NCBI GenBank assembly: GCA_013388755.1
Contig: JACAEQ010000036.1
Span: 1 to 64,000 of the forward strand
Length of the DNA: 64,000 nucleotides
Reading direction: 5' to 3'
Origin: Chloroflexota bacterium
Lineage (GTDB): Bacteria; Chloroflexota; Chloroflexia; Chloroflexales; Roseiflexaceae
Part shown: one piece after another, positions 1 to 64,000 of the stretch
How the letters are laid out: each line of letters starts with the position of its first letter
How positions within the stretch are numbered: position 1 is the stretch's first letter
Made by a program: the position numbers and the translations under genes
Notes under the pieces: generated by a model
The model's input: the letters and a program-made list of their open reading frames with translations, nothing else
Database searches by the model: none
What the model was told of the DNA's origin: nothing

Positions 1-112
1 ACACCCCAACTCCCCCGCTGGGGGAGAAGCCGGTCTCCCGCCTCCAGCGGGGGCGGGCTGGGGTGGGGGCGAAGAGCTTATTTGAAAGGTACTGGTCGTA
101 GGGCAACTGCCG
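1..112. repeat. Family-A GC-rich hairpin repeat, diverged/partial copy at window edge
   Basis: CCCCC(N3)GGGGG palindromes plus ...GGGGTGGGGGCGAAGAGCTTATTTGAAAGGTACTGG... resemble the right arm of the element at 35503-35657 (GGGGTGGGGGTGACGGGCGTATGTGAAAGGTAGTG). Confidence 0.45.
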
Positions 113-214
113 GTCGCCTCTGGCAGAGCGGCACCTGCCTTCCGGATGGGGTGCGATGCGGCGGCCAGCCCGCCGCACCACCTCAATTATGCAGACCAGC
201 GCGCGTCGCGTAGA

Positions 215-1549
215 TCACCCGACCAGCAGTGCCAGCGGCTGCTCCAGCAATTGCCTGACCGCCCCCAGGAAGCGCGCAACTTCGGCGCCATCGGTCACGC
301 GGTGGTCGGCAGAGAGCGTCATGGTCATCGTGTGCCTGGCGACGACCTCGTCGGTCTCATCTTTGAATGCCGGTACGCGGCGCACCGCACCGACCGCCAG
401 GCTGGCAGCCTGCGGCGGTGTGATGATGGACGTGAACTCAGTGATGCCGTACATCCCCAGATTACTGACGGTAAACGTGCCGCCTTGCAGCAGGTCGGGC
501 GTGATTTTGCCCTCACGCGCCAGCGCGACGACACGCTTCGTTTCACGCGCGATCGCGCCAAGCGACCGATCCTGGCAGTTGGTGATGACCGGGGCCATCA
601 GGCCGCCGTCAAGGGCAACCGCGATCGAGATATGCACCGCTGGATGCAGGATGATGCCCTCATCGCCATATGAGGCATTCAGATGAGGGAAACTCATCAG
701 TGCCGCGGCGCTGGCCTTCAGCACCATGTCATTCAGCGAAAACTGCTCCTCTCTGGCGCGTCCTTCGTTCGCCTGGGCGCGGATCGCCAGCGCCGCGCCC
801 ATATCAACATCAAGCGACACGAAAATATGCGGCGCTTGCTGCCAGCTTTGCGACATGCGCCGCGTGATCGTTTTGCGCATGTTCGTTAGCGGCACGACGC
901 TGTGCGATACGGGCGCGGCTGCTGGCGGCGGCGTGGGGACAACTGCCGGCGCACCTGCCGCCGCGACCGGTGCGGCAGGTGGCGGGCTCACGGGCATGGG
1001 TGGCGGGCTTACGGGCGCGGGCGGCGGGCTTACGGGCGCGGGTATCACAGGTGGCGGCGCCGCGCCACGCGCCGCGAGATACGCTTCCACATCTTCTTTC
1101 ACAATGCGGCCGGCCGGGCCAGTGCCGTGCACCTGGCGCAGGTCGACCTGGTTATCCCGCGCCAGGCGGCGCGCCAGCGGCGACGCCTTGACATCAGTGT
1201 CGCCTGCCGTCGCAGGGGCCACCTCAGGCAGCGCTTGAACGGGCGCGACCGGCGTGGTCGCCGGCGCGATCATGGCCGGCGTCGCACTCTGAGGTGCCGA
1301 CACAGCCGCACCATCATCGCCGGCGAGACGAGCAATCACGGCATTCACCGGCGCCGTCTGGCCCTCACGCACGACGATCTCGGTCAGGGTTCCTGCCGCG
1401 AATGCCTCTATTTCAATGGTAACCTTATCCGTCTCGATTTCGGCGATCGGTTCGCCGCGCCGGACCTCGTCGCCAGGCTGCTTCAGCCAGCGCACGATGG
1501 TGCCCTCCTGCATATCGAACCCCATTTTGGGCATGGTAATGTCGGGCAT
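215..1549 (-). CDS. 2-oxo acid dehydrogenase E2 component (dihydrolipoamide acyltransferase)
   Basis: N-terminal lipoyl domain (IEIETDKVTIEIEAFAAGTL), Ala/Pro-rich linkers, C-terminal catalytic motif SADHRVTDGAEVARFL; 12 nt downstream of E1beta. Confidence 0.9.
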   Translation of the reverse strand: MPDITMPKMGFDMQEGTIVRWLKQPGDEVRRGEPIAEIETDKVTIEIEAFAAGTLTEIVVREGQTAPVNAVIARLAGDDGAAVSAPQSATPAMIAPATTPVAPVQALPEVAPATAGDTDVKASPLARRLARDNQVDLRQVHGTGPAGRIVKEDVEAYLAARGAAPPPVIPAPVSPPPAPVSPPPMPVSPPPAAPVAAAGAPAVVPTPPPAAAPVSHSVVPLTNMRKTITRRMSQSWQQAPHIFVSLDVDMGAALAIRAQANEGRAREEQFSLNDMVLKASAAALMSFPHLNASYGDEGIILHPAVHISIAVALDGGLMAPVITNCQDRSLGAIARETKRVVALAREGKITPDLLQGGTFTVSNLGMYGITEFTSIITPPQAASLAVGAVRRVPAFKDETDEVVARHTMTMTLSADHRVTDGAEVARFLGAVRQLLEQPLALLVG

Positions 1550-1560
1550 GACTCACTCCA

Positions 1561-2532
1561 CTACGCCAGCGCATGCCGAATCGCCTGTACGATCCGGTCA
1601 ACGGTAATGACTGTCTGCAGTTCCAGGTTTTTCGAGTATGGCATAGGCACCTCTTTGAAATTGACCCGCGTAATCGGAGCGTCAAGGTAATCAAAGCCAT
1701 ACTCATACAGCCGGGCCGCGATCTCGGCACTGGTACCGAACGACTGCCAGTCCTCGGTCACAACCACGGCGCGGTTGGTCTTCATGAAACTCTCAATCGC
1801 AAGGCTCATGTCAAGCGGTCGCAGGGTACGTAGATCAATGATTTCGACCTCAATACCTTCTCTGGCAAGAATATCGGCAGCTTGCTGCGAGAGATGCACC
1901 ATACGCGAATAGGTAACGACCGTGATATGACGCCCCTCGCGTGCCAGTCGCGCCTTGCCGATCGGGACGGTATAGCTCTCGTCAGGAGCCTCGCCCTTCA
2001 CGGTGTACATGAGCGTGTGTTCGATGAAGACAACCGGATCGGGGTCTTCAACCGCCGCTTTCAGCAATCCTTTCATGTCGTACGGTGTCGCCGGGGCGAC
2101 AACTTTCAGGCCGGGCATATGGGCGAAGTAAGCATCGAATGACTGCGAATGAGTCGCTGAGAGCTGCGTCCAGCCGTTGGTGGTACGGAGCACCATCGGC
2201 ACGGTCATCTGGCCGCCGAACATGCTGTAGATCTTGGCGGCATGATTAAACAGCATATCAAACGCCAGGAGCGAGAAATTGACCGACATGATCTCGGCAA
2301 TCGGGCGCATACCGGCCATTGCGGCGCCAATGGCGAGGCCAACGATGCCAGCTTCGGCGATTGGCGCATCACGGATCCGTTCAGGGCCGTACTGTTCAAG
2401 GAAGCCGGCCGTGACGCCATACGTGCTTCCGTAGTGCCCGATATCTTCGCCGATAATAAAGACGCGCTCATCCTGCATAACATCGTGCAGCGCCTGGCGG
2501 AGCGCTTCGCGAACGGTGATTACTGGCATGGT
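1561..2532 (-). CDS. 2-oxo acid dehydrogenase E1 component beta subunit (transketolase-like)
   Basis: MPVITVREAL...IIGEDIG...VNFSLLAFD typical E1-beta; start re-set to internal Met (track ORF is 5'-extended to 2610). Confidence 0.88.
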   Translation of the reverse strand, partial: TMPVITVREALRQALHDVMQDERVFIIGEDIGHYGSTYGVTAGFLEQYGPERIRDAPIAEAGIVGLAIGAAMAGMRPIAEIMSVNFSLLAFDMLFNHAAKIYSMFGGQMTVPMVLRTTNGWTQLSATHSQSFDAYFAHMPGLKVVAPATPYDMKGLLKAAVEDPDPVVFIEHTLMYTVKGEAPDESYTVPIGKARLAREGRHITVVTYSRMVHLSQQAADILAREGIEVEIIDLRTLRPLDMSLAIESFMKTNRAVVVTEDWQSFGTSAEIAARLYEYGFDYLDAPITRVNFKEVPMPYSKNLELQTVITVDRIVQAIRHALA

Positions 2533-2543
2533 TGCGTTACTTT

Positions 2544-3605
2544 CTACTCCCCGTGGATCGGCGGATCGACCGCGATCGGCGCCGCGTAGACGCCGGCCTG
2601 CATGATCCATTCATATCCCGGCTCCGGGCTATCTTCGGCAAAGCGTACCGACGCCTCCACCTGATCATCGATGGCATCGTTGATCGCGCGCAACTGTTGC
2701 GCGCTCGCGATACCTTCGTTGATGAGCCAGGTGCGAAACCGCTCGATCGGGTCGGCGCTGCGATGACGCTCCACATCCTCGCGGGTACGATATTTCTGCG
2801 TATCCTGCGCCGAATGGCCGCGGAAGCGGTACGTCATTGCTTCAAGCAATACTGGCCCTCTGCCTGAACGCGCATGCTCGACGGCGCGCAGCGACACCTC
2901 GCGCATCGTCAGCAGATCGTTACCGTCAACACGTTCAGCGGTCATGTCGAAGGCGCATGCCTTCCGATAGATCTCAGTGACCGCCGAGTGGACCTCGAGT
3001 GGCGTCCCCATGGCATAGAGATTGTTCTCGCACACAAACACGACGGGCAGCTTCCAGAGCTGGGCAAAATTGAGCGCTTCGTAGAACTCGCCGCCGTTGG
3101 TCGCGCCGTCACCAAAAAAGACCATGACGACCGAGTCTTTCTTCTGCATCTTCATGGCCAGCGCCACGCCGACGGCCAGCAACAGGTGGCTGCCAACGAT
3201 CGCATAGCCACCCCAGAAATTCTTACTGGCATCGGCGAAATGCATCGATCCGCCAAGACCTTTGGAACAGCCGGTGACTTTGCCGAACAGTTCGGCCATC
3301 AGCACGTTAATGTCGAGGCCACGCGCGATCGCATGACCGTGGTCGCGGTAGTGGGTAAAGATGTGATCCTCCGGTCGTAGTGCGGCAATTGCGCCGACGC
3401 CGGTAGCTTCTTCGCCAATATACAGGTGGAGGAACCCACCAATTCTTGCCCTGGTGTACATCTCCTGGCACTTCTCCTCGAAGCGCCGGATGAGCACCAT
3501 CTGACGGTAGTAATCGACAAGCGTCACCGCATCGAGTCCGGCACCGTGCACCAGCGTTGGAGCCGTAGCAGCGACATCATTCGAGCGATTATCCTGTTGA
3601 GCCAT
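2544..3605 (-). CDS. 2-oxo acid dehydrogenase E1 component alpha subunit (TPP-dependent)
   Basis: LIRRFEEK...GFLHLYIGEEA...GDGATNGG (TPP motif); start re-set to MAQQD at 3605 with upstream GAAGGGAA RBS; track ORF extends to 3869. Confidence 0.85.
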   Translation of the reverse strand: MAQQDNRSNDVAATAPTLVHGAGLDAVTLVDYYRQMVLIRRFEEKCQEMYTRARIGGFLHLYIGEEATGVGAIAALRPEDHIFTHYRDHGHAIARGLDINVLMAELFGKVTGCSKGLGGSMHFADASKNFWGGYAIVGSHLLLAVGVALAMKMQKKDSVVMVFFGDGATNGGEFYEALNFAQLWKLPVVFVCENNLYAMGTPLEVHSAVTEIYRKACAFDMTAERVDGNDLLTMREVSLRAVEHARSGRGPVLLEAMTYRFRGHSAQDTQKYRTREDVERHRSADPIERFRTWLINEGIASAQQLRAINDAIDDQVEASVRFAEDSPEPGYEWIMQAGVYAAPIAVDPPIHGE

Positions 3606-4097
3606 AGCGTGGTTGTTCCCTTCGTGTCTGCGCCTGCTGCGCCAGCCATCCGTCCAGACAACCGGCGGCACGCAGGATGGTAAAACACCCGGCAAAAGGT
3701 CATTGTGCCTCTGCACACCGACATGGCAGCCAGGCACCCGCGAGTTGCGGCACAACGCACACAAACCGCGCCGCGCGACATGCACAGTGCAGGCAATTGC
3801 GAATGAGCGAACGCGCTTGTTGTGGGTGCCGTGCGTGCGGAGAAAGCGCACCGCGCCCGTAAGCGGCATATACCAGAGACAGGATGCGCCGGATGTGCCA
3901 GGTCACTACCCGGTACAGCGCCCGGTTCGTCCCCTCAAGACCACGACAGACACAGGAGCGTCCCGGCAGGCTGTTCCGAAGGGGCACAGGCCCTTCGCCG
4001 GTACTGCACGCGGCCTACCATGACCCCCGTCACGCACACACGTCCGTGACGCACCGGCTATCGCAGGCCATACAACAACTCATACGGCACCACTGCA

Positions 4098-4964
4098 TCA
4101 CTCGTATCCATGAATGGCAGTCAGTGGGCGTTCCAGAAACATTGCCTCGCCCTGAATGACGCGCACCAGTTCATCCAGCGTCAACCGCGACAGCGTGCGT
4201 GGTGGCGCTTTGGGCGTACCACAGAGCAGCATGCGTTTCCCCGGATGCAGGTACCAGTCCGCACCACGGTCCACGGTGCGTAGATCATCGTAGACAAGTG
4301 TCAGGTCAACATTGGATCGCGCCTGGGCAGCAATGCCCATCCAGCCGTGGCGATTGCGGTAGGCATAAAGCACGGCGCCATGGCGATAGGCCAGTTTGCT
4401 CGAACCGCCATCGTCGCTATCCATTGCAATGCCCAGGCCCCATGGCGTATCGAACTCGATGCGGCGCGCAAAGGCATCTTCGAGCCTGATCTGACGCACC
4501 TCGTGTTCGTACCACGCATCCAGATTGGGCAGCATCGCGTATGCTACGTGATGCGGTCGATTGGGGAACAGCAGATTGTAGCCGGCGATGAGCGCATTTA
4601 CATTGAAGAAGCCGTGCGATGCAGCAGAAGCCGAGGCATGATCAATCTGGTTGACCTGTTCGACCAGGCGCTCGAGCGCCTCATCGTCGGGCGCAACGGT
4701 GCGGCGCACCAGCTCGGCGGCGCACAGGCCGCGATCCGCGCTGCCGTGATGGTCATACCGCCCGCCACCCGTATCAACATGAATCACATGTGGATCTTCA
4801 TCGGGCGGGCGATGATGCAAGGTCTCGCCAGCCGGCACGAACTGGAGGATTGCGTCGCACGCACCACCAAAGCGCACCAGAATCCAGATTGCCGTCAGAC
4901 AATCCAGATCAGGAGCGAGATGCCCCACGATGGTGGTCAACTGCTCCACAACGACACGACTCAC
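4098..4964 (-). CDS. DHH-family phosphoesterase (small, nanoRNase-like)
   Basis: GHLAPDLDCLTA (motif I H-x2-PDxD) and GGGRYDHHG (DHH motif). Confidence 0.55.
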   Translation of the reverse strand: MSRVVVEQLTTIVGHLAPDLDCLTAIWILVRFGGACDAILQFVPAGETLHHRPPDEDPHVIHVDTGGGRYDHHGSADRGLCAAELVRRTVAPDDEALERLVEQVNQIDHASASAASHGFFNVNALIAGYNLLFPNRPHHVAYAMLPNLDAWYEHEVRQIRLEDAFARRIEFDTPWGLGIAMDSDDGGSSKLAYRHGAVLYAYRNRHGWMGIAAQARSNVDLTLVYDDLRTVDRGADWYLHPGKRMLLCGTPKAPPRTLSRLTLDELVRVIQGEAMFLERPLTAIHGYE

Positions 4965-5135
4965 TTTCCGCTACCGACAGACACTCGCCCGATCTGACCA
5001 GTGGCGTTGTGATGCTGCCGGTGTGTCGATCCAACTAAAGAGTATAGCAGAAAAGAGGTGATCCGACAACGACTTTGCGTGGCGTGGGTGGCGTCGTGGC
5101 GTAGAGGAATGCACGAGTTTGAACAGCGTTACGCT

Positions 5136-5164
5136 TGCGTTTTGCATATGAAGGCCGTATAATA
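5136..5164 (+). promoter_or_regulatory. sigma-70-like promoter upstream of rpsA
   Basis: TTGCGT-N17-TATAAT about 70 nt upstream of the rpsA ATG; GGAAGGGG RBS before 5235. Confidence 0.5.
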
Positions 5165-5234
5165 CCATAAAATCCCGCTTCGTTATTCACCTCTATACTC
5201 TCGATCCACCTGCTGCCGGGTACAAGGAAGGGGC

Positions 5235-6446
5235 ATGGAACAGCAAGAACAGGCCGCAACGAACCGGCACAACGCACATGTCACCCGGCCGGTCGGCGAT
5301 GCTGATGCAATCAACGGGCAGTCGGCCGATCAGCGTGACGACCGCGAATTGATGGAGCAGTTCCTCGCCAACCCCGAACACGACTACCGCAATCTCCAGT
5401 ACGGCGATACCGTTGATGGCACCATCATGCGTGTCGATCGCGACGAGATCCTGGTGGACATCGGTGCCAAGGCTGAAGGGGTCGTGCCGGCAAAAGAGAT
5501 GCAATCACTTTCGGCTGAAGATCGAGCGGCGCTCCGACCGGGCGATCCCTTACTGGTTTTTGTCGTTCAATCAGAGGATCGTGAAGGTCGGGCGATACTA
5601 TCGATCGACCGGGCACGCCAGGAGAAGAGCTGGCGGCGCCTCCAGCAGTGCTATGAGTCGGGCGAGGTTATCGAGGCGAAGGTCATCAACTACAACAAAG
5701 GCGGGTTGCTCGTCAATCTTGATGGCGTGCGCGGGTTCGTGCCCTCATCGCAGGTCAGCGGCATCAGTCGCGGCCCCGATACGCAGAAACAATCCGACAT
5801 GGCGCGCATGGTCGGCCAGAATCTGGCACTCAAGGTGATCGAGATCAATCGCAACCGCAACCGTCTGATCCTCTCCGAGCGCCAGGCGGTGATGGACGTG
5901 CGCGAAGGGCGCAAAGGTGAGTTGCTCTCGGCACTGAAAGAGGGCGATGTGCGCACCGGAATCGTGACATCGGTGTGCGATTTCGGCGCATTTGTTGATA
6001 TTGGCGGCGCTGATGGCCTGGTGCATCTCTCGGAGCTCTCCTGGAGCCGGGTCAAACATCCCGGCGAGGTGTTAAAGCCGGGCGACAAGGTCCAGGTCTA
6101 TGTGCTCAGTGTGGATAATGAACGCAAACGTATCGCGCTTTCGCTCAAACGGACCCAGAATGAGCCGTGGGCGACGGTTGGGGAGCGCTATCACGTGGGT
6201 CAGGTCGTCGAAGGCGTTATTACACAACTCGCCTCTTTTGGCGCATTTGCGCGCATTGAAGATGGCGTTGAAGGATTGATTCACGTCTCCGAGATGGGCG
6301 ACGGGCGGGTGCAACATCCACGTGAGGTCGTCCAGGAAGGAGATGTTGTTCAGGCGCGGATTATTCGTATTGACCCGGCGCGCAAGCGCATGGGCCTGAG
6401 CATGCGCCAGCCTGCCGGCGACGACGAGGTCGCTGCCAATGAATGA
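5235..6446 (+). CDS. rpsA: 30S ribosomal protein S1 (four S1 domains)
   Basis: Four S1 repeats (GDTVDGTIMRVDRDEILVDIG..., GEVIEAKVINYNKGGLLVNL..., GDVRTGIVTSVCDFGAFVDIGG..., GQVVEGVITQLASFGAFARIEDG...). Confidence 0.9.
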   Translation: MEQQEQAATNRHNAHVTRPVGDADAINGQSADQRDDRELMEQFLANPEHDYRNLQYGDTVDGTIMRVDRDEILVDIGAKAEGVVPAKEMQSLSAEDRAALRPGDPLLVFVVQSEDREGRAILSIDRARQEKSWRRLQQCYESGEVIEAKVINYNKGGLLVNLDGVRGFVPSSQVSGISRGPDTQKQSDMARMVGQNLALKVIEINRNRNRLILSERQAVMDVREGRKGELLSALKEGDVRTGIVTSVCDFGAFVDIGGADGLVHLSELSWSRVKHPGEVLKPGDKVQVYVLSVDNERKRIALSLKRTQNEPWATVGERYHVGQVVEGVITQLASFGAFARIEDGVEGLIHVSEMGDGRVQHPREVVQEGDVVQARIIRIDPARKRMGLSMRQPAGDDEVAANE

Positions 6447-6513
6447 GCAGGCCGGCCAACGAACCGGGAATGCGCGAACTGGCGGCACACGGCTGGATAT
6501 GCGATGCAGTCCG

Positions 6514-6560
6514 CTGGTTCGTGGTTCTCGGTTTGTGGTTCCTGTTCCTGGTTCCTGTCA
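6514..6560 (+). promoter_or_regulatory. Tandem heptad direct repeats (CTGGTTC/GTGGTTC x6-7) immediately upstream of clpC
   Basis: ctggttc gtggttc tcggttt gtggttc ctgttc ctggttc ctgtca, read directly in sequence, ending 18 nt before the clpC ATG. Confidence 0.4.
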
Positions 6561-6578
6561 ACGTTAGGGAGAATAGCT

Positions 6579-9122
<2,544 letters not shown>

Positions 9123-9150
9123 CAGGTCGTTGCGACGGTACAGGTTTCAG

Positions 9151-9191
9151 GAAAGGGCGAAGCGTGCCTGGGGCGCATGTTTCGCCCTTTC
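9151..9191 (+). terminator. Stem-loop downstream of clpC (11-bp stem GAAAGGGCGAA/TTCGCCCTTTC)
   Basis: Perfect 11-bp inverted repeat 29 nt after the clpC stop; no clear U-tract. Confidence 0.4.
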
Positions 9192-9312
9192 AGCTTGCCT
9201 GGCGCGTGGCAGGGTGGCTTGCGCGCCGCTCCGATCAGTGCCGTGCATACACGTGATATAATGGAACAGATGAGCGACTGCGGAACCGGAGTGGTTCCGG
9301 CAGCTTCTGCCG

Positions 9313-10767
9313 TTGTTTGATCGCGCCGGGCGAACGGAAGGGAAACCGGTGGCCAGGACACGTACAATCTTCGTTTGTCAGCAATGCGGCTCGCAGCAAT
9401 CGCGCTGGATGGGCAAATGCCCCGATTGCGGCACATGGGACAGCCTGGCGGAGCAGATTGAACGCAAGGAATCCGGCGCACGAAGCCGCACCACCACAAC
9501 GCCGCACAGCCAGAACCATCCGGTGAATCTGCGCGAGGTCGCACTTGGCGGCTTCACACGCCTGCCGGTGCTTGGGAACGAGTTTGCCGGTGTGCTTGGC
9601 GGCGGCCTGGTGCCAGGCAGCCTGGTGCTCATTGGCGGTGAACCGGGGATTGGCAAAAGCAGCCTGTTGTTACAGGCCGCAGCACACGTGGCGGAACATG
9701 TCGGACCGGCATTGTACGTTTCGGCAGAAGAGTCGGCCCAGCAGATCAAATTACGCGCAGCGCGCATGGGGCTCGACCCGGAGCAACTGCTCGTCTACTC
9801 AGAAACCGCCCTCGACACCATTCTTGAACAGATCGCGGCGATCAGGCCGCAACTGGTCGTGGTGGATTCGATTCAGACGGTCTACCTGGAAGAGATTGCA
9901 TCGGCGGCCGGCAGCGTCAGCCAGGTACGCGAAGGGGCACTCCGGCTGTTACGGATTGCCAAAGAGAGTGGCATCCCGATGTTTCTGGTCGGTCATGTGA
10001 CCAAGGATGGCGCCATTGCCGGGCCACGCGTCCTCGAGCACATTGTGGACGTCGTTCTGTATCTGGAGGGGGATCGTTTTCATCAGTACCGGCTGTTGCG
10101 CGGCGTTAAGAACCGCTTCGGCTCGACCGATGAGGTGGGCGTGTTCGAAATGACATCACGCGGCTTGCAGGAGGTTCCCAATCCCTCCCAGGCGTTTCTT
10201 GCCGAACGCGTCGCCGGTTCGCCGGGGTCGGCAGTCGCGGTGACTATGGAAGGAACGCGCCCGATCCTGGTTGAGGTGCAGGCACTCACGGCCAGTACCA
10301 GCAACGCGCAACCACGCCGGACCGCCAATGGCTTCGATATGAACCGGTTGCTGATGCTGGTTGCGGTGCTGACCAGGCGTGTCGGGCTGCCATTGTTCAA
10401 TCAGGACGTGTATGTTAACATTGTGGGCGGCCTGCGGATTGATGAACCAGCTGCCGACCTGGCGGTCGCGGTCGCGATCGCGTCATCGTTCCGCAACCAG
10501 CGCGTTCGCCAGGATCTGGCGCTGGTCGGCGAGGTCGGGCTTTCGGGTGAATTGCGGAGTGCGGGGCAACTCGATCGGCGCCTGGGGGAGGCGGCCAGGC
10601 TCGGGTTTAGCCAGGCTCTGTGCCCGGAAATAACGCAGCCGCCGCGCGTTGATGGTCTCGATGTGGTGATGGCGCGCGCAGTTGGAGAAGCGGTCGAACG
10701 TGCGCTCGATGGTGCCCGGCGCCCGGCAAGCGATGCACGGCAGACGCAACCGGATGCTGTGCCTTAG
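9313..10767 (+). CDS. radA: DNA repair protein RadA (Sms)
   Basis: N-terminal C4 zinc finger (FVCQQCGSQQSRWMGKCPDCGTW), Walker A GGEPGIGKS, KNRFG motif, Lon-like C-terminal domain; exact start uncertain. Confidence 0.92.
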   Translation: MFDRAGRTEGKPVARTRTIFVCQQCGSQQSRWMGKCPDCGTWDSLAEQIERKESGARSRTTTTPHSQNHPVNLREVALGGFTRLPVLGNEFAGVLGGGLVPGSLVLIGGEPGIGKSSLLLQAAAHVAEHVGPALYVSAEESAQQIKLRAARMGLDPEQLLVYSETALDTILEQIAAIRPQLVVVDSIQTVYLEEIASAAGSVSQVREGALRLLRIAKESGIPMFLVGHVTKDGAIAGPRVLEHIVDVVLYLEGDRFHQYRLLRGVKNRFGSTDEVGVFEMTSRGLQEVPNPSQAFLAERVAGSPGSAVAVTMEGTRPILVEVQALTASTSNAQPRRTANGFDMNRLLMLVAVLTRRVGLPLFNQDVYVNIVGGLRIDEPAADLAVAVAIASSFRNQRVRQDLALVGEVGLSGELRSAGQLDRRLGEAARLGFSQALCPEITQPPRVDGLDVVMARAVGEAVERALDGARRPASDARQTQPDAVP

Positions 10768-10815
10768 TGGTCTGTCAACAACGTTTTCTCACAATGCCGT
10801 CACGCTGGGAGTGCG

Positions 10816-10853
10816 GGCGTCTCGCCCTCAATAACGGGCGCGGGCGAGACGCC
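10816..10853 (+). terminator. Hairpin after radA (12-bp stem GGCGTCTCGCCC/GGGCGAGACGCC, 14-nt loop)
   Basis: Perfect inverted repeat ~50 nt after the radA stop; loop TCAATAACGGGCGC contains the AATAACGG motif of repeat family B. Confidence 0.45.
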
Positions 10854-10900
10854 TGCGCCCGGCGATTGGCAAGAACACGTCGTTGCCAGTGTACGTAGTG

Positions 10901-11050
10901 CCTCTCCGAATAACGGATTGGATGTCATTGCGCGCGAAGCGACGCAATCGAGCGGCGCGAGCGGAGATTGCGTCAGCTACGCGTCGCTCGCTGCAGGCTG
11001 TCGCTCGCGCTCCGCGCAATGACAGGCGGCGTAGCGTTGTTCGGATAGGC
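10901..11050. repeat. Family-B intergenic imperfect-palindrome repeat (copy B1)
   Basis: CCGAATAACGG...GTCATTGCGCGCGAAGCGACGCAA...GCGCTCCGCGCAATGAC...CGTTGTTCGGATAGG; arms are mutually reverse-complementary; homologous copies at 13716, 19686, 47941, 51897. Confidence 0.75.
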
Positions 11051-11120
11051 TAACGATCAGGCCAGCCTGCCGGATGTGGCATGCCTGGCCTCCTGTGATC
11101 GATGGCATTCAGTGGCACTC

Positions 11121-12206
11121 ATGAAGATCAGCCTTAGTTTTGTCGCGCGCCTGGCAGGAATGCTTGGACTGGCATACCTTGGCTTCAGCGTGGGCACGGT
11201 GCTTTCTGGCGAGCAGCCGACCGAGGCCGAATTACTGGCAACCCGGTTGCTGACGCTGGCCGGCGCAGGGTTGGGATTACTGACAACGCATCGCTGGACG
11301 ATCGAACCCGCGCGCGATCTGATTCGCCATATGCGCAGCGTCTCGATCGCGGAGTTGACGGCGCTGGTTTTTGGTGCGCTACTCGGCCTGGTGTTCGCCG
11401 TCCTGCTGGCGATACCGCTGGCGCAGTTGCCTCCCCCGCTCGGCCAGTTCGGCCCTGTGGTCGTGGCCGGGGCGCTGGCATACCTCGGAGCGGTGCTCTT
11501 CTCAAGCCGTAAGAAGGAGATTGCCGATCTCTTGCTTGCATCGCGTCGTGGGCCGCTGGTGCTGCCACAACAGTTTGGCGACATGATCCAGCCGCAGCGG
11601 CGCTACCTGATCGATACCTCGGCCATCGTTGACGGGCGAATTGCGGCAGTGATGCAGACTGGTTTCATTGACGGAACGCTCCTTGTGCCAAACTTCGTCC
11701 TGAGCGAGCTGCAGTCGCTGGCCGACTCGGCCGACGAATTGCGGCGCGCCAGGGGGCGTCGTGGGCTTGAAATACTCAACGCGATGCAGAAACAGACCAC
11801 GAGCGCCGTTGAGGTGTTGAATGTCGAAGTGCCCGGCACGCAGGAGGTAGATGAGAAACTTGTGGTGCTGGGACGCCAGTACCATTGCCCGGTGATTACC
11901 AATGATCACAATCTTGGCCGTGTCGCCGAGTTGCAGGGGGTCAAGGTGTTGAGCCTGAACCAGCTTGCTGATGCGGTGCGCCCACCGGTGGTGCCGGGCC
12001 AGGATCTGCGTGTGATGATCCGCGACGTCGGGCGGGAGCGCGAACAGGGTATCTCGTTTCTGGACGACGGCACCATGGTGGTGGTCGAAGACGCCCGGCG
12101 TCTGGTGGGGCATGAAGTCGGCACGGTGGTTACCCGCGTGTACCAGACACAGACGGGGCGGATCGTGTTTGCCCAGCTGCGCCCGGAAACGGGGGTCCGG
12201 GGATGA
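11121..12206 (+). CDS. PIN/TRAM-domain membrane protein (YacL-like)
   Basis: N-terminal TM helices, PIN domain (LIDTSAIVDGRIAAV...), C-terminal TRAM-like beta region; conserved position after radA; start set to MKISLSF at 11121. Confidence 0.8.
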   Translation: MKISLSFVARLAGMLGLAYLGFSVGTVLSGEQPTEAELLATRLLTLAGAGLGLLTTHRWTIEPARDLIRHMRSVSIAELTALVFGALLGLVFAVLLAIPLAQLPPPLGQFGPVVVAGALAYLGAVLFSSRKKEIADLLLASRRGPLVLPQQFGDMIQPQRRYLIDTSAIVDGRIAAVMQTGFIDGTLLVPNFVLSELQSLADSADELRRARGRRGLEILNAMQKQTTSAVEVLNVEVPGTQEVDEKLVVLGRQYHCPVITNDHNLGRVAELQGVKVLSLNQLADAVRPPVVPGQDLRVMIRDVGREREQGISFLDDGTMVVVEDARRLVGHEVGTVVTRVYQTQTGRIVFAQLRPETGVRG

Positions 12207-12297
12207 TGCCTGGTGTCGTGGTGCGCTCGTGGTCCAATCGCATCCTGGATAGCGCGGAGAAGCCAGACATGTCTGTTTACGTCTCAGGAGGCAATGC

Positions 12298-13701
12298 ATG
12301 ACCATTCCATCGGATACGTTCATAACCGATCCAGCCGGTGTGTTGCCAGTTCCTGGCCCGCGCGCCGAGGCGCTGGTCGCCCGCGATCATAAGGTCTATG
12401 CTCCGTGCATGGGACGCGTTTACCCCTTCGTGATGGAACGCGGCCAGGGGTGCGAGGTGTGGGACGTTGATGGTCACCGGTATCTCGACCTCAATGCCGG
12501 GATTGCCGTTGTCTCAACCGGGCACTCCCACCCGCGGATCGTGCGCGCCATACAGGATCAGGCAACGCGGTTCGTTCACATGGCTGCCACCGATTTCTAC
12601 AATGAGCCGATGATCCGGCTCGGGGAACGACTCACGGCCACCATGCCGCGCCAGTACGCCTGGCAGGCGTTCCTGACCAACTCCGGTACCGAGTCGATCG
12701 AAGCGGCAATTAAACTGGCACGCTACGTGACCGGCCGCCAGGGAATCATCGCCTTCTTTGGCGCGTTCCACGGCCGTTCATACGGCGCCCTCTCGCTCAC
12801 CGCGTCAAAGCCGGCGCAGCGCCGCGGCTATTACCCGCTGGTCCCCGGCTCGTTTCACGCCTTCTATGCCAACCCATACCGCCCGCCTTTTGGCGTCGAT
12901 CCTGCGCGGGTGACCGAGGTCTGCCTCTCGTACATCGAGGACACATTGCTGCACACGGTTGCACCGCCACGCGATGTTGCGGCCATTGTTGTGGAACCCA
13001 TCCAGGGTGAGGGTGGCTATGTGGTTCCCTCGCCCGGTTTTCTGTGCGGGTTGCGCCAGTTGTGCGACCAGTACGGCATCCTGTTGATCCTCGATGAGGT
13101 TCAGAGTGGTGTTGGCCGCACCGGTACGATGTGGGCCTTTGAGCAGGAATGCCCTGCGGATGAATCCGGTGCATGCGCCACCTGCAACCGCGCACAACCG
13201 ATCGGATGCGTGCCCGATATTCTGGCCACGGCCAAGGGGCTCGGTGCCGGCATGCCAATCGGGGCGATTGTAGCGCGCAAGGATCTCACTGAGTTGTGGG
13301 AGCCCGGCTCGCACGGCAATACGTTTGGCGGCAATGCCCTGGCATGCGCCGCAGCCAATGAGGTGCTCGACCTGGTGCAAACAGAGCTGGCGGCCAATGC
13401 TGCCCGGGTTGGCACCCATCTGCTCCGTGGGTTGCGCGAGTTGCAGCAACGCTATGACGTCATCGGCGATGTGCGTGGGCGTGGACTGATGATCGGTGTG
13501 GAATTCGTCAAGGATCGTGCGACACGCGAGCCGGCGCGCGCGCTGGCCCACCAGGTGATGGAAGAAGCGTTCCATCGTGGCCTGCTGATCCTGACCTGCG
13601 GCACATCTACGATTCGCTTCTGTCCGCCGCTGGTGCTGACCGAAGCGCAGGCGGACGAGGGCCTTGCCAGGTTTGAGGCGGCGCTGCGCGCGAGCCTGTG
13701 A
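12298..13701 (+). CDS. Class-III pyridoxal-phosphate aminotransferase (GABA/acetylornithine aminotransferase family)
   Basis: VVSTGHSHPRIVRAIQDQ, LILDEVQSGVGRTG, ATAKGLGAGMPIGA (PLP-Lys); AGGAGG RBS; contains an atypical 18-aa Cys-rich insertion. Confidence 0.88.
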   Translation: MTIPSDTFITDPAGVLPVPGPRAEALVARDHKVYAPCMGRVYPFVMERGQGCEVWDVDGHRYLDLNAGIAVVSTGHSHPRIVRAIQDQATRFVHMAATDFYNEPMIRLGERLTATMPRQYAWQAFLTNSGTESIEAAIKLARYVTGRQGIIAFFGAFHGRSYGALSLTASKPAQRRGYYPLVPGSFHAFYANPYRPPFGVDPARVTEVCLSYIEDTLLHTVAPPRDVAAIVVEPIQGEGGYVVPSPGFLCGLRQLCDQYGILLILDEVQSGVGRTGTMWAFEQECPADESGACATCNRAQPIGCVPDILATAKGLGAGMPIGAIVARKDLTELWEPGSHGNTFGGNALACAAANEVLDLVQTELAANAARVGTHLLRGLRELQQRYDVIGDVRGRGLMIGVEFVKDRATREPARALAHQVMEEAFHRGLLILTCGTSTIRFCPPLVLTEAQADEGLARFEAALRASL

Positions 13702-13715
13702 GGAGCGCGCTTCAC

Positions 13716-13770
13716 GCTGTCGCTTGCGCTCCGCGCCATGACAACAGGCGTAGAGTCTTTCGGATAGGGC
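13716..13770. repeat. Family-B repeat, half copy (right arm, B2)
   Basis: GCTGTCGCTTGCGCTCCGCGCCATGACAACAGGCGTAGAGTCTTTCGGATAGGG matches the right arm of B1. Confidence 0.6.
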
Positions 13771-14292
13771 CTAACTGACGGTATACGCCGGCGGCGGTGT
13801 CTGTGGCCGCTGGCGTACCGCCAGCCAGCCGCCGAGCGCGCCGAGCGCCAGAGAGAACAGCAGATGGAACACGCCAGCGCAGAACCCGATAACCGGCCCC
13901 ATCACCGTCACCAGGCCGCGAATATCGTCATCGGTCAACCCTGAGGCCGGTTGTTGCTCCTCAATCTGTCGCAGTACCTGCTCGAAGAGCGCCGGATCGC
14001 TCTGAACAATCATGAACGCAACGATCCAGAAAATAACCGACCCGACAAGAGCGCCGACACCGGCGACCGCTCCGGCAAGCGTACCGCTGCCGATCCCGGC
14101 AGCCTCGCCACCCCAGCGCACACCAACATAGCCTGCGATTGCACCCACTGCTATGCTTGCCACTGGCCCGCAGCAAAAGACCCCGACCGCCGGGACGAAC
14201 GACAGGCCGGCAACGGCGACAAGACTGACCAGCGCGAATATGAGGCCGGATTTGAGACCGCCGGACATGCTCCCCCTCCTCACGCAGAGCAC
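13771..14292 (-). CDS. Gly/Ala-rich integral membrane protein, function unknown
   Basis: 173 aa, 4-5 hydrophobic helices rich in G/A/V; no recognisable catalytic motif. Confidence 0.5.
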   Translation of the reverse strand: MLCVRRGSMSGGLKSGLIFALVSLVAVAGLSFVPAVGVFCCGPVASIAVGAIAGYVGVRWGGEAAGIGSGTLAGAVAGVGALVGSVIFWIVAFMIVQSDPALFEQVLRQIEEQQPASGLTDDDIRGLVTVMGPVIGFCAGVFHLLFSLALGALGGWLAVRQRPQTPPPAYTVS

Positions 14293-14330
14293 TGCACCAT
14301 GATCGCCATTGTACCACGCTCCTCGTCAGG

Positions 14331-14359
14331 TTGACACGCGCACCCCGATCGCCTAAAAT
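14331..14359 (+). promoter_or_regulatory. Canonical sigma-70-like promoter upstream of the GH2 gene
   Basis: TTGACA-N17-TAAAAT ~95 nt upstream of ATG 14456. Confidence 0.5.
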
Positions 14360-14455
14360 AGCGCGTCTGCCACAGCAGAAACCCCATACGCGGCAATCAA
14401 CAGCATGCCCCTATCGCCCCGCGCATGTGGTTACATCAGAGTGCACGATACTGCA

Positions 14456-16630
14456 ATGAACTTCCCCATGGTTCTGTCGCTGAACGATGCATGGAAACTG
14501 CGCCCCGTCGATTCGTTTCGCCAGGGATTGTATCCCCGTGATGACGATACCTGGCTCACGCAGGACCTGCCCGCTCACTGGCAGCAACATCCGCTCCTGG
14601 AACGTTACGCCGGCTGTATGGTCTATCGCCGCCGGTTCACGCTGCCCGACGAGCAGCGCACAGGGAACGCTTCGTCGCCGGCACGCTATTTTTTGCGCCT
14701 CAACGGCGTCTTCTACTGGGCACAACCGTACTTCAATGGTGTTGATCTGGGGCGCCACGAGGGATACTTTGAACCGTACGAACGTGATGTGACCGCCTGG
14801 ATCGCACCGGAAAACGAAGTGCTCATCGAGGTAGAATGCCCTGATGAGTGCCACAAGACCGGCAAAAGGCTGATTACCGGTGTCTTCTCGCACTGGGATT
14901 GCATGGATCCGCTGGCCAATCCGGGTGGGATCTGGCTGCCAGTCGAGGTGATCGCTACCGGGTCGGTGCGGTTGCGCGACGTGTTGCTACAGACTGAGGC
15001 AGCCGGCGAGACGCTGGCAGAGTTGCGCTTTCGCGCGATACTCGATGCCGCCGCGGCCCAGGATGTGACGCTGCGCTGGACGTTCGCGCCCTTCAATTTC
15101 GCCGGCGCCGTGCAAACGGTTGAGCAGCACCGGGCGCTGGCGCCTGGCGAGCACGAGATCTCTGGCGTTCTCACCCTGCGCGATCCACAACTCTGGTGGC
15201 CCCACGACATGGGTGCCCCCTGCCTCTATACGGTCACACTCGACGTCGTATCTGGTGGCAATGTCTCGGATGCGCGTACCTTCCGCTTTGGTATTCGCAC
15301 GTTCGAATTGCACGACTGGATCCCCTACCTCAACGGCACACGGTTCTTTATCAAAGGGAACAACTATCCGCCAACCGACGTGCGTATTGCAACGACGACC
15401 AGCGAACGTTGCCGTGAGGATCTGCGCCTGGCGCGCGAGTGCAACATGAATCTGCTGCGCGTTCACGGCCATGTGGCGCACCCGGCATTCTACGATGCCG
15501 CTGATGAGGCCGGCATCCTGCTCTGGCAAGACTTCCCGCTGCACTGGCTCTACCGCCGTGAGGTGCTCCCTGAGGCGCGCCGCCAGGCACGCGCCATGGT
15601 GCGCCTGCTTGGGAATCATCCGTCGGTCGCGCTCTGGTGTATGCATAATGAGCCTGTGTATGTCGTTGACACGCGTGACGAACGGCTGGTCACGAAACTG
15701 CGCACGTATGCGTCAATGTTTATCTATAGCTGGAACCGCGACGTGCTCGACAGCGCATTGAAGCGGGTGGTCCAGCGCGAAGATGGACGCCGCCCGGTCA
15801 TACGATCATCGAATGAGTATGCGATTCCAGGCATCCGCGACGGAACCAGCACCCATTTCTATTATGGCTGGTACACAATCTATGGCCGGCTCGAGGAGTG
15901 GGAGCCACTGATTCGCCGCTTTCCGAAACTGGCGCGCTTCGTGACCGAGTTCGGTGCACAGAGTTTTCCCAATGTTGAGAGTTGTGTCAGGTTCATGGAT
16001 GCCGACATTGCCCGTATCGACTGGCAGCGTCTGGTCGAACGCCATCAGTTCCAACCCGATATCATGGCGCACTGGTACGACTGGCGCGCGGCACGCTCAC
16101 TTGATGAACTGGTGCACATGTCGCAGGCGTACCAGATCAGGCTCAATCGCCATTATGTCGATCGGCTACGCCTGCGGAAGTATCGTCTGACCGGTGGGAT
16201 CGTGCCATTTATGTTTCACGATCCGAATCCGGCGATTACCTGGTCAATCCTCGACCACTGGCGCGTCCCGAAGCAGTCGTACCATGCGCTGCGCCTGGCT
16301 TTCAGCCCGCAGTATGTTTTCAGCGTGCCGGCCAGAGAGACGATGATGCCGGGTGAGTCGCTCGACCTGCCGATCTATGTGGTGAACGATGCTCATCGCG
16401 ATATGCCGGTAACCGTCGCTGCGCGTCTCACCGGCTCCGACCAGCGAACCCTCGCGGCCGTCGAGCGTTCATTTCAGTTACCGTCCGACTGTATGGCCAT
16501 GGAGATTGAGCGCTTGCGGCTGACGCCGTCGCTTCCCGGCGTGTATCGCCTGGAACTGACATTGCGGCTGGAGAAAGGCGATGAGCTCATCAATACCTAC
16601 GACATTGTCGTTACCGGTAGCGCACGATAA
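14456..16630 (+). CDS. Glycoside hydrolase family 2 (beta-mannosidase/beta-galactosidase-like)
   Basis: GH2 sugar-binding, Ig-like and TIM-barrel regions; NGTRFFIKGNNYPP, LRVHGHVAHPAFYDAADEAGILLWQDFP, MHNEP; start re-set to MNFPMV. Confidence 0.8.
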   Translation: MNFPMVLSLNDAWKLRPVDSFRQGLYPRDDDTWLTQDLPAHWQQHPLLERYAGCMVYRRRFTLPDEQRTGNASSPARYFLRLNGVFYWAQPYFNGVDLGRHEGYFEPYERDVTAWIAPENEVLIEVECPDECHKTGKRLITGVFSHWDCMDPLANPGGIWLPVEVIATGSVRLRDVLLQTEAAGETLAELRFRAILDAAAAQDVTLRWTFAPFNFAGAVQTVEQHRALAPGEHEISGVLTLRDPQLWWPHDMGAPCLYTVTLDVVSGGNVSDARTFRFGIRTFELHDWIPYLNGTRFFIKGNNYPPTDVRIATTTSERCREDLRLARECNMNLLRVHGHVAHPAFYDAADEAGILLWQDFPLHWLYRREVLPEARRQARAMVRLLGNHPSVALWCMHNEPVYVVDTRDERLVTKLRTYASMFIYSWNRDVLDSALKRVVQREDGRRPVIRSSNEYAIPGIRDGTSTHFYYGWYTIYGRLEEWEPLIRRFPKLARFVTEFGAQSFPNVESCVRFMDADIARIDWQRLVERHQFQPDIMAHWYDWRAARSLDELVHMSQAYQIRLNRHYVDRLRLRKYRLTGGIVPFMFHDPNPAITWSILDHWRVPKQSYHALRLAFSPQYVFSVPARETMMPGESLDLPIYVVNDAHRDMPVTVAARLTGSDQRTLAAVERSFQLPSDCMAMEIERLRLTPSLPGVYRLELTLRLEKGDELINTYDIVVTGSAR

Positions 16631-16797
16631 CCGGTCATGGTCAGGGGTCCGGAAGTGCAGAACATCGCCAGGATCGCGCGCATAACGCCCACGCTCGCAG
16701 CACGCACGTGGTCCGATCGTTCCGCCACGTCGCTATCGAAGAAATGCGAACAGTCACAGCACAGAGACTCTGCCGTCACATTGAAAAGGAAGATTCC

Positions 16798-17985
16798 ATG
16801 CTCGACAAAGCTAACGCCATCGCTCCTGAGATCATTCGCCTGCGCCGCGAGATTCACACCTACCCGGAACTGGCGTTCCAGGAGGTGCGTACCGCGCGCC
16901 TGGTCGCCGAAACCTTGCGCGAGATCGGCGGCATCGACATTCGCACCGGCGTCGGTAAGACCGGCGTCGTCGGCCAGATCGGCACGGGCGATGGCCCGAC
17001 GATCGGTATTCGTGCCGATATGGACGCGCTACCCATCGCTGAGGCCACCGGCCAGCCGTTTGCCTCGCAGACGCCGGGAAATATGCACGCCTGCGGTCAT
17101 GACGCGCATACGGCCATCCTGCTCGGCGTCGCCCATCTGCTCAAACATGAGTTCGCCGCCGGCGGGCTGCGCGGCAATGTGCGCTTCCTGTTCCAACCGG
17201 CGGAAGAGGCACAGGACGATGAGGGATTGAGCGGCGCGCCACGCATGATTGACGACGGCGCACTCGATGGCGTCGATCATGTGATCGCCCTGCACGTCGA
17301 CTCAACGTTACCGGTCGGGCAGATGACTCTGCGCGATGGTGCCAGTTCGGCGGCGGTCGATAGTTTCCGGGGCTGGATCACGGGCAGTGGCGGGCACGGC
17401 GCATACCCGCACCTGGGCACCGACCCGCTCTGGATGCTCCTGCCGGTCATGCAGGCGCTGCACGGCATTGTCACGCGCCGTGTCGACCCGATGAAACCAG
17501 CGGTCGTCAGCCTGGGGGTGGTCCGTGGCGGCACAGTGTCAAATGTCATCCCCGCCGAGGTTTACCTGGAGGGCACGCTGCGCAGTTTCGACCCGGATGT
17601 GCGCGAACAGCTTATGACGGAGGTTGAACGCTCCTTCGCCGTGGCTCGTGCATTCGGCGGCGATTACCGGCTGGAGATCGAGCGCGGCTATCCTGCCGGC
17701 CATAATGACACGACGGTCACGAACTGGATGGCCGGTGTGATCACCGACCTGGTCGGCGCCGAGGCGATCGATCGCACCCGTGCAGGCATGGGCGCGGAAG
17801 ACTTCGCCTATATGACCCGGAAAGCGCCCGGCGCCATGTTTATGCTCGGCGCCGCGATTGACGATGGCATCAGCCGTGGGCACCATACGCCGATCTTCGA
17901 CATTGACGAACGCGCATTCGCGCTGGGCGCGGCAGTGCTGGCCGAGACGGCCCGGCGCTACCTGGCGGGTGAACTGCAACGGTGA
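16798..17985 (+). CDS. M20-family amidohydrolase (hippurate hydrolase / aminoacylase-like)
   Basis: NMHACGHDAHTAILLG metal-binding motif, dimerisation-domain pattern of M20D; start re-set to MLDKANA. Confidence 0.8.
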   Translation: MLDKANAIAPEIIRLRREIHTYPELAFQEVRTARLVAETLREIGGIDIRTGVGKTGVVGQIGTGDGPTIGIRADMDALPIAEATGQPFASQTPGNMHACGHDAHTAILLGVAHLLKHEFAAGGLRGNVRFLFQPAEEAQDDEGLSGAPRMIDDGALDGVDHVIALHVDSTLPVGQMTLRDGASSAAVDSFRGWITGSGGHGAYPHLGTDPLWMLLPVMQALHGIVTRRVDPMKPAVVSLGVVRGGTVSNVIPAEVYLEGTLRSFDPDVREQLMTEVERSFAVARAFGGDYRLEIERGYPAGHNDTTVTNWMAGVITDLVGAEAIDRTRAGMGAEDFAYMTRKAPGAMFMLGAAIDDGISRGHHTPIFDIDERAFALGAAVLAETARRYLAGELQR

Positions 17986-18803
17986 TGATGATCATACCCG
18001 ACTACGCCGCCTACATTTTTGACCTTGACGGAACCGTTTACCTCGGCGACGCGCTGCTGCCCGACGCAGACACAACGATTCGGCGGCTGCGCGCCGCCGG
18101 CGCGCGGGTGCTCTTCCTCTCGAACAACCCGACACGTACCCGCGCCCAGTATGCCGCCAGGTTAACGGCGCTCGGCATACCGACCGAACCGGATGAGGTG
18201 GTGAATTCGTCGTTTGTCCTGGTGCGCTGGCTGCTGGCCGAAGCCCCTGGCAGTCGCCTGTTCGTCGTCGGGGAGCAGCCATTGTGCGATGAATTGCTGG
18301 CCGCCGGATTTGAACTGGCTGACAACGCCGAAGACGTTGCATTCGTGATCGCTTCATTCGATCGCACGTTTGTCTATCGCAAACTGCAGATCGCGTTTGA
18401 TGCGTTACGCGCCGGCGCGCGGTTCATCGCCACGAATCCCGACCGGTATTGCCCGACCCCCGGCGGCGGCGAGCCAGATGCTGCCGCGATCATTGCCGCG
18501 ATTGAAGCCTGTAGCGCCCACCCGGTGGAAGTGATCGTCGGCAAGCCATCACCGATTATGGCGCGGACCGTGCTCGACCTCCTGCAACTACCACCCGCGC
18601 GTTGCCTGATGATTGGTGATCGGCTGGAGACAGATATCGCTATGGGGATCGAGGCCGGCATGGCAACCGCGCTGACATTGACCGGCGCGACCGACCGGCG
18701 CATGCTGGCAGCATCCAGCACCCGGCCGGACTTTGTCATTGAGTCGATCGCCGATCTTTGCCCCCGCCAGGAACCCTATCTGTCGCGGGCACGATGCCCT
18801 TGA
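17982..18803 (+). CDS. HAD-superfamily hydrolase, subfamily IIA (NagD-like sugar phosphatase)
   Basis: FDLDGTVY (motif I DxDGT), SNN (motif II), GDRLETDI (motif IV); 4-nt overlap with upstream gene. Confidence 0.8.
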   Translation: MMMIIPDYAAYIFDLDGTVYLGDALLPDADTTIRRLRAAGARVLFLSNNPTRTRAQYAARLTALGIPTEPDEVVNSSFVLVRWLLAEAPGSRLFVVGEQPLCDELLAAGFELADNAEDVAFVIASFDRTFVYRKLQIAFDALRAGARFIATNPDRYCPTPGGGEPDAAAIIAAIEACSAHPVEVIVGKPSPIMARTVLDLLQLPPARCLMIGDRLETDIAMGIEAGMATALTLTGATDRRMLAASSTRPDFVIESIADLCPRQEPYLSRARCP

Positions 18804-19372
18804 CGAGCGAGGAGTGTACAGCCAGGAGAACTGCGGTGAGCCACAGTGTCCACGAAGAACGCGCTCATGCCGAGATACCGCTGGTTGATTGTGGTATCAT
18901 AACTATCAGCGACACGCGCACGCCAGAGACGGATGGCAGCGGGGCGGCAATCCGCCTGGCGCTCGAATCAGCAGGTCATCGCGTACTGCGCTATGCAGTC
19001 GTGAAGGACGAACCGGCGCAAATCGTCGCCACGGTGCGGGGATTCGCCACGGCGGGATGCCAGGTCATCATTACGAACGGCGGCACCGGGATTGCACGCC
19101 GCGATAGCACCTTCGAGGCGATCGACGGCCTGCTCGAGAAGCGATTACCCGGCTTTGGCGAAATCTTCCGCATGCTGTCGTATCACGACATCGGTGCGGC
19201 GGCAATGCTCTCGCGCGCCACTGCCGGCACGTTCGGGCAGTCACTGATCTTCTGCCTGCCGGGTTCAACCGGCGCGGTGCGCCTGGCAATGGAAAAGCTG
19301 ATCGTGCCGCAACTCGCCCACCTGGTGTGGGAAACCGTTCGCCAACGCGACAGCGGCGAGCCGCAACCGTGA
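18794..19372 (+). CDS. moaB: Molybdenum cofactor biosynthesis protein MoaB/MogA family
   Basis: [17 protein letters not shown]..., GGTGIARRD; start uncertain (track ORF begins 18758). Confidence 0.75.
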
Positions 19373-19424
19373 TTCGCGGACGCGCTGCCTTTCTGCGCGC
19401 GGCGCGCCCTACCGGGGCGCAAGG

Positions 19425-19658
19425 TTGTTGCACTTTGCTATCACGACGATGCGCTGGATCTTTCTAAAACTGATTCGCTTTTACCAGCTCTTCATCTCGC
19501 CGGCACTCCCACCCAGTTGTATCTACGAGCCAAGCTGCTCGAAATACACCTACCAGGCGATCGAGAAATATGGCGCGCTGAAGGGAACATACCTCGGCAT
19601 CCGCCGTATCCTGCGCTGCCATCCGTGGGCCAGGGGCGGTCATGATCCCGTACCCTGA
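19425..19658 (+). CDS. yidD: Membrane protein insertion efficiency factor YidD
   Basis: 77 aa with [59 protein letters not shown], classic YidD/DUF37 signature. Confidence 0.85.
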
Positions 19659-19685
19659 GAGCCTGTTCGCACACGATACGCCTCG

Positions 19686-19807
19686 TGTCGTTGCGCGGAG
19701 CGTCAGTGACCGCCTGCAGCGGGCGACGCGTGGCTGAAGCACTCTCCGCTCGCGCCGCTCGATTGCGTCGCTGCGCGCAATACTATCCCATCCGTTATTC
19801 GGATAGG
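19686..19807. repeat. Family-B repeat (copy B3, inverted orientation)
   Basis: TCGATTGCGTCGCTGCGCGCAATAC...CCGTTATTCGGATAGG is the reverse complement of the B1 left arm. Confidence 0.7.
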
Positions 19808-19841
19808 CACCATGCGCGTTCCGGGTCCGTTGCGCCTGCGT

Positions 19842-20600
19842 TCAGCAGCAGAGTTCGAATGCCTGCCTCAATGCTGCCACCGTATCGCCGCGTGGAACGA
19901 ACTCCTGCCCGACGTAGCCGTCATAACCGGTTGACGCAATCGCCCGCATCACCGCCACGTAGTTAATCTCCTGGGTTTCATCAATCTCATGCCGGCCGGG
20001 GTTGCCTGCCGTATGGTAGTGGCAAAACCAGCGATGCTGCGACTCGATCGTGCGAATGAGATCGCCTTCCATGATCTGCGCATGGTAGATGTCGTAGAGC
20101 AAGCGCACGCGCGGTGAATCCACCTGACGGACAACCTCGACACCCCAGGAGGTATGGTCGAACTGGTAGCCGGGATGGTCCACCTTGCTATTGAGCAATT
20201 CCAGCGCCAGGTACACACCCGCATCCTCGGCGGCGCGCGCCACACGTCGTAAGCCCTCAACAGTCGCTTCTATCCCTTCTGCATCGGTACAGCCATCACG
20301 ACTGCCGCTGAAACAGATCAGGTTCGGGATGCGCCATGTTTCCGCCAGGCGCAGGCTCGCCAGGATTTCACGCTCGATGCGATCATGCTGGTCACGTCGG
20401 TTCAAGCCCAGCTCGATCGATGCATGCCCGTTGGCTGAAGCAATGGCCAGGCCATGCGCATGGATGAGCGGCCAGTGTTCCTGCGGAGCAAGTTCCACGG
20501 CGGCATAGCCAATCTCGGCGACGGCGCGAACGAATCGCTCAGGTGTCATATCGTCGCGCACATAGCACCACCATGAAGCCGATTGTTTGAAAGTCGCCAT
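19842..20600 (-). CDS. Xylose-isomerase-like TIM-barrel protein (hydroxypyruvate isomerase / sugar-phosphate isomerase-epimerase-like)
   Basis: 252 aa; ...AVELAPQE..., conserved His/Glu metal ligands of the AP-endonuclease-2/Hyi fold. Confidence 0.6.
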
Positions 20601-20648
20601 ATCTTCTCCCGCTCTGAGTCAAGACACCGGAAACACGCCATTCGTCGT

Positions 20649-21587
20649 TTACCACTCCCCCAGACGCTCACCCCCGGCCAGGCGCAACCCGCGCCGCCAG
20701 TCGGCTGCCATAACCGGGCGTTTACCGGCCAGCTGCACCATCACCAGCACCAGCAACCCCTCACCGGTCGCGACTGCCGGACCATCGGCGGCATCAAGCA
20801 ACACACCGGGCAGTTCGGCACCGCGCCAGTCAGGAACCGTGCGCGCGGCGATAATCTTCAGTGGGGCACCGCGCCAGGATGTGACGGCTCCTGGCCAGGG
20901 ATCGTAGGCACGCGTCATCCGCTCAATCTGCACCGCCGGCAGGCTCCAGTCGATTTCACCATCCGTGCGCGTCAGCAGCCTGGTGAACGTTGCGTGCGCA
21001 TGATCCTGCGGCCGGGGCGCGATCGTTCCGGCGCCATAGGCGACCAGGACATCGACCAGCATGGAAGCACCAAGATCGAAGAGCTCGCGGGTGATTGCGC
21101 CGGCACGTGCATCGGGTGGAAGCGGCACGACACGTTGCGCCAGGATCGGGCCGGAATCCATCTTCGGCTCAAGCAGCATGATCGTGACCCCGGTGTGCGT
21201 GTCACCATTGAGGATTGCACCCGCTACCGGCGACGGGCCGCGATAGAGCGGCAACAATGACGGGTGGATATTGACGTAGCCGAGTGGGGGGATGGCGAGC
21301 ACATCACGGCGCAAGATCTCGCCATATGCGGCCACGACACCCACATCGGGACGTAGAGCGGCCAGTTGCGCCACTGCGGCAGCATCGCGCAATGTTTCAG
21401 GAGTGAGTACCGGCAGGCCAAGGCGCAACGCTGCCTGTTTCACCGGCGTCGCTACCGGTTGCTTGCTCCGCCCTGCCGGGCGATCCGGCTGCGTCACAAC
21501 CCCGACCAGGTGATAGCGAGCATCCGCTGCAAGACGTTCGAGCGGCGCTACGGCAAAGGCCGGACTGCCGAGAAAAACAACGCGCAT
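20649..21587 (-). CDS. fmt: Methionyl-tRNA formyltransferase
   Basis: MRVVFLGSPAFAVAPLERL..., VVTQPDRPAGR, HPSLLPLYRG (SLLP motif). Confidence 0.9.
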   Translation of the reverse strand: MRVVFLGSPAFAVAPLERLAADARYHLVGVVTQPDRPAGRSKQPVATPVKQAALRLGLPVLTPETLRDAAAVAQLAALRPDVGVVAAYGEILRRDVLAIPPLGYVNIHPSLLPLYRGPSPVAGAILNGDTHTGVTIMLLEPKMDSGPILAQRVVPLPPDARAGAITRELFDLGASMLVDVLVAYGAGTIAPRPQDHAHATFTRLLTRTDGEIDWSLPAVQIERMTRAYDPWPGAVTSWRGAPLKIIAARTVPDWRGAELPGVLLDAADGPAVATGEGLLVLVMVQLAGKRPVMAADWRRGLRLAGGERLGEW

Positions 21588-21662
21588 GCGGAATACCCCT
21601 GCATGATAATCGGAACAACACGCCAGCCACGCAGGTCTCTGCGCCGCCCCGGCCAGCCCTTA

Positions 21663-21692
21663 TTGCACAGCCCATGAACCGTGTAGTATAAT
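21663..21692 (+). promoter_or_regulatory. Sigma-70-like promoter (TTGCAC-N18-TATAAT) inside near-palindrome GTGTAGTATAATACAC, ~270 nt upstream of the ADH gene
   Basis: Read directly from sequence; implies a long 5' leader. Confidence 0.4.
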
Positions 21693-21959
21693 ACACCAGG
21701 ATAGCAGCGACGCAGCCAGCATGCGATTGTGGGTGTCACGACCCATCCGGCGAAATGAACAGGTTCCGGGAGGCTCGCAACGCGGGCCATCCCGGCTCAC
21801 TGGCTCTCATAGCGCGCAGGCAGGCTCATACGCCCATCAGGCGGAGCGTTGCGGGTGTTCGCGTGCCAGGTTCATACACGACCATTCGTCATACCCTGCG
21901 ATTGTTGTCTTCAACAACGATCCGGCTGTGTCGTTCACGCTTTTGCTCGTGAGTCGCCA

Positions 21960-22913
21960 ATGCTCGCAATCGTGTATGATGGACAGTTGCGCCAGGTTGA
22001 CGACTATCCCCGACCAGCACTACGTGCCGGCGAGGCGCTCATTCGTCCCTCACTCGTCGGCATCTGTAATACTGATATTGAGATAACGCGTGGATACATG
22101 GGTCACCACGGCGTGCTCGGCCATGAATTCGTCGGCACAGTCGTGGCATGCGAGGATGCATGGTGGGTTGGCCAGCGAGTTGTCGGTGAGATTAACGCTG
22201 CATGCCGTTCCTGCGCCGTGTGCGCTCGTGGCGACGAAAGCCACTGCCCCAATCGGACGACGCTTGGCATTGACCGGCGTGACGGGGTGATGGCCGAGTT
22301 GTTCAGCCTGCCGGTCGCATGCCTGCATGCCGTCCCTGATCGCATGCCCGACGCGGTGGCGGTCTTCACCGAGCCGGTTGCGGCAGCATTCGAGATCCTG
22401 CAACAATTGCATATCTATCCAACCGACCGGGTTGCAGTCGTGGGTGATGGCAAGCTCGGCTTGCTGTGCGCGCAGGTGCTGCGCCTGCCAGGCTGTGATG
22501 TGACGGTCATCGGGCGGCACCCGGAGCGCTGGGAGTTTCTGGGCGATCTGGCGATCGCCACGGTGCATGGTCATGATCTGGATGAGGCACACCTTGCGCC
22601 GTTCGATGTGGTGGTTGAGTGTAGCGGCCACCCGAGTGGCCTGGCCACCGCTCGCCGGTTAGTACGGCCGCGCGGTTGCCTTGTGATGAAAAGTACGTTT
22701 GCTGCCGAGTCAGCACTCGATATGACCATGCTGGTGGTTGACGAAATCCGCCTGATCGGCTCGCGTTGCGGCCCATTCGCTGCGGCGCTGCGCGCGCTTG
22801 ATGGCGGGCTGGTTGCCACGGCCCCACTGATAGCTGCGCGCTTTTCGCTGCGCGACGGCTTGCGAGCATTTGCCGCCGCGACCGGGCGGCTGAAAGTAGT
22901 GCTGGAGGTGTAG
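21960..22913 (+). CDS. Zinc-dependent alcohol dehydrogenase (MDR superfamily)
   Basis: GICNTDIEITRGYMGHHGVLGHEFVG (catalytic Zn), CRSCAVCARGDESHC (structural Zn), GDGKLGLL (NAD); start re-set to MLAIVYD. Confidence 0.82.
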   Translation: MLAIVYDGQLRQVDDYPRPALRAGEALIRPSLVGICNTDIEITRGYMGHHGVLGHEFVGTVVACEDAWWVGQRVVGEINAACRSCAVCARGDESHCPNRTTLGIDRRDGVMAELFSLPVACLHAVPDRMPDAVAVFTEPVAAAFEILQQLHIYPTDRVAVVGDGKLGLLCAQVLRLPGCDVTVIGRHPERWEFLGDLAIATVHGHDLDEAHLAPFDVVVECSGHPSGLATARRLVRPRGCLVMKSTFAAESALDMTMLVVDEIRLIGSRCGPFAAALRALDGGLVATAPLIAARFSLRDGLRAFAAATGRLKVVLEV

Positions 22914-22917
22914 ATAG

Positions 22918-24102
22918 ATGGCATCAAAGCAAAGCGCCGTACGCAGCGATCAGTCCGCCAGGTATGCCGCGGCCTCGCTGGTGCTGGGGTTGATGTTCGT
23001 CTCGTTGATTGTCATCTATCTCAGCGTTCCCCAGAGTGATGTGGTAACCTTCCTCTCCGTCGTGATTATGGCGGTCAGCCTGATCATTGCGTTGAACGGT
23101 AACTGGAACGAAATCGGCATGATGGCGGCATTCGCGGCGCTCATGTCGCTGATTGCCGCGTATTTCTTCGGGCGAGATACGCTCGGTAACGTCGGCAGCG
23201 TCGTCTTTCCGCTGGCATGGACCGGTGTGTTGCTCTATGTGTTTCGCTGGATTTCGAGCCGCACGGTTGTCGTGCCGGAAGATCACGCGATTATGGTGGC
23301 GCGCTTCTACAGTGGTACACTGTACCGCCTGACGCCGCCGCTGGCGCCGCCGCTCATTCCTCTGCTCGAACGACGCGTTGCGACCATTCCACTCTATGAA
23401 CTCAGCCAGGACGTCACGATCGAAAAAATCAACACGGGAGGATCACATAGCATTGATGCGGTCGAAGTTCATCTGCGCTACCGGGTTGATAGCCCGGTGT
23501 TCGCGCTTGGCAATATTCCCAACCGTGGCCAGATTCAGAACGACGTCGCACGCCAGATGGGCCGCGAGCTGGAGCAGGCGCGGCTTGATGTCGCATTCTG
23601 GGAGAAACTGCTGGCGCGCCAGCTCCGTGAGGAGGTTGACGATATTGTGCGCGAGGTGATCTTCAGCGAAACAAAAAGCGCAGTTGTGGCGTACCAGGAT
23701 CGCCTGCGCATTTCGCAGGAGGTCTTTCGCCGGCTGAATGAATTGACGCATCGCTGGGGCGTGGTGGTGACCCGCGTGGATATCGACTATTTCGAAGTGC
23801 CCGAGGATCGCTTTCGTTCGGCAAACCCGGAGGCGGCAATTGAACGCGAGACCAGAATGCGCGAGATTGAAGCTGAACGCGAAGCCCGGCGCATCCGCGT
23901 GACCAGCGAGGCCGAAGCCCATGCGGAGGCTGAACGTGTGCGCAGTATTGTACGCGCCCTGCGCGCCGAGGGGGTCGACGTCTCGCCGGAAATGATAAGC
24001 GCCATCTTGCTGCCTGACTGGTCGGTTGAAGCTGAAGCGCTGCTGCCACCCGCCGGGCCCAGACCGGCGACTGGAAAGCCAGACAATGGAAACAAACGGT
24101 GA
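22918..24102 (+). CDS. SPFH/band-7 domain membrane protein (stomatin/prohibitin-like) with C-terminal coiled coil
   Basis: Four N-terminal TM helices; SPFH-like core (IPLYELSQDVTIEKINTGGSHSIDAVEVHLRYRVD); Glu/Arg-rich coiled coil. Confidence 0.55.
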   Translation: MASKQSAVRSDQSARYAAASLVLGLMFVSLIVIYLSVPQSDVVTFLSVVIMAVSLIIALNGNWNEIGMMAAFAALMSLIAAYFFGRDTLGNVGSVVFPLAWTGVLLYVFRWISSRTVVVPEDHAIMVARFYSGTLYRLTPPLAPPLIPLLERRVATIPLYELSQDVTIEKINTGGSHSIDAVEVHLRYRVDSPVFALGNIPNRGQIQNDVARQMGRELEQARLDVAFWEKLLARQLREEVDDIVREVIFSETKSAVVAYQDRLRISQEVFRRLNELTHRWGVVVTRVDIDYFEVPEDRFRSANPEAAIERETRMREIEAEREARRIRVTSEAEAHAEAERVRSIVRALRAEGVDVSPEMISAILLPDWSVEAEALLPPAGPRPATGKPDNGNKR

Positions 24103-25030
24103 TATTGCAGGCGAACCGGTGGTGGTTGTCGGCGCGGCATGCCTTGATGTCAAGTGCCGCCTGCGCGGCGATGTGATCGCCGGGACATCAAATTCGGCTG
24201 ACGTGCGGATCAGCGTTGGTGGCTGCGCGCGCAATATGGCCGAGAATCTTGCCCGCCTCGGCTACCCGACGATTCTGTTGACGGTTGCGTGCGATGATGA
24301 TTTTGGCCAGACGATCGTCCAGCAGACGGCGCGTGCCGGAGTGAATACCGACCACGTGCTCAGGGTGTGCGACCACCACTCGCCAGCGTATATCGCCCTG
24401 TTCTCGCCGGAAGGCCAGTTGATCACCGGCGTGGATGATACCGAAGCCGTGGTTGCATTGACGCCCACTCTCATTACGGCGCATCGCGCATTGCTCGAAC
24501 GCGCACCAATGGTAGTCATGGACGCGAATGTGCCCTTTGAGAGTGCCGAGACCCTGCTCGCAATTTGCAAAGCGGCAGGCGTACCGGTCGCACTTGACCC
24601 GGTGGCATATGCGCCGGCGGCACGTTATCGGCCACTGGTCGGGTCATTCTACCTGATCGTGCCTAACGCGATTGAGGCCGAAGCGCTGACAGGCCTGCCG
24701 GTCGCGAATATCGCGCAGGCGACGGTGGCCGCGCGCCACCTGGCAGCCCAGGGAGTTGACATTGCAATCGTGACAATGGCGGATCAAGGGCTGGTGTACG
24801 CCACGCCTTCTTCCAGCGGCCATGTGCCTGCCATTGATGTTGAAGTCGTTGACCCGACCGGCGCCGGCGATGCATTGACGGCAGCGGTCGTGTATGCGCT
24901 GTTGAACGATATCCCGATCGACGAGGCGGTGCGCCTCGGGGTGAGTGCGGCAACGCTGACACTCGACTCTGACGACACGGTACGGCAGGATCTGACCCTG
25001 GAAATCTTGTATGCACAACTGGTGATCTGA
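24086..25030 (+). CDS. PfkB-family carbohydrate/nucleoside kinase (ribokinase-like)
   Basis: GGCARNMAENLARLG (motif 1), DPTGAGDALTAAVVYAL (anion-hole/catalytic Asp motif); start re-set to METNGD, overlapping the upstream stop by 17 nt. Confidence 0.78.
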   Translation: METNGDIAGEPVVVVGAACLDVKCRLRGDVIAGTSNSADVRISVGGCARNMAENLARLGYPTILLTVACDDDFGQTIVQQTARAGVNTDHVLRVCDHHSPAYIALFSPEGQLITGVDDTEAVVALTPTLITAHRALLERAPMVVMDANVPFESAETLLAICKAAGVPVALDPVAYAPAARYRPLVGSFYLIVPNAIEAEALTGLPVANIAQATVAARHLAAQGVDIAIVTMADQGLVYATPSSSGHVPAIDVEVVDPTGAGDALTAAVVYALLNDIPIDEAVRLGVSAATLTLDSDDTVRQDLTLEILYAQLVI

Positions 25031-25116
25031 GTTCTCGAGTCTGATATGATGTGGGTCGTACGCGGTGCGACACAGGAATGTCGTGCATGTGCGGCCTGCC
25101 ATCCGCAACGTGCTGC

Positions 25117-26436
25117 ATGCCCAAACGCATCTTGATTGCAGATGATGAGCCGGCGGTGCGCCAGCTGCTTGAGCTGGTGCTACGATCGCAGGGATATGAC
25201 GTGCTGACGACACAGAATGGTGATCAACTCGTGCGTACGGCGCAGGAGTGGGTGCCCGACCTTGTGATCGTCGACCTGATGATGCCACAGATGGATGGCT
25301 ATGAGGCGATCCGCCAGTTGCGCAATGATACGCGCACCGCTCACCTGCCGATGCTCATCCTGACTGCACGCGCCAGCGCGGAGGACGTCGTCACCGGATT
25401 CGATACCGGTGCCGATGATTATGTCACCAAGCCGTTCAATATTCCGGAATTACTGGCCCGCATTCGAGCACACCTGCGTCGCGCTGCACAGACGCCGGTG
25501 CATAATCCGCTCACCGGCCTGGCCGGTAATATCCTGCTCACCGAAGAACTGAAACATCGCCTCAAGAGCGAGGCGCCGTTCGCGCTCCTGTACGTCGATC
25601 TCGATAATTTCAAGGCCTTCAACGATACGTATGGCCCGGCTCGCGGCGATCGCCTGATCAAACTGGTCGCCGAGGTCCTTGGTGAAGTCCTGCAAAAGGT
25701 TGGTTCCGGGAGTGACTTTATCGGCCATATCGGCGGCGACGACTTCGCCATTCTGACCGTGCCCGATCGCCTGACGGATCTCTGCCAGGCAATCATCAGA
25801 CTCTTCGATGAACGTGTGCGCAGCCTGTATGACGCTGATGACCTCGCGCGCGGCTACCTGCGCGGTATTGACCGCCAGGGCGTACCGCGCAGCTTTCCAA
25901 TCACATCCATCTCGATCGGGGTCGTCACCAACCGCCGTCGCCGCTTCACGGATCACGAGGAGGTGAGCCGGGTAGCGGCTGAGATGAAGCAGTATGCCAA
26001 GCAGCAACCTGGCAGTACCTACGCGGTAGATATCCGGACATCGAGTGATCAGCCGATCGAACACGACCGCCGCGGCGCGCCACCGCCACCGGCGCTGATC
26101 ATCTCCGATGACGAGGATCTGCGCAAGGCGCTTGCGCCCATCATTATCGCCGCCAATCTGCGTGTGCTCGATGCACCGACTGTGCTTGATGCCGAACGAT
26201 TGCTGGCGTACCATCCGCAGACTGCGCTCGTCATTGCAGATGCGCGGCTCGGGACGCGCCTGCGCGACCTCTGCCGGAAACTGACCGAACATCAGCCAGA
26301 ATTGCCCATCGTGATGCTGGTGGAGCCGGATGACCCGTACGTCGCTGCGCCTGGCGCGCTGTACCGCGTTCTCTTCCTGCCGCTCGATAGTAATATGCTC
26401 AATAGTGTGATTGCCGACGTACTTGAACGCATGTAG
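25117..26436 (+). CDS. Response regulator: REC - GGDEF-like (motif GGDDF) - degenerate C-terminal receiver-like domain
   Basis: REC with phospho-acceptor context LVIVDLMMPQMDG; diguanylate-cyclase fold with HIGGDDFAIL; C-terminal domain lacks the canonical Asp pocket. Confidence 0.75.
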   Translation: MPKRILIADDEPAVRQLLELVLRSQGYDVLTTQNGDQLVRTAQEWVPDLVIVDLMMPQMDGYEAIRQLRNDTRTAHLPMLILTARASAEDVVTGFDTGADDYVTKPFNIPELLARIRAHLRRAAQTPVHNPLTGLAGNILLTEELKHRLKSEAPFALLYVDLDNFKAFNDTYGPARGDRLIKLVAEVLGEVLQKVGSGSDFIGHIGGDDFAILTVPDRLTDLCQAIIRLFDERVRSLYDADDLARGYLRGIDRQGVPRSFPITSISIGVVTNRRRRFTDHEEVSRVAAEMKQYAKQQPGSTYAVDIRTSSDQPIEHDRRGAPPPPALIISDDEDLRKALAPIIIAANLRVLDAPTVLDAERLLAYHPQTALVIADARLGTRLRDLCRKLTEHQPELPIVMLVEPDDPYVAAPGALYRVLFLPLDSNMLNSVIADVLERM

Positions 26437-26451
26437 GAGTGGCTCCGGAAC

Positions 26452-29400
26452 ATGCAGGCGCTGCTCGCCAGTTTGATGATCCTTGCCGGCATCGGCGCCC
26501 TGCTGACACTGCCGCCGGTACGTGCACTGCTGGCCCCACCTGCTCATGCAATCTGGTCGGCACTGTTGCGCCGCGCCAGGCGCGTGCGTAGCGCCACGGT
26601 GATCAGCAGTTCCGGCGAGGAGATCGAAGTTCCTGACGCTGTGCAGACTGAGCCGCTCTGGCTCGGCCAGGCGCGCTTTACGCTGTCCAGTCCGCGTTCG
26701 CGCATCATCGCTGTCGGTCTGCTGGTAGGAGCACTGATACTCTGGGCGCTGCCACGCCTGTTGCCGGATACGCGCGCCGATGAGTTCACCGTTCTGATTG
26801 CGCCGTTCCGTGAGCCGAATGGTGACATCGGTGCCACCGGTCGCGCCGCAGCCGCTGAACTGGCTGATGTGCTGGCGACGACTCACGGCCAGCATATTGC
26901 AGTACAACAGATTGACTCACCTCCCGACAGTGCAGCAGACGCGTCTGCCCTTCTCCAGGCGACCCGCGCCGATGTCTTGCTCTGGGGTGACATTACGCCC
27001 GGCGGGATGCTCGATGGCGAAACGTTGCTGCCGCAGCTTGCCTATGCGCCAAGTGGCGCCTATGCGCCGAACAGCCTGGATGGCTATACTGGTCGCTTTG
27101 CACTGCCGGTTCATTATCCCCTCGCAGCGCAACCGCTTAACGGGCGCGTGGTGCTGCCGCGCCTGATCCGCGCTCTGGCCGACTATAGCAGTGGGCGCTA
27201 TGGTGCCGCCAGTACCGTGCTGGATGACCTTGAACGGCAATATCCTGCGTTGCGTCCCGGCCTGTTACGTACCCTCCGCGCCACGATCTGGTGGGCGCGC
27301 GGCAACTATGAGCAGTCGGCAGGCGAGTTTCGCCGGGCGATTGCAGCAATGCCCGACGCTACCCCGGCTGAACTGGCCCGGCTTTATACCAGCCTCGGTG
27401 CCGTGCAGTATGATATGGGTGACCCGGTGGCGCGCGAGTCATTCAACCAGGCAATTGCGCTGCTGCAAGGGCAGGATCTCGGGGAGTTGCGCTATAACCT
27501 GGCGCTTGAAGAGTTGCGCGCTGGATCGCCAGGCGCTGCCGCAACATCGCTGGAACAGGCACGCCGCTTGCTGCCACCCGCCACTACGCCATTACTGGCA
27601 CTGGCCGAGGCGTATCGGCTCGATGGGCGGCTTGAACCGGCAGCGACTACCCTGGCCGCTGCGACGCGCCAGTCCGGGGCAGATGATGTGGATGCACCCT
27701 TCGACCTGCGGTTCATTGTCAACGCGCGCCTGCGCGCCGGCGTGCAGGCCGAACGGGCATTACTGAAACTTGCGCAAATCGTGAATGCGCGCGGGTCGCT
27801 GATCTGGGAACTTGATGTCTCTCCGCCATTGCCCGAACCCGAACTCACGGCACTGCTGAATGATGTCTCGCTTGCCCTGCGTGAAACGATCAGCTTGAGT
27901 CAGGAATGGAACGAGCGCGCCGCCGCGGCCGATGCGGAACAGCGCCTGGTAGACGGAAGCATTGCGACGCACCAGGCGCGGCGCGCCGAACTGGCAGCGC
28001 GCCGCAACCGGTTCTGGCTGGCAGTCGTCGAGGTGGAACTGGCGCGATTGCGTCGTACGCGCCCACCAGAAGGCCTGGCTGCAATCTGGTTTGGCCTGAC
28101 GCGCGCATGGTCGCCGGCAACCGACTCGTTGCGCCAGATCGAGACGCTCGAGCAGGTTCAGCCAGGCAATGCCGATCTGATGTTGATGCGTGGGCGCGCC
28201 CTGCTGGTCAATGACAATGAGCGCGAGGCGCGCGTTGCGTTCGAAACTGCTGAACGGCTGGCACCCGATCGTCCTGAGCCGCTATATCACCAGGCGATGC
28301 TATTGCTGCAGCAGGATCGGGCACAGGCGCTCCAGTTGCTTGCCGCGGCTCAAGCGCGTCATACCGATTACTTCCCGGCGCGGATACGCCTCGCCGAGCT
28401 TGCCGAAGAAGACGGGCGCTGGCAGGAGGCCATTGAGCAGCGGCGCTGGCTGGCTGAGCACCGCCCCGGCGCAGGCGAGTCGCTCGCGCTGGCACGGGTG
28501 CTGCGTCTCAGCGGACCAACCGGGTACTCCGAGGCGGAACAGGCTCTCCTGCCTCTTGTGGCGAGGAACAATGCCGCAGCAATCATTGAACTCAGCCGGG
28601 TCTATTACGATGCTGAGAATATCGCTGCGGCGCGCAGCACGCTGGAACGTGGCCAGCAGAACACGGCGCGCGGCGCGGCCCCCTTCGCCGATATTTCGTA
28701 CGAATTGGGGCAGTTGCTGATTGCGAGCGGTGATGCGGCAGCGGCCGAGCGCCAGTTCGAGATGGCGGTCAATGCCAGCCCGCGGCATGTACCGTCGCAT
28801 ATTGCGCTGGCGCAACTTGCAACCGACGAGCGCGCCGCTGCGCGCCACTACGCGGCGGCCCTGGACGCCGGCGCAAACGACCCGGCGATCCTGACGCACA
28901 TGGGTGCGATGCTGCTCGATCTGCGCGAATATGCGACGGCAGCCAGCGCCTATGAGCGCGCTATCAGTGCCGCGCCTGATGATGCCGATGCGCGCTATGG
29001 CGCTGCCCTGGCCTATCTTGGTCTCGACCGCCTCGATGCCGCCGAGGAGGCGGCGCGCGCCGCGCTGCAGCGGCGCGCCGTCTATCCCGAGGCGCTGGTG
29101 CTGCTTGGCGATATTGCGTTGCGGCGTGCCCGGATCCAGGAAGCCGAACAGCAGTATCGCGCGGCATTGCAGCAGAACTCTGCCATGGCTGCTGCCTATA
29201 TCGGCCTGGGGCGCGTCGCTGCCACGTCGGATGACTGGTCGATCGCGGCAGGGCACTTCTTGAATGCTGTACAGCGCGAGCCGCGGTCTCCTGAGGCACA
29301 TCTGTGGCTGGGCGAAGCGCGCGTTCGCACCGGCGATCTGGCAGGCGCCGTCGCCGTCTACCAGACCGCGCTCATGCTCCGCGACACATTTCCCGAAGCG

Positions 29401-29955
29401 CACTTTGGTCTGGCGCAGGCACAGTTTGGTCTGGCACAGGTAGATGCGGCGCTGGCGGAAGTTACACGCGCGCTGGAGCAACGACCGCGTTATGCCGAAG
29501 CGCTTCTGCTGCTGGGGAAGATTGAAGAACAGCAGGGTCATGACGCGCGCGCGCTCGAGGCGTATGGGCGAGCCATCGGTGTCAACCCACGCCTGGCTGA
29601 ACCGTACTATCGCCGCGCGCTGGTGCTGGTGCGCGCCGACCGGTTGAATGACGCGCGCACGGACCTGGAGACTGCCACGCGCCTGGAACCAGCATTTGCT
29701 GAAGCGCACTACTGGCTTGGCCGCGTCCATTTTGCGCAGCGCAACTTCCAGGCGGCCGCCAACCGGTTCCGTGAAGCGGTCGCGCGTCGTGGTGGCACCT
29801 ACCCGGAAGCCCGTTTCTACCAGGGAATGGCAGAAGAACAACTTGGCGAGCTTAATGGAGCCATTCGATCATTCGAGACCGTCGCCGGCCAGAATGATGA
29901 TCCGCTCTGGGCCGGTGAAGCGCGCGCCGCCCTGGCGCGCCTGAGCGATCGATAA
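26452..29955 (+). CDS. Large tetratricopeptide-repeat (TPR) protein with N-terminal membrane anchor
   Basis: 1167 aa; N-terminal hydrophobic segments, then >15 TPR-like helical repeats (AxxYxxAL.., ...EAHxxLG..). Confidence 0.7.
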   Translation: MQALLASLMILAGIGALLTLPPVRALLAPPAHAIWSALLRRARRVRSATVISSSGEEIEVPDAVQTEPLWLGQARFTLSSPRSRIIAVGLLVGALILWALPRLLPDTRADEFTVLIAPFREPNGDIGATGRAAAAELADVLATTHGQHIAVQQIDSPPDSAADASALLQATRADVLLWGDITPGGMLDGETLLPQLAYAPSGAYAPNSLDGYTGRFALPVHYPLAAQPLNGRVVLPRLIRALADYSSGRYGAASTVLDDLERQYPALRPGLLRTLRATIWWARGNYEQSAGEFRRAIAAMPDATPAELARLYTSLGAVQYDMGDPVARESFNQAIALLQGQDLGELRYNLALEELRAGSPGAAATSLEQARRLLPPATTPLLALAEAYRLDGRLEPAATTLAAATRQSGADDVDAPFDLRFIVNARLRAGVQAERALLKLAQIVNARGSLIWELDVSPPLPEPELTALLNDVSLALRETISLSQEWNERAAAADAEQRLVDGSIATHQARRAELAARRNRFWLAVVEVELARLRRTRPPEGLAAIWFGLTRAWSPATDSLRQIETLEQVQPGNADLMLMRGRALLVNDNEREARVAFETAERLAPDRPEPLYHQAMLLLQQDRAQALQLLAAAQARHTDYFPARIRLAELAEEDGRWQEAIEQRRWLAEHRPGAGESLALARVLRLSGPTGYSEAEQALLPLVARNNAAAIIELSRVYYDAENIAAARSTLERGQQNTARGAAPFADISYELGQLLIASGDAAAAERQFEMAVNASPRHVPSHIALAQLATDERAAARHYAAALDAGANDPAILTHMGAMLLDLREYATAASAYERAISAAPDDADARYGAALAYLGLDRLDAAEEAARAALQRRAVYPEALVLLGDIALRRARIQEAEQQYRAALQQNSAMAAAYIGLGRVAATSDDWSIAAGHFLNAVQREPRSPEAHLWLGEARVRTGDLAGAVAVYQTALMLRDTFPEAHFGLAQAQFGLAQVDAALAEVTRALEQRPRYAEALLLLGKIEEQQGHDARALEAYGRAIGVNPRLAEPYYRRALVLVRADRLNDARTDLETATRLEPAFAEAHYWLGRVHFAQRNFQAAANRFREAVARRGGTYPEARFYQGMAEEQLGELNGAIRSFETVAGQNDDPLWAGEARAALARLSDR

Positions 29956-29970
29956 GCAGGGGAACAGGCA

Positions 29971-31299
29971 ATGACAGCAACAACAGCAACGAAGCTGCTG
30001 GAACAGGCGGAACATCTCTCCTCCGTCTGGGCCAGATACAGCGACATCTTTGTTGAGCACGGCGAGGGTGCGTACCTGTACGATGTCGAAGGCCGGCGCT
30101 ACCTTGACTTTACATGCGGTATCGGCGTGACCAATACAGGTCATTGCCATCCGCGCGTCGTTCAGGCGATCCGTGAACAGGCCGGACTTCTGCTGCACGG
30201 CCAGGCCAATATAGTCTATCATCGGCCCATGCTCGAACTGGTGGCCGAACTCCGCGCGATCGCGCCACCGGAACTCGACGGGTTCTTCTTCAGCAATAGC
30301 GGCGCCGAGGCGGTTGAGGGCGCAATCAAACTGGCGCGCCAGGTGACCGGTCGCAGCGACATCATTGCCTTCAGCGGCGGCTTCCATGGCCGTACCAGCG
30401 GCGCACTGGCACTGACCAGCAGCAAGGGTAAGTACCGCGAAGGCGTCGCGCCCCTCCCGGCCGGGATCCATTTCGCGCCCTACGCTGCCTGCTTCCGCTG
30501 CGCCGTGGCGCGCGCTGCCGGCGCCAATAGCGCAGCCATTTCCTATGCCGCCCCACACACATCCGCCTGCTGCGGAGAACCACTGCACCAGGTCGAACAC
30601 CTTCTCCATACGCAGACGACGCCGGAGAACGTCGCGGCTATCCTGGTCGAACCGGTCCTCGGCGAAGGTGGGTACGTCGTACCGCCTGCCTCATTTTTGC
30701 AGGGGCTGCGACAGATCTGTGATACCTATGGTATCCTGCTGATCGCCGATGAAGTGCAGAGTGGCTTCGGGCGTACCGGGCGCTTCTTTGCCATCGAACA
30801 CTTCGGCATCACACCCGATATCATGATCATCGCCAAAGGGATCGCGTCCGGTCTGCCACTCTCCGGGATCATCGCCCGGCGTGCGCTGATGAACCGCTGG
30901 AAGCCCGGCGCGCACGGCGGTACCTATGGCGGGAACGCCGTGGCGTGCGCCGCCGCGGTCGCAACCATTCAGGCGATGCGTGAGGAGCGCCTGGTCGAAA
31001 ATGCAGCACATCAGGGTACAGTGCTGAAGCAGGAATTGTCACATGTTATGGGCCGGCATCCTGTGGTAGGAGATGTACGCGGACTGGGGTTGATGGTGGG
31101 TGTCGAACTCATCACGGCAACCGGCGCGCCAGACGCCGCGCTCACAAAACGCACGCTCGCCGCCTGCCGCGATCGCGGCCTGTTACTGCTTAACTGCGGC
31201 CCGTACGACAATGTTGTTCGCTTTATTCCGCCGCTGATCGTCAACGAGGACCAGATCCGCGACGCTGTGCGCATCTTCGCGGAGGCGCTGGCGTCTTAG
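29971..31299 (+). CDS. Class-III PLP aminotransferase (4-aminobutyrate aminotransferase-like), paralog of 12298-13701
   Basis: VTNTGHCHPRVVQAIREQ, LIADEVQSGFGRTG, IIAKGIASGLPLSG. Confidence 0.88.
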   Translation: MTATTATKLLEQAEHLSSVWARYSDIFVEHGEGAYLYDVEGRRYLDFTCGIGVTNTGHCHPRVVQAIREQAGLLLHGQANIVYHRPMLELVAELRAIAPPELDGFFFSNSGAEAVEGAIKLARQVTGRSDIIAFSGGFHGRTSGALALTSSKGKYREGVAPLPAGIHFAPYAACFRCAVARAAGANSAAISYAAPHTSACCGEPLHQVEHLLHTQTTPENVAAILVEPVLGEGGYVVPPASFLQGLRQICDTYGILLIADEVQSGFGRTGRFFAIEHFGITPDIMIIAKGIASGLPLSGIIARRALMNRWKPGAHGGTYGGNAVACAAAVATIQAMREERLVENAAHQGTVLKQELSHVMGRHPVVGDVRGLGLMVGVELITATGAPDAALTKRTLAACRDRGLLLLNCGPYDNVVRFIPPLIVNEDQIRDAVRIFAEALAS

Positions 31300-31350
31300 C
31301 AGGGGCGTGAACCGGGCACTGACCACGTTTCACACCGCAAGATACGCACC

Positions 31351-31980
31351 ATGCCACATCGTGCACCCTATCGCGTCGCACTTCAGGCGTTTCAGTCTGA
31401 CCGTCTTCGCCGCGATTACGCCGACCTTGCGGCTGAGCCGCAATATCGGCAAGTCGGCGAGTTCTTCTTTAATGAATTGTACGGCCCGCGCGACTTCAGC
31501 GCACGCGATTCGCAGGCGCACCGGTTGCACCTTCTCGTCCAGAGTTTTCCCGGCGTCGTAATTCGCGATGTCGAACAGGTGCTCGATCTGCTGGAACTGA
31601 CAAACCGCCTCGATGATGAAGTTGTCGAAAAGTTGCTGGAGATCGGCGCGCCACTCGATTTTGATATGGCCACCTACGAACGCGCCTATCGCCTGGCGGA
31701 CAACTATGCCGATCGCGTGCGCCAGATCGAACTGGTGCGTCTCTCACTGTATAACGTCGCCCGCCTGACGCGCAACCCGCTCCTTGGTATCGCGCTCGAC
31801 CGTACTCGCGGCCTGGCCGAGATGACCGGCATGAGCGACATTCATCGCTTCCTGCGCGTCGGATACAAAGCGACCCTGCCGGTGCGTGATATGCCGCGCT
31901 TTGTTGAGACGATCAGCGTTCGCGAGATGAATCGCCTCGACCGAATCTATGCCGATCAGTTGCGGAAGAAGGCCAGCTAA
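31351..31980 (+). CDS. Hypothetical protein (209 aa), no recognisable domain
   Basis: Long ORF with compatible codon usage; no motif recognised. Confidence 0.4.
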   Translation: MPHRAPYRVALQAFQSDRLRRDYADLAAEPQYRQVGEFFFNELYGPRDFSARDSQAHRLHLLVQSFPGVVIRDVEQVLDLLELTNRLDDEVVEKLLEIGAPLDFDMATYERAYRLADNYADRVRQIELVRLSLYNVARLTRNPLLGIALDRTRGLAEMTGMSDIHRFLRVGYKATLPVRDMPRFVETISVREMNRLDRIYADQLRKKAS

Positions 31981-31993
31981 CTCGTCCTTCAGC

Positions 31994-33082
<1,089 letters not shown>

Positions 33083-33292
33083 TTACAACCGCCAGGGACG
33101 GAAAAGAACAGTAGCGAGGATTCACTGTGGTCGAAGGGTTGCGCTACCCAGATCGCAGGATTACGGCAGGGGTCGCCGGTACACTCCATTCACTGGTTGG
33201 GCTGGTATGCAGATTCCTGGCAACACGACAACTCTTGTCGCGGATGGCGACGGCCCCGGTGCGAATCCTCCGTGGTTGCCTCGACTGGAACC

Positions 33293-33490
33293 ATGACGCA
33301 ACGAACGCAAGTGGTTCACACCGTTCGCATATGGAGCGAGGTCGAGTCGCCGGAAGGGACGCGGTTGCACACGGCATTGCAGGCTCCGGTGCGCGAGCAG
33401 AATCGCTATCAGGCGCAACCGGAACGTGTATTCACGGTACGTCACCTCCCCAACGACCCGACCTGCATGATCGTTCAGCGCGCGCCATGA
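33293..33490 (+). CDS. Candidate small ORF (65 aa) in an otherwise gene-free 550-nt region; speculative
   Basis: ATG..TGA with ~70% GC3; no homology recognised. Confidence 0.15.
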   Translation: MTQRTQVVHTVRIWSEVESPEGTRLHTALQAPVREQNRYQAQPERVFTVRHLPNDPTCMIVQRAP

Positions 33491-33512
33491 GACATGCACG
33501 GTCGCGCCTGGT

Positions 33513-34655
33513 TCATGCGCGTGCTCGTGCTGCGGCGACAGCCTTTTCCGCGGCTTCGGCAAGCGTCGCTGCCGGGATCAACGCCGATTCGGCCAGGATG
33601 CGGCGCCCTTCGGCTTCGTTCGTGCCAACCAGCCGCGCAATCATCGGCACATCGGTATTGACCTCTTCGAGTGCCGCGACGATTCCTTTCGCCACTTCAT
33701 CCACACGAGTGATGCCACCAAAGATATTGAACATCACCGCCTTGACATTCGGGTCGGAAAGGATGATCTGTAACGCGGTCTTGACCTTCTCTTTGCCGGC
33801 GCCGCCGCCGATATCGAGAAAGTTGGCCGGCTCGCCGCCATACAGCTTCACCACGTCCATCGTCGCCATCGCCAGTCCAGCCCCGTTCACCATACAGCCG
33901 ATGTCGCCATCGAGCTTGATATAGGTAATACCGGCTTCACGGGCGCGCTGCTCGGCCTCCGGTTCATCCGACGCATCACGCATGGCTTCGAGATCGGCAT
34001 GCCGGAACAGACCACTGTCATCGAGCACAATCTTTGAGTCGAGCGCCTGTAACGAACCATCGGCACGCACCACCAGCGGATTGATCTCTGCCAGCGACGC
34101 ATCCGTATCCATGTAGGCGCGATAGAGCGCCGTCGCAATCTGGGCGAATTGCCGCGCCTGCCTGGCATCGGTCAGGCCAATGCCATATGCCAGATCGCGC
34201 GCCTGAAAATCGAGCAGCCCCAGCGTAGGATGCGCCGCGATTTTCACAATCGCGCCCGGATTGGTCTTTGCCACTTCTTCAATCTCGACGCCGCCCTCGG
34301 CTGAAGCCATCACCACAATACGCTTTGCCGCCCGGTCCATGATGACACCCAGATAGATTTCGCGCTCATAGGTGATCGCCTCGGCAACCAGCACTTTCTC
34401 GACAGTCAGGCCCTTGATATTCATACCAAGAATCTGCGCGGCAACCTGTTCCGCCTGCTCAGGAGTATCGGCCAGTTTGACGCCTCCCGCCTTGCCGCGC
34501 CCACCGACGAACACCTGCGCCTTGACGACCACGCGCGCACCGATCTGTTCGGCGATTGCGCGCGCTTCGGCCGGCGTGGTTGCTACGCCGCCGCCAGTGA
34601 CCGGCACACCATAGCGGGCCAGAATGTCGCGCGCCTGGTACTCGTGAAGCTTCAT
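33513..34655 (-). CDS. sucC: Succinyl-CoA synthetase beta subunit (ADP-forming)
   Basis: [19 protein letters not shown]..., ATP-grasp, C-terminal CoA-ligase domain; GGAGGGG RBS; no sucD immediately downstream. Confidence 0.9.
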
Positions 34656-34715
34656 GCCTTTCCCCTCCTGCCTGCTGCTGCGATGTGCCGATGGTATCAT
34701 CTCTGCCGCACGGCG

Positions 34716-35108
34716 TCAAACATCAAGGACGACCCAGGCGCGCCGGTCACGCTTTGCCAGCGGCGGTGGATCCGTGAGCAGAGCGATCTCGCCCAGCCAG
34801 AGCAGCACCGCGTAGCGGCAGTCGCACACCTGCGCGCTGAACCCATCGTCCAGGCAGAGCCCGTCGGCATACCGGGCAATCAGGTCGGTCATAGCGTGCG
34901 GTGTCAGATCGGCGAACTCGGCGACGCGCTCGACACGCGCGGATGCGACGATCGGGCCGCCGGCACGTTTCAGAAGCAATTGATCGGCTACGGCAACCCT
35001 GCCATACGGCGCTGCGCGAATGCGCAGAAAACGCGACTCGATCGTCTTTTCGCCCGAGAGCACGCGGCTCAGATATGGCTCACGCAGAATAGCGAGGTGA
35101 AGCGTCAT
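34716..35108 (-). CDS. ASCH-domain protein
   Basis: MTLHLAILREPYLSRVLSGEKTIESR... typical ASCH beta-barrel N-terminus; start re-set. Confidence 0.6.
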   Translation of the reverse strand: MTLHLAILREPYLSRVLSGEKTIESRFLRIRAAPYGRVAVADQLLLKRAGGPIVASARVERVAEFADLTPHAMTDLIARYADGLCLDDGFSAQVCDCRYAVLLWLGEIALLTDPPPLAKRDRRAWVVLDV

Positions 35109-35206
35109 GCAACTTTCACCATGCCGGGTTCGTCGTAAGGGCAGAAAGGAGCGCGACGGCCACGGTGCCCTGCAATCGTCAAACCGGGCCGCGCGAAACG
35201 ACAATA

Positions 35207-35506
35207 ATGGAACAGCGTCAACTTCGTCGCAATCGCAGCGATCGCATTCTCGGCGGGGTCGCTTCAGGTCTGGCGCGTATGCTGAACGTCGATCCGGTTT
35301 TCGTACGGCTGGGCTTTCTGTTTCTTGCCTTGATCAACGGTTTCGGCGCGCTCATCTACATCGCGATGTGGCTCCTGGTTCCCGCCGACGACAGCCACGA
35401 AACCGACCCCCGGGCGCAGATGCGCGAGAACGTCGCCGATATGCAGCAGGTCGCCGAGGAATATGTCGCGCGGGTGCGCAGCATGTTTACCGCGCCGAAC
35501 AACTAG
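35207..35506 (+). CDS. PspC-domain protein (phage-shock protein C family)
   Basis: RSDRILGGVASGLARMLNVDPVFVRLGFLFLALINGFGALIYIAMWLLVP. Confidence 0.75.
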   Translation: MEQRQLRRNRSDRILGGVASGLARMLNVDPVFVRLGFLFLALINGFGALIYIAMWLLVPADDSHETDPRAQMRENVADMQQVAEEYVARVRSMFTAPNN

Positions 35507-35657
35507 AACCAATACCTTTCACATCAGGCGTTCTGCACCGCACAGCCCCCCACCCAGCCTCTCCCCGCCGGGGGGAGGAGTCGGACTCCCTCCCCCGGCG
35601 GGGGAGGGCCGGGGTGGGGGTGACGGGCGTATGTGAAAGGTAGTGCAACTAGAACAA
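35503..35657. mobile_element. Family-A MITE-like nested-hairpin repeat (copy A2), CTAGAAC at both ends
   Basis: Flanked by caaCTAGAAC direct repeats; terminal inverted repeats ...CCTTTCACAT / ATGTGAAAGG...; two internal G/C palindromes CCTCTCCCCGCCGGGGGGAGG and CCCTCCCCCGGCGGGGGAGGG; left end overlaps the pspC TAG stop. Confidence 0.7.
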
Positions 35658-35759
35658 CGATAGAGTATTCAGAAACGAGAGTCCCTATGGGCCGGCGGCC
35701 CGAACCACCTCAAAATTACAACACTCGACCGGCGCTCCAGCACCAGCAGCATGCCGCCA

Positions 35760-36947
35760 TTACACGGTTTCGACGGCAACAGCAATCGCTTCGCCGCCGC
35801 CAAGGCACAACGCTGCAATGCCGCGCCCGCCACCGCGCAGGCGCAGCGCATGGATGAGCGTCACCAGAATGCGCGCGCCACTGGCGCCGATCGGGTGCCC
35901 CAGCGCAATCGCCCCACCGTGCACATTCAGCCGGTCGCTATCCAGCCCCAGCGCGCGAATATTCTGGACAACCTGAGCCGCGAATGCTTCGTTGATTTCG
36001 AACAGGTCATAATCATCAATCGTCGTTGCGGTATGGGCGAGCAGCCGCTGGATCGCGTAGACCGGCGCGGTAAACACCTCACGCGGCGGAACTGCCGCCT
36101 GCGCAGCGCCAATCAGCCGCGCCAGCGGGCGCGTGCCAAGTTCTGCGGCGCGCCCCGCACTCGTCACCACCAGCGCCGCTGCGCCATCGGTCAGCCCGGG
36201 GGCATTGCCGGCCGTCACGGTACCTTCGGATGAAAAGACTGGCGCAAGTTTGCTGAGCGCTGCCACACTGGTGCCGCGACGCGGCGGTTCATCGGCAACC
36301 GGCCCGCCAGCGCCACGCCCGATGGACGGATCGAACGGAGCGATCTCCTCAGCAAATGCGCCATTGTCCTGCGCAGCAACCGCGCGCGCCTGCGACTCGG
36401 CGGCATAGGAATCCTGCTGTTCGCGCGTAATGCCATACGTGCGCGCCGTCCAGTCGGCGGCGCTCCCCATATGCTGATGTTCGAAGGCACACCATAACCC
36501 GTCGTGAATCAGCGCATCGGTCAGTTCGCCATGGCCGAGACGATACCCGCTACGCGCTTCAGGCAAGAGGTACGGCGCGCGGCTCATACTCTCCATACCA
36601 CCGGCAACGATCAACGAAGCATCGCCAGCGCGGATGAGTGCCGCCGCCAGCGTCACTGCTTTCAGGCCGCTGCCACACACCTTGTTGATGGTCAGCGCCC
36701 CGACGGATGCCGGCAGGCCGCCACCGATGGCCGCCTGGCGCGCCGGCGCCTGGCCAAGCCCGGCGCCGACCACGTTCCCCATGATACATTCATCCACCAG
36801 CGCCGGGATAATACCCGCGCGCGTAACCGCGGCACGCACCGCATGCGCGCCCAGCTCTGTTGCCGCCATATTGCGCAGCATGCCCTGGAACTTACCGATC
36901 GGCGTACGCGCGGCGCCAATAATGACGATATCATCTGCTCCTTGCAT
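35760..36947 (-). CDS. Acetyl-CoA C-acetyltransferase (thiolase II)
   Basis: Thiolase signatures incl. active-site Cys context [12 protein letters not shown]-terminal [12 protein letters not shown] and [10 protein letters not shown]. Confidence 0.9.
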
Positions 36948-36966
36948 CGAGCACCCCCAGGATCAG

Positions 36967-39900
36967 TTATGGGCGGCAACTGGCATTGTATGGTGCGCTC
37001 TCGAAATAGGTGCGCCATTCACTCTCAGAGAGTGTACGCCCGGCCATACGGCAGGCAACCGTGAGCAGTTCCCCACTGCCGGCCGGCAGCGAATCCGGGG
37101 CAGGCAACGGATCGTCGAGATTCCAGACGCGCGCGATGCCATCAGCGCCGACGCTCATGACCGTTCGTGTTGCAGGTGGGACCACCACACCCGTGACCGG
37201 CCCATCATGGCCGCGTAACAGAAACGGTCTGGCGCCCGGATCGGCGGTTGTCAGATCCCACAGGCCAACACTGCCATCAGCGCTCGCAGTGACAAGGCGA
37301 TCGCCACCACCACTCAGGGCCAGGCCAGTGATGCGATCGGCATGGCCGCGCAGTACCACACGCGCCTGATTGTCATCGCGACCCTCAAGATCCCAGACAC
37401 ACGTCGTGCCGTCGGCGCTGCCGGCGATCACCAGAGGCGCGGTATTCGAGGTCATCAGCAACTGCGTCACCGGCGCGGTAAGACCGAGGAGCACATACGG
37501 CTGATTGAAACTGACGCCGCTGAGGCTCCAGAGCCGCACCTGGCCACCTGCGCTGCCATAGGCGATCCAGCGTCCATTGCCACTGAACGCAATCGACGTC
37601 AGCGGGCCACGCGTCCGTTCCTGGGTGTAGGAGCCTGTACCGGACGACAGGGTATACAGACGCGCCTGGCTGTCGTCATTTCCGGTCGCCAGCAACTGGC
37701 CGTCGGGGCTGAAGGCCAGTGAACGAACGGCACTTTGCCCGCCAAGTCCGCTCAGGCGCTGTGGTGCCGCTGACGGACTGGCAAGATCATAGACCAGCGT
37801 CGCCCCCTGCGCGTCGGCGATCGCCAGCAAACGCCCGTCGGCGCTAAGCGCAATCGCGGTATTGGCGTCACCCGGGCCACTGAGTTCGCGCGCGACAGAC
37901 ACAGCGCTGGAAACGTTCCACAGCCGGACGCTCGCCGCATCACCGCCCGCGGTCACGAGCCGGGTTCCATCGCTGGAGAGCGCGAGCAGCGTCACCGGGC
38001 CAGGCGCCATGGCCGTGCGCGGCGGGGCCGCCAGGTCGGCCAGGTTCCACACCTGAAGCGCACCATCCGCGCCGACGATCGCCGTCACCGTGCCATCACG
38101 GCTGGTTGCGACGGCAGAAGCCGGCCTGGCGATATCCAGCCCGATCCCACCGATGCGTGTCAGCGCATTCCGCAACACTGCATCCGCGACATCAACCGGC
38201 GGCTCACCCTTCGCAAGCGTGACCTGCACCGCCTCAACCGCCAGGAGCAGGCCGCGCACCGGGCGCTCACTACTCTCCGCCTGCGCCAGCGCAGCAAGCT
38301 GGCCGGCACGCGCCTGGCGCGCCTGTTGTTCGAGCGCCGGCACCAGCGCCTCGGCGGTACGGCGCGCCTGTGCCTCCTGCACCGCCGCGAGCGCAACCTC
38401 CGTACCGCGCTGCAGGGCCAGCCCTTCAGCGGCCTGCGCAGTAGCGGCGGCGGCGCGCGCATCGGCAGCGGCAACCTGTGCCGTGGCGGCGGCCTGGTCC
38501 GAGATGACAACCTGCGTTGCAAGGTCGAACGTCCTGGCCTGGATCTGCGACTGTTGCCCGAGGAGGACGACGCCGGAAACGATCGCTCCGGCAAGCGCAA
38601 ATACCAGAGAGGCAACTACAAGGCGCAGGCGGCGGGCAGAACGCGCCTCAGCCTCGGCACGCCGCCCCTGCTCGACGGCCAGCTTCTCACTCTGTTCGGC
38701 CTGGAGGCGTCGCGCTTCGGCCAGCGCCTGGGCCTGCTCCAGCTCATGGCGGGTCCGTTCCTCCTTCTCGTGCCGTGCCTGATCAATCGCCTGACGGCTC
38801 GCCACGACCAGGTCAATCAACGCCTCATCGAAGCCGAGATAGGCGGCCTCAGCACTGTTCAGCCAGCGTTCCGCCTCGATCAATTGCACTTCGTCGAGCA
38901 GTCCTGCCGCTCCGCCCCCCAGGCGCACCCATTCTGCCGCTTTGGCTTCCAGGCGGCGGCGCGACGCAATCGCGGCCCGCTCATCTTCCAGCCAGCCAAC
39001 CAGGGTCGGCCAGTTACGCACGAGCGCCTCGTGCGCAACTTCCACCTGCGCGGCTTCCGGCGTATCGCCCGGCGTCAGGCGCACCAGCCGCGACGCAATC
39101 AGGCGATCGAGCACACGATCGACGCGATCACGCGCTTCACCGGCCCGATAGAGCTGATCACGGCGGATGCGATTGCTGGTAATCTCCAGGCCTTCACCGG
39201 GGCGAACCATACGCATCAGAATACGGCGCGCCGTTACCTGCTCCTCCGGGATCAGGCCATTGTAGAAAGCGTCGGCGCTACGCGCCAGTGCCTGGCGCCC
39301 GCCGCCAATCTGCTGATACGCCTGCCATGTCACCCGATTGCGATCGCGCGCGTCCCACAACTTGAGCAGGGTGAACTGCAACAACGGCAACGCTGCCGGT
39401 TCACCAAGCATGTCGTGCAGCAGCGCCTCAACGACCCCTTGCTCGAACTTCAGCCCGACCAGCTCTGCCGGCCGTTCGATCGCCTCGCGCATTTCGCTGG
39501 CATTGAGCGGCAGCAACTGGACGCGCGCCTGTTCAACCCAGCTTTGCAGGGCAGGTTCGAGCGCAATAAAACTCTCGAAGTCACTGCGCAGCGTCATAAT
39601 GACCAGGTGATCGGGTGAACGATGCTCCGCCAGCGTCACCAGCGCCGCAACAAACGCCCGGCGCTCCACCTCATCGTCGGTGAGGGTAAAGAGCTCCTCG
39701 AGCTGATCGACAAACAGCACCGCCGGCGTCTCCCCGGCCAGCGCCGCGATCACCTGTTGCGGATCGCGTAGTTGATCGGCCAGTTTCTCATCCTGCGCCA
39801 GGTCATCGGGATGCCCCATCATGCGGCGCAACGCACGCGCGAGGTGAACCAGCGGCTGATCGCCGGGGACCATCGGCGGCACATAGCGCCACGCGCGGCT

Positions 39901-40425
39901 ACCCGGGATGGCGTCGTTCTTCAACGCCGGAATGAGGCCGGCGCGCACCACCGACGACTTCCCGGCGCCTGATGGGCCGACCAGCACCAGCATATGGCGC
40001 TCGTTCAGCTTGCCGACAAGATACTCAACCAGGCGCCGGCGGCCAAAGAAGCGCTCGGCATCTTCTTCGCGAAAGGCATCAAGGCCGACATAGGGGCAGC
40101 TTGCATCATCAAGGATCGGCGCGATTTCCGGATCGAACTCTTGGAGTGTTGCGTCCGGCGGATCGTAGCCGTTGCGCATGAGGATCGTGGCCCAGTAGTC
40201 AAGCAAACTCTGCGCCGCCGAGCGCTCGTCCTCATCATCAAGCAGAACGCCTGTGGCGCTGCCGCGGGCAATGATCCTGGCCGCCTGGCTCAACAGTGCC
40301 GGCGTCAGCCCCCCATCGCGCTGGCGCCGCAGCATCTCGGTATGCGCCAGGCGCAGCGCCGCAAACGACGGATAGAGCGAGCCATCATGTTCAGGCGGCT
40401 GTTCCGGCGATGTGGCACGTGTCAT
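36967..40425 (-). CDS. STAND-class P-loop NTPase - coiled coil - TM helix - WD40 beta-propeller protein (1152 aa)
   Basis: CPYVGLDAFREEDAERFFGRR + Walker A LVGPSGAGKSS + Walker B VLFVDQLEE; EVAHEALVRNWPTLVGWL helical motif; predicted TM helix LRLVVASLVFALAGAIVSGVVLLG (~aa 600-623); >=7 WD40-like blades (VRLWNV, TLVYDL, ARLYTL, VRLWSL, TCVWDL, VGLWDL, ARVWNL); start ATG overlaps the CHAT gene stop (ATGA). Confidence 0.85.
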   Translation of the reverse strand: MTRATSPEQPPEHDGSLYPSFAALRLAHTEMLRRQRDGGLTPALLSQAARIIARGSATGVLLDDEDERSAAQSLLDYWATILMRNGYDPPDATLQEFDPEIAPILDDASCPYVGLDAFREEDAERFFGRRRLVEYLVGKLNERHMLVLVGPSGAGKSSVVRAGLIPALKNDAIPGSRAWRYVPPMVPGDQPLVHLARALRRMMGHPDDLAQDEKLADQLRDPQQVIAALAGETPAVLFVDQLEELFTLTDDEVERRAFVAALVTLAEHRSPDHLVIMTLRSDFESFIALEPALQSWVEQARVQLLPLNASEMREAIERPAELVGLKFEQGVVEALLHDMLGEPAALPLLQFTLLKLWDARDRNRVTWQAYQQIGGGRQALARSADAFYNGLIPEEQVTARRILMRMVRPGEGLEITSNRIRRDQLYRAGEARDRVDRVLDRLIASRLVRLTPGDTPEAAQVEVAHEALVRNWPTLVGWLEDERAAIASRRRLEAKAAEWVRLGGGAAGLLDEVQLIEAERWLNSAEAAYLGFDEALIDLVVASRQAIDQARHEKEERTRHELEQAQALAEARRLQAEQSEKLAVEQGRRAEAEARSARRLRLVVASLVFALAGAIVSGVVLLGQQSQIQARTFDLATQVVISDQAAATAQVAAADARAAAATAQAAEGLALQRGTEVALAAVQEAQARRTAEALVPALEQQARQARAGQLAALAQAESSERPVRGLLLAVEAVQVTLAKGEPPVDVADAVLRNALTRIGGIGLDIARPASAVATSRDGTVTAIVGADGALQVWNLADLAAPPRTAMAPGPVTLLALSSDGTRLVTAGGDAASVRLWNVSSAVSVARELSGPGDANTAIALSADGRLLAIADAQGATLVYDLASPSAAPQRLSGLGGQSAVRSLAFSPDGQLLATGNDDSQARLYTLSSGTGSYTQERTRGPLTSIAFSGNGRWIAYGSAGGQVRLWSLSGVSFNQPYVLLGLTAPVTQLLMTSNTAPLVIAGSADGTTCVWDLEGRDDNQARVVLRGHADRITGLALSGGGDRLVTASADGSVGLWDLTTADPGARPFLLRGHDGPVTGVVVPPATRTVMSVGADGIARVWNLDDPLPAPDSLPAGSGELLTVACRMAGRTLSESEWRTYFESAPYNASCRP

Positions 40426-42491
40426 GAGGTCAGCACCTTGAGCACGGATGCCAGCGGATCGCCGACCTTCCGCAACTCATCACACATACGCTTCAGGTCG
40501 ATATCCACGCGAAAGAACCGTTCGCCTGCCTGGCGGCGGAAGCGGCGGAAGAACTGGCGCGCCCGCGCCTGATCACCGGAGTCAAGCGCAGCGGTCACCT
40601 TTTCCGCATCATTTTTCAATGCCGCGCCCCAGGCCTCGGAACTCTCCAGGTAGAGTGGCGCCACGCGCTCGTTGATATCCGGCCATGAAAGCTCCAGTTC
40701 GGTTATATCCTGGTCGATAAACTGCTCGATACGCCGCAGGTCAAGATCAATAATCTGCCAGCGATCATGTTCGTTCACCAGTTCCGTCAGGCCTGTACTG
40801 AGGGTCGCGAGCGCAGCAACACCCAGTTCGAACTGATTGATCCTGGCCGCATCGTAGCCAGCGCCGCCGAGCCACGAGCGAACGGCAGCCATTCCCTGCA
40901 CGAGCGCGGTCAGGCGCAGGGCACGCGCCGCGGCATTGAGCCGCGCATTGATCACGGTCGGCTGCGACGTCAGCACCCGGTTAAGCAACCGACTGGCCTG
41001 CTTCAGACGTTTGACGTCCAGGGCTTCAATGGCAGCCGCCAGTTCTGCCTCCGCATTACTCACATCCGCAACCCATGCCAGTTCGCTTGCCGCGAGCTTA
41101 CCGCGCTCGATCACGCGCCGGAGATCCTCCACGATCCCTTGCAGCGTTACATCATAGTTCGCCATCGCGTCCCACGTCAGGTCATCGTCGGGCAGGCGGC
41201 GCATGTCGGTGATGATCGGATTATAGCAATGGAACTGGAGTGAGTGGAGTTGATCGTGCACATCTTTGTAATCCGCAAGAATATCGATCTGCGCCGCAGC
41301 GGCCTGAAAATCGGCGCGAAAGGCGATCACCGCCTCTCGCACATCACTGCCGGCCTCGATCAGATCGCCCAGCATCTGCATGCCCGCGCCGATCGACTGT
41401 GTTGCACCAGGGGCAACAACCGGCGCCGCACGCGCTACCGGCGGCTCGAACAGGCGACCATCCTCGGCACGTGTATAGATCACCGGCACGCCCCAGTCGG
41501 CGCGACCAAGGCCGGCGACATTCATCACGGCGCGCCGCCCCTCGGTCACGCAGAAATCAATCGGGAACGCATCGGCCAGTGCGCGGTAGAATGCGCCGGC
41601 GAACGCGCGCGTTGCTTCTTCGGGTACCTGAAACTGCATGGCAACAACTGCCGGGATCTGGGCGCGCACCAGTGCCGGTGCAATACTCCGCGCCGGATCG
41701 AGCGCCAGTTGCCCGGTCGAACAGGCATCCAGCACCACCAGGCGCACATTGGCCCGATCGAGCATGATGCCGAGTTGCAGTGAACTGATCGGTTCAGGAT
41801 CGCCGATCTCGTCCTCGAACAACAATCGCCCGGTGGCGCCGTCGGCGGCAAAGCCGCCATGGCCGACGAAATGCCAGATGTGGTACCCTTCGCGCAGGCG
41901 CTCCTGCAGCACTGCAGCTGTCAGGTGCGGCTCGACGGTCACCTGGACCCGGGTGCCAAGGCGTTCGAGCGCCGCGTGGACGGCGGCCAGTTCACGTTCG
42001 ACCTCAGCAGGCGGGGGAGTCTGCGCTGCCGTGAGCAACACTCGCAACGGCAATGGCGCCGCCAGGACCGGCACGCGATCCGGTTGCGGCAAGTGGCGCA
42101 CGATCGGGGCATCAAGTAGCGCAAGCGGGCCGCGATCCGGATCATAGAGGAACTCCCAGGGCAGCGCGCCGGCAGCGGCGGCTGACGACGGGATGTTGAG
42201 CCGCAGGCGCAACCCTTCGTCAGTGCCAAGCGCGCCGCGGCTGCGCACATAGACATCGCGCACCGCGCCGGTGAAGAGCGCATCGAACAGGGCGCGACCG
42301 AGCAGCACCAGGGCTGCTTCATCAACGTCGAGCATGCGCAATCGGGCCAGTAACGCCTGTATTTGCGGATCATCATCAGGCAGGCGTAGTTCACCATCTC
42401 CTTCCTCGCCACGCGGGCCGCGCGCTTTGAGGAGAAAACGGCCATGATCGCCAGCGGTCACGGTAATTTCAAAATCAGCGTATGATTTCAT
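40422..42491 (-). CDS. CHAT-domain (caspase-like HetF/peptidase C14-fold) protein with unknown N- and C-terminal domains
   Basis: Caspase-like His (YHIWHFVGHGGF) and Cys (RLVVLDACSTGQ) dyad motifs, typical CHAT end PAVVAMQFQVPEEATRAFAGAFYRAL; ~300-aa C-terminal helical region of unknown function; start set to MKSYADF (TATACT 7 nt upstream); track ORF extends to 42548. Confidence 0.82.
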   Translation of the reverse strand: MKSYADFEITVTAGDHGRFLLKARGPRGEEGDGELRLPDDDPQIQALLARLRMLDVDEAALVLLGRALFDALFTGAVRDVYVRSRGALGTDEGLRLRLNIPSSAAAAGALPWEFLYDPDRGPLALLDAPIVRHLPQPDRVPVLAAPLPLRVLLTAAQTPPPAEVERELAAVHAALERLGTRVQVTVEPHLTAAVLQERLREGYHIWHFVGHGGFAADGATGRLLFEDEIGDPEPISSLQLGIMLDRANVRLVVLDACSTGQLALDPARSIAPALVRAQIPAVVAMQFQVPEEATRAFAGAFYRALADAFPIDFCVTEGRRAVMNVAGLGRADWGVPVIYTRAEDGRLFEPPVARAAPVVAPGATQSIGAGMQMLGDLIEAGSDVREAVIAFRADFQAAAAQIDILADYKDVHDQLHSLQFHCYNPIITDMRRLPDDDLTWDAMANYDVTLQGIVEDLRRVIERGKLAASELAWVADVSNAEAELAAAIEALDVKRLKQASRLLNRVLTSQPTVINARLNAAARALRLTALVQGMAAVRSWLGGAGYDAARINQFELGVAALATLSTGLTELVNEHDRWQIIDLDLRRIEQFIDQDITELELSWPDINERVAPLYLESSEAWGAALKNDAEKVTAALDSGDQARARQFFRRFRRQAGERFFRVDIDLKRMCDELRKVGDPLASVLKVLTS

Positions 42492-42638
42492 GGATTGGTG
42501 TAGTATAGCATAGTGCTGCGTTGCCGACGAGTATGGAGTATGGTACACTCCCGCGCGCCGATATCAACGAAGCGCGGCATGTCGCGCAATGGACGCATGC
42601 GTCAGCACCTGACAGCAACAGCAAGTGATGAGACGGCA

Positions 42639-44975
42639 ATGCAACCTGCCGCAACCCGATCGTTCGCGGTGCGCATGATTGCGGCTGCAGCGTTTGGTGC
42701 GCTACTGGCGGCATTGCTGGGCCAGATCCCTGTAACGCACCAGGTTGACATCGGTGGGAGCGATGCCGCCTATGTGCGCGGGTTCTACGACCCGGAACGC
42801 AGTGACGCTCCAGGAGCGCCGGCCTATCTCAACGGATCGGATGGCAGCGCCCGCTGGTCGCGTGCCGAGTCCTACCTCCTGTTTCCTCAGGCCGGCCTGC
42901 CCGCCGAGGTGACGATCCGTGTGCGTGGCTGGCGCGCTGGCGCTTCGCCTCCCGCCGTCACGCTCCTGGTAGAGGGCGGCGAAACACGCACCATTGCGAC
43001 GACCGGCGAATGGCAGGACCTCCAGGTTCCGGTCAGCGGCGGTCTTCTGAAACCAGAAGATGTGCTTATCATCCTCCGCACCGAGGTTGCCCCAGCCGGC
43101 AACGGCGATCCGCGGCGGGTGGGCGTTCTGATTGACCGGGCAACGTATCGTACTGCCGCGCCGCCGCTGATGCCATACCCGGCGCAACTGGCATGGGGGG
43201 CGCTGGCCGGCGCATTGCTCTGCCTGGCGCTTACCGCGTATCGCACAACGACTGCACAGGCGCCGGATGCGCCCCGACAACGCGAACATGCGCTCCTTAT
43301 CCCTCCGCCGCTGTTCGCCTGCCTTGCCGGCGCAGGACTCGTCGGCATGCTCTATCTGCTTCTGTACCGGTTCCAGCCGCCCTATCCCTACCCATTGCGC
43401 GGCTTTCTCCCTGCCGTATGTGTCACGCTCGGCGTAGCCGCCGCAGTGCGCCATGGCCCCCGGCTCGCAACGCGCCTGCCGGTGCTGCCGGATGTACTCG
43501 CACCGGGTGGCATTGTTGTGTGGACGGGTATGGTTCTGCTGGCGGCCCGCGAGCATGTCACGCTCTCCGTGCCCGGCGTCGAGAAGGATTTCCGCGTCTT
43601 CGCGACACGCGCGGTCGATCCGGCGCTCATCTTCCGTGCTGACGGATTTTACAACCTGGGCTATCCACTGCTCCTCTGGTGCGTTGCACCGCTGACCGGC
43701 GGTAACCTCTTTCTTGCCGCAACCCTTATCGCCGCCATGTCCGGCGCGCTTCTGCTTGGTGCAACCTGGGTGCTGGTACGTCAGGTGCTCGGGCGCTGGC
43801 CGGCAACCGTGGCTCTGATCGCGCTTGGTTTCAGCCCATTCGTGGTGCAATATGCGTTATACGTCGGCAGCGACATGCCCTTCGCCGCCCTGTGCATCCT
43901 GGCCCTGACGCTGCTACTTGTAAGCGACAGTCGCCGGCCCTGGCCGTACCTGCTCGCCGGCCTGGCCGCTGGCGCCGCGTTCCTTGTGCGCCATCCGGGC
44001 ATCCTGTTGCTTCCGTCTGGCGTGCTCGCGCTGCTGGCGCAACACGCAACGGCCGGCCGGGCGCGTTCATCTCTCAACGCGCTCGTTTTCTGCAGCGCAT
44101 TCTTCATTGCCATTCTTCCACAACTCTTCGTCAATCTACGCGACACCGGCAACCCGATCTACAGCCAGCAGGCCAAGAACGTCTGGCTGGCGGTCTATGG
44201 TGATGGCGATTGGGGGCGCTGGAACGAGGTGAGTAATGATGTGTCCCTGGCTCGCCTGATCGCGGACGACCCGCCACGCTTCGTTGCGGCCTGGTGGACC
44301 AACCTGCGCGGGTTCATCGGCGCCGGAGCAGAGGATACCAGCGAGTCCGGGCGGGCGATGCAATTGCGGCTGCTCGCCTTCCCGGCAAACTGGCTTGCCG
44401 TGCTGGGGATCGCCGGCTGGCTCGCGCTCATCCTGGTGCGCGGCGTGCGTGCGTCGCTGCCACCTCTCGCTCGCGCGCCCCTGATCATCCTGCTTACCTG
44501 GGTTGCACTCTATGCCGGCGCGCTCAGTGTCGGCCTGCCGTTACAACGATTCTTCCTGCCGCTTGCGCCGGTCTACGCGATTGCGGCCGCCTGGGCGCTC
44601 ACCACAGCCGTGCGTCTGCTGGCCGCAGGGCATGCCCGACAACCGGCACGCCTTCAGATCCTTGCCGTGCTGGCGCTCCTGTTCCTGATGTGGGACGGGG
44701 TCACCATCGGCGCGCGCTATGTGCTCGATCGGCAGCCTGCCGCTGAAGTCGCCGCGGTGCGCCTGGTGCAACAGGCGCTGCCACCGGGCGAACGGTTCGG
44801 TGCATCGCTCGCGCCGGGCGACCCGGTCGGCAAGTATTCCGCCATCGCTCACCGCGTCGCATCTGCGGGGGAACCAGCGCGCTACCTGCTCCATAGTACA
44901 GACGCCGGCTCACCGCCTGCAGGAGCAGTCATCGCGACATCCGGCACATACGTACTGCTGCAGGTCGGGCCATGA
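42639..44975 (+). CDS. GT-C fold membrane glycosyltransferase (ArnT/PMT, GT39/GT83-like) with N-terminal extracytoplasmic domain
   Basis: N-terminal TM + ~200-aa soluble domain, then >=10 TM helices; paralogous to the downstream GT39-like gene; start uncertain (42639 or 42675). Confidence 0.6.
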   Translation: MQPAATRSFAVRMIAAAAFGALLAALLGQIPVTHQVDIGGSDAAYVRGFYDPERSDAPGAPAYLNGSDGSARWSRAESYLLFPQAGLPAEVTIRVRGWRAGASPPAVTLLVEGGETRTIATTGEWQDLQVPVSGGLLKPEDVLIILRTEVAPAGNGDPRRVGVLIDRATYRTAAPPLMPYPAQLAWGALAGALLCLALTAYRTTTAQAPDAPRQREHALLIPPPLFACLAGAGLVGMLYLLLYRFQPPYPYPLRGFLPAVCVTLGVAAAVRHGPRLATRLPVLPDVLAPGGIVVWTGMVLLAAREHVTLSVPGVEKDFRVFATRAVDPALIFRADGFYNLGYPLLLWCVAPLTGGNLFLAATLIAAMSGALLLGATWVLVRQVLGRWPATVALIALGFSPFVVQYALYVGSDMPFAALCILALTLLLVSDSRRPWPYLLAGLAAGAAFLVRHPGILLLPSGVLALLAQHATAGRARSSLNALVFCSAFFIAILPQLFVNLRDTGNPIYSQQAKNVWLAVYGDGDWGRWNEVSNDVSLARLIADDPPRFVAAWWTNLRGFIGAGAEDTSESGRAMQLRLLAFPANWLAVLGIAGWLALILVRGVRASLPPLARAPLIILLTWVALYAGALSVGLPLQRFFLPLAPVYAIAAAWALTTAVRLLAAGHARQPARLQILAVLALLFLMWDGVTIGARYVLDRQPAAEVAAVRLVQQALPPGERFGASLAPGDPVGKYSAIAHRVASAGEPARYLLHSTDAGSPPAGAVIATSGTYVLLQVGP

Positions 44976-47224
44976 AACGCGCAGAGAGTCTGCCGCGGCA
45001 GAGCGATCTGCACGCGCAAACTGCAACGCGCCTGCCAGAGGATGACATCGGTACGCGCGCCCATCACCGCTTCGCCATACTGGCCGCCGTCAACTGGCCA
45101 CTGGTGCTGCTCGTGCTGGCGACCGTTGCACTACGGATCTGGTTCATCAGCGTCAGCCCACTCGACCCGCGCTATTCGAATGCTGATGATGGCGACTATT
45201 ATCGCCGGGCATTACGCCTGGCCGTTACCGGCGCCTACATTGACGACGCCTGGTTGATCCGGCCACCGCTGCACGTCTGGTTCTTTGCTGCGTGGCTGCG
45301 CCTGGCGCTGGTGCTCGGCATACCGCAGGCCGGCCTGTTGTTTGTTCAACTGGCACAGGTAGCGCTGGCGGCGCTGACCACCCTGGCCGGATACGATCTG
45401 GCGCGCCGGCTGTTCCATACCCGACGCGCCGGCCTGCTCTTTGCCGGCTTCCTGGCGCTCTGGCATCCACTGGTTGAGCAAACCAGCGTGCTCTTCAGCG
45501 AGCACCTCTATCTGTTTCTCTTCTTGCTGCACCTCTGGCTCCTGCTGCGCTATGACCAGCATGCACAACTCCGCGATCTGGCGCTGGCCGGCGTGGCGCT
45601 CGGCGCCGCGGCGCTGACCCGCTCGCCGGCATTGTATGCTGTGGTCTTTGTCGCCGGCTGGCTGGTCGTGCGAGCATTCAGCAACCACGCATCACCGATG
45701 CCGGCACGCGCAGCCACGGAATGCAGCCACACACAGGATGCTCGCCGTCCCACGACGGCCGGCCTGCTCAGAGCCACCGTGATCGTCGTGGCCTCGTGCC
45801 TGGCGGTGGTGGGACCCTGGACGGCGCGCAACTATGCGACCTACGGGCATCTGATCCCGGTTGACACCCTCGGGCAGATTAACCTGTGGCTCGACCTGGA
45901 CGCGGTGGAACGGCGCAACGCAAACATTGAGACACTGCGCCGCATGCCACAGGCAGAACGCCACATGTACGCGCTGGCGCGCGCGCGCGAGATCTTCACC
46001 GCCGACCCCTGGCGTCCGTTCCGGCCAATGTGGGCCACGTTTCGCCATATCTGTAAGGCGCAATTCATCGAGGATTACTTCGTCAAGCAAAGTTTCTTCA
46101 CCCGCCCGCTACGTGAGACGGCGCCGCTCGGCCTGCCGGGTGACATCATCTGGCTGGCGTTTACGGTTGCCGGTATCGCCGGGCTGGCAGGGCGCGTGCG
46201 CGAAGGATGGCATCACCGGCTGTTCTTTCTGGCCTGGATCGCGTACTCACTGGTGACCGTCCTCATTTTTCACGTTGAACCACGTTACCTTCTGCCGCTC
46301 TGGACGCTACTGGCGCTCTACGGCGCCGGTACGCTGGCACAGTTTCGACGCACCGCACACATCCATCCACAGCGATGGGTCACATCACGGCTCACAGCGC
46401 AAATAGTGCTGATCGCCCTCTTCTTCTGGCTTGTCTTCACCTACCGCGACTATCCGGCGATCATCACGAGCGGCGTGGCGCGCGAGCGCGCCATGGTCGC
46501 CGGCATTGCAGCCTACCGGGCCGGTGATTACGGTGCTGCGGAACGCTGGTATCGCGCGGCGCTCGCGGCACAACCCGGATTCGTAGATGCTCAGGTGCAC
46601 CTGGCGCTGGCGCTGGCGGCACAGGAGCGCCAGACTGAGGCAATCGCGACGATCCAGCGCAACAGCTCGCGCCATGCCGAACTGGTCGCCGGCGCATTGC
46701 TGCGCGACACGGGCGACCAGGCAGGGGCCGCGCGCATTCTGACCGATATTGAGGCCATCGCCGGCGAAGACATTCAACGCTGGGCGATCGAATGGTTGCG
46801 CCCGCCTCCCGTGAATGCCATACGCCTTGGTGACGGGCTCGACATGGGGTATGTCATGGGCTTCTCGCCGCCGGAGGATGGCGCGCAGGGCAGTTTCCGC
46901 TGGCTCGAAGGGCGCGGTGCCATCACACTTCCGCTTGCAACGCCGCTACGCTCCGGTGCAACCATCACACTCTCGATGGCCGGCGGGCCGGCAATGGCAG
47001 TCACACCGTTGACCGTGCGAATCGGCGGCGGGCCGGCATGGACCATCCCGGTGGCGCGGGGACAATGGCGGAGTTATTTCATCATCGTACCACCGCAACT
47101 CGCCGGTGCACAGCGCGTAACGATCGAGCTCAGCGCACCAACCTTCGTGCCCGCGTTACTCGACCCCGCCAGTGATGATGCCCGCGCCCTGAGCCTGATG
47201 ATCGCCAGCGTTCGGGTACGGTAG
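44972..47224 (+). CDS. Glycosyltransferase family 39-like (ArnT/PMT-type, polyprenyl-phosphate-sugar dependent) with C-terminal TPR and beta domain
   Basis: Loop-1 acidic motif [11 protein letters not shown], many TM helices, C-terminal TPR-like segment ([36 protein letters not shown]); ATGA overlap with upstream gene. Confidence 0.72.
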
Positions 47225-47321
47225 GCGCGCAGCACATGGAGAACGCAGAACATGGTACAATCCTGCCGGAGCAGATCGCGCATGGGGCAGCGGGGAATTG
47301 TACCGCGTTATGAAGGGTCAT

Positions 47322-47933
47322 ATGTCGCAACCCGTCATTCTGGCAACCGACCTCGAAGGCGTCCTCGTTCCGGAAATCTGGATCGCCGTGGCGGAACGCT
47401 CCGGCATCGAACAGTTGCGTCTGACAACACGCGACGTTCCTGATTATGATGAATTGATGCGCGGGCGTATGGCACTTCTGCGCGCACACGGCCTGACACT
47501 GGCAGATATCCAGCGCGTCATCGGGACGATTGACCCGTTGCCGGGAGCAGCTGAGGCGCTGGCGCGCCTGCGCGAAGTGACGCAGGTGATCATTCTATCG
47601 GATACATTTTACGAGTTTGCCATGCCACTCATGGCAAAGCTCGGCTGGCCGACGCTCTTCTGCCATACACTTGAGGTCGACGGCGACGGTATGATCGCCG
47701 GTTATCGCCTGCGCCTGCCGGACAGTAAAACCGCCGCCGTGCACGCACTGCGCGACATCCGGTTCCGCGTCCTGGCCGTCGGCGACTCCTACAACGATAC
47801 CGGCATGCTGGCAGCAGCCGACGCAGGCGCGCTGTTCGAGCCGCCGCCGAATGTGATCGCCGATTTCCCGCAGTTCCCCGTGCTGCGCAGTTACGACGAT
47901 CTGCTGGCATTTGTTGAACGCGAACGGCAATAA
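47322..47933 (+). CDS. HAD-superfamily phosphatase, ThrH-like (phosphoserine phosphatase / homoserine phosphotransferase family)
   Basis: [39 protein letters not shown]...[27 protein letters not shown]...[12 protein letters not shown] closely follows the ThrH pattern recalled from Pseudomonas. Confidence 0.75.
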
Positions 47934-47940
47934 GAGCCTG

Positions 47941-48072
47941 TCCAAATAACGGGTTGGATGGCATTGCGCGCGAAGCGACGCAAGCGGAGATTGCTTCAGC
48001 CACGCATCGCTCGCTGCAGGTTGTCGCTCGCGCTCTGCGCAATGACATAAGGCGTCGCGTTGTTCGGATAGG
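47941..48072. repeat. Family-B repeat (copy B4)
   Basis: CCAAATAACGGGTTGGATGGCATTGCGCGCGAAGCGACGCAAGCGGAGATTGC...GCGCTCTGCGCAATGACATAAGGCGTCGCGTTGTTCGGATAGG. Confidence 0.75.
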
Positions 48073-48087
48073 CACGAAACAGCTTCC

Positions 48088-49023
48088 ATGGCTATCGAAA
48101 CATACGTCAGACCCGAAGTTGCACCAGACGCCGAGACGTCGCTACACTGGCCGTTTCGCGTCAGTGTCGTCATTCCAGCCTATAACGAAGGGCCGCGGGT
48201 CGCGGGCGTCATCCGGGAGGTGCGCGTCCGGCTCCCGGATGCCGAGATCATTGTTGTTGACGACGCGTCATCGGATGATACCGCCGCACAGGCGGCGGCA
48301 GCCGGCGCAATCGTCATCAGCCGGCCGCACAATATCGGCAACGGCGCCGGCGTGCGTACCGGTGTACGCGCCGCAACCGGCGACGTCGTCATCGTGATTG
48401 ATGCCGACGGCCAGCATAACCCCGCCGACATTCCACGTCTGCTGGCCCACCTCGACCGGTATGACATGGTGATCGCCACCCGCCCGGATCGCGAAAGCCA
48501 CGAGAATCTGTTGCGCTGGTTCGGCAATACGGTTCTCAATGCGCTTGGCAGCTATTTATCCGGCTTTGCGATGAAGGATCTGACGTCGGGGTTCCGCGCC
48601 ATGCGCCGCGATGCCATCCTCGAATTTGCGCATCTACTGCCGAACCAGTTCGGCTGGCCGATGACCAGCGCAATGGCCTTCGCAAAAGCTGGCTACCATA
48701 TCAAGTTCGAACCGGTAACCATGCAAAAGCGCCAGGGAGGCCGCAGCACCCAGAAGTTGTTCAAAAACGGCGTGCGCAACATCCTCATCATGCTGCGCAT
48801 GGTCTCGATGTTCGCGCCGTTACGCGTCTATTTTCCAGTGGCGCTGGCCATGTTCGCCCTCAGCCTGGCATCGTTCGCCATCAGCTATTTCGTCACCGAT
48901 CCAGGGCGCTTCCGCGTGCCCAACTCGGCGGTTGGCCTGTTCGTCGGTGCGATCGTCGTGTTCATGTTCGGCTTGCTGGCGGAACAGATCGCCGGCCTGC
49001 GTTTTCAGCGGCGCGACCAGTGA
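48088..49023 (+). CDS. GT2 polyprenyl-phosphate glycosyltransferase (DPM1/ArnC/GtrB-like) with C-terminal TM helices
   Basis: VSVVIPAYNEGPRV, VVDDASSDDT (DxD context), two C-terminal TM helices. Confidence 0.82.
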   Translation: MAIETYVRPEVAPDAETSLHWPFRVSVVIPAYNEGPRVAGVIREVRVRLPDAEIIVVDDASSDDTAAQAAAAGAIVISRPHNIGNGAGVRTGVRAATGDVVIVIDADGQHNPADIPRLLAHLDRYDMVIATRPDRESHENLLRWFGNTVLNALGSYLSGFAMKDLTSGFRAMRRDAILEFAHLLPNQFGWPMTSAMAFAKAGYHIKFEPVTMQKRQGGRSTQKLFKNGVRNILIMLRMVSMFAPLRVYFPVALAMFALSLASFAISYFVTDPGRFRVPNSAVGLFVGAIVVFMFGLLAEQIAGLRFQRRDQ

Positions 49024-50036
49024 AACGCACCTCTCGCTGGCTGTTGCGCCTGATCGGCCCCATGCTGCTGATCTTCTTCCTGTGGCGCAGCGATCTGCGC
49101 GCGCTCGGCGCTGCGTTGATCGGGATCGACGTGTGGCCGGCGCTCCTGTCGCTTGCCCTGATGCCGGTCTTTGTGTGGGTCAAATCGTGGCGCTGGGGCC
49201 TGATTATCCGCGAGCAGGGGCACACGACGCCACCGCTGCCGTACATGGCCGCGCTCTACGCCATCGGTCTCTATGCCGGTGGCATTACGCCGGGGCAGTC
49301 GGGCGACTTCATTAAAGCATGGTACCTGCGCGAACGCGGCGTGCCCCTGGCGCCCGGCTTGCTCAGTATTGTGCTCGACCGCCTGTTTGATTTTATCATC
49401 TGGGCGGTGCTTGCCGTGCTCAGCCTGGCGGCCTTCATTGATGTGTTTCCGGCGGACATGCGCAGCGCCGTACAACTGGCGACGGTGGGCTTTGCGCTGG
49501 CGGTAATGGTCGCCGCGCCGGGATTGATGGCGCGCGTGCCGCGCGAGTGGGTCATGGCGCGTGTGATCCCGCTGCTGCGGGGAAGGCTCCGCGAGGCGCT
49601 TGAACGGCTGCGCGCACAACTTGCGCCACTCAGCCTCCGCCTCACACCCCTGTTGCTGCTCCTGCTCGGCACCATTGGATCGGCAACGTCCACCTTTGTG
49701 CGTATCTATCTTCTGTACCTGGCACTTCGGCTGGGCGACATTCCAGTGCTCGAGGTTCTGGCCGCTACGGGTCTGATCGCTATCCTCCAGGCGTTACCCA
49801 TCAGTTTCGCCGGTGTCGGTGTCCGTGATGCTGTGCTGATCGCCATGCTGCAACGCCATGGCCACGCACCGGAGATCGCGCTCGGGCTCTCGGCGTTGTT
49901 TCTGCTGATCAATATCGAACATATTCTGGTCGGTTTCCTGGTTTCGTTGCGCTACCCGCTCGGTACAGCGCAGGCCGGCGCCTCAATCGATGCGGCGGAA
50001 CATGAACCTGCTTCCGGGCACATGCAGGGGCAGTAG
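49020..50036 (+). CDS. Lysylphosphatidylglycerol-synthase-TM-region-like (UPF0104) membrane protein, flippase-like
   Basis: 8 TM helices, LLRLIGPMLLIFFLWRSDLRAL... ; ATGA overlap with GT2. Confidence 0.65.
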   Translation: MKRTSRWLLRLIGPMLLIFFLWRSDLRALGAALIGIDVWPALLSLALMPVFVWVKSWRWGLIIREQGHTTPPLPYMAALYAIGLYAGGITPGQSGDFIKAWYLRERGVPLAPGLLSIVLDRLFDFIIWAVLAVLSLAAFIDVFPADMRSAVQLATVGFALAVMVAAPGLMARVPREWVMARVIPLLRGRLREALERLRAQLAPLSLRLTPLLLLLLGTIGSATSTFVRIYLLYLALRLGDIPVLEVLAATGLIAILQALPISFAGVGVRDAVLIAMLQRHGHAPEIALGLSALFLLINIEHILVGFLVSLRYPLGTAQAGASIDAAEHEPASGHMQGQ

Positions 50037-50062
50037 CGACTCATGCAGAGCGTGAAACAATC

Positions 50063-50464
50063 GTGCATCGCATTGTAATGTTGCTGGCGTTCACCATTCT
50101 GCCGGTTATGGGCCTCGTCGCCTGCGGCCCTGCGGCAACGATCAGTGAGCAACGCGCAGTGGACGGACTGACGATCGCACTCGAACGGCCGGCGCAACCG
50201 GTCGCATTGCGCGAGTATGCCTTCACGGCAACGATTACCGACGCGGCGGATCGTCCGGTGGACGCCGGATCAGTCTACTTCGACTTTACCATGCCGCAGA
50301 TGGTGATGGGAGTCAACCAGCCGATCGCCGACCGGCTCGGGCCGGGGCGCTATCGTGTGCGCACACTCTATTCCATGGAGGGTGACTGGCGCGTTACGGT
50401 CGTTGCCACCATCGAAGGGCGCGAAGTGCGCGCGCAGTTTGATCACGCGGTGCTACCGCCATGA
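50063..50464 (+). CDS. Small lipoprotein (signal peptide + lipobox LVAC), YtkA/FixH-like beta-sandwich suspected
   Basis: MHRIVMLLAFTILPVMGLVAC lipoprotein signal; no catalytic motif. Confidence 0.5.
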   Translation: MHRIVMLLAFTILPVMGLVACGPAATISEQRAVDGLTIALERPAQPVALREYAFTATITDAADRPVDAGSVYFDFTMPQMVMGVNQPIADRLGPGRYRVRTLYSMEGDWRVTVVATIEGREVRAQFDHAVLPP

Positions 50465-50649
50465 GTGTCAGATGACCATCCAGCCTGTTCGCCGGAGCGT
50501 TCCTGGCACCGGGTGCATTGCGGGGTAATCGCCGAGGGATTGCGCCAGTTGCAGGATGCGCGCCGGACGGCTGAGGTCGCTACATCGGCTCGCGCCCGGG
50601 GTCATTTCCGATGGGCCTGACCTGCCCACTCGAGGAGGAGAACACGATC

Positions 50650-51621
50650 ATGCAGTATGGTCACATACCCGGTATCGCCAGACCGGTCTCGCGGCTGGTC
50701 CAGGGATCAGTCATGGTGACCACACACGATCTCGATGGTAGCTTCCGCCTGCTCGATGCTGTCTTTGCGCTGGGATGCAATACGTTCGATACGGCGCACG
50801 TCTACGGCCAGGGGGACAATGAGCGCGCCATGGGGCGCTGGGTGCATGCGCGCGGCAATCGCGAGCAGGTCGTGATCATCGGCAAAGGGGCACATCATAA
50901 CGCCGACCGCAAGCGCGTCACGCCGTTCGACATCACCGCCGATCTGTTCGACTCGCTGGCACGTTTCAGATTTGACTATATCGATCTTTACCTGCTGCAC
51001 CGTGATGACCCATCGGTACCGGTCGGGCCGATTGTTGAGACCCTGAACGAGCACCGCGCAGCCGGGCGCATCCGCGCGTTCGGCGGGTCGAACTGGAGCC
51101 ACGAACGAATTGCGGAAGCCAATGCCTACGCTGCGGCCCACGGGCTGACGCCGTTCGTCGCCAGCAGCCCGAACTTCAGCCTGGCAGAGCAGTACCGTGA
51201 GCCGTGGGAAGGGTGCGTCAGTATCAGCGGCCCGCAACATGCGGCGGCGCGCGCCTGGTATGCGGCGCACCGCATGCCGCTCTTCACCTGGTCGAGCCTG
51301 GCCGGCGGCTTTTTCTCTGGCCGCCTACGGCGCGACAATCTCGATACATTCGAGGAATATCTCGATCGGCTGGCGGTACATTCGTATGCCGGCGAGGAGA
51401 ACTTCCGCCGCCTCGACCGGGCGCAGCAACTCGGCGACGCAAAAGGGCTGAGCATCCCACAGATTGCGCTGGCGTACGTCATGAGCCAGCCGCTCGACAT
51501 TTATGCCCTGGTCGGTTGTCGCACGCCAGAGGAGTTTGCCGCCAATGTCGTCGCCGCCGCCACGCGGTTGACGCCGGAGGAATGCGCCTGGCTCGACCTG
51601 CGCACCGATACGCTCCCATAA
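50650..51621 (+). CDS. Aldo/keto reductase
   Basis: NTFDTAHVYGQGDNERAMGRW, IDLYLLHRDD, GGSNW; GAGGAGGAG RBS before MQYGHIPG. Confidence 0.85.
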   Translation: MQYGHIPGIARPVSRLVQGSVMVTTHDLDGSFRLLDAVFALGCNTFDTAHVYGQGDNERAMGRWVHARGNREQVVIIGKGAHHNADRKRVTPFDITADLFDSLARFRFDYIDLYLLHRDDPSVPVGPIVETLNEHRAAGRIRAFGGSNWSHERIAEANAYAAAHGLTPFVASSPNFSLAEQYREPWEGCVSISGPQHAAARAWYAAHRMPLFTWSSLAGGFFSGRLRRDNLDTFEEYLDRLAVHSYAGEENFRRLDRAQQLGDAKGLSIPQIALAYVMSQPLDIYALVGCRTPEEFAANVVAAATRLTPEECAWLDLRTDTLP

Positions 51622-51649
51622 CGACCGCACCTGGCGCGTGAGGCGCTCT

Positions 51650-51838
51650 GTCTAGAACCAATACCTTTCACATACGCCCGTCACCCCCACCCCGGCCCTC
51701 CCCCGCCGGGGGAGGGAGTCCGACTCTTCCCCCTGGCGGGGGGAGGTCGGGTGGAGGGATCTGTTCCACCAAAGGTGAACGTGTTCTTTGAGTCCGACTC
51801 CTCCCCCCAGCGGGGGGAGGTCGGGTGTGTCTAGAACT
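51650..51838. mobile_element. Family-A MITE-like repeat (copy A3, two hairpin modules), CTAGAAC at both ends
   Basis: tgtCTAGAACCAATACCTTTCACATACGCCCGTCACCCCCACCCCGGCCCTCCCCCGCCGGGGGAGGGAGTCCGACTC is the reverse complement of the A2 right arm; second module CCTCCCCCCAGCGGGGGGAGG; ends ...gtgtCTAGAAC. Confidence 0.7.
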
Positions 51839-51896
51839 GTTCACACGTCTCCTGGGAGCACAGGTGTCCAGGTGCGTTTACGAAGATTCAGACGCC

Positions 51897-52195
51897 ACCT
51901 GTCAGTGCGCGGAGCGTCAGCGACCGCCTGTCAGTGCGCGGAGCGTTAGCGACCGCTTGCAGCGAGCGAAGCGTGGCTGAAGCAATCTCGGCGGAGACGG
52001 GAGATTGCTTCGCTGCGCGCGCAATGACCTGAAAGATGGGAGCTTGCGTCGCTGCGCGCGCAATGACCTGAAAGATGGGAGCTTGCGTCGCTGCGCGCGC
52101 ACTGACAGCCAGATGCCGCCCGTCAGTGCGTGGAGCGTTAGCGACCGCTTGCAGCGAGCGAAGCGTGGCTGACGCAATCTCCTCGCTGCGCGCGT
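51897..52195. repeat. Family-B repeat array (copy B5) with internal tandem duplications
   Basis: CTGTCAGTGCGCGGAGCGT(C/T)AGCGACCGC x2; 36-39-nt unit GCGCGCGCAATGACCTGAAAGATGGGAGCTTGCGTCGCT x2; ...GCGTGGAGCGTTAGCGACCGCTTGCAGCGAGCGAAGCGTGGCTGA... x2. Confidence 0.7.
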
Positions 52196-52313
52196 GGTTT
52201 CGCCGGCAGAGCTGGCGAAAACCACCACCCAGGAAGCGACGTACCGCTCTGCCGAAGGCAAGAGGAACCATGACGCGAATCGCCCGTCACGACGATCGCG
52301 CAACGCGCCTCAT

Positions 52314-52577
52314 TCAGGCAAGGCGCGCCGAAATGTACCGCACGATATCATTGAGCGTCGCCAGCTGGCCGTAATCTGCCTCGGGGATGGCCACCCCCAG
52401 CTCAGCATCGAGCGCAATCATGAAGTTGAGATAATCGAACGAGTCAATATCCAGCGCCTCGCGCACATTCACATCCGGCGACAGCGATTCAAGATCGGCC
52501 TCCGGCGCTATCTGCTTCAGGCAGGCGAAGATCACCTCTTTGATCTGCGCTGCGCTTAACGTCTGCACAGGTGTCAT
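52314..52577 (-). CDS. Acyl carrier protein (phosphopantetheine-binding, 87 aa)
   Basis: [21 protein letters not shown] (DSx attachment-Ser motif in a 4-helix ACP context); ATGA overlap with upstream E2 gene. Confidence 0.75.
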
Positions 52578-53779
52578 AGCTTGTCAGCCTCCTGCAGATG
52601 GCGGGTGAGCGCTTCGAGGAACTGGGCGCCCCGCCGCCCATCGGTCGCACGATGATCCGCCGCAAGCGTGGCCGTCAGCACCGGCCGGATGCCGAGCATA
52701 CCCCCTTCGGCCCAGGGCTGTTCGGTAACCTTGCCGAAGCCGATCAGCGCCACCTGTGGCGGGTAAATCACGCCGTACACCTTCTCGACCCCCAGGTCGC
52801 CAAGGTTTGTCACCGTGACGGTGCCGTCGGTCAGATCCGAACTACGCAGGCGACCGCTGCGCACCCTGGTGATCAGGTCGCGCAACGCCTCCATGAGTTC
52901 ATCCAGGCTCTTGAGATCGGCGTGATGAATGGCCGGCGTTACCAGGCCGCCCTGCCGCAATGCCACGGCAAAGCCGATATTGATCGCCTCCTGGGGCTGG
53001 TGACAATCATCGATCCAGTAGCCATTCAACTCCGGCACATCACCCAGCGCACGCGCTACCGCCTTGATCAGCAGCACCGCCGGCAACAGTCGATCGCGCA
53101 CCGAACGTTTCTGGTTCTCGGCTTCGAGCCAGCGTAACGGCCGGCTCATGTCAATACGCGTCTCCAGGTAGTAGTGCGGAATGTCGCGATTCGATCGCGC
53201 CATGGCTGCGGCAATTGCCCGCCGCATGGCCGCCTGCGCGTCGCCTCCCGCCGGGCGTTCCGGTTCACGGGCCGGCGTAACCGGCGCCGACGGAGGTGGC
53301 GCCACGGCTGCCTTTCTGGCTGCCGCCGCTTCGACATCAGCGCGTTCGATCGCGCCGTGCGGGCCACTCCCCTGCACACTGCTCAGGTCAACCCCCAGTT
53401 CGGCGGCCAGCCGCCGCGCGACCGGCGACACCCGGACGCGCTCACGTTCCGCCGCGGGCGCGGGTGGCGCCGAGGGCGCAGGCGGCGCACCCGCTGCAGT
53501 CATCACCGGCACAGGCGCAGGCGGAGGAGGCGCCGGTGGCGCGCCATTGTGACGGAGCAGCGCCAGTACCGTACCGACTGGTACCTTCTGTGACGGTTGA
53601 ACAATAAGCTGTTCGATCACGCCGTCTTCGAAAATCTCGACCTCAATGATCCCCTTGTCGGTCTCGACTTCGGCGACGACCATGCCACGCGTGACATGGT
53701 CACCGGGTTTGACCTTCCATGCAACCAGCGTTCCGGCAGCCATGTCGGCGCCCAGACTCGGCATACGAAACTCAGACAT
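52574..53779 (-). CDS. 2-oxo acid dehydrogenase E2 component (dihydrolipoamide acyltransferase), operon 2
   Basis: Lipoyl domain ([24 protein letters not shown]), Ala/Pro linker, PSBD ([23 protein letters not shown]), catalytic ...ADHRATDG; start ATGTCTGA overlaps the E1beta stop. Confidence 0.85.
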
Positions 53780-54773
53780 GGGCATGCACCATCCTCTGGA
53801 CCGTCGCGACGATTGTCTCCGCCTGTGGCAACGCTGCCTGCTCAAGGTGCCGTGCATAGGGCATCGGCACTTCCACGCTGCAGATCCGCTCGACCGGGGC
53901 GTCCAGCTCATAGAAGGCGCGTTCCATGATGCGCGCGCTTACCTCCGCCGAGATCCCTACGCTCCGCCAGCCTTCGTCAACGATCACGGCACGGTGCGTC
54001 TTCGCGACCGATGCCAGGAACGTCTCGTCATCGAGTGGGCGCAGTGTGCGCAGGTCAACGACGTCGGCCTCGATCCCATCGCGTGCCAGGGTCTCCGCCG
54101 CCTCCAGCGCCTTGAAGAGGCAGGCGCCATAGGTAATGATTGACACATCGGCGCCGGAGCGACGTACACGCGCGCGGTCAATATCTACCGGCCCGGCGCT
54201 GGCGGGCAACTCGCCCGCCATGTTGTACAGGCTGGCATGCTCGAAGATCAGCACCGGATCAGGATCCTCAAGCGCCGTCCAGAGCATACCGCGGGCGTCT
54301 TCGAGCGTGGCCGGCGTAATCACCTTGATCCCGGGAATATGGGCGAACCAGCCTTCAAGGCTGTGCGAGTGCTGCGCCGCCACCTGCCGGCCAGCGCCGG
54401 TCGCCATGCGAATGACGAGTGGAACGTTGAACAGGCCACCTGACATATGCAGGATCGTCGCAGCATTGTTCAGGATCTGGTCACCCGCCAGCAGGCTGAA
54501 GTTGACGGTCATGACTTCGACGATCGGGCGCATGCCATTCATGGCGGCACCAATGCCGGCGCCGACAAATGCCGACTCCGACAGCGGCGTATCGCGCACG
54601 CGCTCCGGGCCGAACTCTTGCAGCAACCCCTTGCTGACCGCGAAGCAACCACCGTATCGGCCAACATCCTCACCCATCAGGAAGACGCGTTCGTCCTTGC
54701 GCATGGCTTCACGCATGGCTTCACGCACCGCCTCCCGGTATGTCATCGGCACCATCTGTCCATTTCCGCTCAT
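53772..54773 (-). CDS. 2-oxo acid dehydrogenase E1 beta subunit, operon 2
   Basis: [14 protein letters not shown], transketolase-like C-terminal domain. Confidence 0.88.
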
Positions 54774-55777
54774 GGCGACCTCCGCTCCGAGTAGACGAAG
54801 CGCTCAAGATCTTCAACCGGTTCCCAGGTGCCTGCTTCGGCAAAGGCAACCGCCGCCTCGATCTCGTCGGCAACCTTGCGCTCAAGCTCCGCCAGGTCCG
54901 TTTCGCTGAGCAGGCCCTCGTCCATTAGCAGATGAATGAACAGCCTGATCGGATCACGTTGCTTCCACTGTTCGACCTCGTCTTTCGTCCGGTACAGCTC
55001 GGTATCAAATGCCGAGTGGCCACGAAACCGGTAGGTGCGGCACTCGAGAAAATAAGGCCCTGCGCCGGAACGAACGGCGGCGACAGCCGTCCGGGCCGCC
55101 GCTTCGACCGCCAGCACGTCCTGACCATCCACCGCCGCAGCCGGCACATCATAGCTGGCAGCCTTGCGGGTCAGGTCCGTCACCGACTGGTGGCGCTCGA
55201 GGGCGGTACCCATGGCATACAGGTTGTTCTCGCACAGAAACAATACCGGCAGGCGCCAGAGCGCCGCCAGGTTCATCGACTCGTGGAACTCCCCCTCAGC
55301 AACCGCTCCATCGCCGAAGAAACAGCAGGTAATACGCTCCTGGCCGCGCATCTTGTCCGCCAGGGCAAACCCGATCGCCAGCGGCAGACAGCCGCCGACA
55401 ATCGCATTCCCGCCATAAAAGCGTGTCGCGGCATCGAACAGGTGCATTGAACCACCGCGCCCACGGGCGCACCCCTCCTGCTTACCATACATTTCGGCCA
55501 TGATTGCCCCGGCGGAGATGCCGCGTGCGAGCGCATGGCCGTGCTCGCGATAGGTTGCGACGATATTGTCGTCGGGTGTCAGCGCTTCCATCACACCGAC
55601 TGCAACGGCTTCTTCGCCATCGTAGAGATGCAAGAAGCCGCGGATCTTCATTGCTCCGTACAGCTCGGCCGCTCTGGCTTCGAACCGCCGGATCCGCAGC
55701 ATCTGATGCAGCAGGTGCAACGCGTGCTCACGCTCGACCGGCGTTGTTACGGTCGTGTTCATCGGTGCTGCATTCAT
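54770..55777 (-). CDS. 2-oxo acid dehydrogenase E1 alpha subunit (TPP-binding), operon 2
   Basis: [50 protein letters not shown] (TPP motif); ATGA overlaps on both sides. Confidence 0.88.
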
Positions 55778-57534
55778 CTGGTTTCCTCCAGCGTCGACAG
55801 GTCACCTTCAGGCAGGCCAAGCTCGCGCGCCTTGAGCAACCGCCGCATGATCTTGCCACTGCGCGTGTGCGGCAGATGCTCCTCAAACTCAATTTCCTTG
55901 GGTGCCACGGCGGATCCGAGCCTGGTGCGGCCAAAGCCGAGCAACTCCATCCGTAGCTTCTCACCCGGTTCAAACCCTGGTTTGAGCGTCACGAACGCCT
56001 TCACCAGTTCACCAATGATCGGGTCGGGCTTGCCGATGACACCAACCTCGGCAACCGCCGGGTGTTCCATCATCGCGCTCTCGACCTCAAACGGGCCAAC
56101 CATGTGACCGGCGGTCTTGATAATATCGTCGGCGCGGCCAACGAACCAGAAATATCCGTCCTCGTCGCGCATCGCCAGGTCGCCGGTGATGTACCAGCCA
56201 TCAACGAAGCATGAGCGATAGCGCTCCTCGTCGTGCAGGTAACCACGGAACATGGAGGGCCAGCCCGGCTTGAGCGCCAGATCGCCCTCGACATTCGGTG
56301 CCGTCACCACCTGAGCGCCGGTGCCATCGATCCGCCGGACGATCGCCGCCTCGATCCCGGGGAGTGGCCGGCCCATTGAACCAGGCCGGATATCCATTGC
56401 GGCATAGTTGGCAATCATGATCCCGCCCGTTTCGGTTTGCCACCAGTTGTCGTGTATTGGTAAACCGAGCGCCTCCTGGCCCCAGACGACGCCTTCAGGG
56501 TTCAGCGGTTCACCGACGCTATGCACAAGGCGCAGGCTGCTCAGATCGTACTGCTTGCGCGGTTCGATCTCCAGCCGCATCAGCCGCCGGATGGCCGTCG
56601 GCGCCGTGTACCAGACGGTCACCTTCTGCGACTCCAGGATGCGATACCAGCGATCGGCGTCGAAATCCGCCTCGTCAACAATGTTGGTTACGCCATGGGT
56701 CAGCGGTGCAATGATGCCATACGACGTACCGGTAACCCAGCCAGGATCGGCGGTGCACCAGAAGATATCGTCCGGATGCAGATCAAGCACATATTTCGCC
56801 GTGGCATAGTGCATCAGCACGGCGTTATGCACATGGATCGCGCCTTTGGGCATGCCGGTGGTGCCGCTGGTGAAGTGCAACAGCGCCATATCCTCCGGGT
56901 CAGTCGGTGGGATAATGAATACTTCGGAGGCGGCCTCCATCAATCGCGGCAGCGACAGCAGGCCATCGTCAGCGTCGTCCGGCGCGTCGGTCAGCAGGAC
57001 GTAGCGCAACTGCGGTAGTCGCTCACGCAGGTGCGCGACCTTCTGCGTATAGAGGCGCTTTGTGGTCACCAGGATACCGGCGTCACCCCGCATCAAGCGC
57101 TGCGCGACTGGTTCAGGGCCGAAGGCGGAAAACAGCGGTGCAAACACGCTGCGGTTCTTCAGGGTACCCAGCGCGGCAATGTAGAGTTCCGGAATGCGCC
57201 CCGCGAGGGCAAACACCCGGTCACCGGCGCCCACCCCCAGCCACCGCAACACATTGGCAAACCGGTTGCTCAACGCCTTCAGATCGCCATACGTGAAATC
57301 GCGCACCAGGCCCTCTCTGCCGAGCCAGCGGATGGCCAGATGATCGCGCCGCGCACCATCTGCATGGCGATCGACCGCTTCGTAGGCGATATTCAGGCCC
57401 TTGCCGCCAGGAAGACCCGATAACTCACGGCGGATCGATTCCCACGAGAATGTGGCGCATGCCTCGGCATAGTCCAGGAGATGCGGCGGAACGACCTGGT
57501 CCTCGCGCGATTTTCTGATCGGTTCCCAGTTCAT
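55774..57534 (-). CDS. AMP-forming acyl-CoA synthetase / acyl-AMP ligase (acetyl-CoA-synthetase family)
   Basis: [12 protein letters not shown] (AMP-binding motif), ...YGQTE-like and C-terminal [11 protein letters not shown] motifs; start set to MNWEPI preceded by AAGGGGGAG. Confidence 0.82.
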
Positions 57535-57558
57535 CGCTCCCCCTTTCATGCTCCGCAA

Positions 57559-57582
57559 GGCCAGGACACCATTGTCCTGGCC
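57559..57582. promoter_or_regulatory. Perfect 10-bp palindrome GGCCAGGACA-N4-TGTCCTGGCC just upstream of the ligase-E1-E2-ACP operon start
   Basis: Read directly; lies 25-48 nt upstream of the ligase start codon (minus strand). Confidence 0.35.
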
Positions 57583-57615
57583 TGATCGTTGCATGCTTTC
57601 AAACTAGCATGAATT

Positions 57616-57642
57616 AGCCGGCTGTTGAGAAAACAGCCGGCT
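57616..57642 (-). terminator. Hairpin AGCCGGCTGTT-GAGAA-AACAGCCGGCT ~60 nt downstream of the amidinotransferase-family gene
   Basis: 11-bp perfect stem; no clear U-tract. Confidence 0.35.
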
Positions 57643-57702
57643 ACGGAGGGTGATATCTTGATGACCGGGAGTATCCAGACTGGAATACGCCCTGCCAGTA
57701 GT

Positions 57703-58641
57703 CTAGCGTTCGAGGGGGCATGTCATACAGTGCGGGCCGCCATTGCCTTTGCGCAATTCGTTCCCCGGTACACCAACGGCCTTGCCGCCGCGCCGTTCGA
57801 CTTCGTTCATCACGCGTTCGGCCCATTCATATCCTACAATCCGCCGCGGTGCCGTCATCACGAAGTTCGCCGCCGCCCAGCCGTCGCGTTCATCATCAAT
57901 TTCGATGATGTCAACATCCTCATCATGCAGAAAATCCAGCACCATCTGTTCGCGGATTGCCCCGGTTTCCAGATCCTTGATAGTCGCCGGCGCGTAATCA
58001 AGCAGCGGCGGCGCAGCCAGCGCCAGATCCTGGTCGATCAGCACAAGGATTCCGTCAATATGAACGGTACCGGGGTAACACGGAATGGTAACCATGCGTT
58101 TCAGACCGGCCGCTCGCGCGCAGGCTTCCATTTTCTCCAGGCCGGCCTGATTCGTGCGATCGCAACGCCCGACAATGACCGTATCGCCTCGAAAATAGGT
58201 GACACCACCGCCTTCGAGCAGGCCATCGGGTTCGAGCCGGTCGAGGACAGGGATGCCGAGTTTTTCGCAGACGCGCCCGATAATTGCCGGATCACCCCTG
58301 CGCCCATCAATCGCCATACCGAGTAACACCGCGCCCGCCGGCGTCATCACGGCCAGATCGCGCGTGTAGGTCATATTTGCGCGGCGGCTGATATACGCCA
58401 GCGCCTCAGGATCATCCTTGAGCACGTCGTTCACCAGCACAACCTCGGTGCCCATCTGCTGGAACGCCGCCACGAGGGTGTCAAACTCCACAAGGAACCC
58501 ATCAATATCCGGCACGGCCGCAAAGTTGAAGTAGCCCAGCGTCGCGTCATTGAGCATGGTCAACTCGGTTTCCGGGCGATGCATCAGCACTTTCTTGAGT
58601 GGGTAATGTTCGTAGGCGATCCGGCTGGTATCGATCATCAA
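57703..58641 (-). CDS. Amidinotransferase-superfamily protein (arginine deiminase / DDAH-like)
   Basis: 312 aa; C-terminal GGPHCMTCPL (nucleophilic Cys context of the guanidino-group modifying enzyme fold). Confidence 0.6.
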   Translation of the reverse strand: MMIDTSRIAYEHYPLKKVLMHRPETELTMLNDATLGYFNFAAVPDIDGFLVEFDTLVAAFQQMGTEVVLVNDVLKDDPEALAYISRRANMTYTRDLAVMTPAGAVLLGMAIDGRRGDPAIIGRVCEKLGIPVLDRLEPDGLLEGGGVTYFRGDTVIVGRCDRTNQAGLEKMEACARAAGLKRMVTIPCYPGTVHIDGILVLIDQDLALAAPPLLDYAPATIKDLETGAIREQMVLDFLHDEDVDIIEIDDERDGWAAANFVMTAPRRIVGYEWAERVMNEVERRGGKAVGVPGNELRKGNGGPHCMTCPLER

Positions 58642-58918
58642 ACAATGCTCCTTCTGGATAGTGACACGCTACCCCGGCAACCGGAGGCCATTCAGGGTCA
58701 CGAGCAACGCTGTCCCCAGGTGGGCCAGAACCGCCATCCACATTGTGTGGCGAACCGTCGTGCAGAATGGAGCTGCCGGAAAGCGCGCAAGGCACTACCA
58801 GCGCCTCACTGACGCTCAGTACACACGATCAGCCCGTGTGCCCAGCATGCCGCTTTTCCGGAAGCTCGCTGCTGACACGTGCAAGCCGGGCAATGTGTCA
58901 CATCCACGATGCAGCATA

Positions 58919-60112
58919 TCACAGGACCGACAGCGCAGCGCCGGCGACGCCGGCAACCACGACAACGATCCAGGGTGGCCATTTCCAGAGGACCAGCATG
59001 CCGAAGCAGCCCAGGGCAAGCGCAAAGTCGAGCGGCCTCACAATAGCGGTCGTCGCGATCGGTGCATACAATGCCGCGAGGAGAATACCGACAACCGCCG
59101 CATTCATACCGCGCAACGCCGCCTGAGCACCCGCCCTGGCACGCAGCCGGTCCCAGAAGGGCAACGCGCCAATGACCAGCAACCATGCCGGCAAAAAGAT
59201 CGCCAGCAGCGCCAGCAATCCACCCTGCCAGCCATCTGGCGCCGGCGCCTGCGCCGCACCCAGGTAGGCAGCAAACGTGAAGAGTGGGCCGGGCACAGCC
59301 TGGGCCATACCGTAGCCGGCAATGAATTGCGCGTCGCTCACCCGCCCTGGCGGCACGACCTCCGCGTGCAGCAGCGGTAGCACCACATGACCGCCACCGA
59401 ACACCAGCGCACCGGCCCGGTAGAAACTGTCGAAGAGCGCCAGCCCATCGCCGGGCATAGCCTGACGCATCAGCGGAAGCGCCACGAGCAAGCCGAAGAA
59501 GAGCACCCAGCACGTGACGGCGAAACCGCGACTGAACGGAACAGCGAATGCGCGGGCTGGCGGCAGCGGTGCATCCTGCAAAAACCGCCACCCGATGATA
59601 CCACCCACCACGATAACGGCGACCTGGATGATGGCCCCCGGGAAAGCCAGCAGCACAATTGCGGCGACCAGCGCCACACTGGCGCGTTGCCGGTCTGGGC
59701 AGAGGGTTCGCACCATACCCCATACCGCCTGTGCCACCACGGCGACTGCCACAACCTTCAGACCGTGAAGCCAGTCGGCATCTCCATCGAGGAAACGAAC
59801 GCCGTAGGCAGCCGCGATCATCAGCAATGCAGACGGCAGAGTAAACCCCAGCCATGCCACCAGGCCGCCGATCAGACCAGCGCGCAACGTCCCCAGCGCA
59901 ATTCCAACCTGACTGCTGGCCGGCCCGGGAAGAAACTGGCACAGCGCCACCAGGTCGGCATACGCCTGTTCATCGAGCCAGCGACGCCGCGCGACAAACT
60001 CATCACGAAAATAGCCCAGGTGCGCGATCGGGCCGCCGAATGATGTGCATCCGAGGCGAGTAAACACGGCTGCGACCTCGATCAGTCGCTCCCGGCGCAC
60101 AGGTGGCGTCAC
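58919..60112 (-). CDS. chrA: Chromate transporter ChrA (CHR family)
   Basis: LGCTSFGGPIAHLGYFRDEFVARRRWLDEQAYADLVALCQFLPGPASSQVGIALG, duplicated CHR halves. Confidence 0.85.
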   Translation of the reverse strand: MTPPVRRERLIEVAAVFTRLGCTSFGGPIAHLGYFRDEFVARRRWLDEQAYADLVALCQFLPGPASSQVGIALGTLRAGLIGGLVAWLGFTLPSALLMIAAAYGVRFLDGDADWLHGLKVVAVAVVAQAVWGMVRTLCPDRQRASVALVAAIVLLAFPGAIIQVAVIVVGGIIGWRFLQDAPLPPARAFAVPFSRGFAVTCWVLFFGLLVALPLMRQAMPGDGLALFDSFYRAGALVFGGGHVVLPLLHAEVVPPGRVSDAQFIAGYGMAQAVPGPLFTFAAYLGAAQAPAPDGWQGGLLALLAIFLPAWLLVIGALPFWDRLRARAGAQAALRGMNAAVVGILLAALYAPIATTAIVRPLDFALALGCFGMLVLWKWPPWIVVVVAGVAGAALSVL

Positions 60113-60124
60113 ACACAGATCGTT

Positions 60125-60733
60125 CTATTCAGGAGTGGTCACCAGTTCCTCACCGGCCACCCAACCCTCGCGGCCATCAGCGGCGCGGATGCGCCACCAG
60201 TGATAGCCATCAGCAGCCACCGGGCCTTCGAGCAGCGTCAACTGCGTTCCTGGCGCCAGGCTATCATGAACCTCGGAGTTGAGACCGGGGGCGCCACGGC
60301 GGCGCAGGCCTTTCCCTCCAGCCTTCTGCACCCATGCCGTCGCACCGACCGCCATACCCGCCGTGCCACCCGCCATCTCGGCGATCACGGCACCCGCACT
60401 CTTCGTTTCAGCCTCCGCCTTTTCCTTCGCCAGCTGGGCGATCTGCGCCTCAAGCTCGCGCATGCGCGCCTGAGCGTCGCGCAGGGCATCCTGCGTTGCC
60501 GAGAGCGCCAGATGCTCGGCACCGGCCGCGCCTCTGGCGGTATCCACCTGCTGCTGCGCTTCGGAAAGCTGCATCGTCAGCTTGTCAATCTCGGCATTGC
60601 GCTGGTTCAGCTGCTTCTGCAACTCATAGATCCGGTCGCTGAGACCTTTGATCGTCTCGCCGATCTTCTGCTGCTCCGACTTCTCGTCGTCTTTCTTGTC
60701 CTTGTCCTTGCCAAACAGGTTACCGAGTCCCAT
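60125..60733 (-). CDS. Coiled-coil protein with C-terminal bacterial SH3 (SH3b) domain
   Basis: Lys/Asp-rich N-terminus, Q/A/E-rich coiled coil, C-terminal ...GTQLTLLEGPVAADGYHWWRIRAADGREGWVAGEELV. Confidence 0.5.
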   Translation of the reverse strand: MGLGNLFGKDKDKKDDEKSEQQKIGETIKGLSDRIYELQKQLNQRNAEIDKLTMQLSEAQQQVDTARGAAGAEHLALSATQDALRDAQARMRELEAQIAQLAKEKAEAETKSAGAVIAEMAGGTAGMAVGATAWVQKAGGKGLRRRGAPGLNSEVHDSLAPGTQLTLLEGPVAADGYHWWRIRAADGREGWVAGEELVTTPE

Positions 60734-60775
60734 GGAGGTACTCCTTTCTGTCTCCGAATCAGATACAGTGCAACC

Positions 60776-63100
60776 CTACACCGGGTTGGCCGCGCGCCAG
60801 ACTTTCTCCGGGCGGAGTGGCATATCAATATGGCGTACACCAAGATGCCCGAGTGCATCAACCACGGCATTGACAATCGCCGGCGTTGATCCAATCGTCG
60901 CCGCCTCGCCGATCCCTTTCGCGCCCAGCGGGTTATGGGGTGTCGGCGTCACCGTCTGCTCGACCTGGAACGGCGGCAGGTCATCAGCGCGCGGCAGAGT
61001 GTAATCCATCAACGAACCACTGAGCAACTGGCCATTCTCGTCGTACACCACCTCTTCGAACAATGCCTGGGCAATACCCTGCGCCAGGCCACCATGCACC
61101 TGCCCGGCGACAATCACCGGGCTGATACGCGGCCCACAATCGTCAACACTGACATAGTCACGCACGGTCACGATACCCGTATCGGGATCGACGTCAACCA
61201 CCGCCAGATGCGCACCGAATGGATAGATCAGCTCAGGCGGCTTGAAGAAGTCGGTTGACTCCAGACCAGGATCGATATCATCCGGCAGTTCATCTGTATA
61301 CGCACGCTCGGCGATCTGCGCCAGCGTGAGGCTGCTGTCGGGCGCGCCTTTGACCTGGTACCGGCCCTCTTCGAACACCACGTCATCCAGCGCGGCTTCC
61401 AGCAGATGGGCAGCGATCCGGCGCGCTTTGTCGCGCACCTGGGCGATCGCGCGTACCAGCGCGCCGCCACCAACCGCCAGGCTGCGACTGCCCATGGTAC
61501 CGTTCCCCATCGGCGTGATCGCAGTATCACCACTGCGCACCACCACCTGGTCGAAATCGGCGCCGAGCTGATCAGCAATGATCTGGGCAAAGGTAGTCGC
61601 GGTCCCCTGGCCGTGGGGTGAGATGCCGGTCATGATGGTGACCGTGCCCGACGGTTCGACACGCACGTGGGCGCTCTCATACGGGCCGAAACCACACATC
61701 TCGACATAGCAGGCGATACCAATGCCTACCAGCGGCACATGCTCGCCGGCGGCGCGCGCCGCGATCCGCCGCCGCTGTTCGGCCCGCCATTCAGCATACC
61801 GCCCGACGTCCAGCGCCTTTGTCAGCGGTTTATCGTAATCACCGCTGTCATACAGCGTCCCCACCGGCGTCCTGTACGGAAAGGCATCAGCGGGAATAAA
61901 GTTGCGCCGGCGTACCTCTGCCGGATCGAGTTGCAGCTCGAGCGCGATCACATCCATCACACGCTCGATGTAGTAGGCGGCTTCGGGACGGCCCGCACCA
62001 CGGTACGCAGCCACAGGTGTCGTATTGGTATAGACGCACGTAATCTCATAATCAACCGCCGGGATCTGATACACTCCAACGGCCATCTGTCCGGTCAGAT
62101 TCGGAATACCGGCCGACACCGGGTACGCACCGAGATCGGCGAGCACACGGGCACGGAGCGCCGTCACCACGCCATCAGCGGTCACAGCCGCTTCGTACTC
62201 AGCGATCTGCGCCCTGCCGTGCGTCGTTGCCTGCATATGCTCCAGACGCGTCTCCACCCAGCGCAACGGTATACCGTAACGGCGGGTAAGCGCGGCCAGC
62301 GCCGCCTCTTCTGGATAGACGCCGATCTTGACCCCGAAGCCACCACCAACATCCGGGGCAATCACCCGGATCTGGTTTTCCGCCATCCCCAGCATCTTTG
62401 CCAGATCGCGCCGGATCCAGTGCGCTGCCTGAGTGCTCGTCCACACCGTCAGACTACCGCTCACGGGGTCGAGCGCCGTCAGCACGGCGCGCCCCTCCAT
62501 CGAAACACCCGCCAGGCGCTGGCTGCTCATGCGCAACCTGACCACACGATGGGCCGCTGCGAATGCGCCGTCAACATCACCGCGCTTGCGCCGCCATACA
62601 TGATCAACGTTGCTCTCTGCCTCGTCGAACAGGCGGGGTGCATCAGGGCGAAGCGCCTGCTCCATACTGGCAACGGATGGTAGCGGTTCCCAGTCGACGA
62701 CGACCTCGGCCGCGCCATCCACAGCGGCAGCCGGCGTCGCGGCGATAACAGCAGCAACTATCTCGCCCGTATGGCGTACCTTCCCCACCGAGATGGCATA
62801 GTGCGATACCATACCCGGCCCTGCGCCAGCCGCATCGGCGCCCTCACCTCCTTCAAACAACATCTGCGCATACGCGTCGCGCAAATCGTCGCCGGTGACA
62901 ACCGCCGTCACGCCGGGAACGCGCAAGGCGGCTGTGGGGTCGATCGCGCCAATTCGGGCGTGTGGATACGGGCTGCGCACAAACGCAACATGGTGCATTC
63001 CGGGGAGCTTGATGTCACCAGCATATGCGCCGGCGCCGGTGATCAGACGTGGATCCTCTTTGCGGCGCACCTCGGCGCCAATGAGTGATGCATAGGCCAT
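60776..63100 (-). CDS. Molybdopterin-dependent hydroxylase large subunit (xanthine dehydrogenase / CO-dehydrogenase CoxL family)
   Basis: MAYASLIGAEVRRKEDPRLITGAGAYAGDIKLPGMHHVAFVRSPYPHARI, MoCo-binding regions; start re-set to 63100. Confidence 0.85.
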   Translation of the reverse strand: MAYASLIGAEVRRKEDPRLITGAGAYAGDIKLPGMHHVAFVRSPYPHARIGAIDPTAALRVPGVTAVVTGDDLRDAYAQMLFEGGEGADAAGAGPGMVSHYAISVGKVRHTGEIVAAVIAATPAAAVDGAAEVVVDWEPLPSVASMEQALRPDAPRLFDEAESNVDHVWRRKRGDVDGAFAAAHRVVRLRMSSQRLAGVSMEGRAVLTALDPVSGSLTVWTSTQAAHWIRRDLAKMLGMAENQIRVIAPDVGGGFGVKIGVYPEEAALAALTRRYGIPLRWVETRLEHMQATTHGRAQIAEYEAAVTADGVVTALRARVLADLGAYPVSAGIPNLTGQMAVGVYQIPAVDYEITCVYTNTTPVAAYRGAGRPEAAYYIERVMDVIALELQLDPAEVRRRNFIPADAFPYRTPVGTLYDSGDYDKPLTKALDVGRYAEWRAEQRRRIAARAAGEHVPLVGIGIACYVEMCGFGPYESAHVRVEPSGTVTIMTGISPHGQGTATTFAQIIADQLGADFDQVVVRSGDTAITPMGNGTMGSRSLAVGGGALVRAIAQVRDKARRIAAHLLEAALDDVVFEEGRYQVKGAPDSSLTLAQIAERAYTDELPDDIDPGLESTDFFKPPELIYPFGAHLAVVDVDPDTGIVTVRDYVSVDDCGPRISPVIVAGQVHGGLAQGIAQALFEEVVYDENGQLLSGSLMDYTLPRADDLPPFQVEQTVTPTPHNPLGAKGIGEAATIGSTPAIVNAVVDALGHLGVRHIDMPLRPEKVWRAANPV

Positions 63101-63271
63101 GCAAACCTCAACCACTACAACGACGGGAGCGACAGGAAGGCTGCTATAGTATAGGCGAAACTATGCCGTGCGACAAGCGCATCAGTCAGAGCAGGTGCGT
63201 CGCAGTGTCCTGCATGCATGCATCAGAAGCGAGCTTCCGGGCCACTCCGCTCGATAGGCGTCTGGGCCTGA

Positions 63272-63298
63272 TTGCGCATGCCGACGGCGTGCTATAAT
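63272..63298 (+). promoter_or_regulatory. Putative promoter TTGCGC-N15-TATAAT upstream of the thioesterase gene
   Basis: Read directly; spacer slightly short. Confidence 0.3.
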
Positions 63299-63355
63299 GC
63301 CGGCACACGCTTCCTGTTCGAGAAATGTTCACGTGTAGCTGCACATAACAGGCCC

Positions 63356-63769
63356 ATGACAGTACCCGACCTGAGTCAACTGACCGCCAGCGGCCTGGCG
63401 AAGGCTCTTGGCATTCTGGTTACCGAACTGGCACCACATCGCATCGTCGCCAGCATGCCGGTAACGCCGGATCATCATCAACCGCTCGGCTACCTGCACG
63501 GTGGCGCATCGGTCGTCCTTGCCGAAACGGTTGCCAGCATTGGCGCCTTCTTCAACTGTCCATCAGGCAAGACGACCTTCGGGCTCGAAATCAATGCCAA
63601 TCACGTCCGGCCAAAGCGCGACGGCGTCGTCACGGCGATTGGCGTACCGCTGCACCTTGGCAAGTCAACCCAGATCTGGGACGTTCGGATCGTTGACGAA
63701 CAGGAGCGCCTGGTCTGTGTGTCGCGTTGCACGATCGCAGTGGTCGATCTGGTCCAGCCGGCGGGTTGA
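63356..63769 (+). CDS. PaaI/4HBT-type hotdog-fold thioesterase
   Basis: [17 protein letters not shown], hotdog fold length (~137 aa); start re-set to MTVPDLS. Confidence 0.75.
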
Positions 63770-63788
63770 ACGGCAACGAAGCAACGCC

Positions 63789-64000
63789 ATGCGTGCAGTC
63801 ATTCAGCGTGTCAGCGAAGCGTCCGTCAGCGTCGAAGGTGCCGTCATCAGCCGTATTGGCCGGGGTATGCTGATCTTGCTCGGCATCGGTGCCGGCGATA
63901 CGGATGCCGACGTCAGGCTGCTGGCGGAGAAGAGCGTGAATCTGCGCATCTTTGCCGATGATGAGGGGCGCTTCAATCGTTCGTTACTGGAGATCGGCGG
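63789..64000 (+). CDS. dtd: D-aminoacyl-tRNA deacylase (partial, runs off the 3' end)
   Basis: [42 protein letters not shown]... classic Dtd N-terminus. Confidence 0.8.

Follow-up and report, generated by a model that had tools for sequence, protein, structure and literature searches.

Family B, the intergenic repeat whose first copy lies at positions 10898-11052 of the window (the whole 64,000-nt stretch of DNA analysed here), is very probably an IS5-derived MITE, a non-autonomous DNA transposon. We favor this reading because the copies carry TIRs and TTA/TAA TSDs, because matching ends are found on IS5-family elements, including real IS elements of other bacteria, and because three of the window's insertion sites are empty in relatives. 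The original prediction described imperfect palindromes of about 135 nt in five places and both orientations, and proposed four roles for them, of which the MITE has held up and the REP/BIME stabilizer, the terminator and the structured sRNA have not. The repeat family is real, as the five places, with copies in both orientations, emerge from a repeat search and from nhmmer alike. Its shared blocks also exceed chance, with GTCATTGCGCGCGAAGCGACGCAA (up to 3 mismatches) occurring five times compared to none in 100 shuffles, and the central 23-mer TCAGCYACGCNTCGCYCGCTGCA occurring five times in the window compared to 0.01 expected. While the places had been located correctly, their limits have been corrected from 10901-11050 to 10898-11052, from 13716-13770 to 13705-13771, from 19686-19807 to 19659-19810, from 47941-48072 to 47934-48075, and from 51897-52195 to 51877-52193. 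The unit is also longer than first estimated, since the full copies in the window measure 142-155 nt. The copies and their parts are as follows.

10898-11052, plus strand: C1, full-length type I copy of 155 nt, delimited by sequence reading and an iterated nhmmer profile
10898-10915: left TIR of C1, GTGCCTCTCCGAATAACG
10924-10949: inner short hairpin module of C1
11022: end of the long right arm of C1, ...CGCAATGAC
11035-11052: right TIR of C1
13705-13771, plus strand: C2, 5′-truncated 3′ half copy, model positions 90-153
right TIR of C2: ...TTTCGGATAGGGCC, then TAA at 13772-13774
19659-19810, minus strand: C3, full-length type I copy of 152 nt, inverted
47934-48075, plus strand: C4, full-length type I copy of 142 nt with an internal deletion of 13 nt
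51877-52193, minus strand: rearranged cluster, TIR-less, internal pieces only
51995-52111: tandem units within the cluster, 3 x 39 nt of the short hairpin module

All of the copies in the window are of type I. The full copies match the profile on both strands, with one strand scoring far better in each (157 vs. 61 bits, for example), and the element is thus a polar imperfect palindrome. The cluster at 51.9-52.2 kb is made up of model positions 54-140, the three 39-nt tandem units, model positions 25-132 and model positions 98-151. C1 sits in a 353-nt spacer that runs from a RadA-like gene to a PIN/YCF81 gene, and its flanking trinucleotides, GTA and ACG, represent a decayed TSD. C2 occupies a 69-nt spacer with convergent stops, between the TGA of an aminotransferase gene (13699-13701) and a small minus-strand ORF ending at 13771. 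C3, whose TSD is also decayed, begins directly 3′ of the TGA at 19656-19658, which closes a gene that we take to be yidD-like from its translation as read by eye, and is bordered on the other side by a convergent AP_endonuc_2 gene ending at 19842. C4 begins directly after the TAA (47931-47933) of a HAD-hydrolase gene and stops 12 nt short of the ATG (48088) of a glycosyltransferase family-2 (GT2) gene, flanked by TAA and GAA, a near-intact TSD. An exact TSD is therefore present in none of the three full copies in the window. The intergenic placement noted at the outset applies to all five sites, and the estimated density of about one copy per 12 kb agrees with five sites in 64 kb, or about one per 13 kb. 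The description of copies abutting a stop codon fits C2, C3 and C4, three of the five sites.

We examined the family beyond the window in 41 related metagenome contigs, 37 of them from sample Ga0272446, which together with the window amount to 0.44 Mb. These contigs were picked by the central 23-mer, so that its conservation among them is by construction. Within this sample nhmmer finds 76 non-overlapping family-B matches, 37 of which are full-length and 36 of those distinct; the full copies are 142-161 nt long, non-coding and dispersed. Nearly all of the 36 full copies have TIRs of 17-18 nt, the left one being G[A/T]GCCTATCCGAA(A/T)A(A/C)C and the right one its complement, ...TTCGGATAGGC[A/T]C, and their pairing is visible in the folds. 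The flanking 3 bases are identical in 12 of the 36 (9 TTA and 3 TAA), with many others off by one base, and tandem dimers with a single TTA between the units occur on four contigs (L033, L035, L037 and L040). Two subfamilies can be told apart by concordant differences beside the ends, on the left and on the right, and four copies are chimeras of the two.

Type I: left arm ..CCGAATAACGGATTGG.., right arm ..GGCGTAGCGTTKTTCGG, 21 copies, median pairwise identity 78.5%, TSD intact in 2 of 21
Type II: left arm ..CCGAAAACCAGATGG.., right arm ..GCCCATGGGTTTTCGG, 11 copies, median pairwise identity 90%, TSD intact in 8 of 11

The longer form of the type II end is GAGCCTATCCGAAAACCAGATGG. The window copies are decaying relics of the old type I subfamily, and the younger type II subfamily is found elsewhere in the same population. 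As the closest paralogous pair is only 95% identical, there is no sign of current activity. Exact protein look-ups assign the window to Chloroflexota MAGs (NWG19740.1 and others; GCA_053496155.1), and among named taxa Roseiflexaceae/Roseiflexus come closest. The family-B profile is strong only in sister MAGs. The central 23-mer has no matches in the representative-genome collection, the whole element has no blastn match among plasmids, and a literature search with the block, the end and typical spurious-peptide strings returned only unrelated primers.

The ends connect family B to autonomous elements. Two plasmid IS elements, in Kovacikia and Vibrio, were picked up with a 35-nt end probe, and tblastn with the Kovacikia ORF led to two more, in Fibrella and Methylobacterium. 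Written with their flanking trinucleotides, these are:

Kovacikia minuta plasmid pA (NZ_CP083583.1, locus L043 2507-3392, ~890 bp): TTA, GAGCCTATCCGAAAACC...GGTTTTCGGATAGGCTT, TAA
Fibrella: TAA, GAGCCTATCCGG..., TAA
Vibrio campbellii: TTA, GAGCCTATCCC...GATAGGTTC, TTA
Methylobacterium DM1: TCA, GAACCTATCCCGG..., TCA, with more divergent ends

The left end of the Kovacikia element, GAGCCTATCCGAAAACC, matches the type II MITE end at all 17 nt. This copy of the IS is frame-disrupted. The four elements are 868-918 bp long. In Kovacikia and Vibrio their ORF pieces match the Pfam families DUF4096 and DDE_Tnp_1/DDE_Tnp_1_2, and for Vibrio and Methylobacterium the annotation of the records reads “IS5 family transposase”. 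Ends in “GAG” and a size of ~0.85-1 kb presumably place them in the IS1031/IS427-like group of the ISfinder table. For the IS1031 group of the IS5 family, a three-nucleotide target is among the listed features (PMC2516522). The source of the ends is thus probably an IS5-family element of IS1031/IS427-like type, the subgroup being read from size, ends and TSD only. The stretch that family B has in common with real IS elements is short, at ~17 nt, and the family-B interior resembles no transposase gene. A search for a full IS, by paired ends 0.6-2.5 kb apart and by tblastn with two IS5 transposases, found none in the window, the 41 contigs or 99 genome loci, and neither an IS5-family transposase nor a full-length IS with these ends is present in the window and the 0.38 Mb of related contigs. 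The window and contigs do contain one solo end (L028:3790). The putative autonomous partner in this host may have been lost.

Comparison with syntenic Roseiflexaceae-like relatives, at 76-84% protein identity, shows the sites of C1, C2 and C4 without the element. At the C4 site, the spacer between the HAD and GT2 genes is 7 nt or 4 nt in relatives (L151/L152 and L154/L155), compared to 154 nt in the window, with GT2 identities of 80% for the 7-nt spacer and 76% for the 4-nt spacer. At the C1 site, the RadA and PIN genes overlap in a relative whose aminotransferase is 83% identical (L164), where the window has 353 nt, and at the C2 site two relatives (L163 and L164, aminotransferase 83-84%) have a spacer of 3-4 nt, “TAG TAA TCA”, in place of 69 nt. 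The insertions are filled in the close sister MAG GCA_053502415.1.

Across the sample, with gene context taken from a longest-ORF heuristic, 45 sites are intergenic, the spacer being tandem for 25, convergent for 14 and divergent for 6, against a background of 147/37/39. Convergent spacers are thus enriched (14 vs. ~7.5 expected). In at least 10 cases the distance between a copy and the stop of an ORF of at least 100 aa is 0/-1 nt. This bias towards stop codons and gene 3′ ends would follow if the element targets TTA/TAA in a genome rich in G+C and insertions into genes are selected against.

In the mechanism that we propose, the 17-18 nt TIRs would be the ends recognized by an IS5-family DDE transposase, encoded by an IS1031/IS427-like element of ~0.9 kb that makes a 3-bp T-N-A duplication. 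Supplied in trans, this transposase would excise the ~150-nt element and paste it into TTA/TAA sites, and we infer that the copies in this host were mobilized in this way by their cognate transposase. In a genome of ~65% G+C, TTA and TAA would seldom occur except in stop codons and spacers, and selection would purge insertions into genes, leaving copies to accumulate between genes and often at a stop codon. The palindromic shape would have been inherited, from the two inverted ends and from two internal hairpin modules that are inverted relative to each other.

The ends also define a larger group. When 185,579 species genomes, one per species, were scanned for the two ends at a spacing of 110-140 nt, at least 99 loci from more than 12 phyla matched, compared to ~4 loci by a rough chance expectation that assumes uniform composition. 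Among the matches listed, record titles name Planctomycetota, Chloroflexota, Bacteroidota (including the isolate Hymenobacter antarcticus), Verrucomicrobiota, Actinomycetota, Calditrichota, Desulfobacterota, Armatimonadota, Elusimicrobiota, Latescibacterota, KSB1, Pseudomonadota and others. Among these same listed matches, terminal GA...TC is present in 75-79 of the 98 with enough flank, identical 3-bp flanks in 61 of the 98 (32 TAA and 22 TTA) compared to 1-2 when the flanks are shifted, and the interiors are unrelated between lineages and common within one genome. The ends, shared where the interiors are lineage-specific, thus define a superfamily, and family B is one of its lineage-specific families.

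The inner hairpin is the part of family B that invites a different explanation. The 26-nt module, GTCATTGCG[A/C]GCGAAGCGA[A/C]GCAATC, one of the blocks noted in the original prediction, is not private to the family, and structural alignment gives it the form GTC-AT[NNN]-GA-NN-GNA-N′N′-GA(A)-[N′N′N′]AT-C. For pair counting, modules of 26/27 nt were aligned by structure. The stem covaries, its triplets occurring as TGC/GCA, TCT/AGA and GCT/AGC, and the second stem varies between G-C and A-T. Of 21 modules, a set chosen by requiring the stem, 18 keep the tandem G·A and 20 the GNA loop. When modules were instead chosen by prefix and loop only, 13 of 19 distinct sequences had a fully complementary triplet, compared to ~0.6 by chance. 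Intergenic matches are found on plasmids of Novosphingobium (at least 40 places), Methylobacterium, Methylosinus, Halomonas, Psychrobacter, Nostoc, Brasilonema, Aulosira and Calothrix, as free-standing inverted doublets or inside different TIRs. The inverted doublet lies inside MITEs with different ends in Chloroflexota, Planctomycetota, Bacteroidota, Calditrichota and Latescibacterota, and with another TIR in Nostoc, and is free-standing in Alpha- and Gammaproteobacteria. A GTCAT...ATGAC pair is present in 15 of the 99 cross-phylum MITEs, among the matches listed, compared to 0.1 expected. At least 145 exact instances of the 26-mer are spread over 120 viral/proviral contigs, and among the matches listed 63 have an inverted partner. 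A search of the 120 viral contigs for a gene family recurrently beside the module found only phage-structural and low-complexity clusters and no transposase, and against Rfam the free-standing doublet gave only sub-gathering chance or generic-hairpin matches.

Could the family then be a REP/BIME/REPIN system, in which hairpins are spread as single-stranded DNA by a RAYT (HUH/Y1) transposase and the outer TIRs are incidental? The core does have a REP-like layout, as its modules form an inverted doublet and each combines a conserved GTC(A) at the 5′ end with a stem, a mismatch inside it and a small loop. Doublets without any TIR also occur on plasmids of Halomonas and Novosphingobium as well as in many viral contigs. 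The loop also contains GCGNAGC, an ultra-stable DNA mini-hairpin motif (PMC13037366). REPINs likewise consist of an inverted doublet of short hairpins that form a long hairpin, and are intergenic and persistent, but they are tied to a flanking RAYT gene and are without DDE-type TIRs or TSDs (Bertels and Rainey; PMC3116915, PMC3337134). Family B, on the other hand, is bounded by TIRs and TTA/TAA duplications, which are hallmarks of DDE transposition, and every module in the host (window and 41 contigs) sits within a family-B match. The 5′ end of the module is GTCA(T), not GT[A/G]G, and a search with E. coli RayT (E ≤ 1) found no RAYT-like gene in the window and 41 contigs. REPs that do lie beside RAYT genes, on plasmids of Kovacikia, Chloroflexota ZRK35 and Gloeocapsa, are of the GTAGG type and unrelated to the module. 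We therefore consider a RAYT-driven origin improbable. The module itself was tried as the REP of RAYTs and rejected, as the RAYT-flanking REPs in these three plasmids are unrelated GTAGG-type hairpins. It is possible, and we suggest this tentatively, that the module is more than MITE filler and forms a hairpin element in its own right, under structural constraint and active as single-stranded DNA or as RNA. The plain view of a “junk interior” does not account for its recurrence across phyla.

A second alternative is that the repeat is a selected RNA element, such as a 3′ mRNA-stabilizing hairpin, a terminator or a small RNA, whose function explains its repetition. This is quite improbable, even though some observations lean towards it. 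Copies are enriched at gene 3′ ends and in convergent spacers, C4 must be co-transcribed within the HAD-GT2 operon, and the long hairpin that was originally proposed for each copy is well supported for C1, which folds far better than shuffled sequence (-80.6 kcal/mol as RNA, z = -4.1; z = -3.7 as DNA). The same proposal is weak for C3 and C4 (z of -1.4 to -2.1), which fold barely better than shuffles. C1, C3 and C4 have neither the stem and T-run of a terminator nor a sigma-70-like promoter site, and orientation relative to the flanking genes is unbiased, with 9 copies in the same and 6 in the opposite direction in tandem spacers. The 3′-end bias is accounted for by the choice of TAA/TTA as target. 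The comparison with Rfam that had been suggested gave no matches at the gathering score for the window, the element and 18 other loci, with permissive thresholds adding chance or generic-hairpin matches only. Compensatory changes, the other check that had been put forward, are lacking beyond one subfamily split. RNAalifold on 35 copies gives -11 kcal/mol with a covariation term of ~0 and no compensatory pairs, and a 31-pair structure taken from single-sequence folds has 89.3% of cells paired compared to 87.9% when shuffled. The sole frequent double change (columns 17/147) coincides with the division of type I and type II in the TIR, and is a single inherited event. Because these RNA covariation tests are null, the palindromy is inherited and not visibly maintained by RNA selection.

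It is highly improbable that the copies are inert fragments of a larger IS or mobile element, in the form of solo ends or deletion remnants never amplified as a unit, because, despite the solo end and the fragmentary C2 and 51.9-52.2 kb cluster, the 36 distinct full copies have one ~150-nt architecture from end to end, the TSDs bracket this 150-nt unit itself, and the interior is unlike transposase genes, so that the suggestion that the repeats might prove to be pieces of a known IS finds only the ~17-nt ends in common with IS elements and no transposase-coding remnant.

As an IS5-derived MITE, family B can be placed among several known systems. It resembles other IS5-derived bacterial MITEs in being small, non-coding, multi-copy and intergenic, with IS5-matching TIRs and a 3-bp TTA/TAA duplication, and differs from them in its interior, which is an unrelated hairpin doublet and not an IS deletion derivative. 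With the Kovacikia minuta pA IS and its relatives it shares the 17-nt left end and the flanking TTA/TAA, but the Kovacikia element belongs to another phylum (Cyanobacteriota) and has no similarity beyond the ends. The Correia elements of Neisseria, ERIC/IRU and RUP are likewise TIR-bounded elements of 100-160 nt with a short AT-rich TSD that form a long hairpin and are often co-transcribed, but they differ in using a TA dinucleotide target or in deriving from other IS families. In eukaryotes, the Tourist MITEs and PIF-Harbinger elements are distantly related to IS5, duplicate TWA and follow the same logic of a MITE and an autonomous partner; the likeness extends to the 3-bp TTA/TAA duplication, although the host is of another domain of life. 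A MITE of Porphyromonas gingivalis with an internal minisatellite (PMC4596501) is reported to allow tandem expansion of its interior, comparable to the 3 x 39-nt array in the window, but its sequence and host differ, and the array in family B lies in a TIR-less relic.

What is new here is a lineage-specific family, while its kind is known, an IS5-derived MITE that is ordinary selfish DNA apart from the inner hairpin. For annotation, the warning about spurious ORFs in the original prediction was justified, as ORFs of 100-230 aa do traverse the copies, and the copies also lengthen operon spacers, such as by the 142 nt between the HAD and GT genes; masking family B improves gene calls in Roseiflexaceae-like MAGs. 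More broadly, one conserved end (GAGCCTATCCGAA) with a TTA/TAA target marks MITE families with unrelated interiors in over a dozen phyla, and offers a simple search key for such elements. This breadth suggests a widespread clade of IS5-type transposases that has repeatedly spawned miniature derivatives. If the inner module does prove to be an entity of its own, it would represent an undescribed class of REP-like, non-GTAG hairpin repeats, repeatedly captured by or carried in MITEs, and would join the short list of bacterial hairpin repeats.

Single family-B copies are accompanied by MITE dimers, arranged head-to-tail or as mixed types with a single TTA between the units, and by type I/type II chimeric MITEs (the old and young subfamilies). 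These arrangements suggest insertion beside existing copies or recombination among copies. The repeats discussed here are as follows.

Repeat features in the window and at the compared loci
L033 3073-3405; L035 8962-9275; L037 3612-3930; L040 4838-5062: MITE dimers or chimeras
Window 10924-10949; L046 20006-20083; L049 1504-1590; L047 1485-1597; L166-L285: examples of the inner GTCAT hairpin module
Window 35503-35652; 51652-~51835; ~80-101: family A
L006, L008, L010, L022, L025, L028, L029, L036, L037, L040, L041: 17 further family-A ends

The 26-nt GTCAT module turns up repeatedly in different phyla, and at least 120 (pro)viral contigs carry it; no gene associated with it was found in those contigs. 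It occurs singly, as inverted doublets, or within MITEs with different ends, and its GA/GNA core is constant while the stem covaries.

Family A, a second repeat family beside family B, has 21 ends in total in the window and related contigs. These ends have the sequence CTAG|AACCAATACCTTTCA(C/A)AT(A/C)AGG, with a G-rich palindrome (CCCCCACCC...GGGGGAGG) between them, and members of the family often immediately adjoin family-B copies (e.g., L008, L025, L036). Family A looks like another MITE, with CTAG possibly its target.

A G+C-rich hairpin (GGGCGTCTCGCCC...GGGCGAGACGCC) at window 10811-10858, between the RadA stop and the full copy C1, is separate from C1 and outside the family-B profile, and the spacer holding it is absent in relatives. 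Three 31-nt matches at 37118-37418, within the minus-strand ORF 36967-40425, have an exact 135-nt spacing (45 codons), which suggests that the ORF encodes a repeat-domain protein; this repeat is unrelated to the family-B finding. RAYT homologues sharing 41-44% identity with E. coli RayT, each between classical GTAGG-type REP hairpins, occur in Kovacikia pA (L160), the Chloroflexota ZRK35 plasmid (L161) and a Gloeocapsa plasmid (L162), with several such REP pairs 3′ of the ZRK35 RAYT gene.

At C4, the full copy between the HAD-hydrolase and glycosyltransferase (GT2) genes, ACGAAACAGCTTCC lies directly 5′ of the glycosyltransferase start codon (window 48076-48090), and a Shine-Dalgarno sequence is not obvious. 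The glycosyltransferase start in relatives falls 4-7 nt past the upstream stop, suggesting translational coupling to the upstream gene that the C4 insertion would have broken. The HAD-GT2 spacer of an 84%-identical relative (L153 885-1035) has no MITE but a different insert, in which (CAACCTGCAACCTTCAAA)-like units are arrayed in tandem.

Some superfamily MITEs from the species-genome collection (L069, L098, L123) are nearly perfect palindromes over their whole length, which fits an origin in which one IS end and adjacent sequence were duplicated by fold-back. Such an origin could explain why the interiors differ from lineage to lineage.

Follow-up and report, generated by a model that had tools for sequence, protein, structure and literature searches.

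A probable 136-bp MITE with a 10-bp target site duplication at the pspC stop codon, and its multi-copy family in Roseiflexus-like bacteria

Directly 3' of a pspC-domain gene in the window, i.e., the whole 64-kb stretch of DNA analyzed here, lies a segment of palindromic DNA, which raises the question of what this segment is and how it came to be located at the stop codon of that gene. Our analysis led to the reading that it represents a MITE, i.e., a non-autonomous DNA transposon, with 136 bp and no coding capacity, which arrived recently, is flanked by a 10-bp target site duplication (TSD), and is one of many copies of a family in Roseiflexus-like bacteria, designated family A here (rough probability 0.9). 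The pspC-domain gene (35207..35506, plus strand) starts with an ATG at 35207 and encodes 99 aa, the exact protein being recorded with PF04024, and its TAG stop codon (35504-35506) is found inside the left copy of the 10-mer CAACTAGAAC (35500..35509). The second copy of this 10-mer was identified at 35646..35655, which confirms the direct repeat with CTAGAAC on both sides that an earlier note on this DNA had described at the pspC stop. Between both repeats, the element itself (copy 1, subfamily A1) occupies positions 35510..35645 on the plus strand and was recovered over the full profile by nhmmer with E = 1e-40. It is thus located in the spacer between pspC and a convergent thiolase gene (35760..36947, minus strand), an ORF with PF00108/PF02803 detected on its orthologue.

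Copy 1 is bounded by terminal inverted repeats (TIRs) of 15 bp, namely CAATACCTTTCACAT on the left (35510..35524), where an IS4-like end signature runs to about 35528, and ATGTGAAAGGTAGTG on the right (35631..35645), which differ by one mismatch and are conserved in 32 aligned copies. Inward of the TIRs, spacers of 21 nt on the left and 10 nt on the right are followed by a C-rich subterminal box CCCCCCACCC (35546..35555) and a G-rich subterminal box GGGGTGGGGG (35611..35620), respectively, which pair with each other. Both internal G/C hairpins sit between these boxes, i.e., hairpin 1, CCTCTCCCCGCCGGGGGGAGG (CCTCTCCCC-GCC-GGGGGGAGG, 35558..35578), and hairpin 2, CCCTCCCCCGGCGGGGGAGGG (CCCTCCCCC-GGC-GGGGGAGGG, 35588..35608), all of these parts being given on the plus strand. 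On either strand, the 136-nt core was predicted to fold at about -93 kcal/mol compared to -63 +/- 4 for dinucleotide shuffles (z = -7.7 and -7.9; 0/200 shuffles as stable), and the large palindrome with two G/C hairpins reported previously therefore stands, with z near -7.8. With regard to coding capacity, no ORF is confined to the 136 bp, and copy 1 is crossed by ORFs of 53-178 aa on both strands of the G/C palindrome. The closest family members are 94-96% identical to copy 1, e.g., 95.6% for the copy at L065 6156-6291. A canonical G-quadruplex motif, GGGGGAGGGCCGGGGTGGGGG, was also detected in the window at 35600-35620 (consensus 91-111) with loops of 1, 2, and 1 nt; it is composed of the 3' arm of hairpin 2 and the G-rich box and is present on a single strand only.

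Judged by pspC homologues, the window stems from a Roseiflexus-like member of the Roseiflexaceae. Contigs encoding identical PspC were then compared with respect to the presence of the element. Filled alleles (the window, L001, and L006) read ...CAACTAGAAC(136 bp)CAACTAGAAC|AACGATAGAG, whereas empty alleles in five assemblies (L002, i.e., GCA_053496155.1, L003, L004, L005, and L007) carry one CAACTAGAAC and no element, with the reading ...GCCGAACAACTAGAAC|AACAATAGAG (also given as ...GCGCCGAACAACTAGAAC|AACAATAGAG). Flanks of filled and empty alleles are 98.9-99.9% identical. Since such near-identical flanks enclose a single CAACTAGAAC without the element, the filled allele represents a true insertion with a 10-bp TSD. 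The bases next to the two copies of CAACTAGAAC are unlike (A/G on the left, C/A on the right), and because the repeat ends where its copies differ, the duplication comprises exactly 10 bp and the gain 146 bp. The comparison of empty sites in related strains, which had been proposed as a way to define the length of the TSD, thus gave a clear value.

The same alleles bear on a further reading, in which the pspC-thiolase spacer has had the segment since ancestral times as a structural or terminator sequence, or else acquired it by site-specific recombination with CTAGAAC as a fixed core. While the position of the segment between convergent genes and the CTAGAAC common to copies 1 and 2 would be in line with this, the near-identical close relatives are empty, so that the condition named in the earlier note as refuting an insertion, a sequence that is ancestral rather than inserted, does not apply, and the pspC-thiolase spacers of more distant Roseiflexus genomes (L008-L018) are unrelated. 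Moreover, the duplication extends to the three bases preceding CTAGAAC, which read CAA at copy 1 and TGT at copy 2, and other copies of the family occur without CTAGAAC, so that we regard this reading as hardly conceivable. In the empty-site relatives, pspC already ends with ...AACAACTAG and thus with the same stop. As the target 10-mer already held the stop codon, the TAG of pspC is native target DNA and the gene was left intact. It had been claimed that the left repeat supplies this stop; the TAG does lie in the left repeat, but it was not contributed by the element. A staggered cut at pspC would have spanned the stop, with the left copy of the TSD preserving the reading frame.

Copy 1 is present in some assemblies and absent from others, and its nearest family members share about 95% identity with it, which indicates recent activity. 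The empty allele could in principle reflect precise excision rather than the ancestral state; mobility is demonstrated either way. As a separate feature of this spacer, the empty-site locus L002 (3246-3281; also L003 and L005) harbors an extra 36 nt, GGTTTCTGATGCGGCGCGGCTTCGCCGCGCCGCATC, which completes a 19-bp hairpin between pspC and the thiolase gene. The MITE-bearing window lacks these 36 nt, and only the AGAAAC end of one arm is left (35670-35676).

To what extent is copy 1 part of a family? Genomes and metagenomes were scanned with an exact pattern consisting of one TIR plus the C-rich box, the flanks being unconstrained. Among species-representative genomes, four true members were found, all of them in Chloroflexales MAGs (Oscillochloris, two Chloroflexaceae, and one Chloroflexales), and the Roseiflexus species representatives yielded no copy with the exact pattern, which reflects either a patchy host range or an over-strict pattern. 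The same pattern resulted in 62 metagenome loci, about 50 of them from JGI metagenome Ga0272446, a sample which also contains an empty pspC site. Pairing of TIRs led to 38 pairs, 36 of which were scored after those too close to a contig end had been excluded. Full copies revealed a modal length of 136 bp within a family range of 120-237 bp, a TIR consensus of 15 bp (CAATACCTTTCAAAT), and CAATACCTTTCA.AT as the true element ends. Based on these copies, subfamilies A1 (136 bp, including copy 1 of the window), A2 (136 bp), and A3 (120-122 bp) were distinguished. Overall, family A comprises at least three subfamilies with dozens of copies in one Roseiflexaceae population and diverged relatives in other Chloroflexales. 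As no description of MITEs in Roseiflexus, Chloroflexi, or Chloroflexales was found in the literature, the family appears to be undescribed so far, the kind of element being an ordinary one.

Flanking 10-mers agree at no fewer than 8 of their 10 positions in 31/36 full copies and perfectly in 17/36, compared to 0/36 copies with at least seven matches in the control, i.e., the next 10 nt outward. The duplicated 10-mers vary by copy, with CACTTAGACG, GATTTAGTAC, and GCCCTAAATC among others, and an element-oriented position matrix yielded the target consensus GNYCTAGRNC, a palindrome centered on CTAG, to which CAACTAGAAC and TGTCTAGAAC are two good matches. The latter flanks copy 2 of the window on both sides (51649..51658 and 51828..51837), in agreement with the CTAGAAC repeat noticed there before, and an identical TGTCTAGAAC TSD is found in another context at locus L039. 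CTAGAAC occurs four times in the 64-kb window, a number which is unremarkable alone (2.1 expected), but its placement is remarkable, as every occurrence flanks copy 1 or copy 2. With flanking 10-mers that vary and a palindromic target consensus, CTAGAAC has to be regarded as a preferred target and not as an end of the element; what had been taken for shared element termini is host target DNA, and other copies are flanked by different 10-mers. In pairs of unequal TSDs (L038, L045, L049, L071, L081, L043, and L051), the change is mostly found at the central TA, CTAG being converted to CTGG or CCAG. Very-short-patch repair is credited with CTAG depletion by decay of this kind.

A GC-rich, palindromic, intergenic, and multi-copy sequence would also suit a REP/BIME-like palindrome (RAYT, Y1 transposase) or an element of the IS200/IS605 type. 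REP/BIME sequences with RAYT share with family A the nature of GC-rich extragenic palindromes, often between convergent genes, but they possess no terminal inverted repeats and no target duplication, and IS200/IS605 elements likewise have no inverted-repeat ends and no duplication. In comparison, 31 of the 36 scored copies of family A show a 10-bp TSD, the TIRs comprise 15 bp, and the gain relative to the empty site is a clean 146 bp, which makes both identities highly improbable. Thus, a RAYT-associated REP/BIME was rejected based on the TIRs and the 10-bp TSD, and an IS200/IS605-type element, with hairpins instead of TIRs at a fixed motif, based on the TIRs and on duplicated 10-mers that vary by copy. 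Accordingly, two proposals of the earlier note have to be dropped, namely the REP-like alternative, given the clean filled/empty polymorphism together with TIRs and TSD, and the pairing with IS200/IS605-TnpB, given TIRs, TSD, and IS4-like ends. Its main suggestion, a non-autonomous transposable element with inverted-repeat ends, TSD, and target preference, is borne out by the empty sites, the TIRs, and GNYCTAGRNC.

Regarding the transposase, we favor the view that family A was probably derived from, and is moved in trans by, a transposase of the IS4 family, an assignment based on two sequence features, the similarity of the ends and the length of the TSD. According to Table 1 in PMC2266710, IS4-subgroup ends follow the pattern -AATR--------WTW---- and their direct repeats measure 10-13 bp, and the ends of IS4Sa follow CA------T, its direct repeats measuring 8-10 bp. 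Duplications in the IS4 family measure about one helical turn, compared to 4-6 bp for IS701, ISH3, and IS1634 and, specifically, 4 bp for IS701 (PMC2266710). The family-A end consensus CAATACCTTTCAAATAAGG agrees with the IS4 subgroup at 7/7 specified positions, the less specific IS4Sa signature fits equally well, and the 10-bp TSD falls inside the ranges of both IS4 (10-13) and IS4Sa (8-10). Aligned in register from the first base, CAATACCTTTCAAATAAGG matches the ends of E. coli K-12 IS4 at 13/19 (TAATGCCGATCAGTTAAGG, the right inverted repeat) and 12/19 positions (TAATGCCAGTCAGTTAAGC), and 12/19 or more was reached in 13 of about 16,000 random registers of the IS4 locus, with the IS4 ends themselves counted.

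A search for an autonomous partner in about 700 kb of collected loci revealed no TIR pair enclosing an ORF, the TIR pairs 0.4-6 kb apart being only two unrelated copies, and with InsG, the IS4 transposase of E. coli, as the query, tblastn against the same loci gave nothing below E = 1. All-vs-all BLAST of the loci detected no IS, but only Lon-protease paralogues and a second MITE family. Furthermore, there was no match in the plasmid collection, and the 34 matches obtained by scanning IMG/VR with the TIR were all chance hits in AT-rich phages.

Movement by a transposase outside the IS4 family, i.e., of another or an undescribed DDE family with 10-bp staggered cuts, is possible though doubtful. 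It would agree with the lack of a partner in the TIR-pair and InsG searches of these 700 kb, the 13/19 likeness to the IS4 ends could be convergent, and the CTAG/YTAR-centered target is less IS4-like. Targets of this kind are more typical of IS5, IS701, IS630, and IS481 than of IS4, but the duplications of these four families comprise 2-6 bp, not 10. Thus, the families suggested by the target make shorter TSDs (4 bp in IS701; PMC2266710), and the 7/7 signature positions and a TSD length within the IS4 range also speak against a non-IS4 transposase. In the preferred case of an IS4-family enzyme, a DDE transposase of the IS4/IS4Sa subgroup, encoded elsewhere, would bind the ends of about 19 bp, excise the element, and join it to the target, the two strands of which would be cleaved 10 bp, i.e., about one helical turn, from each other. 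Repair of this staggered cut would then create the 10-bp duplication, and the symmetric target may mirror a symmetric transposase dimer.

For the location of insertions relative to genes, a rough codon-usage gene caller was applied to 540 kb of the population, which resulted in 406 genes. From a total of 31 insertions, 12 were found at the stop codon of a called gene, including those at pspC and of copy 3, 18 were intergenic, and one was located within a called gene. Stop codons account for 28/134 of the PWM-matched non-genic YTAR sites, so that their enrichment among insertions corresponds to an odds ratio of 2.5 (p = 0.028). YTAR sites as a whole are scarce, the 540 kb containing 489 of them. 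Landings at stops and in spacers are most simply explained by a target with TAG/TAA, by the purging of genic insertions, and by a TSD that keeps the stop; insertions would therefore be observed mainly at stop codons and spacers owing to the target sequence combined with selection against genic insertions.

Besides, we identified a second MITE family, family B, with a length of 133 or about 158 bp, TIRs GWGCCTATCCGAA...TTCGGATAGGCWC, GC-rich internal palindromes, and a 3-bp TAA/TTA TSD, a duplication as typically made by some elements of the IS5 family or of Harbinger-like type. In the window, it is present at 10898-11052, 19660-19810, 47933-48073, 13670-13775 (partial), and 51880-52205 (a cluster), and 29 further copies were found outside the window (loci L033-L092). 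Family-A elements are located exactly at family-B ends in about 10/29 family-B copies, which represent a second hot spot (L034 534-834; L084 5165-5464; L073 88-372; L066 3758-4057 and 12582-12744; L041 9645-9982; L058; L059 9225-9388; L074). The family-B terminus ...GGCTC followed by its own TAA/TTA duplication forms a near-ideal family-A target, GCTCTAAGNN.

The internal hairpins raise the question of whether family A has a function at gene ends. Across 32 aligned copies, 95.7% and 97.6% of cells are paired in local hairpins 1 and 2, respectively; one long stem, in which the hairpins would pair with each other, was rejected, with about 80% pairing and some positions that never pair. In hairpin 2, one compensatory change from T-A to G-C was detected between subfamilies (17 UA : 12 GC), a covariation which probably represents a single evolutionary event. 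Diverged members (L019, L061, L068, and L025) have other hairpin sequences but keep the pairing, and constraint apparently acts on the twin-hairpin architecture. Probably, the hairpins persist because they aid mobility or render insertion harmless. An intrinsic (rho-independent) terminator was also considered and rejected, as the element contains no GC hairpin with a U tract; scanning for promoters and terminators (35100-36000) revealed no U-tract terminator in or beside the element, and the whole window gave no match in Rfam at the gathering threshold.

Such an architecture could also be explained if the MITE had been co-opted as a 3'-end module, the transcribed hairpins stabilizing or terminating the upstream mRNA, so that selection would account for both the hairpins and the landings at stop codons. 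For 12/31 insertions, the stop triplet in the center of the TSD indeed doubles as the stop of a called gene, the hairpin architecture is kept across diverged members, and the MITE-bearing window is devoid of the 36-nt native spacer hairpin of its empty-site relatives. However, there is no U-tract terminator within or beside the element, insertions showed no preferred orientation with respect to the upstream gene (5 same : 9 opposite, p = 0.42), and the stop-codon enrichment is modest and expected from a TAG/TAA target with purifying selection. In addition, insertion at the end of a family-B element, as seen for about 10/29 of these elements, does not place a family-A copy at the end of a gene. 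Taken together, we consider such co-option unlikely. A bolder version would see in family A more than a selfish MITE, namely a portable 3'-end, insulator, or stabilizer module acting through its TAG/TAA target, twin hairpins, and the G4-type motif, which would have functionally replaced the native 36-nt hairpin in the window strain; this proposal is quite unlikely.

Compared with known systems, the selfish non-autonomous element preferred here resembles E. coli K-12 IS4 in its ends (13/19 between CAATACCTTTCAAATAAGG and TAATGCCGATCAGTTAAGG, and the -AATR--------WTW signature) and in a TSD of about one helical turn (10 bp vs. 12 bp in K-12 IS4). This likeness consists of ends and TSD length; unlike IS4, family A has no transposase gene, comprises 136 bp instead of 1.4-1.65 kb, and shows a CTAG-centered palindromic target and a G/C-hairpin interior. 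MIC231 elements of Bacillus cereus are IS231-derived, non-autonomous derivatives of the IS4 family, which are mobilized in trans via shared ends and generate duplications of about 10-12 bp. Family A is similarly non-autonomous with a TSD of about 10 bp, but MIC231 carries passenger genes and CAT ends of the IS231 type, whereas family A is non-coding with IS4-type ends. Among bacterial MITEs, Correia and RUP elements duplicate TA. Family A shares with Correia of Neisseria, RUP of S. pneumoniae, ERIC/IRU, and MITEAba12 a small size, TIRs, a TSD, the lack of an ORF, and many copies, as well as intergenic location, a strong predicted fold, insertion in or beside other repeats, and insertion polymorphism among strains, features of bacterial MITEs reviewed in PMC10969869 and PMC11602168. 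With 10 bp, its TSD reaches the upper limit of the 2-10 bp reported for MITEs (PMC11602168), and its two discrete internal hairpins, the pairing of the C-rich and G-rich boxes, and its thermophilic Chloroflexales host set it apart from them.

For a previously unannotated repeat of Roseiflexaceae and other Chloroflexales, the exact ends, the length of the TSD, the consensus of the target, and three subfamilies are now defined; copies of this repeat could pass for terminators, sRNAs, or REP elements. Short-read contigs often end inside family-A copies (L001, L006, L029-L031, and many Ga0272446 loci), and the family is thus a systematic cause of assembly breaks and under-represented in these MAGs. 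The polymorphic insertion at pspC provides a strain marker for Roseiflexus-like populations of the hot-spring-mat type and demonstrates recent activity of a transposase able to move family A. The CTAG-centered 10-bp target and the hot spot at family B give an example of target choice shaping the survival of an element. Nothing in these data alters the understanding of the MITE mechanism, and their use lies in annotation and strain typing.

Using nhmmer with the family profile, exactly three family-A loci were detected in the window. Copy 3 (1..94, plus strand) is a 121-bp A3 member, the left part of which lies beyond the window start; it aligns to L059 3855-3975 (nhmmer E = 2.8e-23) and is followed by the right TSD GTCGTAGGGC (95..104), which is present on both sides of the intact L059 orthologue. 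Hence, what had been listed as a degraded copy at 1-112 consists of the right 94 nt of this intact member, cut by the window start, and its TSD. Copy 2 (51659..51827, minus strand) is inverted relative to copy 1 and carries a 74-nt internal duplication, i.e., a tandem duplication of the hairpin module (51716-51789 and 51790 onward). Its arm, previously termed an exact reverse complement, proved to be 89-91% complementary over 108-113 nt of copy 1. The metagenome relative L093 keeps the right end, ...GGGTG-GGGGGCGGTGCGGTGCAGAACGCCTTATTTGAAAGGTATTG|TGTCTAGAAC (...GGGTGGGGGGCGGTGCGGTGCAGAACGCCTTATTTGAAAGGTATTG|TGTCTAGAAC), and therefore copy 2 of the window must have lost 41 bp including the right TIR by deletion, its right TSD being confirmed by L093. 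The left junction of copy 2 is also present in the close relatives L029, L030, and L031, whose contigs break inside the copy, and this common junction shows copy 2 to be older than copy 1. No empty site for copy 2 was found, as the close relatives are filled and the next relative (reductase with 88% protein identity) is without synteny. Upstream of hairpin 1, L093 is wholly unlike copy 2 of the window, a divergence that points to either a rearrangement or an assembly error across the repeat. Directly downstream of copy 2, three family-B-like tandem units of 39 nt, AGAYGGGAGMTTGCKTCGCTGCGCGCGCAATGACCTGAA, were identified at 51995-52111.

What the first reader, a model, noticed from the sequence alone, without database searches (positions are those of the whole stretch)
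38550..38630. Predicted transmembrane helix between the NTPase and the WD40 propeller of the STAND protein (unusual topology)
Residues ~600-623 (LRLVVASLVFALAGAIVSGVVLLG) form a single strongly hydrophobic helix, preceded by an Arg/Glu-rich coiled coil and followed by the WD40 blades. If real, the NTPase module is cytoplasmic and the propeller is on the other side of the membrane, which would make this an outside-in signalling STAND. Classical STAND/NLR-like proteins are soluble.
Basis: inference. Interest (0 to 1): 0.6.

Follow-up and report, generated by a model that had tools for sequence, protein, structure and literature searches.

The report
Membrane-spanning helix in bacterial STAND receptor
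The hydrophobic helix is real and conserved, so this NLR-like ATPase very probably spans the membrane with its WD40 propeller outside the cell, but the layout is typical of its family and already listed in published tables, so it is an untested member of a known kind.

Summary
Observation confirmed. Residues 600-623 (window 38557-38628, minus strand) of the 1152-aa protein at 36967-40425 read exactly as quoted. They are the only strongly hydrophobic stretch in the protein (Kyte-Doolittle 19-residue mean 2.56; next best 1.15).

The protein has a helical N-domain, an nSTAND1 NTPase (Pfam E=1e-113), a long charged helix, the hydrophobic segment, a ~125-aa helical stalk, a WD40 propeller and a conserved C-tail.

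Evidence for a true N-in/C-out membrane anchor:
- 119 of 120 closest homologs and 122 of 126 further 50%-identity representatives have a hydrophobic segment; almost all have just one, at the same place.
- The aligned columns are 87% hydrophobic and 3% charged, yet are the least conserved in sequence.
- Flanking K+R averages 4.7 on the N side and 1.6 on the C side, and is never reversed.
- Some homologs end in Pro/Thr linkers plus PPC domains, which are typical of secreted proteins.

No dedicated topology predictor or experiment was available. AlphaFold left the segment unstructured.

The layout is not new. Kaur et al. 2021 list "nSTAND1+TM+BetaPropeller" many times in source data. A translationally coupled upstream gene encodes a CHAT protease plus a helical adaptor module. 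Outside-in signalling remains inference. Interest is moderate to low.

The parts
36967..40425 (-). Whole gene: 1152-aa nSTAND1-TM-WD40 protein. It is identical to an NCBI 'hypothetical protein HXY39_05485' from a Chloroflexi MAG.
   Evidence: ORF list; 100% identical database entry P0001; Pfam.
40174..40365 (-). N-terminal three-helix domain (aa 21-84), conserved in the family, with no Pfam match. It is the candidate docking site for the upstream adaptor; that role is inference.
   Evidence: AF2 helices 21-38, 42-61 and 65-84 with pLDDT above 90; invariant G59, R68, Q72 and W78 in alignment A1; no Pfam hit at E<=1.
38920..40095 (-). nSTAND1 STAND NTPase module (aa 111-502). It contains a Walker A motif (GPSGAGKSS, aa 150-158) and a Walker B-like motif (VDQLEELF, invariant D240, Q241, E244).
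   Evidence: PF20703 E=1.3e-113, 381 bits against a cutoff of 27.1; invariant columns.
38629..38826 (-). Charged pre-membrane helix (aa 534-599), rich in Arg, Glu, Ala and Gln, ending in the basic RRLR cluster next to the membrane.
   Evidence: AF2 helix 534-587; 39% charged columns; N-flank K+R mean 4.7.
38557..38628 (-). The finding: a predicted single transmembrane signal-anchor helix (aa 600-623, hydrophobic core 602-622).
   Evidence: KD19 of 2.56, unique in the protein; <H> 0.83 and hydrophobic moment 0.13; present in 119/120 and 122/126 homologs; aligned in register; 87% hydrophobic, 3% charged and lowest sequence conservation.
38155..38532 (-). Post-membrane helical stalk (one 86-residue Ala/Gln-rich helix, aa 632-717) plus two cap helices carrying the conserved LLLAxEA motif (aa 722-757). 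Predicted to be extracytoplasmic.
   Evidence: AF2 helices 632-717, 722-737 and 745-757; L727 and L728 nearly invariant; median stalk length 97 aa, Ala 29% and Gln 12% across homologs. The TM and stalk are absent from TM-less relatives, which keep the LLLAxEA motif.
37120..38145 (-). WD40 beta-propeller (aa 761-1102), the presumed sensor. Predicted to be extracytoplasmic.
   Evidence: PF00400 E=9e-38 and many propeller families; AF2 strands with pLDDT above 90; Foldseek matches to WD40 propellers, including the Thermomonospora prokaryotic WD40 domain 5yzv.
36970..37077 (-). Conserved C-terminal two-helix tail with the motif ACxxAGRxLTxxEWxxYxxxxxYxxTC (C1125, C1150).
   Evidence: Consensus of A1, with E1136 and C1150 at least 90% conserved; AF2 helices 1117-1128 and 1134-1141. 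The tail is also present in the TM-less relative P0171.
40422..42548 (-). Upstream partner gene, 708 aa. Its TGA stop overlaps the STAND gene's ATG (ATGA). The ORF's listed GTG start may be upstream of the true start.
   Evidence: ORF list; sequence ...ACCTCATGACACGT.... The same 4-bp overlap is seen in loci L001-L004.
41520..42299 (-). CHAT (caspase-like) protease domain of the partner protein (aa 84-343), the presumed cytoplasmic effector.
   Evidence: PF12770 E=2.5e-22; NCBIfam HetF-like partial hit; no hydrophobic anchor, KD19 maximum 1.71.
40425..41396 (-). Constant all-helical C-terminal module of the partner protein (aa 385-708). In relatives the same module follows CHAT, TIR, FHA or EAD7 N-terminal domains.

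Best explanation
Residues 600-623 form a single-pass signal-anchor helix, making this nSTAND1 protein a bitopic (N-in/C-out) membrane receptor.

On the cytoplasmic side sit the N-terminal three-helix domain, the nSTAND1 NTPase and a roughly 55-residue charged helix ending in a basic cluster. Outside the cytoplasmic membrane sit an Ala/Gln-rich helical stalk of about 90 residues, a helical cap, the WD40 propeller and the conserved C-tail.

The translationally coupled upstream gene supplies a cytoplasmic CHAT protease. This protease is fused to a constant all-helical module that in relatives carries TIR, FHA or EAD7 domains instead.

Proposed mechanism (inferred, not shown): a ligand or envelope perturbation engages the external propeller. 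This clusters or re-orients the transmembrane and stalk helices, and allows nucleotide-dependent oligomerisation of the cytoplasmic STAND modules. The oligomer then recruits and activates the CHAT protease through the adaptor module. This would be an apoptosome-like switch with its sensor placed outside the cell.

What is shown: the segment, its family-wide conservation, the charge asymmetry, the domain order and the operon. What is inferred: membrane insertion itself, the orientation, the direction of signalling, the identity of the ligand and the output.
For: - Unique hydrophobic peak: KD19 2.56 against the next best 1.15. It is non-amphipathic, with <H> 0.83 and moment 0.13. It exceeds every segment of the neighbouring multi-pass protein.
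- 119 of 120 nearest homologs carry such a segment, and for 112 of them it is the only one. 122 of 126 further 50%-identity representatives also have one, nearly always at residues ~510-670.
- The segments align in register while their sequences diverge. These columns are 87% hydrophobic, 3% charged and 99% occupied, with the lowest residue conservation of any region.
- Positive-inside: K+R within 15 residues averages 4.71 (N side) against 1.62 (C side). N exceeds C in 113 of 119 homologs and is never lower.
- AF2 models both flanking modules confidently (mean pLDDT 88) and does not bury the segment in either.
- Homologs P0043 and P0077 extend past the propeller with Pro/Thr linkers and PPC domains above the Pfam cutoff. 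PPC domains are typical of secreted peptidases (established knowledge).
- The CHAT partner has no anchor and is translationally coupled.
- The partner's constant module is combined with CHAT, TIR, FHA or EAD7.
- Independent annotators reached the same architecture, 'nSTAND1+TM+BetaPropeller'.
- Cytoplasmic kinase, TM and periplasmic WD40 is a published precedent.
Against: - No dedicated topology predictor (TMHMM, DeepTMHMM, Phobius) and no experiment was available.
- AF2 gives pLDDT below 50 and no helix for residues 578-628.
- From composition alone, 2% of shuffles reach the observed hydropathy.
- A Wimley-White octanol scan ranks a WD40 strand region (965-983, -6.0) above the segment (-4.9).
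- TM-less relatives (P0110, P0212, P0234, P0171) keep the same pre-propeller motif, WD40 domain and even the Cys-containing tail. The same sensor type therefore also works in the cytoplasm. The conserved Cys pair cannot be used as evidence for an oxidising, external location.
- No ligand, no phenotype and no PADLOC defence-system match exist. The signalling direction is pure inference.
Confidence: 0.6

Rival explanations
1. The helix is a true membrane span, but the external stalk and propeller act as a positioning or cell-wall-binding anchor rather than as the sensor. They would, for example, hold the complex at the septum or envelope of a filamentous bacterium. The trigger would be sensed in the cytoplasm by the NTPase, the N-domain or the adaptor.
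For: - TM-less relatives with the same propeller show that the family can work entirely in the cytoplasm.
- The stalk is compositionally simple and variable in length (26-229 aa), like a spacer.
- JGI names for homologs include RodZ and FtsL, which are bitopic envelope-positioned proteins.
- The N-domain and NTPase are the most conserved parts.
Against: - In characterised STAND and NLR proteins the C-terminal repeat domain is the ligand sensor (established knowledge).
- The propeller is less conserved than the NTPase (majority-residue frequency 0.48 against 0.69), as expected for a diversifying sensor.
- No peptidoglycan-binding domain (LysM, PASTA, SH3b, OmpA) was found in the query.
Confidence: 0.2
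2. Inside-out control: nucleotide state of the cytoplasmic STAND module alters the oligomeric state or exposure of the external propeller. This would regulate adhesion, filament cohesion or surface interactions. The CHAT protein would act as a regulator rather than as the output.
For: - Long continuous helices on both sides of the membrane (534-587 and 632-717) could transmit changes in either direction.
- The family is concentrated in filamentous or multicellular lineages such as Roseiflexus, Oscillochloris, Kouleothrix and filamentous cyanobacteria. Kaur et al. give statistics for this association.
Against: - The partner gene's N-terminal domains (CHAT, TIR, FHA, EAD7) are those catalogued as effectors or effector adaptors of conflict systems. 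That fits a cytoplasmic output.
- I know of no precedent for inside-out signalling by a STAND NTPase.
Confidence: 0.1
3. The segment is not inserted in the membrane. It would be the greasy core of a soluble oligomeric helical bundle, continuous with the flanking coiled coils, and both domains would be cytoplasmic.
For: - It is flanked by long helices.
- TM-less relatives exist.
- AF2 gives no confident helix here.
- Hydropathy is only modestly beyond shuffles of this Ala/Leu/Val-rich protein.
Against: - A 21-29-residue stretch with no charge, 87% hydrophobic across the family and with minimal sequence conservation is typical of a lipid-facing helix, not of a specific protein-protein core.
- The charge asymmetry is strict and directional.
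- The hydrophobic moment is very low.
- PPC domains and Pro/Thr linkers occur at the far C-terminus of homologs.
- Independent annotation as TM.
Confidence: 0.07

Closest known systems
nSTAND1+TM+BetaPropeller proteins catalogued in Kaur, Iyer, Burroughs & Aravind 2021 (eLife 10:e70394, Figure 2 source data 1, section 8)
   Same: - Same NTPase family (PF20703).
- Same order of NTPase, TM and beta-propeller.
- An effector gene immediately upstream (TIR+DrHyd, CASPASE and others in their tables; CHAT here).
- Same phyla, including Chloroflexi.
   Different: - This locus and its close relatives are not among the table rows I read.
- The partner here is CHAT plus an undescribed all-helical constant module.
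- My term searches of the paper's main text found no discussion of the TM or of what it implies for topology.
Apaf-1 / apoptosome-type STAND proteins (NTPase + WD40 sensor + caspase activation)
   Same: - STAND NTPase followed by a helical region and a WD40 propeller sensor.
- A caspase-superfamily protease as partner.
- Foldseek retrieves Apaf-1 chains 3shf and 5juy.
   Different: - Apaf-1 is soluble and belongs to the AP-ATPase (NB-ARC) clade, not nSTAND1.
- Whole-chain TM-scores are only about 0.15-0.25.
- Here a membrane span and a stalk separate the NTPase from the propeller, and the protease is recruited through a different adaptor.
Bacterial receptor Ser/Thr kinases with a cytoplasmic kinase, single TM and periplasmic WD40/TPR arrays (Planctomycetota, Genome Biol Evol 2024, PMC11032199); also M. 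tuberculosis PknD with an external NHL propeller (from memory)
   Same: - An ATP-using cytoplasmic N-terminal module, one TM helix and a C-terminal beta-propeller predicted to be outside.
- The same topological argument applies: ATP is absent outside the cell.
   Different: The output module is a kinase, not a STAND NTPase with a protease partner. The topology of those kinases also rests on DeepTMHMM prediction.
TM-containing bacterial NACHT proteins (Kibby et al. 2022/2023) and NACHT/nSTAND1-CLec DGR targets (Dore et al. 2024, PNAS)
   Same: - STAND proteins whose C-terminal regions include TM segments, alone or combined with receptor-type repeats.
- A periplasmic location has been predicted for sensor domains of some STAND targets.
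   Different: They belong to a different NTPase clade (NACHT) and carry different sensors (FGS/CLec, multi-pass TMs). The nSTAND1 DGR targets in that paper were predicted to be cytoplasmic.

Membership tests
nSTAND1 STAND NTPase (Pfam PF20703) | Full-length match to the family HMM above the gathering score | tested here: met
   381 bits against a cutoff of 27.1, E=1.3e-113, profile positions 1-374 of 379.
nSTAND1 STAND NTPase (Pfam PF20703) | P-loop Walker A (GxxGxGKS/T) and Walker B acidic motif | tested here: met
   GPSGAGKSS at aa 150-158, with G155, K156 and S158 invariant. VDQLEELF has invariant D240, Q241 and E244 in alignment A1.
'nSTAND1+TM+BetaPropeller' architecture with upstream effector gene (Kaur et al. 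2021 source data) | Domain order NTPase - one TM - beta-propeller in one polypeptide | tested here: met
   Pfam nSTAND1 at 111-502 and WD40 at about 761-1102, with a single hydrophobic segment at 600-623 between them.
'nSTAND1+TM+BetaPropeller' architecture with upstream effector gene (Kaur et al. 2021 source data) | Adjacent, co-oriented effector gene | tested here: met
   A CHAT gene lies directly upstream with an ATGA overlap. The same arrangement occurs with CHAT or FHA in L001-L004.
Bitopic (single-pass, N-in/C-out) membrane protein | One uncharged hydrophobic stretch of at least 19 residues, not amphipathic | tested here: met
   29 uncharged residues, KD19 2.56, <H> 0.83, moment 0.13.
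Bitopic (single-pass, N-in/C-out) membrane protein | Positive-inside charge bias fixing the orientation | tested here: met
   The query N flank (RRAEAEARSARRLRL) has 6 K/R and the C flank has 1. Family means are 4.71 and 1.62, with N>C in 113 of 119 and never reversed.
Bitopic (single-pass, N-in/C-out) membrane protein | Call by a trained topology predictor (TMHMM, DeepTMHMM, Phobius, TOPCONS) | not testable with these tools
Only hydropathy scales were computed. The Wimley-White octanol scale did not single the segment out.
Bitopic (single-pass, N-in/C-out) membrane protein | Experimental membrane integration and opposite-side location of the two halves | not testable with these tools
   This needs fractionation, PhoA/LacZ/GFP fusions or protease accessibility assays.
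Known anti-phage defence systems (PADLOC-DB v2) | Significant match of either protein to a defence-system model | tested here: not met
   The STAND protein gives only P-loop-level hits to mad3 and mad8 (E about 0.002-0.006). The CHAT protein gives a weak SAVED_CHAT hit (E=5.7e-7, 27 bits).
EAD-paired conflict systems (same effector-associated domain on NTPase and effector; Kaur et al. 2020/2021) | A shared homologous EAD at the N-terminus of the NTPase and on the effector protein | tested here: not met
   BLASTP of STAND aa 1-109 against the CHAT protein gives no significant match (best E=4.4). Neither region hits a Pfam EAD family. Only pairwise BLASTP and Pfam were tried, not profile-profile comparison. 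Some relatives of the partner protein do carry EAD7 at their N-terminus.

The most novel reading that the evidence does not exclude
A large and so far unstudied class of bacterial NLR-like receptors would work as true transmembrane pattern-recognition receptors. A WD40 ectodomain held on a helical stalk would detect an extracellular or cell-wall-level cue, such as phage adsorption, damage to a neighbouring cell or non-kin contact. Detection would drive apoptosome-like oligomerisation of the STAND NTPase across the membrane, which would then fire a cytoplasmic caspase-like (CHAT), TIR or FHA effector. This would combine surface-receptor logic and inflammasome logic in one polypeptide.
Probability: 0.35. 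Interest if true: 0.65.

Novelty: new member of a known kind. Interest (0 to 1): 0.35.

Why it matters
STAND/NLR immunity is normally described as surveillance of the cytoplasm. If the predicted topology holds, a family with over 17,000 50%-identity cluster representatives places its repeat sensor outside the cell. The family is found mainly in filamentous or multicellular bacteria. It would give a tractable model for how STAND oligomerisation can be driven across a membrane, and for what bacteria sense at their surface before a phage genome enters. TM-less sister proteins with the same propeller offer natural controls.

For this scan, the practical conclusion is different. The feature is real but typical of its family and already catalogued. 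Its value lies in the untested biology of the family, not in this locus being exceptional.

Tried and rejected
- **Conserved Cys pair in the C-tail (C1125/C1150) as evidence for an external disulfide.** Rejected, because the TM-less relative P0171 has the same tail.
- **Precomputed PA14 and BiPBP_C hits in P0040 and P0058 as evidence for an external location.** On inspection, the C-terminal ~400 residues of both, and the earlier WD40 masking of the rest, showed only WD40 repeats with no room for such domains. I treated these hits as spurious.
- **Wimley-White octanol scan.** It does not single out the segment, because a WD40 strand region scores lower.
- **Composition shuffles.** They give only about 2% exceedance, so the argument rests on conservation rather than on hydropathy alone.
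- **AF2 of the full protein.** It gave no helix and pLDDT below 50 at the segment. This shows the segment is not buried in a domain but does not otherwise inform on insertion.
- **Shared EAD between the STAND N-domain and the CHAT protein.** No similarity by BLASTP or Pfam.
- **PADLOC and NCBIfam.** No informative family beyond CHAT/HetF-like and P-loop noise.
- **tblastn of the protein against the window.** No paralog found.
- **Literature searches for an explicit discussion or experiment on nSTAND1-TM-WD40 topology.** None found in the searchable library. Only the tabulated architectures turned up.
Full report
**What is there.** The ORF on the minus strand at 36967..40425 encodes a 1152-aa protein. 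It is identical to an NCBI 'hypothetical protein HXY39_05485' from a Chloroflexi metagenome-assembled genome and about 75% identical to Roseiflexus proteins. The coordinates in the finding are therefore correct.

**Domain layout.** Pfam places an nSTAND1 STAND NTPase at residues 111-502 (E=1.3e-113) and WD40 repeats across the C-terminal third. An AlphaFold2 model built on a 91-sequence alignment has mean pLDDT 88. It shows the following, in order:
- a three-helix N-domain (21-84);
- the NTPase;
- a long charged helix (534-587);
- a low-confidence gap (578-628) that contains the segment;
- an 86-residue helix (632-717) and two cap helices (722-757);
- a propeller (761-1102);
- a two-helix tail (1117-1141).

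The blades therefore do not directly follow the hydrophobic segment. A helical stalk of about 125 residues intervenes.

**Is the segment more than chance?** Within the protein it is unique. The Kyte-Doolittle 19-residue mean peaks at 2.56, and the next best window anywhere scores 1.15. The uncharged run is 29 residues. The Eisenberg mean hydrophobicity is 0.83 with a helical moment of only 0.13, so this is not an amphipathic surface or buried helix. The segment is more hydrophobic than any of the 14 hydrophobic segments of the neighbouring 820-aa multi-pass ORF (maximum 2.16) and than the soluble neighbours (maximum 1.71).

Two caveats apply. The protein is rich in Ala, Leu and Val, so 96 of 5000 composition-preserving shuffles also reach 2.56. 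A Wimley-White octanol scan ranks a WD40 strand region slightly above the segment. Hydropathy alone would be suggestive, not conclusive.

**Comparative evidence.**
- Of the 120 best database homologs (36-100% identity), 119 contain such a segment at residues ~540-650, directly after a basic cluster. For 112 of them it is the only one; seven also have a weaker second segment elsewhere.
- The segments align in register.
- A full HMMER scan of 1.84 billion cluster representatives with residues 1-640 found 17,193 representatives at E<=1e-30. Of the 126 new sequences among the best 150, 122 have a hydrophobic segment, in nearly all of them at roughly residues 510-670.
- In the alignment these columns are 87% hydrophobic, 3% charged and 99% occupied. 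They also have the lowest residue conservation of any region, 0.41 against 0.69 for the NTPase. Conserved character with unconserved sequence is the expected pattern for a lipid-facing anchor.
- The charge bias is strict. K+R within 15 residues averages 4.71 on the N side and 1.62 on the C side. N exceeds C in 113 of 119 proteins and is never lower.

By the positive-inside rule, and because the NTPase needs ATP, the N-terminal half is cytoplasmic and everything after residue 623 is outside the cytoplasmic membrane.

**Independent hints for an external C-terminal half.** Homologs P0043 and P0077 both have the TM. They continue beyond the propeller with Pro/Thr-rich linkers and PPC (pre-peptidase C-terminal) domains above the Pfam cutoff. 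This domain is typical of secreted proteins. A published survey of Planctomycetota kinases predicts the analogous layout of cytoplasmic kinase, single TM and periplasmic WD40 arrays.

Two hints did not survive checking:
- The conserved Cys pair of the C-tail also occurs in a TM-less relative.
- The precomputed PA14 hits in two homologs look spurious, since the parts I inspected are WD40 repeats throughout.

**Counter-evidence and limits.** No trained topology predictor and no experiment was available. AF2 assigned neither helix nor confidence to residues 578-628. This shows the segment is not packed into a domain but says nothing positive about insertion.

A few close relatives (P0110, P0212, P0234, P0171) lack the TM and stalk. 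They keep the pre-propeller LLLAxEA motif, the WD40 domain and the tail. In another relative (P0135) the region after the coiled coil resembles a histidine-kinase C-terminus by eye; I did not run a domain scan on it. So the same sensor type also operates in the cytoplasm, and the TM-plus-stalk unit behaves as an insertable cassette. The stalk is Ala/Gln-rich (29% and 12%) and variable in length, with a median of 97 residues from the TM to the motif.

**Genomic context and likely mechanism.** The upstream gene (40422..42548, minus strand) encodes a CHAT caspase-like protease. Its TGA stop overlaps the ATG of the STAND gene. It has no hydrophobic anchor. Its C-terminal 324 residues form a confidently modelled all-helical module (pLDDT 90). 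This module has no Pfam match and only generic helical-bundle neighbours in the PDB.

The same module, with the same 4-bp overlap to an nSTAND1-TM-WD40 gene, follows different N-terminal domains in other genomes:
- CHAT in Oscillochloris;
- FHA in another lineage;
- a 402-aa protein with a separate CHAT gene upstream in a cyanobacterium.

Database relatives of the module carry CHAT, TIR or EAD7 N-termini. This is the 'variable effector plus constant adaptor next to a STAND NTPase' logic of the conflict systems described by Kaur et al..

The most likely working model is as follows. Events at the external propeller change the packing of the transmembrane and stalk helices. This permits NTP-dependent oligomerisation of the cytoplasmic NTPase. 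The oligomer then engages the adaptor module and activates the protease. All steps after 'the helix spans the membrane' are inference.

The rivals are:
- a pure positioning role for the ectodomain;
- inside-out control;
- a non-membrane hydrophobic bundle, which I consider unlikely.

**Comparison with what is known.** The family name nSTAND1 comes from Kaur et al. 2021. Their Figure 2 source data list 'nSTAND1+TM+...' 412 times and 'TM+BetaPropeller' 280 times. Rows such as 'TIR+DrHyd-> nSTAND1+TM+BetaPropeller' and 'CASPASE+nSTAND1+TM+BetaPropeller' come from Verrucomicrobia, Acidobacteria, Bacteroidetes, Cyanobacteria, Actinobacteria and Chloroflexi.

My term searches of their main text found no discussion of this TM. 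Kibby et al. note that bacterial NACHT C-termini include a TM-containing class, also in combination with receptor-type repeats. Dore et al. predict periplasmic sensor domains for some STAND proteins. I found no experimental work on any nSTAND1-TM-WD40 protein in the searchable library. Structurally, the nearest solved analogues are WD40 propellers and, at low whole-chain TM-score, Apaf-1. The protein matches no PADLOC defence model.

**Verdict.** I put about 0.9 on a membrane span, about 0.8 on N-in/C-out, and about 0.6 on the full receptor model. The claim of unusualness does not hold inside this family, where the TM is the norm and the architecture is already catalogued. The locus is a new member of a known kind. 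The open and interesting question is whether STAND oligomerisation is really driven from outside the cell. That question belongs to the whole family and needs experiments.

Noticed in passing
[not shown]
   Followed up: yes
window 40174..40365 (-), aa 21-84 of the STAND protein: A highly conserved three-helix N-terminal domain (invariant G59, R68, Q72, W78) sits ahead of the NTPase. It has no Pfam match and no BLASTP similarity to the CHAT protein. It may be the docking surface for the adaptor module.
   Followed up: partly
window 36970..37077 (-), aa 1117-1152: The conserved C-terminal tail motif ACxxAGRxLTxxEWxxYxxxxxYxxTC contains two Cys. A regex found it in at least 80 of 238 relatives, and it is also present in the TM-less relative P0171. 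Its function is unknown.
   Followed up: partly
homologs P0110, P0212, P0234, P0171, P0135 (database proteins, not in the window): These are TM-less sister proteins. Three go straight from the coiled coil to the LLLAxEA motif and WD40 domain, without the TM and stalk. In P0135 the region after the coiled coil resembles a histidine-kinase C-terminus by eye (no domain scan run). The TM-plus-stalk therefore behaves as a gain/loss cassette.
   Followed up: partly
homologs P0043 (aa 1613-1909), P0077 (aa 1624-1899), P0082 (aa 1440-1880): These homologs have extensions beyond the propeller. P0043 and P0077 have Pro/Thr-rich linkers plus PPC domains. In P0082, TPR repeats precede a weak PPC-like region. 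Other relatives (P0083, P0091, P0103, P0104, P0115, P0118) end in a conserved Cys-containing TPR-like helical domain.
   Followed up: partly
window 42513..44975 (+): An 820-aa ORF divergent from the CHAT gene has 14 hydrophobic segments, so it is a multi-pass membrane protein. By eye it could be a glycosyltransferase-like protein, but this was not tested. Its listed start overlaps the listed start of the CHAT ORF, so at least one of the two start codons is probably further downstream.
   Followed up: no
window 35165..35506 (+): A 113-aa ORF has one hydrophobic segment (KD19 2.12). Its N-terminal sequence (RILGGVASGLARMLNVDPVFVRLGFL) looks PspC-like by eye. No domain search was run.
   Followed up: no
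one search hit table (JGI annotations of homologs P0028, P0040): Some homologs are auto-named 'WD40 repeat protein/cytoskeletal protein RodZ' or '/cell division protein FtsL'. This probably reflects matches of the TM and coiled-coil region to those bitopic proteins rather than a real relationship.
   Followed up: no

Follow-up and report, generated by a model that had tools for sequence, protein, structure and literature searches.

Gene order and sequence conservation indicate that five genes on the minus strand of the window, the whole stretch of 64,000 nucleotides of Chloroflexota DNA that we analyzed, are a fixed, self-contained, and horizontally mobile "acetyl-thioester module" in which an acetate ligase and a pyruvate dehydrogenase (PDH)-type E1/E2 system are encoded together with a stand-alone acyl carrier protein (ACP). 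The acceptor of the acetyl group from the E2, the ligase, or both may be holo-ACP replacing CoA, a reading that we prefer while giving it slightly less than an even chance. The features of the locus are:

55774..57534, minus strand: AcsA-type AMP-forming acetate ligase, 586 aa (PF00501 + PF13193)
54770..55777, minus strand: E1 alpha, TPP-binding 2-oxoacid dehydrogenase subunit, assigned to the PDH clade, 335 aa (PF00676)
53772..54773, minus strand: E1 beta, 333 aa (PF02779 + PF02780)
52574..53785, minus strand: E2 dihydrolipoamide acyltransferase, 403 aa (401 aa from the ATG at 53779)
52314..52577, minus strand: stand-alone ACP, 87 aa (PF00550), start overlapping the E2 stop (ATGA)
57535..57702, minus strand: 5' leader/promoter region, read directly

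The five open reading frames (52314-57534) are tightly packed in the order ligase, E1 alpha, E1 beta, E2, and ACP, and direct reading revealed a stop/start overlap at all junctions, ATGA at 55774-55777, 54770-54773, and 52574-52577, and ATGTCTGA at 53772-53779. Together with the domain searches, this bears out the five-gene content and the overlaps reported in a preliminary description of this DNA, and we agree with its view that the arrangement is not canonical. A GGAGG-type Shine-Dalgarno sequence lies ahead of every operon start. The ligase frame is open as far as 57594, and the ATG at 57534, preceded by AAAGGGGGAG as its Shine-Dalgarno sequence, agrees with a public gene call of 586 aa. 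For the E2, an alternative ATG at 53785, 6 nt upstream of that at 53779, follows AGAGGA at a distance of 6 nt, and an identical protein in independent public gene calls (P0081) has 403 aa. The true start is more probably 53785, with which the E1 beta/E2 overlap would be 14 nt instead of 8. All five frames and the ligase start stand as previously given, and for the E2 start 53785 is likelier than 53779. The leader contains a hairpin at 57616-57642, likely the transcript end of the upstream ADI-like gene, and the palindromes CATGCT-N8-AGCATG (57592-57611) and GGCCAGGAC-N6-GTCCTGGCC (57559-57582). Neither a sigma-70 consensus promoter nor an Rfam family was found in 57535..57702, and the GGAC-N6-GTCC palindrome is not kept upstream of the ligase gene in 72 other loci.

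To assess the distribution of the cassette, we scanned genome contigs with an ACP profile, which detected ACP relatives in 396 species genomes, and inspected the gene order in the best 80 loci, where the order ligase-E1 alpha-E1 beta-E2-ACP was kept wherever the DNA was long enough. The preliminary description had proposed looking for this order in other Chloroflexota and in Actinobacteria; it is present there and spread far wider, over at least ten phyla, among them Chloroflexota, Acidobacteriota, Verrucomicrobiota, Desulfobacterota, Planctomycetota, Cyanobacteria, Nitrospirota, Proteobacteria, and Actinomycetota. As the same order recurs in many phyla, the arrangement is not due to chance. 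Hosts include Desulfuromusa, Desulfosarcina, Geobacter, and Kuenenia, and relatives occur in the metabolite-rich Entotheonellia/Tectomicrobia. Among cultured bacteria, 8 annotated records of plasmids or megaplasmids contain the cassette; 3 of these are conjugative plasmids, and Desulfotalea, Burkholderia, and Sinorhizobium are among the cultured hosts with the cassette on a conjugative plasmid. The median identity of the cassette proteins across phyla is 65-76%, compared with 52% for E1 alpha of the PDH paralogue in the window. Median junction distances across related loci are -5, -4, and -8 nt, and 57 of 75 loci have the ACP start overlapping the E2 stop. No sixth co-conserved gene (ketosynthase, PPTase, E3, or other) was found across the cassette loci, and none of 350 retrieved homologues has the ACP fused to the E2 or to the ligase. 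In one locus (L034), just the ligase gene and an intact ACP gene are left, overlapping again, which argues for a direct link between ligase and ACP.

The fifth protein is a genuine AcpP-like carrier with the phosphopantetheine serine and a predicted four-helix fold. It scored 31.9 with PF00550 (PP-binding, cut-off 20.8) and remained below all NCBIfam ACP cut-offs (TIGR00517, 31.7 versus 70.45). Its family signature comprises IAPE, D-[IL]-D-S-[FMY]-D, and IPExDY, the last being an invariant surface motif particular to the cassette ACP. In the AlphaFold2 model (pLDDT 86), helix II begins at Ser46, and the best Foldseek matches are fatty acid synthase (FAS) and mitochondrial ACPs (TM 0.7-0.84). 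Sequence comparison places the protein in a distinct family that is confined to this cassette. The earlier doubts, that it might lack a modifiable serine in a four-helix fold or be an unrelated neighbor, are answered by the invariant Ser46, the four modeled helices, and a gene position directly 3' of this E2 type in almost every locus found.

The ligase, with its AMP-binding and AMP-binding_C domains, scored 936.8 bits with NF003313 (acetate--CoA ligase, cut-off 729) and 572 bits with PDB 9g79_B ("Acetyl-coenzyme A synthetase"), and it matched the MbcS model weakly (358 bits, cut-off 850). The acetate-pocket residues V267, T268, V340, and W365 are invariant in 58 cassette ligases, as are the catalytic K561 and R536, which corresponds to Arg584 of S. 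enterica Acs. This AcsA architecture with an acetate-sized pocket suggests the formation of acetyl-AMP from acetate and ATP. The "FAAL-style" ACP loading considered previously finds no support in view of the NF003313 score, the 9g79_B match, and the invariant acetate-pocket Trp. Bacillus subtilis-type AcsA (PDB 9g79/9g7f) and Salmonella Acs (1pg3/2p2f) align collinearly over the full length and share the acetate pocket, the catalytic Lys, and the Arg584 equivalent, whereas the cassette enzyme differs from them by Met478 at the Arg526 position, its sole cassette-wide deviation, and by the translational coupling of its gene to E1 alpha. Leu or Met is common at this position in the wider clade, a stand-alone ligase included, and the change is not specific to ACP-linked enzymes. 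Variants of M. thermautotrophicus Acs at the equivalent Arg528 lose at least 130-fold in kcat, and the R536-equivalent Arg of S. enterica Acs contacts the CoA 3'-phosphate (PMC10455477). The retention of R536 and the NF003313 score fit continued CoA use by the ligase.

Profile scores assign E1 alpha and E1 beta to the PDH clade, and E1 alpha and E2 are by sequence of the mitochondrial/alphaproteobacterial type. E1 alpha (E1_dh, PF00676, 296 bits) has the GDG...NN TPP motif and exceeds the cut-off of the PDH-specific equivalog TIGR03182 (PDH_E1_alph_y, 453.5 versus 393.85). Among solved relatives, human PDH E1 alpha scores best (284 bits), with BCKDH and Bacillus-type PDH far lower, and the cassette E1 alpha is 59-78% identical to its orthologues in other phyla. 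E1 beta (Transket_pyr and Transketolase_C) passes NF006667 (420.9, cut-off 321) and is 68-85% identical to its orthologues across phyla. The E2 consists of lipoyl (Biotin_lipoyl, PF00364), E3/E1-binding (E3_binding, PF02817), and catalytic (2-oxoacid_dh, PF00198) domains and lies under every NCBIfam equivalog cut-off (best TIGR01349, 264.7 versus 445); all of 65 cassette E2s keep the lipoyl Lys and the catalytic DHRxxDG motif. The E1 clade, the lipoylatable Lys, the E3/E1-binding domain, and the intact acyltransferase center point to an oxidative decarboxylation that yields S-acetyl-dihydrolipoyl-E2. The substrate is most probably pyruvate, and the complex appears to rely on the host E3. The second PDH-type operon noted in the preliminary description is indeed present at 215-~3605. 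Like canonical PDH of this type in general, it shares the E1 families TIGR03182 and NF006667, the E2 domain order, and the catalytic motifs with the cassette, but the cassette forms an orthologous group of its own (E1 alpha is 52% identical to the in-genome paralogue), the scores of its E2 are lower with every equivalog (265 versus 354 bits on TIGR01349), and only the cassette copy is always joined to AcsA and ACP.

The flanks of the cassette differ among loci, with recurring stress or low-oxygen genes (USP, Hsp20, BON, CBS, Crp/Fnr) and DevS/DevR-like pairs. Of 79 loci, 19 contain USP-like ORFs, which make up about 21 of ~450 flanking genes. In 3 of 8 proteobacterial loci, the region upstream of acsA has an exact TTGA-N6-TCAA, for which the background is 0.008 per 265 nt. 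From these neighbors and the FNR-type boxes, the cassette may be expressed when oxygen is low or energy is short; the association is not universal and is absent in the flanks of the window's own cassette. KS, AT, NRPS, C-domain, and PPTase genes are neither adjacent in ~100 loci nor present in the window, no FAS gene was co-located in the loci examined, and acoR, acoX, acoL, and aldehyde dehydrogenase genes are not linked to the cassette loci. A WS/DGAT gene lies near the cassette in 2 loci and a 1-acyl-glycerol-3-phosphate acyltransferase gene in S. fredii; in Desulfotalea, the only locus with an adjacent lipoylation gene, a lipoate-protein ligase gene follows the ACP gene.

As the ligase, E1, and E2 are the sole constant companions of the ACP across phyla and plasmids and both systems end in an acetyl thioester, the holo-ACP is the most likely candidate for the acceptor. 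The ligase would convert acetate and ATP to acetyl-AMP, E1/E2 would generate S-acetyl-dihydrolipoyl-E2 from pyruvate with the help of host E3, and the holo-ACP thiol would take over the acetyl group from either or both to give acetyl-S-ACP. In a closed shuttle, pyruvate-derived acetyl-ACP could then be discharged by the reversed ligase, with AMP and PPi giving ATP and acetate; alternatively, the acetyl group could be donated to a universal host enzyme, for example in FAS priming. Against ACP as acceptor, the sequence gives no proof of ACP over CoA, the ligase retains acetate--CoA ligase features including R536, the E2 catalytic domain is standard, Arg526-to-Met is not specific to ACP-linked ligases, ACP fusions are absent among the 350 homologues, no PPTase is encoded nearby, and the stress context is not universal.

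An alternative that we consider improbable, yet worth taking seriously, is that the ligase and the PDH-type complex make acetyl-CoA as usual and that the ACP is a stress-specific FAS-carrier isoform used by universal FAS, lipid, or storage-lipid enzymes of the host, with no direct transfer. The CoA-ligase features, the FAS and mitochondrial ACPs as nearest solved relatives, and the occasional lipid genes close by (WS/DGAT, S. fredii acyltransferase) are in line with this, and universal FAS partners would account for function after horizontal transfer. However, the ACP scores far below all housekeeping models and has its own IPExDY motif, FAS genes are never co-located, L034 keeps ligase and ACP only, and the E2-ACP coupling is conserved. 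We regard it as very unlikely that the cassette provides a starter unit, FAAL-style or E2-loaded, for a dedicated polyketide or specialized-lipid pathway encoded elsewhere. E1/E2-like enzymes are proposed to prime carriers in clusters such as those for naphthyridinomycin/dnacin and pepteridine, and metabolite-rich bacteria harbor relatives, but this idea of the preliminary description finds no assembly-line or PPTase gene in ~100 loci or the window, the ligase is not a FAAL, and the cassette's locations are conjugative plasmids and stress islands instead of biosynthetic gene clusters.

A similarly slim, if anything slimmer, chance applies to a lipoylation helper, in which octanoyl bound to the ACP would be moved by LipB/LipM-type transfer to the lipoyl domain of the cassette E2, as mitochondrial ACP serves mitochondrial PDH. 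The mitochondrial type of E1 alpha and E2, the mitochondrial ACPs among the best matches, and the Desulfotalea lipoate-protein ligase gene would agree with it, but that gene is confined to one locus, the ligase pocket suits acetate and not octanoate or lipoate, host AcpP could serve equally well, and the conserved ligase and L034 are left unexplained. Least probable of all is an acetoin (or other acyloin or 2-oxoacid) dehydrogenase with AcsA recycling acetaldehyde-derived acetate. E1ab/E2 systems of strict anaerobes are classically acetoin dehydrogenases (Pelobacter, Clostridium Aco), and the cassette hosts include Desulfuromusa, Desulfosarcina, Geobacter, and Kuenenia. Against this identity, raised previously, stand the TIGR03182 score (454 versus 394), above the trusted cut-off as in the window's housekeeping copy, the missing linkage to aco or aldehyde dehydrogenase genes, and the ACP, which it does not explain.

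A dedicated ACP that must bear an acetyl thioester is found in a catabolic complex, citrate lyase, where the acetate:HS-ACP ligase CitC makes acetyl-S-ACP from acetate and ATP on the gamma-subunit CitD. CitC does not belong to the ANL superfamily and CitD bears a phosphoribosyl-dephospho-CoA group, and this pair has neither homology to the cassette nor a 2-oxoacid dehydrogenase. Also comparable are NapB/NapD/NapC (naphthyridinomycin) and DinS/DinU/DinT (dnacin), TPP/lipoyl E1/E2-like "two-component transketolases" with a discrete ACP, in which, as in the cassette, a TPP-dependent E1-type enzyme is encoded beside a small stand-alone ACP. We take the Qnc proteins of quinocarcin (name as in Peng et al. 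2012) to be of the same class. In natural-product pathways, such E1/E2 enzymes are proposed to prime a carrier protein directly, the C2 unit of the Nap/Din type passing to the phosphopantetheine of the adjacently encoded ACP and not to CoA, and with these comparable proposals, E1/E2 delivery to ACP, as suggested in the preliminary description, stays the best reading (PMC5384830, PMC7570522). For the Nap/Din enzymes, the hydroxyethyl/glycolyl unit comes from ketose phosphates, and their genes are part of NRPS clusters that also encode a KASIII-like loader and C domains and belong solely to the secondary metabolism of actinomycetes, whereas the cassette has a PDH-clade E1, an acetate ligase partner, and no assembly line. 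The pepteridine locus of Photorhabdus (plu2796-2798) encodes a PDH-like E1/E2 proposed to load a carrier "in place of CoA" and likewise has no E3 in the cluster, but there an NRPS-like protein provides the carrier as a T domain, and an acylated pterin is produced; priming of this T domain is itself a proposal. In Staphylococcus aureus, the Bkd complex and the AMP-forming short-chain acyl-CoA synthetase MbcS are reported to converge on one short acyl thioester by two routes (PMC10026030), a pairing like that in the cassette, but with acyl-CoA products for FabH, unlinked genes, and no dedicated ACP.

E2-to-carrier-protein transfer has thus already been proposed for natural-product pathways, while we found no paper describing this five-gene cassette in the searchable literature. 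What is new is a PDH cassette joined to an ACP in a fixed order shared by many phyla, and it is present in culturable hosts. If holo-ACP is the acceptor, a complex of central metabolism may pass acetyl groups to a protein carrier and not to coenzyme A.

The five genes lie on the minus strand, with the following open reading frames:

55774-57594, minus strand, ligase (the ATG at 57534 has a Shine-Dalgarno sequence)
54770-55777, minus strand, E1 alpha
53772-54773, minus strand, E1 beta
52574-53911, minus strand, E2 (usable ATGs at 53785 and 53779)
52314-52577, minus strand, ACP

Direct reading of the sequence bore out the overlapping stop and start codons that the preliminary description had reported for all junctions, which read ATGTCTGA between E1 beta and E2 and ATGA at the three others, and a GGAGG-like Shine-Dalgarno sequence precedes every one of the five starts. 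The public gene calls on contigs with identical proteins are 586, 335, 333, 403, and 87 aa. As the identical E2 protein is called with 403 aa, its start is most likely 53785 rather than 53779, a refinement of only 6 nt that results in a 14-nt overlap with E1 beta. The upstream ADI/amidinotransferase-like gene (57703-58641) is set apart from the operon by 168 nt with a hairpin, and the downstream side is occupied by a repeat-rich spacer, beyond which lies an aldo-keto reductase gene in convergent orientation; five genes thus make up the operon.

The leader (57559-57642) contains three palindromes, namely the hairpin AGCCGGCTGTT-N5-AACAGCCGGCT, CATGCT-N8-AGCATG, and GGCCAGGAC-N6-GTCCTGGCC, the last of which resembles NarL/DosR-type half-sites and is not conserved upstream of the ligase elsewhere. 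This GGAC-N6-GTCC palindrome was considered as a conserved operator and dismissed, as it was found upstream of the ligase at just 1 of 72 other loci. Rfam gave no matches anywhere in the window, and a consensus promoter scan found none; a single terminator-like site was detected, which is intragenic and represents fewer sites than in shuffled sequences. The 312-aa ADI-like protein (minus strand, TTG start), which has an arginine-deiminase/amidinotransferase fold and is outside the conserved cassette, scores far below the arcA and DDAH cut-offs (92 bits vs. 414). The spacer past the ACP gene (51650-52300) is dense in repeats with likeness to REP-like intergenic elements: three tandem 39-nt units at 51995-52111, a direct repeat of 83 nt whose copies at 51907-51989 and 52099-52181 are 87% identical, and two GC-rich 38-nt palindromic units (51716-51753 and 51790-51827); the long "ORFs" at 51888-52303 within these repeats are probably spurious. 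Elsewhere in the window, a cell-envelope glycosylation cluster at 42513-50036 encodes an LPG_synthase_TM-family membrane protein, a HAD hydrolase, a glycosyltransferase of family GT2, and two large ones of the PMT_2 family, of which one has TPR repeats, and the region 36967-42548 (minus strand) encodes a 1152-aa nSTAND1 NTPase with WD40 repeats directly preceded by an overlapping 708-aa CHAT-domain (caspase-like) protein, a combination that is characteristic of conflict or signalling systems of the STAND/protease kind.

When the ACP served as query in a protein search, 80 relatives with 46-74% identity were obtained, and each context inspected from this search had the order ligase, E1 alpha, E1 beta, E2, ACP with unrelated flanks. 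An ACP profile run against genomes that represent each GTDB species once found relatives in 396 of them, and the best 80 loci, which belong to Chloroflexota, Acidobacteriota, Verrucomicrobiota, Desulfobacterota, Planctomycetota/Kuenenia, Nostocaceae and Pleurocapsa, Nitrospirota, and Burkholderiales, keep the gene order wherever the upstream DNA suffices, with two exceptions. One is L034, a locus of an Anaerolineae MAG (JAEUQZ010000017.1, 6235-8249) in which the ligase gene overlaps an intact ACP gene by 10 nt and no E1 or E2 gene is present within 16 kb, the sole such case among the loci examined; the other, L023, has a truncated E2 together with the ACP. The order described for the window recurs in other Chloroflexota loci, on a plasmid of Rhodococcus sp. 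DK17, and in many further phyla. Junction distances are conserved as well (medians of -5, -4, and -8 nt), the E2 stop overlaps the ACP start at 57 of 75 loci, and E1 genes also follow more distant ligases (66% and 54% identity).

Median identities to the window proteins are 74% for the ligase, 68% for E1 alpha, 76% for E1 beta, 65% for E2, and 52% for ACP, whereas the second E1 alpha of the window is just 52% identical to the cassette E1 alpha. As the identity across phyla exceeds that between the paralogues within the window, the cassette copy belongs to a separate orthologous group that is common to these phyla. Using tblastn against PLSDB, we found ACP matches in 25 plasmid or megaplasmid records of cultured bacteria, and the cassette was present in all eight annotated plasmid regions that we examined: Desulfotalea psychrophila LSv54, Burkholderia savannae, Rhodococcus sp. 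DK17, Cupriavidus sp. USMAHM13, Methylocystis rosea, Ralstonia wenshanensis, Sinorhizobium fredii CCBAU 45436, and Leisingera methylohalidivorans. PGAP labels the genes acsA, pdhA, E1 beta, E2, and "acyl carrier protein" or "phosphopantetheine-binding protein", and three of the eight plasmids are typed as conjugative. The conjugative plasmids and the cross-phylum identity together argue for a horizontal spread of the cassette. On the Leisingera plasmid (L102:6845-8842), E1 alpha and E1 beta are fused to one 665-aa protein, and in the gene calls of two further loci (L004:7731-9302 and L005), E1 beta is fused with the E2 lipoyl domain while the rest of E2 is split; these fused or split calls may be frameshifts or decay.

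The ACP passes the Pfam PP-binding model (PF00550; 31.9, gathering cut-off 20.8), but reaches only 31.7 vs. 70.45 with the housekeeping AcpP model TIGR00517. As all 14 NCBIfam ACP models, those of the housekeeping type PRK00982 included, remain under their cut-offs, the cassette ACP represents a separate ACP family, in which an Asp-Ser pair with Ser46 is invariant and a striking IPExDY motif is present. An AlphaFold2 model based on a 27-sequence alignment (pLDDT 86) has helices at 9-23, 46-60, 66-71, and 75-86, with Ser46 at the start of helix II, and Foldseek matched this model to FAS-type and mitochondrial ACPs with TM scores of 0.68-0.84. The product is thus a genuine ACP with a putatively modifiable serine in a predicted four-helix fold, and the two caveats attached to it in the preliminary description, a lack of such a serine and fold or a chance position beside acetoin dehydrogenase genes, fall away. 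Rosetta-stone evidence, in the form of an ACP fused to either E2 or the ligase, was not found among 350 retrieved proteins.

The E1 subunits belong to the pyruvate dehydrogenase clade. E1 alpha passes the PDH-specific equivalog TIGR03182 (453.5 bits, cut-off 393.85), E1 beta passes NF006667 (420.9 bits, cut-off 321), and the TPP motif GDG...NN is visible in the E1 alpha translation. The nearest solved E1 alpha is that of human PDH with 284 bits, as compared to at most 150 for BCKDH and 115 for Bacillus PDH. Clade membership and the acetate specificity of the linked ligase indicate that pyruvate is probably the E1 substrate. Acetoin dehydrogenase, AcoABC(L), was rejected, as E1 alpha passes TIGR03182 and the scanned flanks contain neither E3 nor aco accessory genes. 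E2 has a lipoyl domain (PF00364), a peripheral-subunit-binding domain (PF02817), and a catalytic domain (PF00198), and neither the lipoyl lysine nor the DHRxxDG motif varies among 65 orthologues. Its scores remain under the cut-offs of the PDH-E2 equivalogs (best TIGR01349, 264.7 vs. 445), which is weak evidence, as the housekeeping E2 also fails with 354 vs. 445. This housekeeping E2 is part of the second PDH-type operon already recognized in the preliminary description, which encodes E1 alpha, E1 beta, and E2 at 215-3869 and has no adjoining E3 gene; its E1 alpha ORF has an N-terminal extension of about 100 aa that is probably not translated.

The ligase has the architecture AMP-binding plus AMP-binding_C (PF00501 and PF13193), gives 572 bits with the solved AcsA chain 9g79_B, and reaches 936.8 bits on the NCBIfam acetate--CoA ligase model NF003313, above the equivalog cut-off of 729. 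The acetate pocket is reportedly defined by four residues, a definition said to come from Ingram-Smith et al. in 2006. When the ligase was aligned to S. enterica Acs (2p2f), Val310, Thr311, Val386, and Trp414 corresponded to V267, T268, V340, and W365, all of them invariant in 58 of 58 cassette ligases. In Acs, the limitation to small acids is set by Trp414 (PMC10455477). Because of the NF003313 score and the Trp-closed acetate pocket, the cassette ligase is predicted to activate acetate, at most propionate. The suggestion of a FAAL-style ligase had to be abandoned, as all top families are acetate/propionate-CoA ligases and the pocket-closing Trp is present. In a 949-aa AcsA homologue among the retrieved proteins (P0204), the conserved motif YWC|TADPGW is interrupted by about 380 aa that resemble an intein.

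The residues on the CoA side are more mixed. R536, invariant among the cassette ligases, corresponds to Arg584 in S. enterica Acs, the residue in contact with the CoA 3'-phosphate (PMC10455477), and the position of Arg191 is in a gapped region of the alignment that differs in B. subtilis AcsA too. Arg526, which stabilizes the thioester-forming conformation, is Met478 in the ligase and Met in all cassette ligases; exchange of the equivalent Arg528 in M. thermautotrophicus Acs to Lys or Gln lowered kcat at least 130-fold (PMC10455477). We considered the Met as an ACP-loading signature and rejected this idea. In a set of about 75 full-length sequences that represent the wider family, the position is Arg in 33, Leu in 29, and Met in 4, E1 genes also come after Leu-type relatives of the ligase at 54-66% identity, and one Met-type ligase stands alone. 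The variation in the wider clade and this solitary ligase therefore identify the exchange as a mark of the clade and not of the acceptor.

Family membership and an intact active site show for the ligase a predicted conversion of acetate to acetyl-AMP, and the corresponding features of E1 and E2 show a predicted conversion of a 2-oxoacid, probably pyruvate, to S-acetyl-dihydrolipoyl-E2. Both systems would finally pass the acetyl group to the thiol of a phosphopantetheine, and most simply read, holo-ACP would stand in for CoA as acetyl acceptor. The ACP family was found only in this cassette and accompanies it from phylum to phylum, so that the proteins encoded alongside should be the specific partners of the ACP. 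The ligase-ACP pair of L034 favours a link between these two, the conserved E2/ACP overlap favours a link of ACP to E2, and proposals of a comparable E1/E2-to-carrier transfer exist for naphthyridinomycin/dnacin and for pepteridine (PMC5384830, PMC7570522). However, the ligase still looks like a CoA ligase, as it passes the equivalog cut-off and keeps R536, and this counts against ACP as the acceptor. On balance, we tentatively give the general model of ACP as acetyl acceptor a nearly even chance. That ordinary acetyl-CoA enzymes are accompanied by a pathway-linked ACP isoform seems rather unlikely, and the remaining rivals, taken together, are slightly less likely still.

In view of the horizontal transfer of the module and the lack of a linked consumer gene, two fates of acetyl-ACP may be envisaged. 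It could feed a universal enzyme, for example a FAS condensing enzyme, or a closed shuttle could lead from pyruvate via acetyl-ACP to acetate, with the ligase reversed and ATP made from AMP and PPi. AMP-forming Acs enzymes that run in reverse are known from Syntrophus. In the most far-reaching form of the ACP-acceptor model, the cassette would encode a primary-metabolism PDH that uses holo-ACP and not CoA as acceptor, together with an AcsA ligase, and thereby a route that connects pyruvate, acetyl thioester, and acetate on a tethered carrier and independently of CoA, a module that is spread by plasmids between phyla as part of a low-oxygen or dormancy toolkit, for which an ATP yield with the ligase working backwards would be one possibility. 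We put this version forward with reserve, and consider it rather unlikely.

Candidates for further partners were not found. All-against-all clustering of flanking ORFs revealed no sixth co-conserved gene, Pfam scans of the 116 nearest and 150 further flanking ORFs gave the same result, and the ten small ORFs directly past ACP contained no conserved partner. Ketosynthase, acyltransferase, NRPS, PPTase, and E3 genes were absent from the flanks of the loci examined; NRPS, PKS, and KS genes were absent from about 100 loci and the 64-kb window, as were acyltransferase, PPTase, and E3 genes from the window. The module must therefore use the E3 and PPTase of the host, and E2 retains its E3-binding domain. 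On the large conjugative plasmid of Desulfotalea psychrophila (L095:9342-10352), a lipoate-protein ligase gene directly follows ACP, so that in this host the module would be able to lipoylate E2 by its own means.

The flanks vary from locus to locus, but stress-related genes recur in them, though not around the window's own copy. USP-like ORFs occur at 19 of 79 MAG loci, often directly after ACP on the same strand (about 21 among about 450 flanking genes; 12 of the 116 nearest neighbours). Hsp20, a hibernation factor, BON, and CBS proteins flank the cassette in L004; DnaJ/CbpM, BON, DUF2267, FtsH, USP, NAPRTase, and Hsp20 in S. fredii; PfkB, PpsA, USP, Hsp20, CBS, and an adjoining Crp/Fnr regulator in Leisingera; and a class II ribonucleotide reductase, AckA, a Pta-like protein, and FdhF in Ralstonia. 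PfkB, USP, a GAF histidine kinase with response regulator, and otsB are found on Rhodococcus pDK1, a set that we take to resemble the mycobacterial DosR regulon. Exact TTGA-N6-TCAA sequences (FNR/FixK-type half-sites) are present upstream of acsA at three of eight proteobacterial loci, the Burkholderia, Cupriavidus, and Sinorhizobium plasmids (L096, L098, and L101; -64 to -186 from acsA), with a background of 0.008 exact matches per 265 nt, and Leisingera as a fourth has a site with one mismatch. In the upstream scan, FNR-type boxes were confined to some proteobacterial loci, and the DosR-type GGGAC-N4-GTCCC was not found in the regions scanned. By guilt by association, these neighbourhoods suggest that the cassette is expressed under low oxygen or energy stress. 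Membership in the low-oxygen locus lxa of B. cenocepacia was rejected, as the lxa paper names no PDH, ACP, or Acs genes; the H111 micro-oxia paper does not mention such genes either.

In its working, the cassette would be most like the E1/E2-to-ACP systems for C2 units in tetrahydroisoquinoline antibiotic clusters. As in these Nap/Qnc/Din-type systems, E1-like, lipoyl/E2-like, and discrete ACP genes are encoded together, but their genes are part of an NRPS/PKS cluster with a downstream condensing enzyme, which the cassette lacks in about 100 loci and the window, and their E1 is transketolase-like and uses ketose phosphates, whereas the cassette E1 is of the PDH clade. The cassette differs from canonical PDH by its fixed AcsA and ACP partners. 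Judged by sequence, all parts fall into known families, and the assembly matches no described system that we found; full-text literature searches did not yield a description of the cassette.

2-Oxoacid dehydrogenase complexes are CoA-dependent machines. If a paralogue indeed acetylates its own carrier, central carbon metabolism would have acetyl-ACP as one of its nodes, E2-to-carrier transfer would have a physiological role outside antibiotic pathways, and there would be a reason why organisms that already have a PDH, such as the one studied here, keep a second. The present annotation in cultured Rhodococcus, Cupriavidus, Burkholderia, Ralstonia, Sinorhizobium, Methylocystis, and Desulfotalea goes no further than acsA, pdhA, ..., acyl carrier protein, and as the cassette is present in cultured hosts, the hypothesis is directly testable by genetics and simple enzymology. 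The interest of the cassette lies in its wide distribution, its connection to central metabolism, and the fact that it can be tested at once in these hosts, and its recurrent USP, Hsp20, BON, CBS, and Crp/Fnr neighbours make it a candidate part of bacterial hypoxia or persistence responses.
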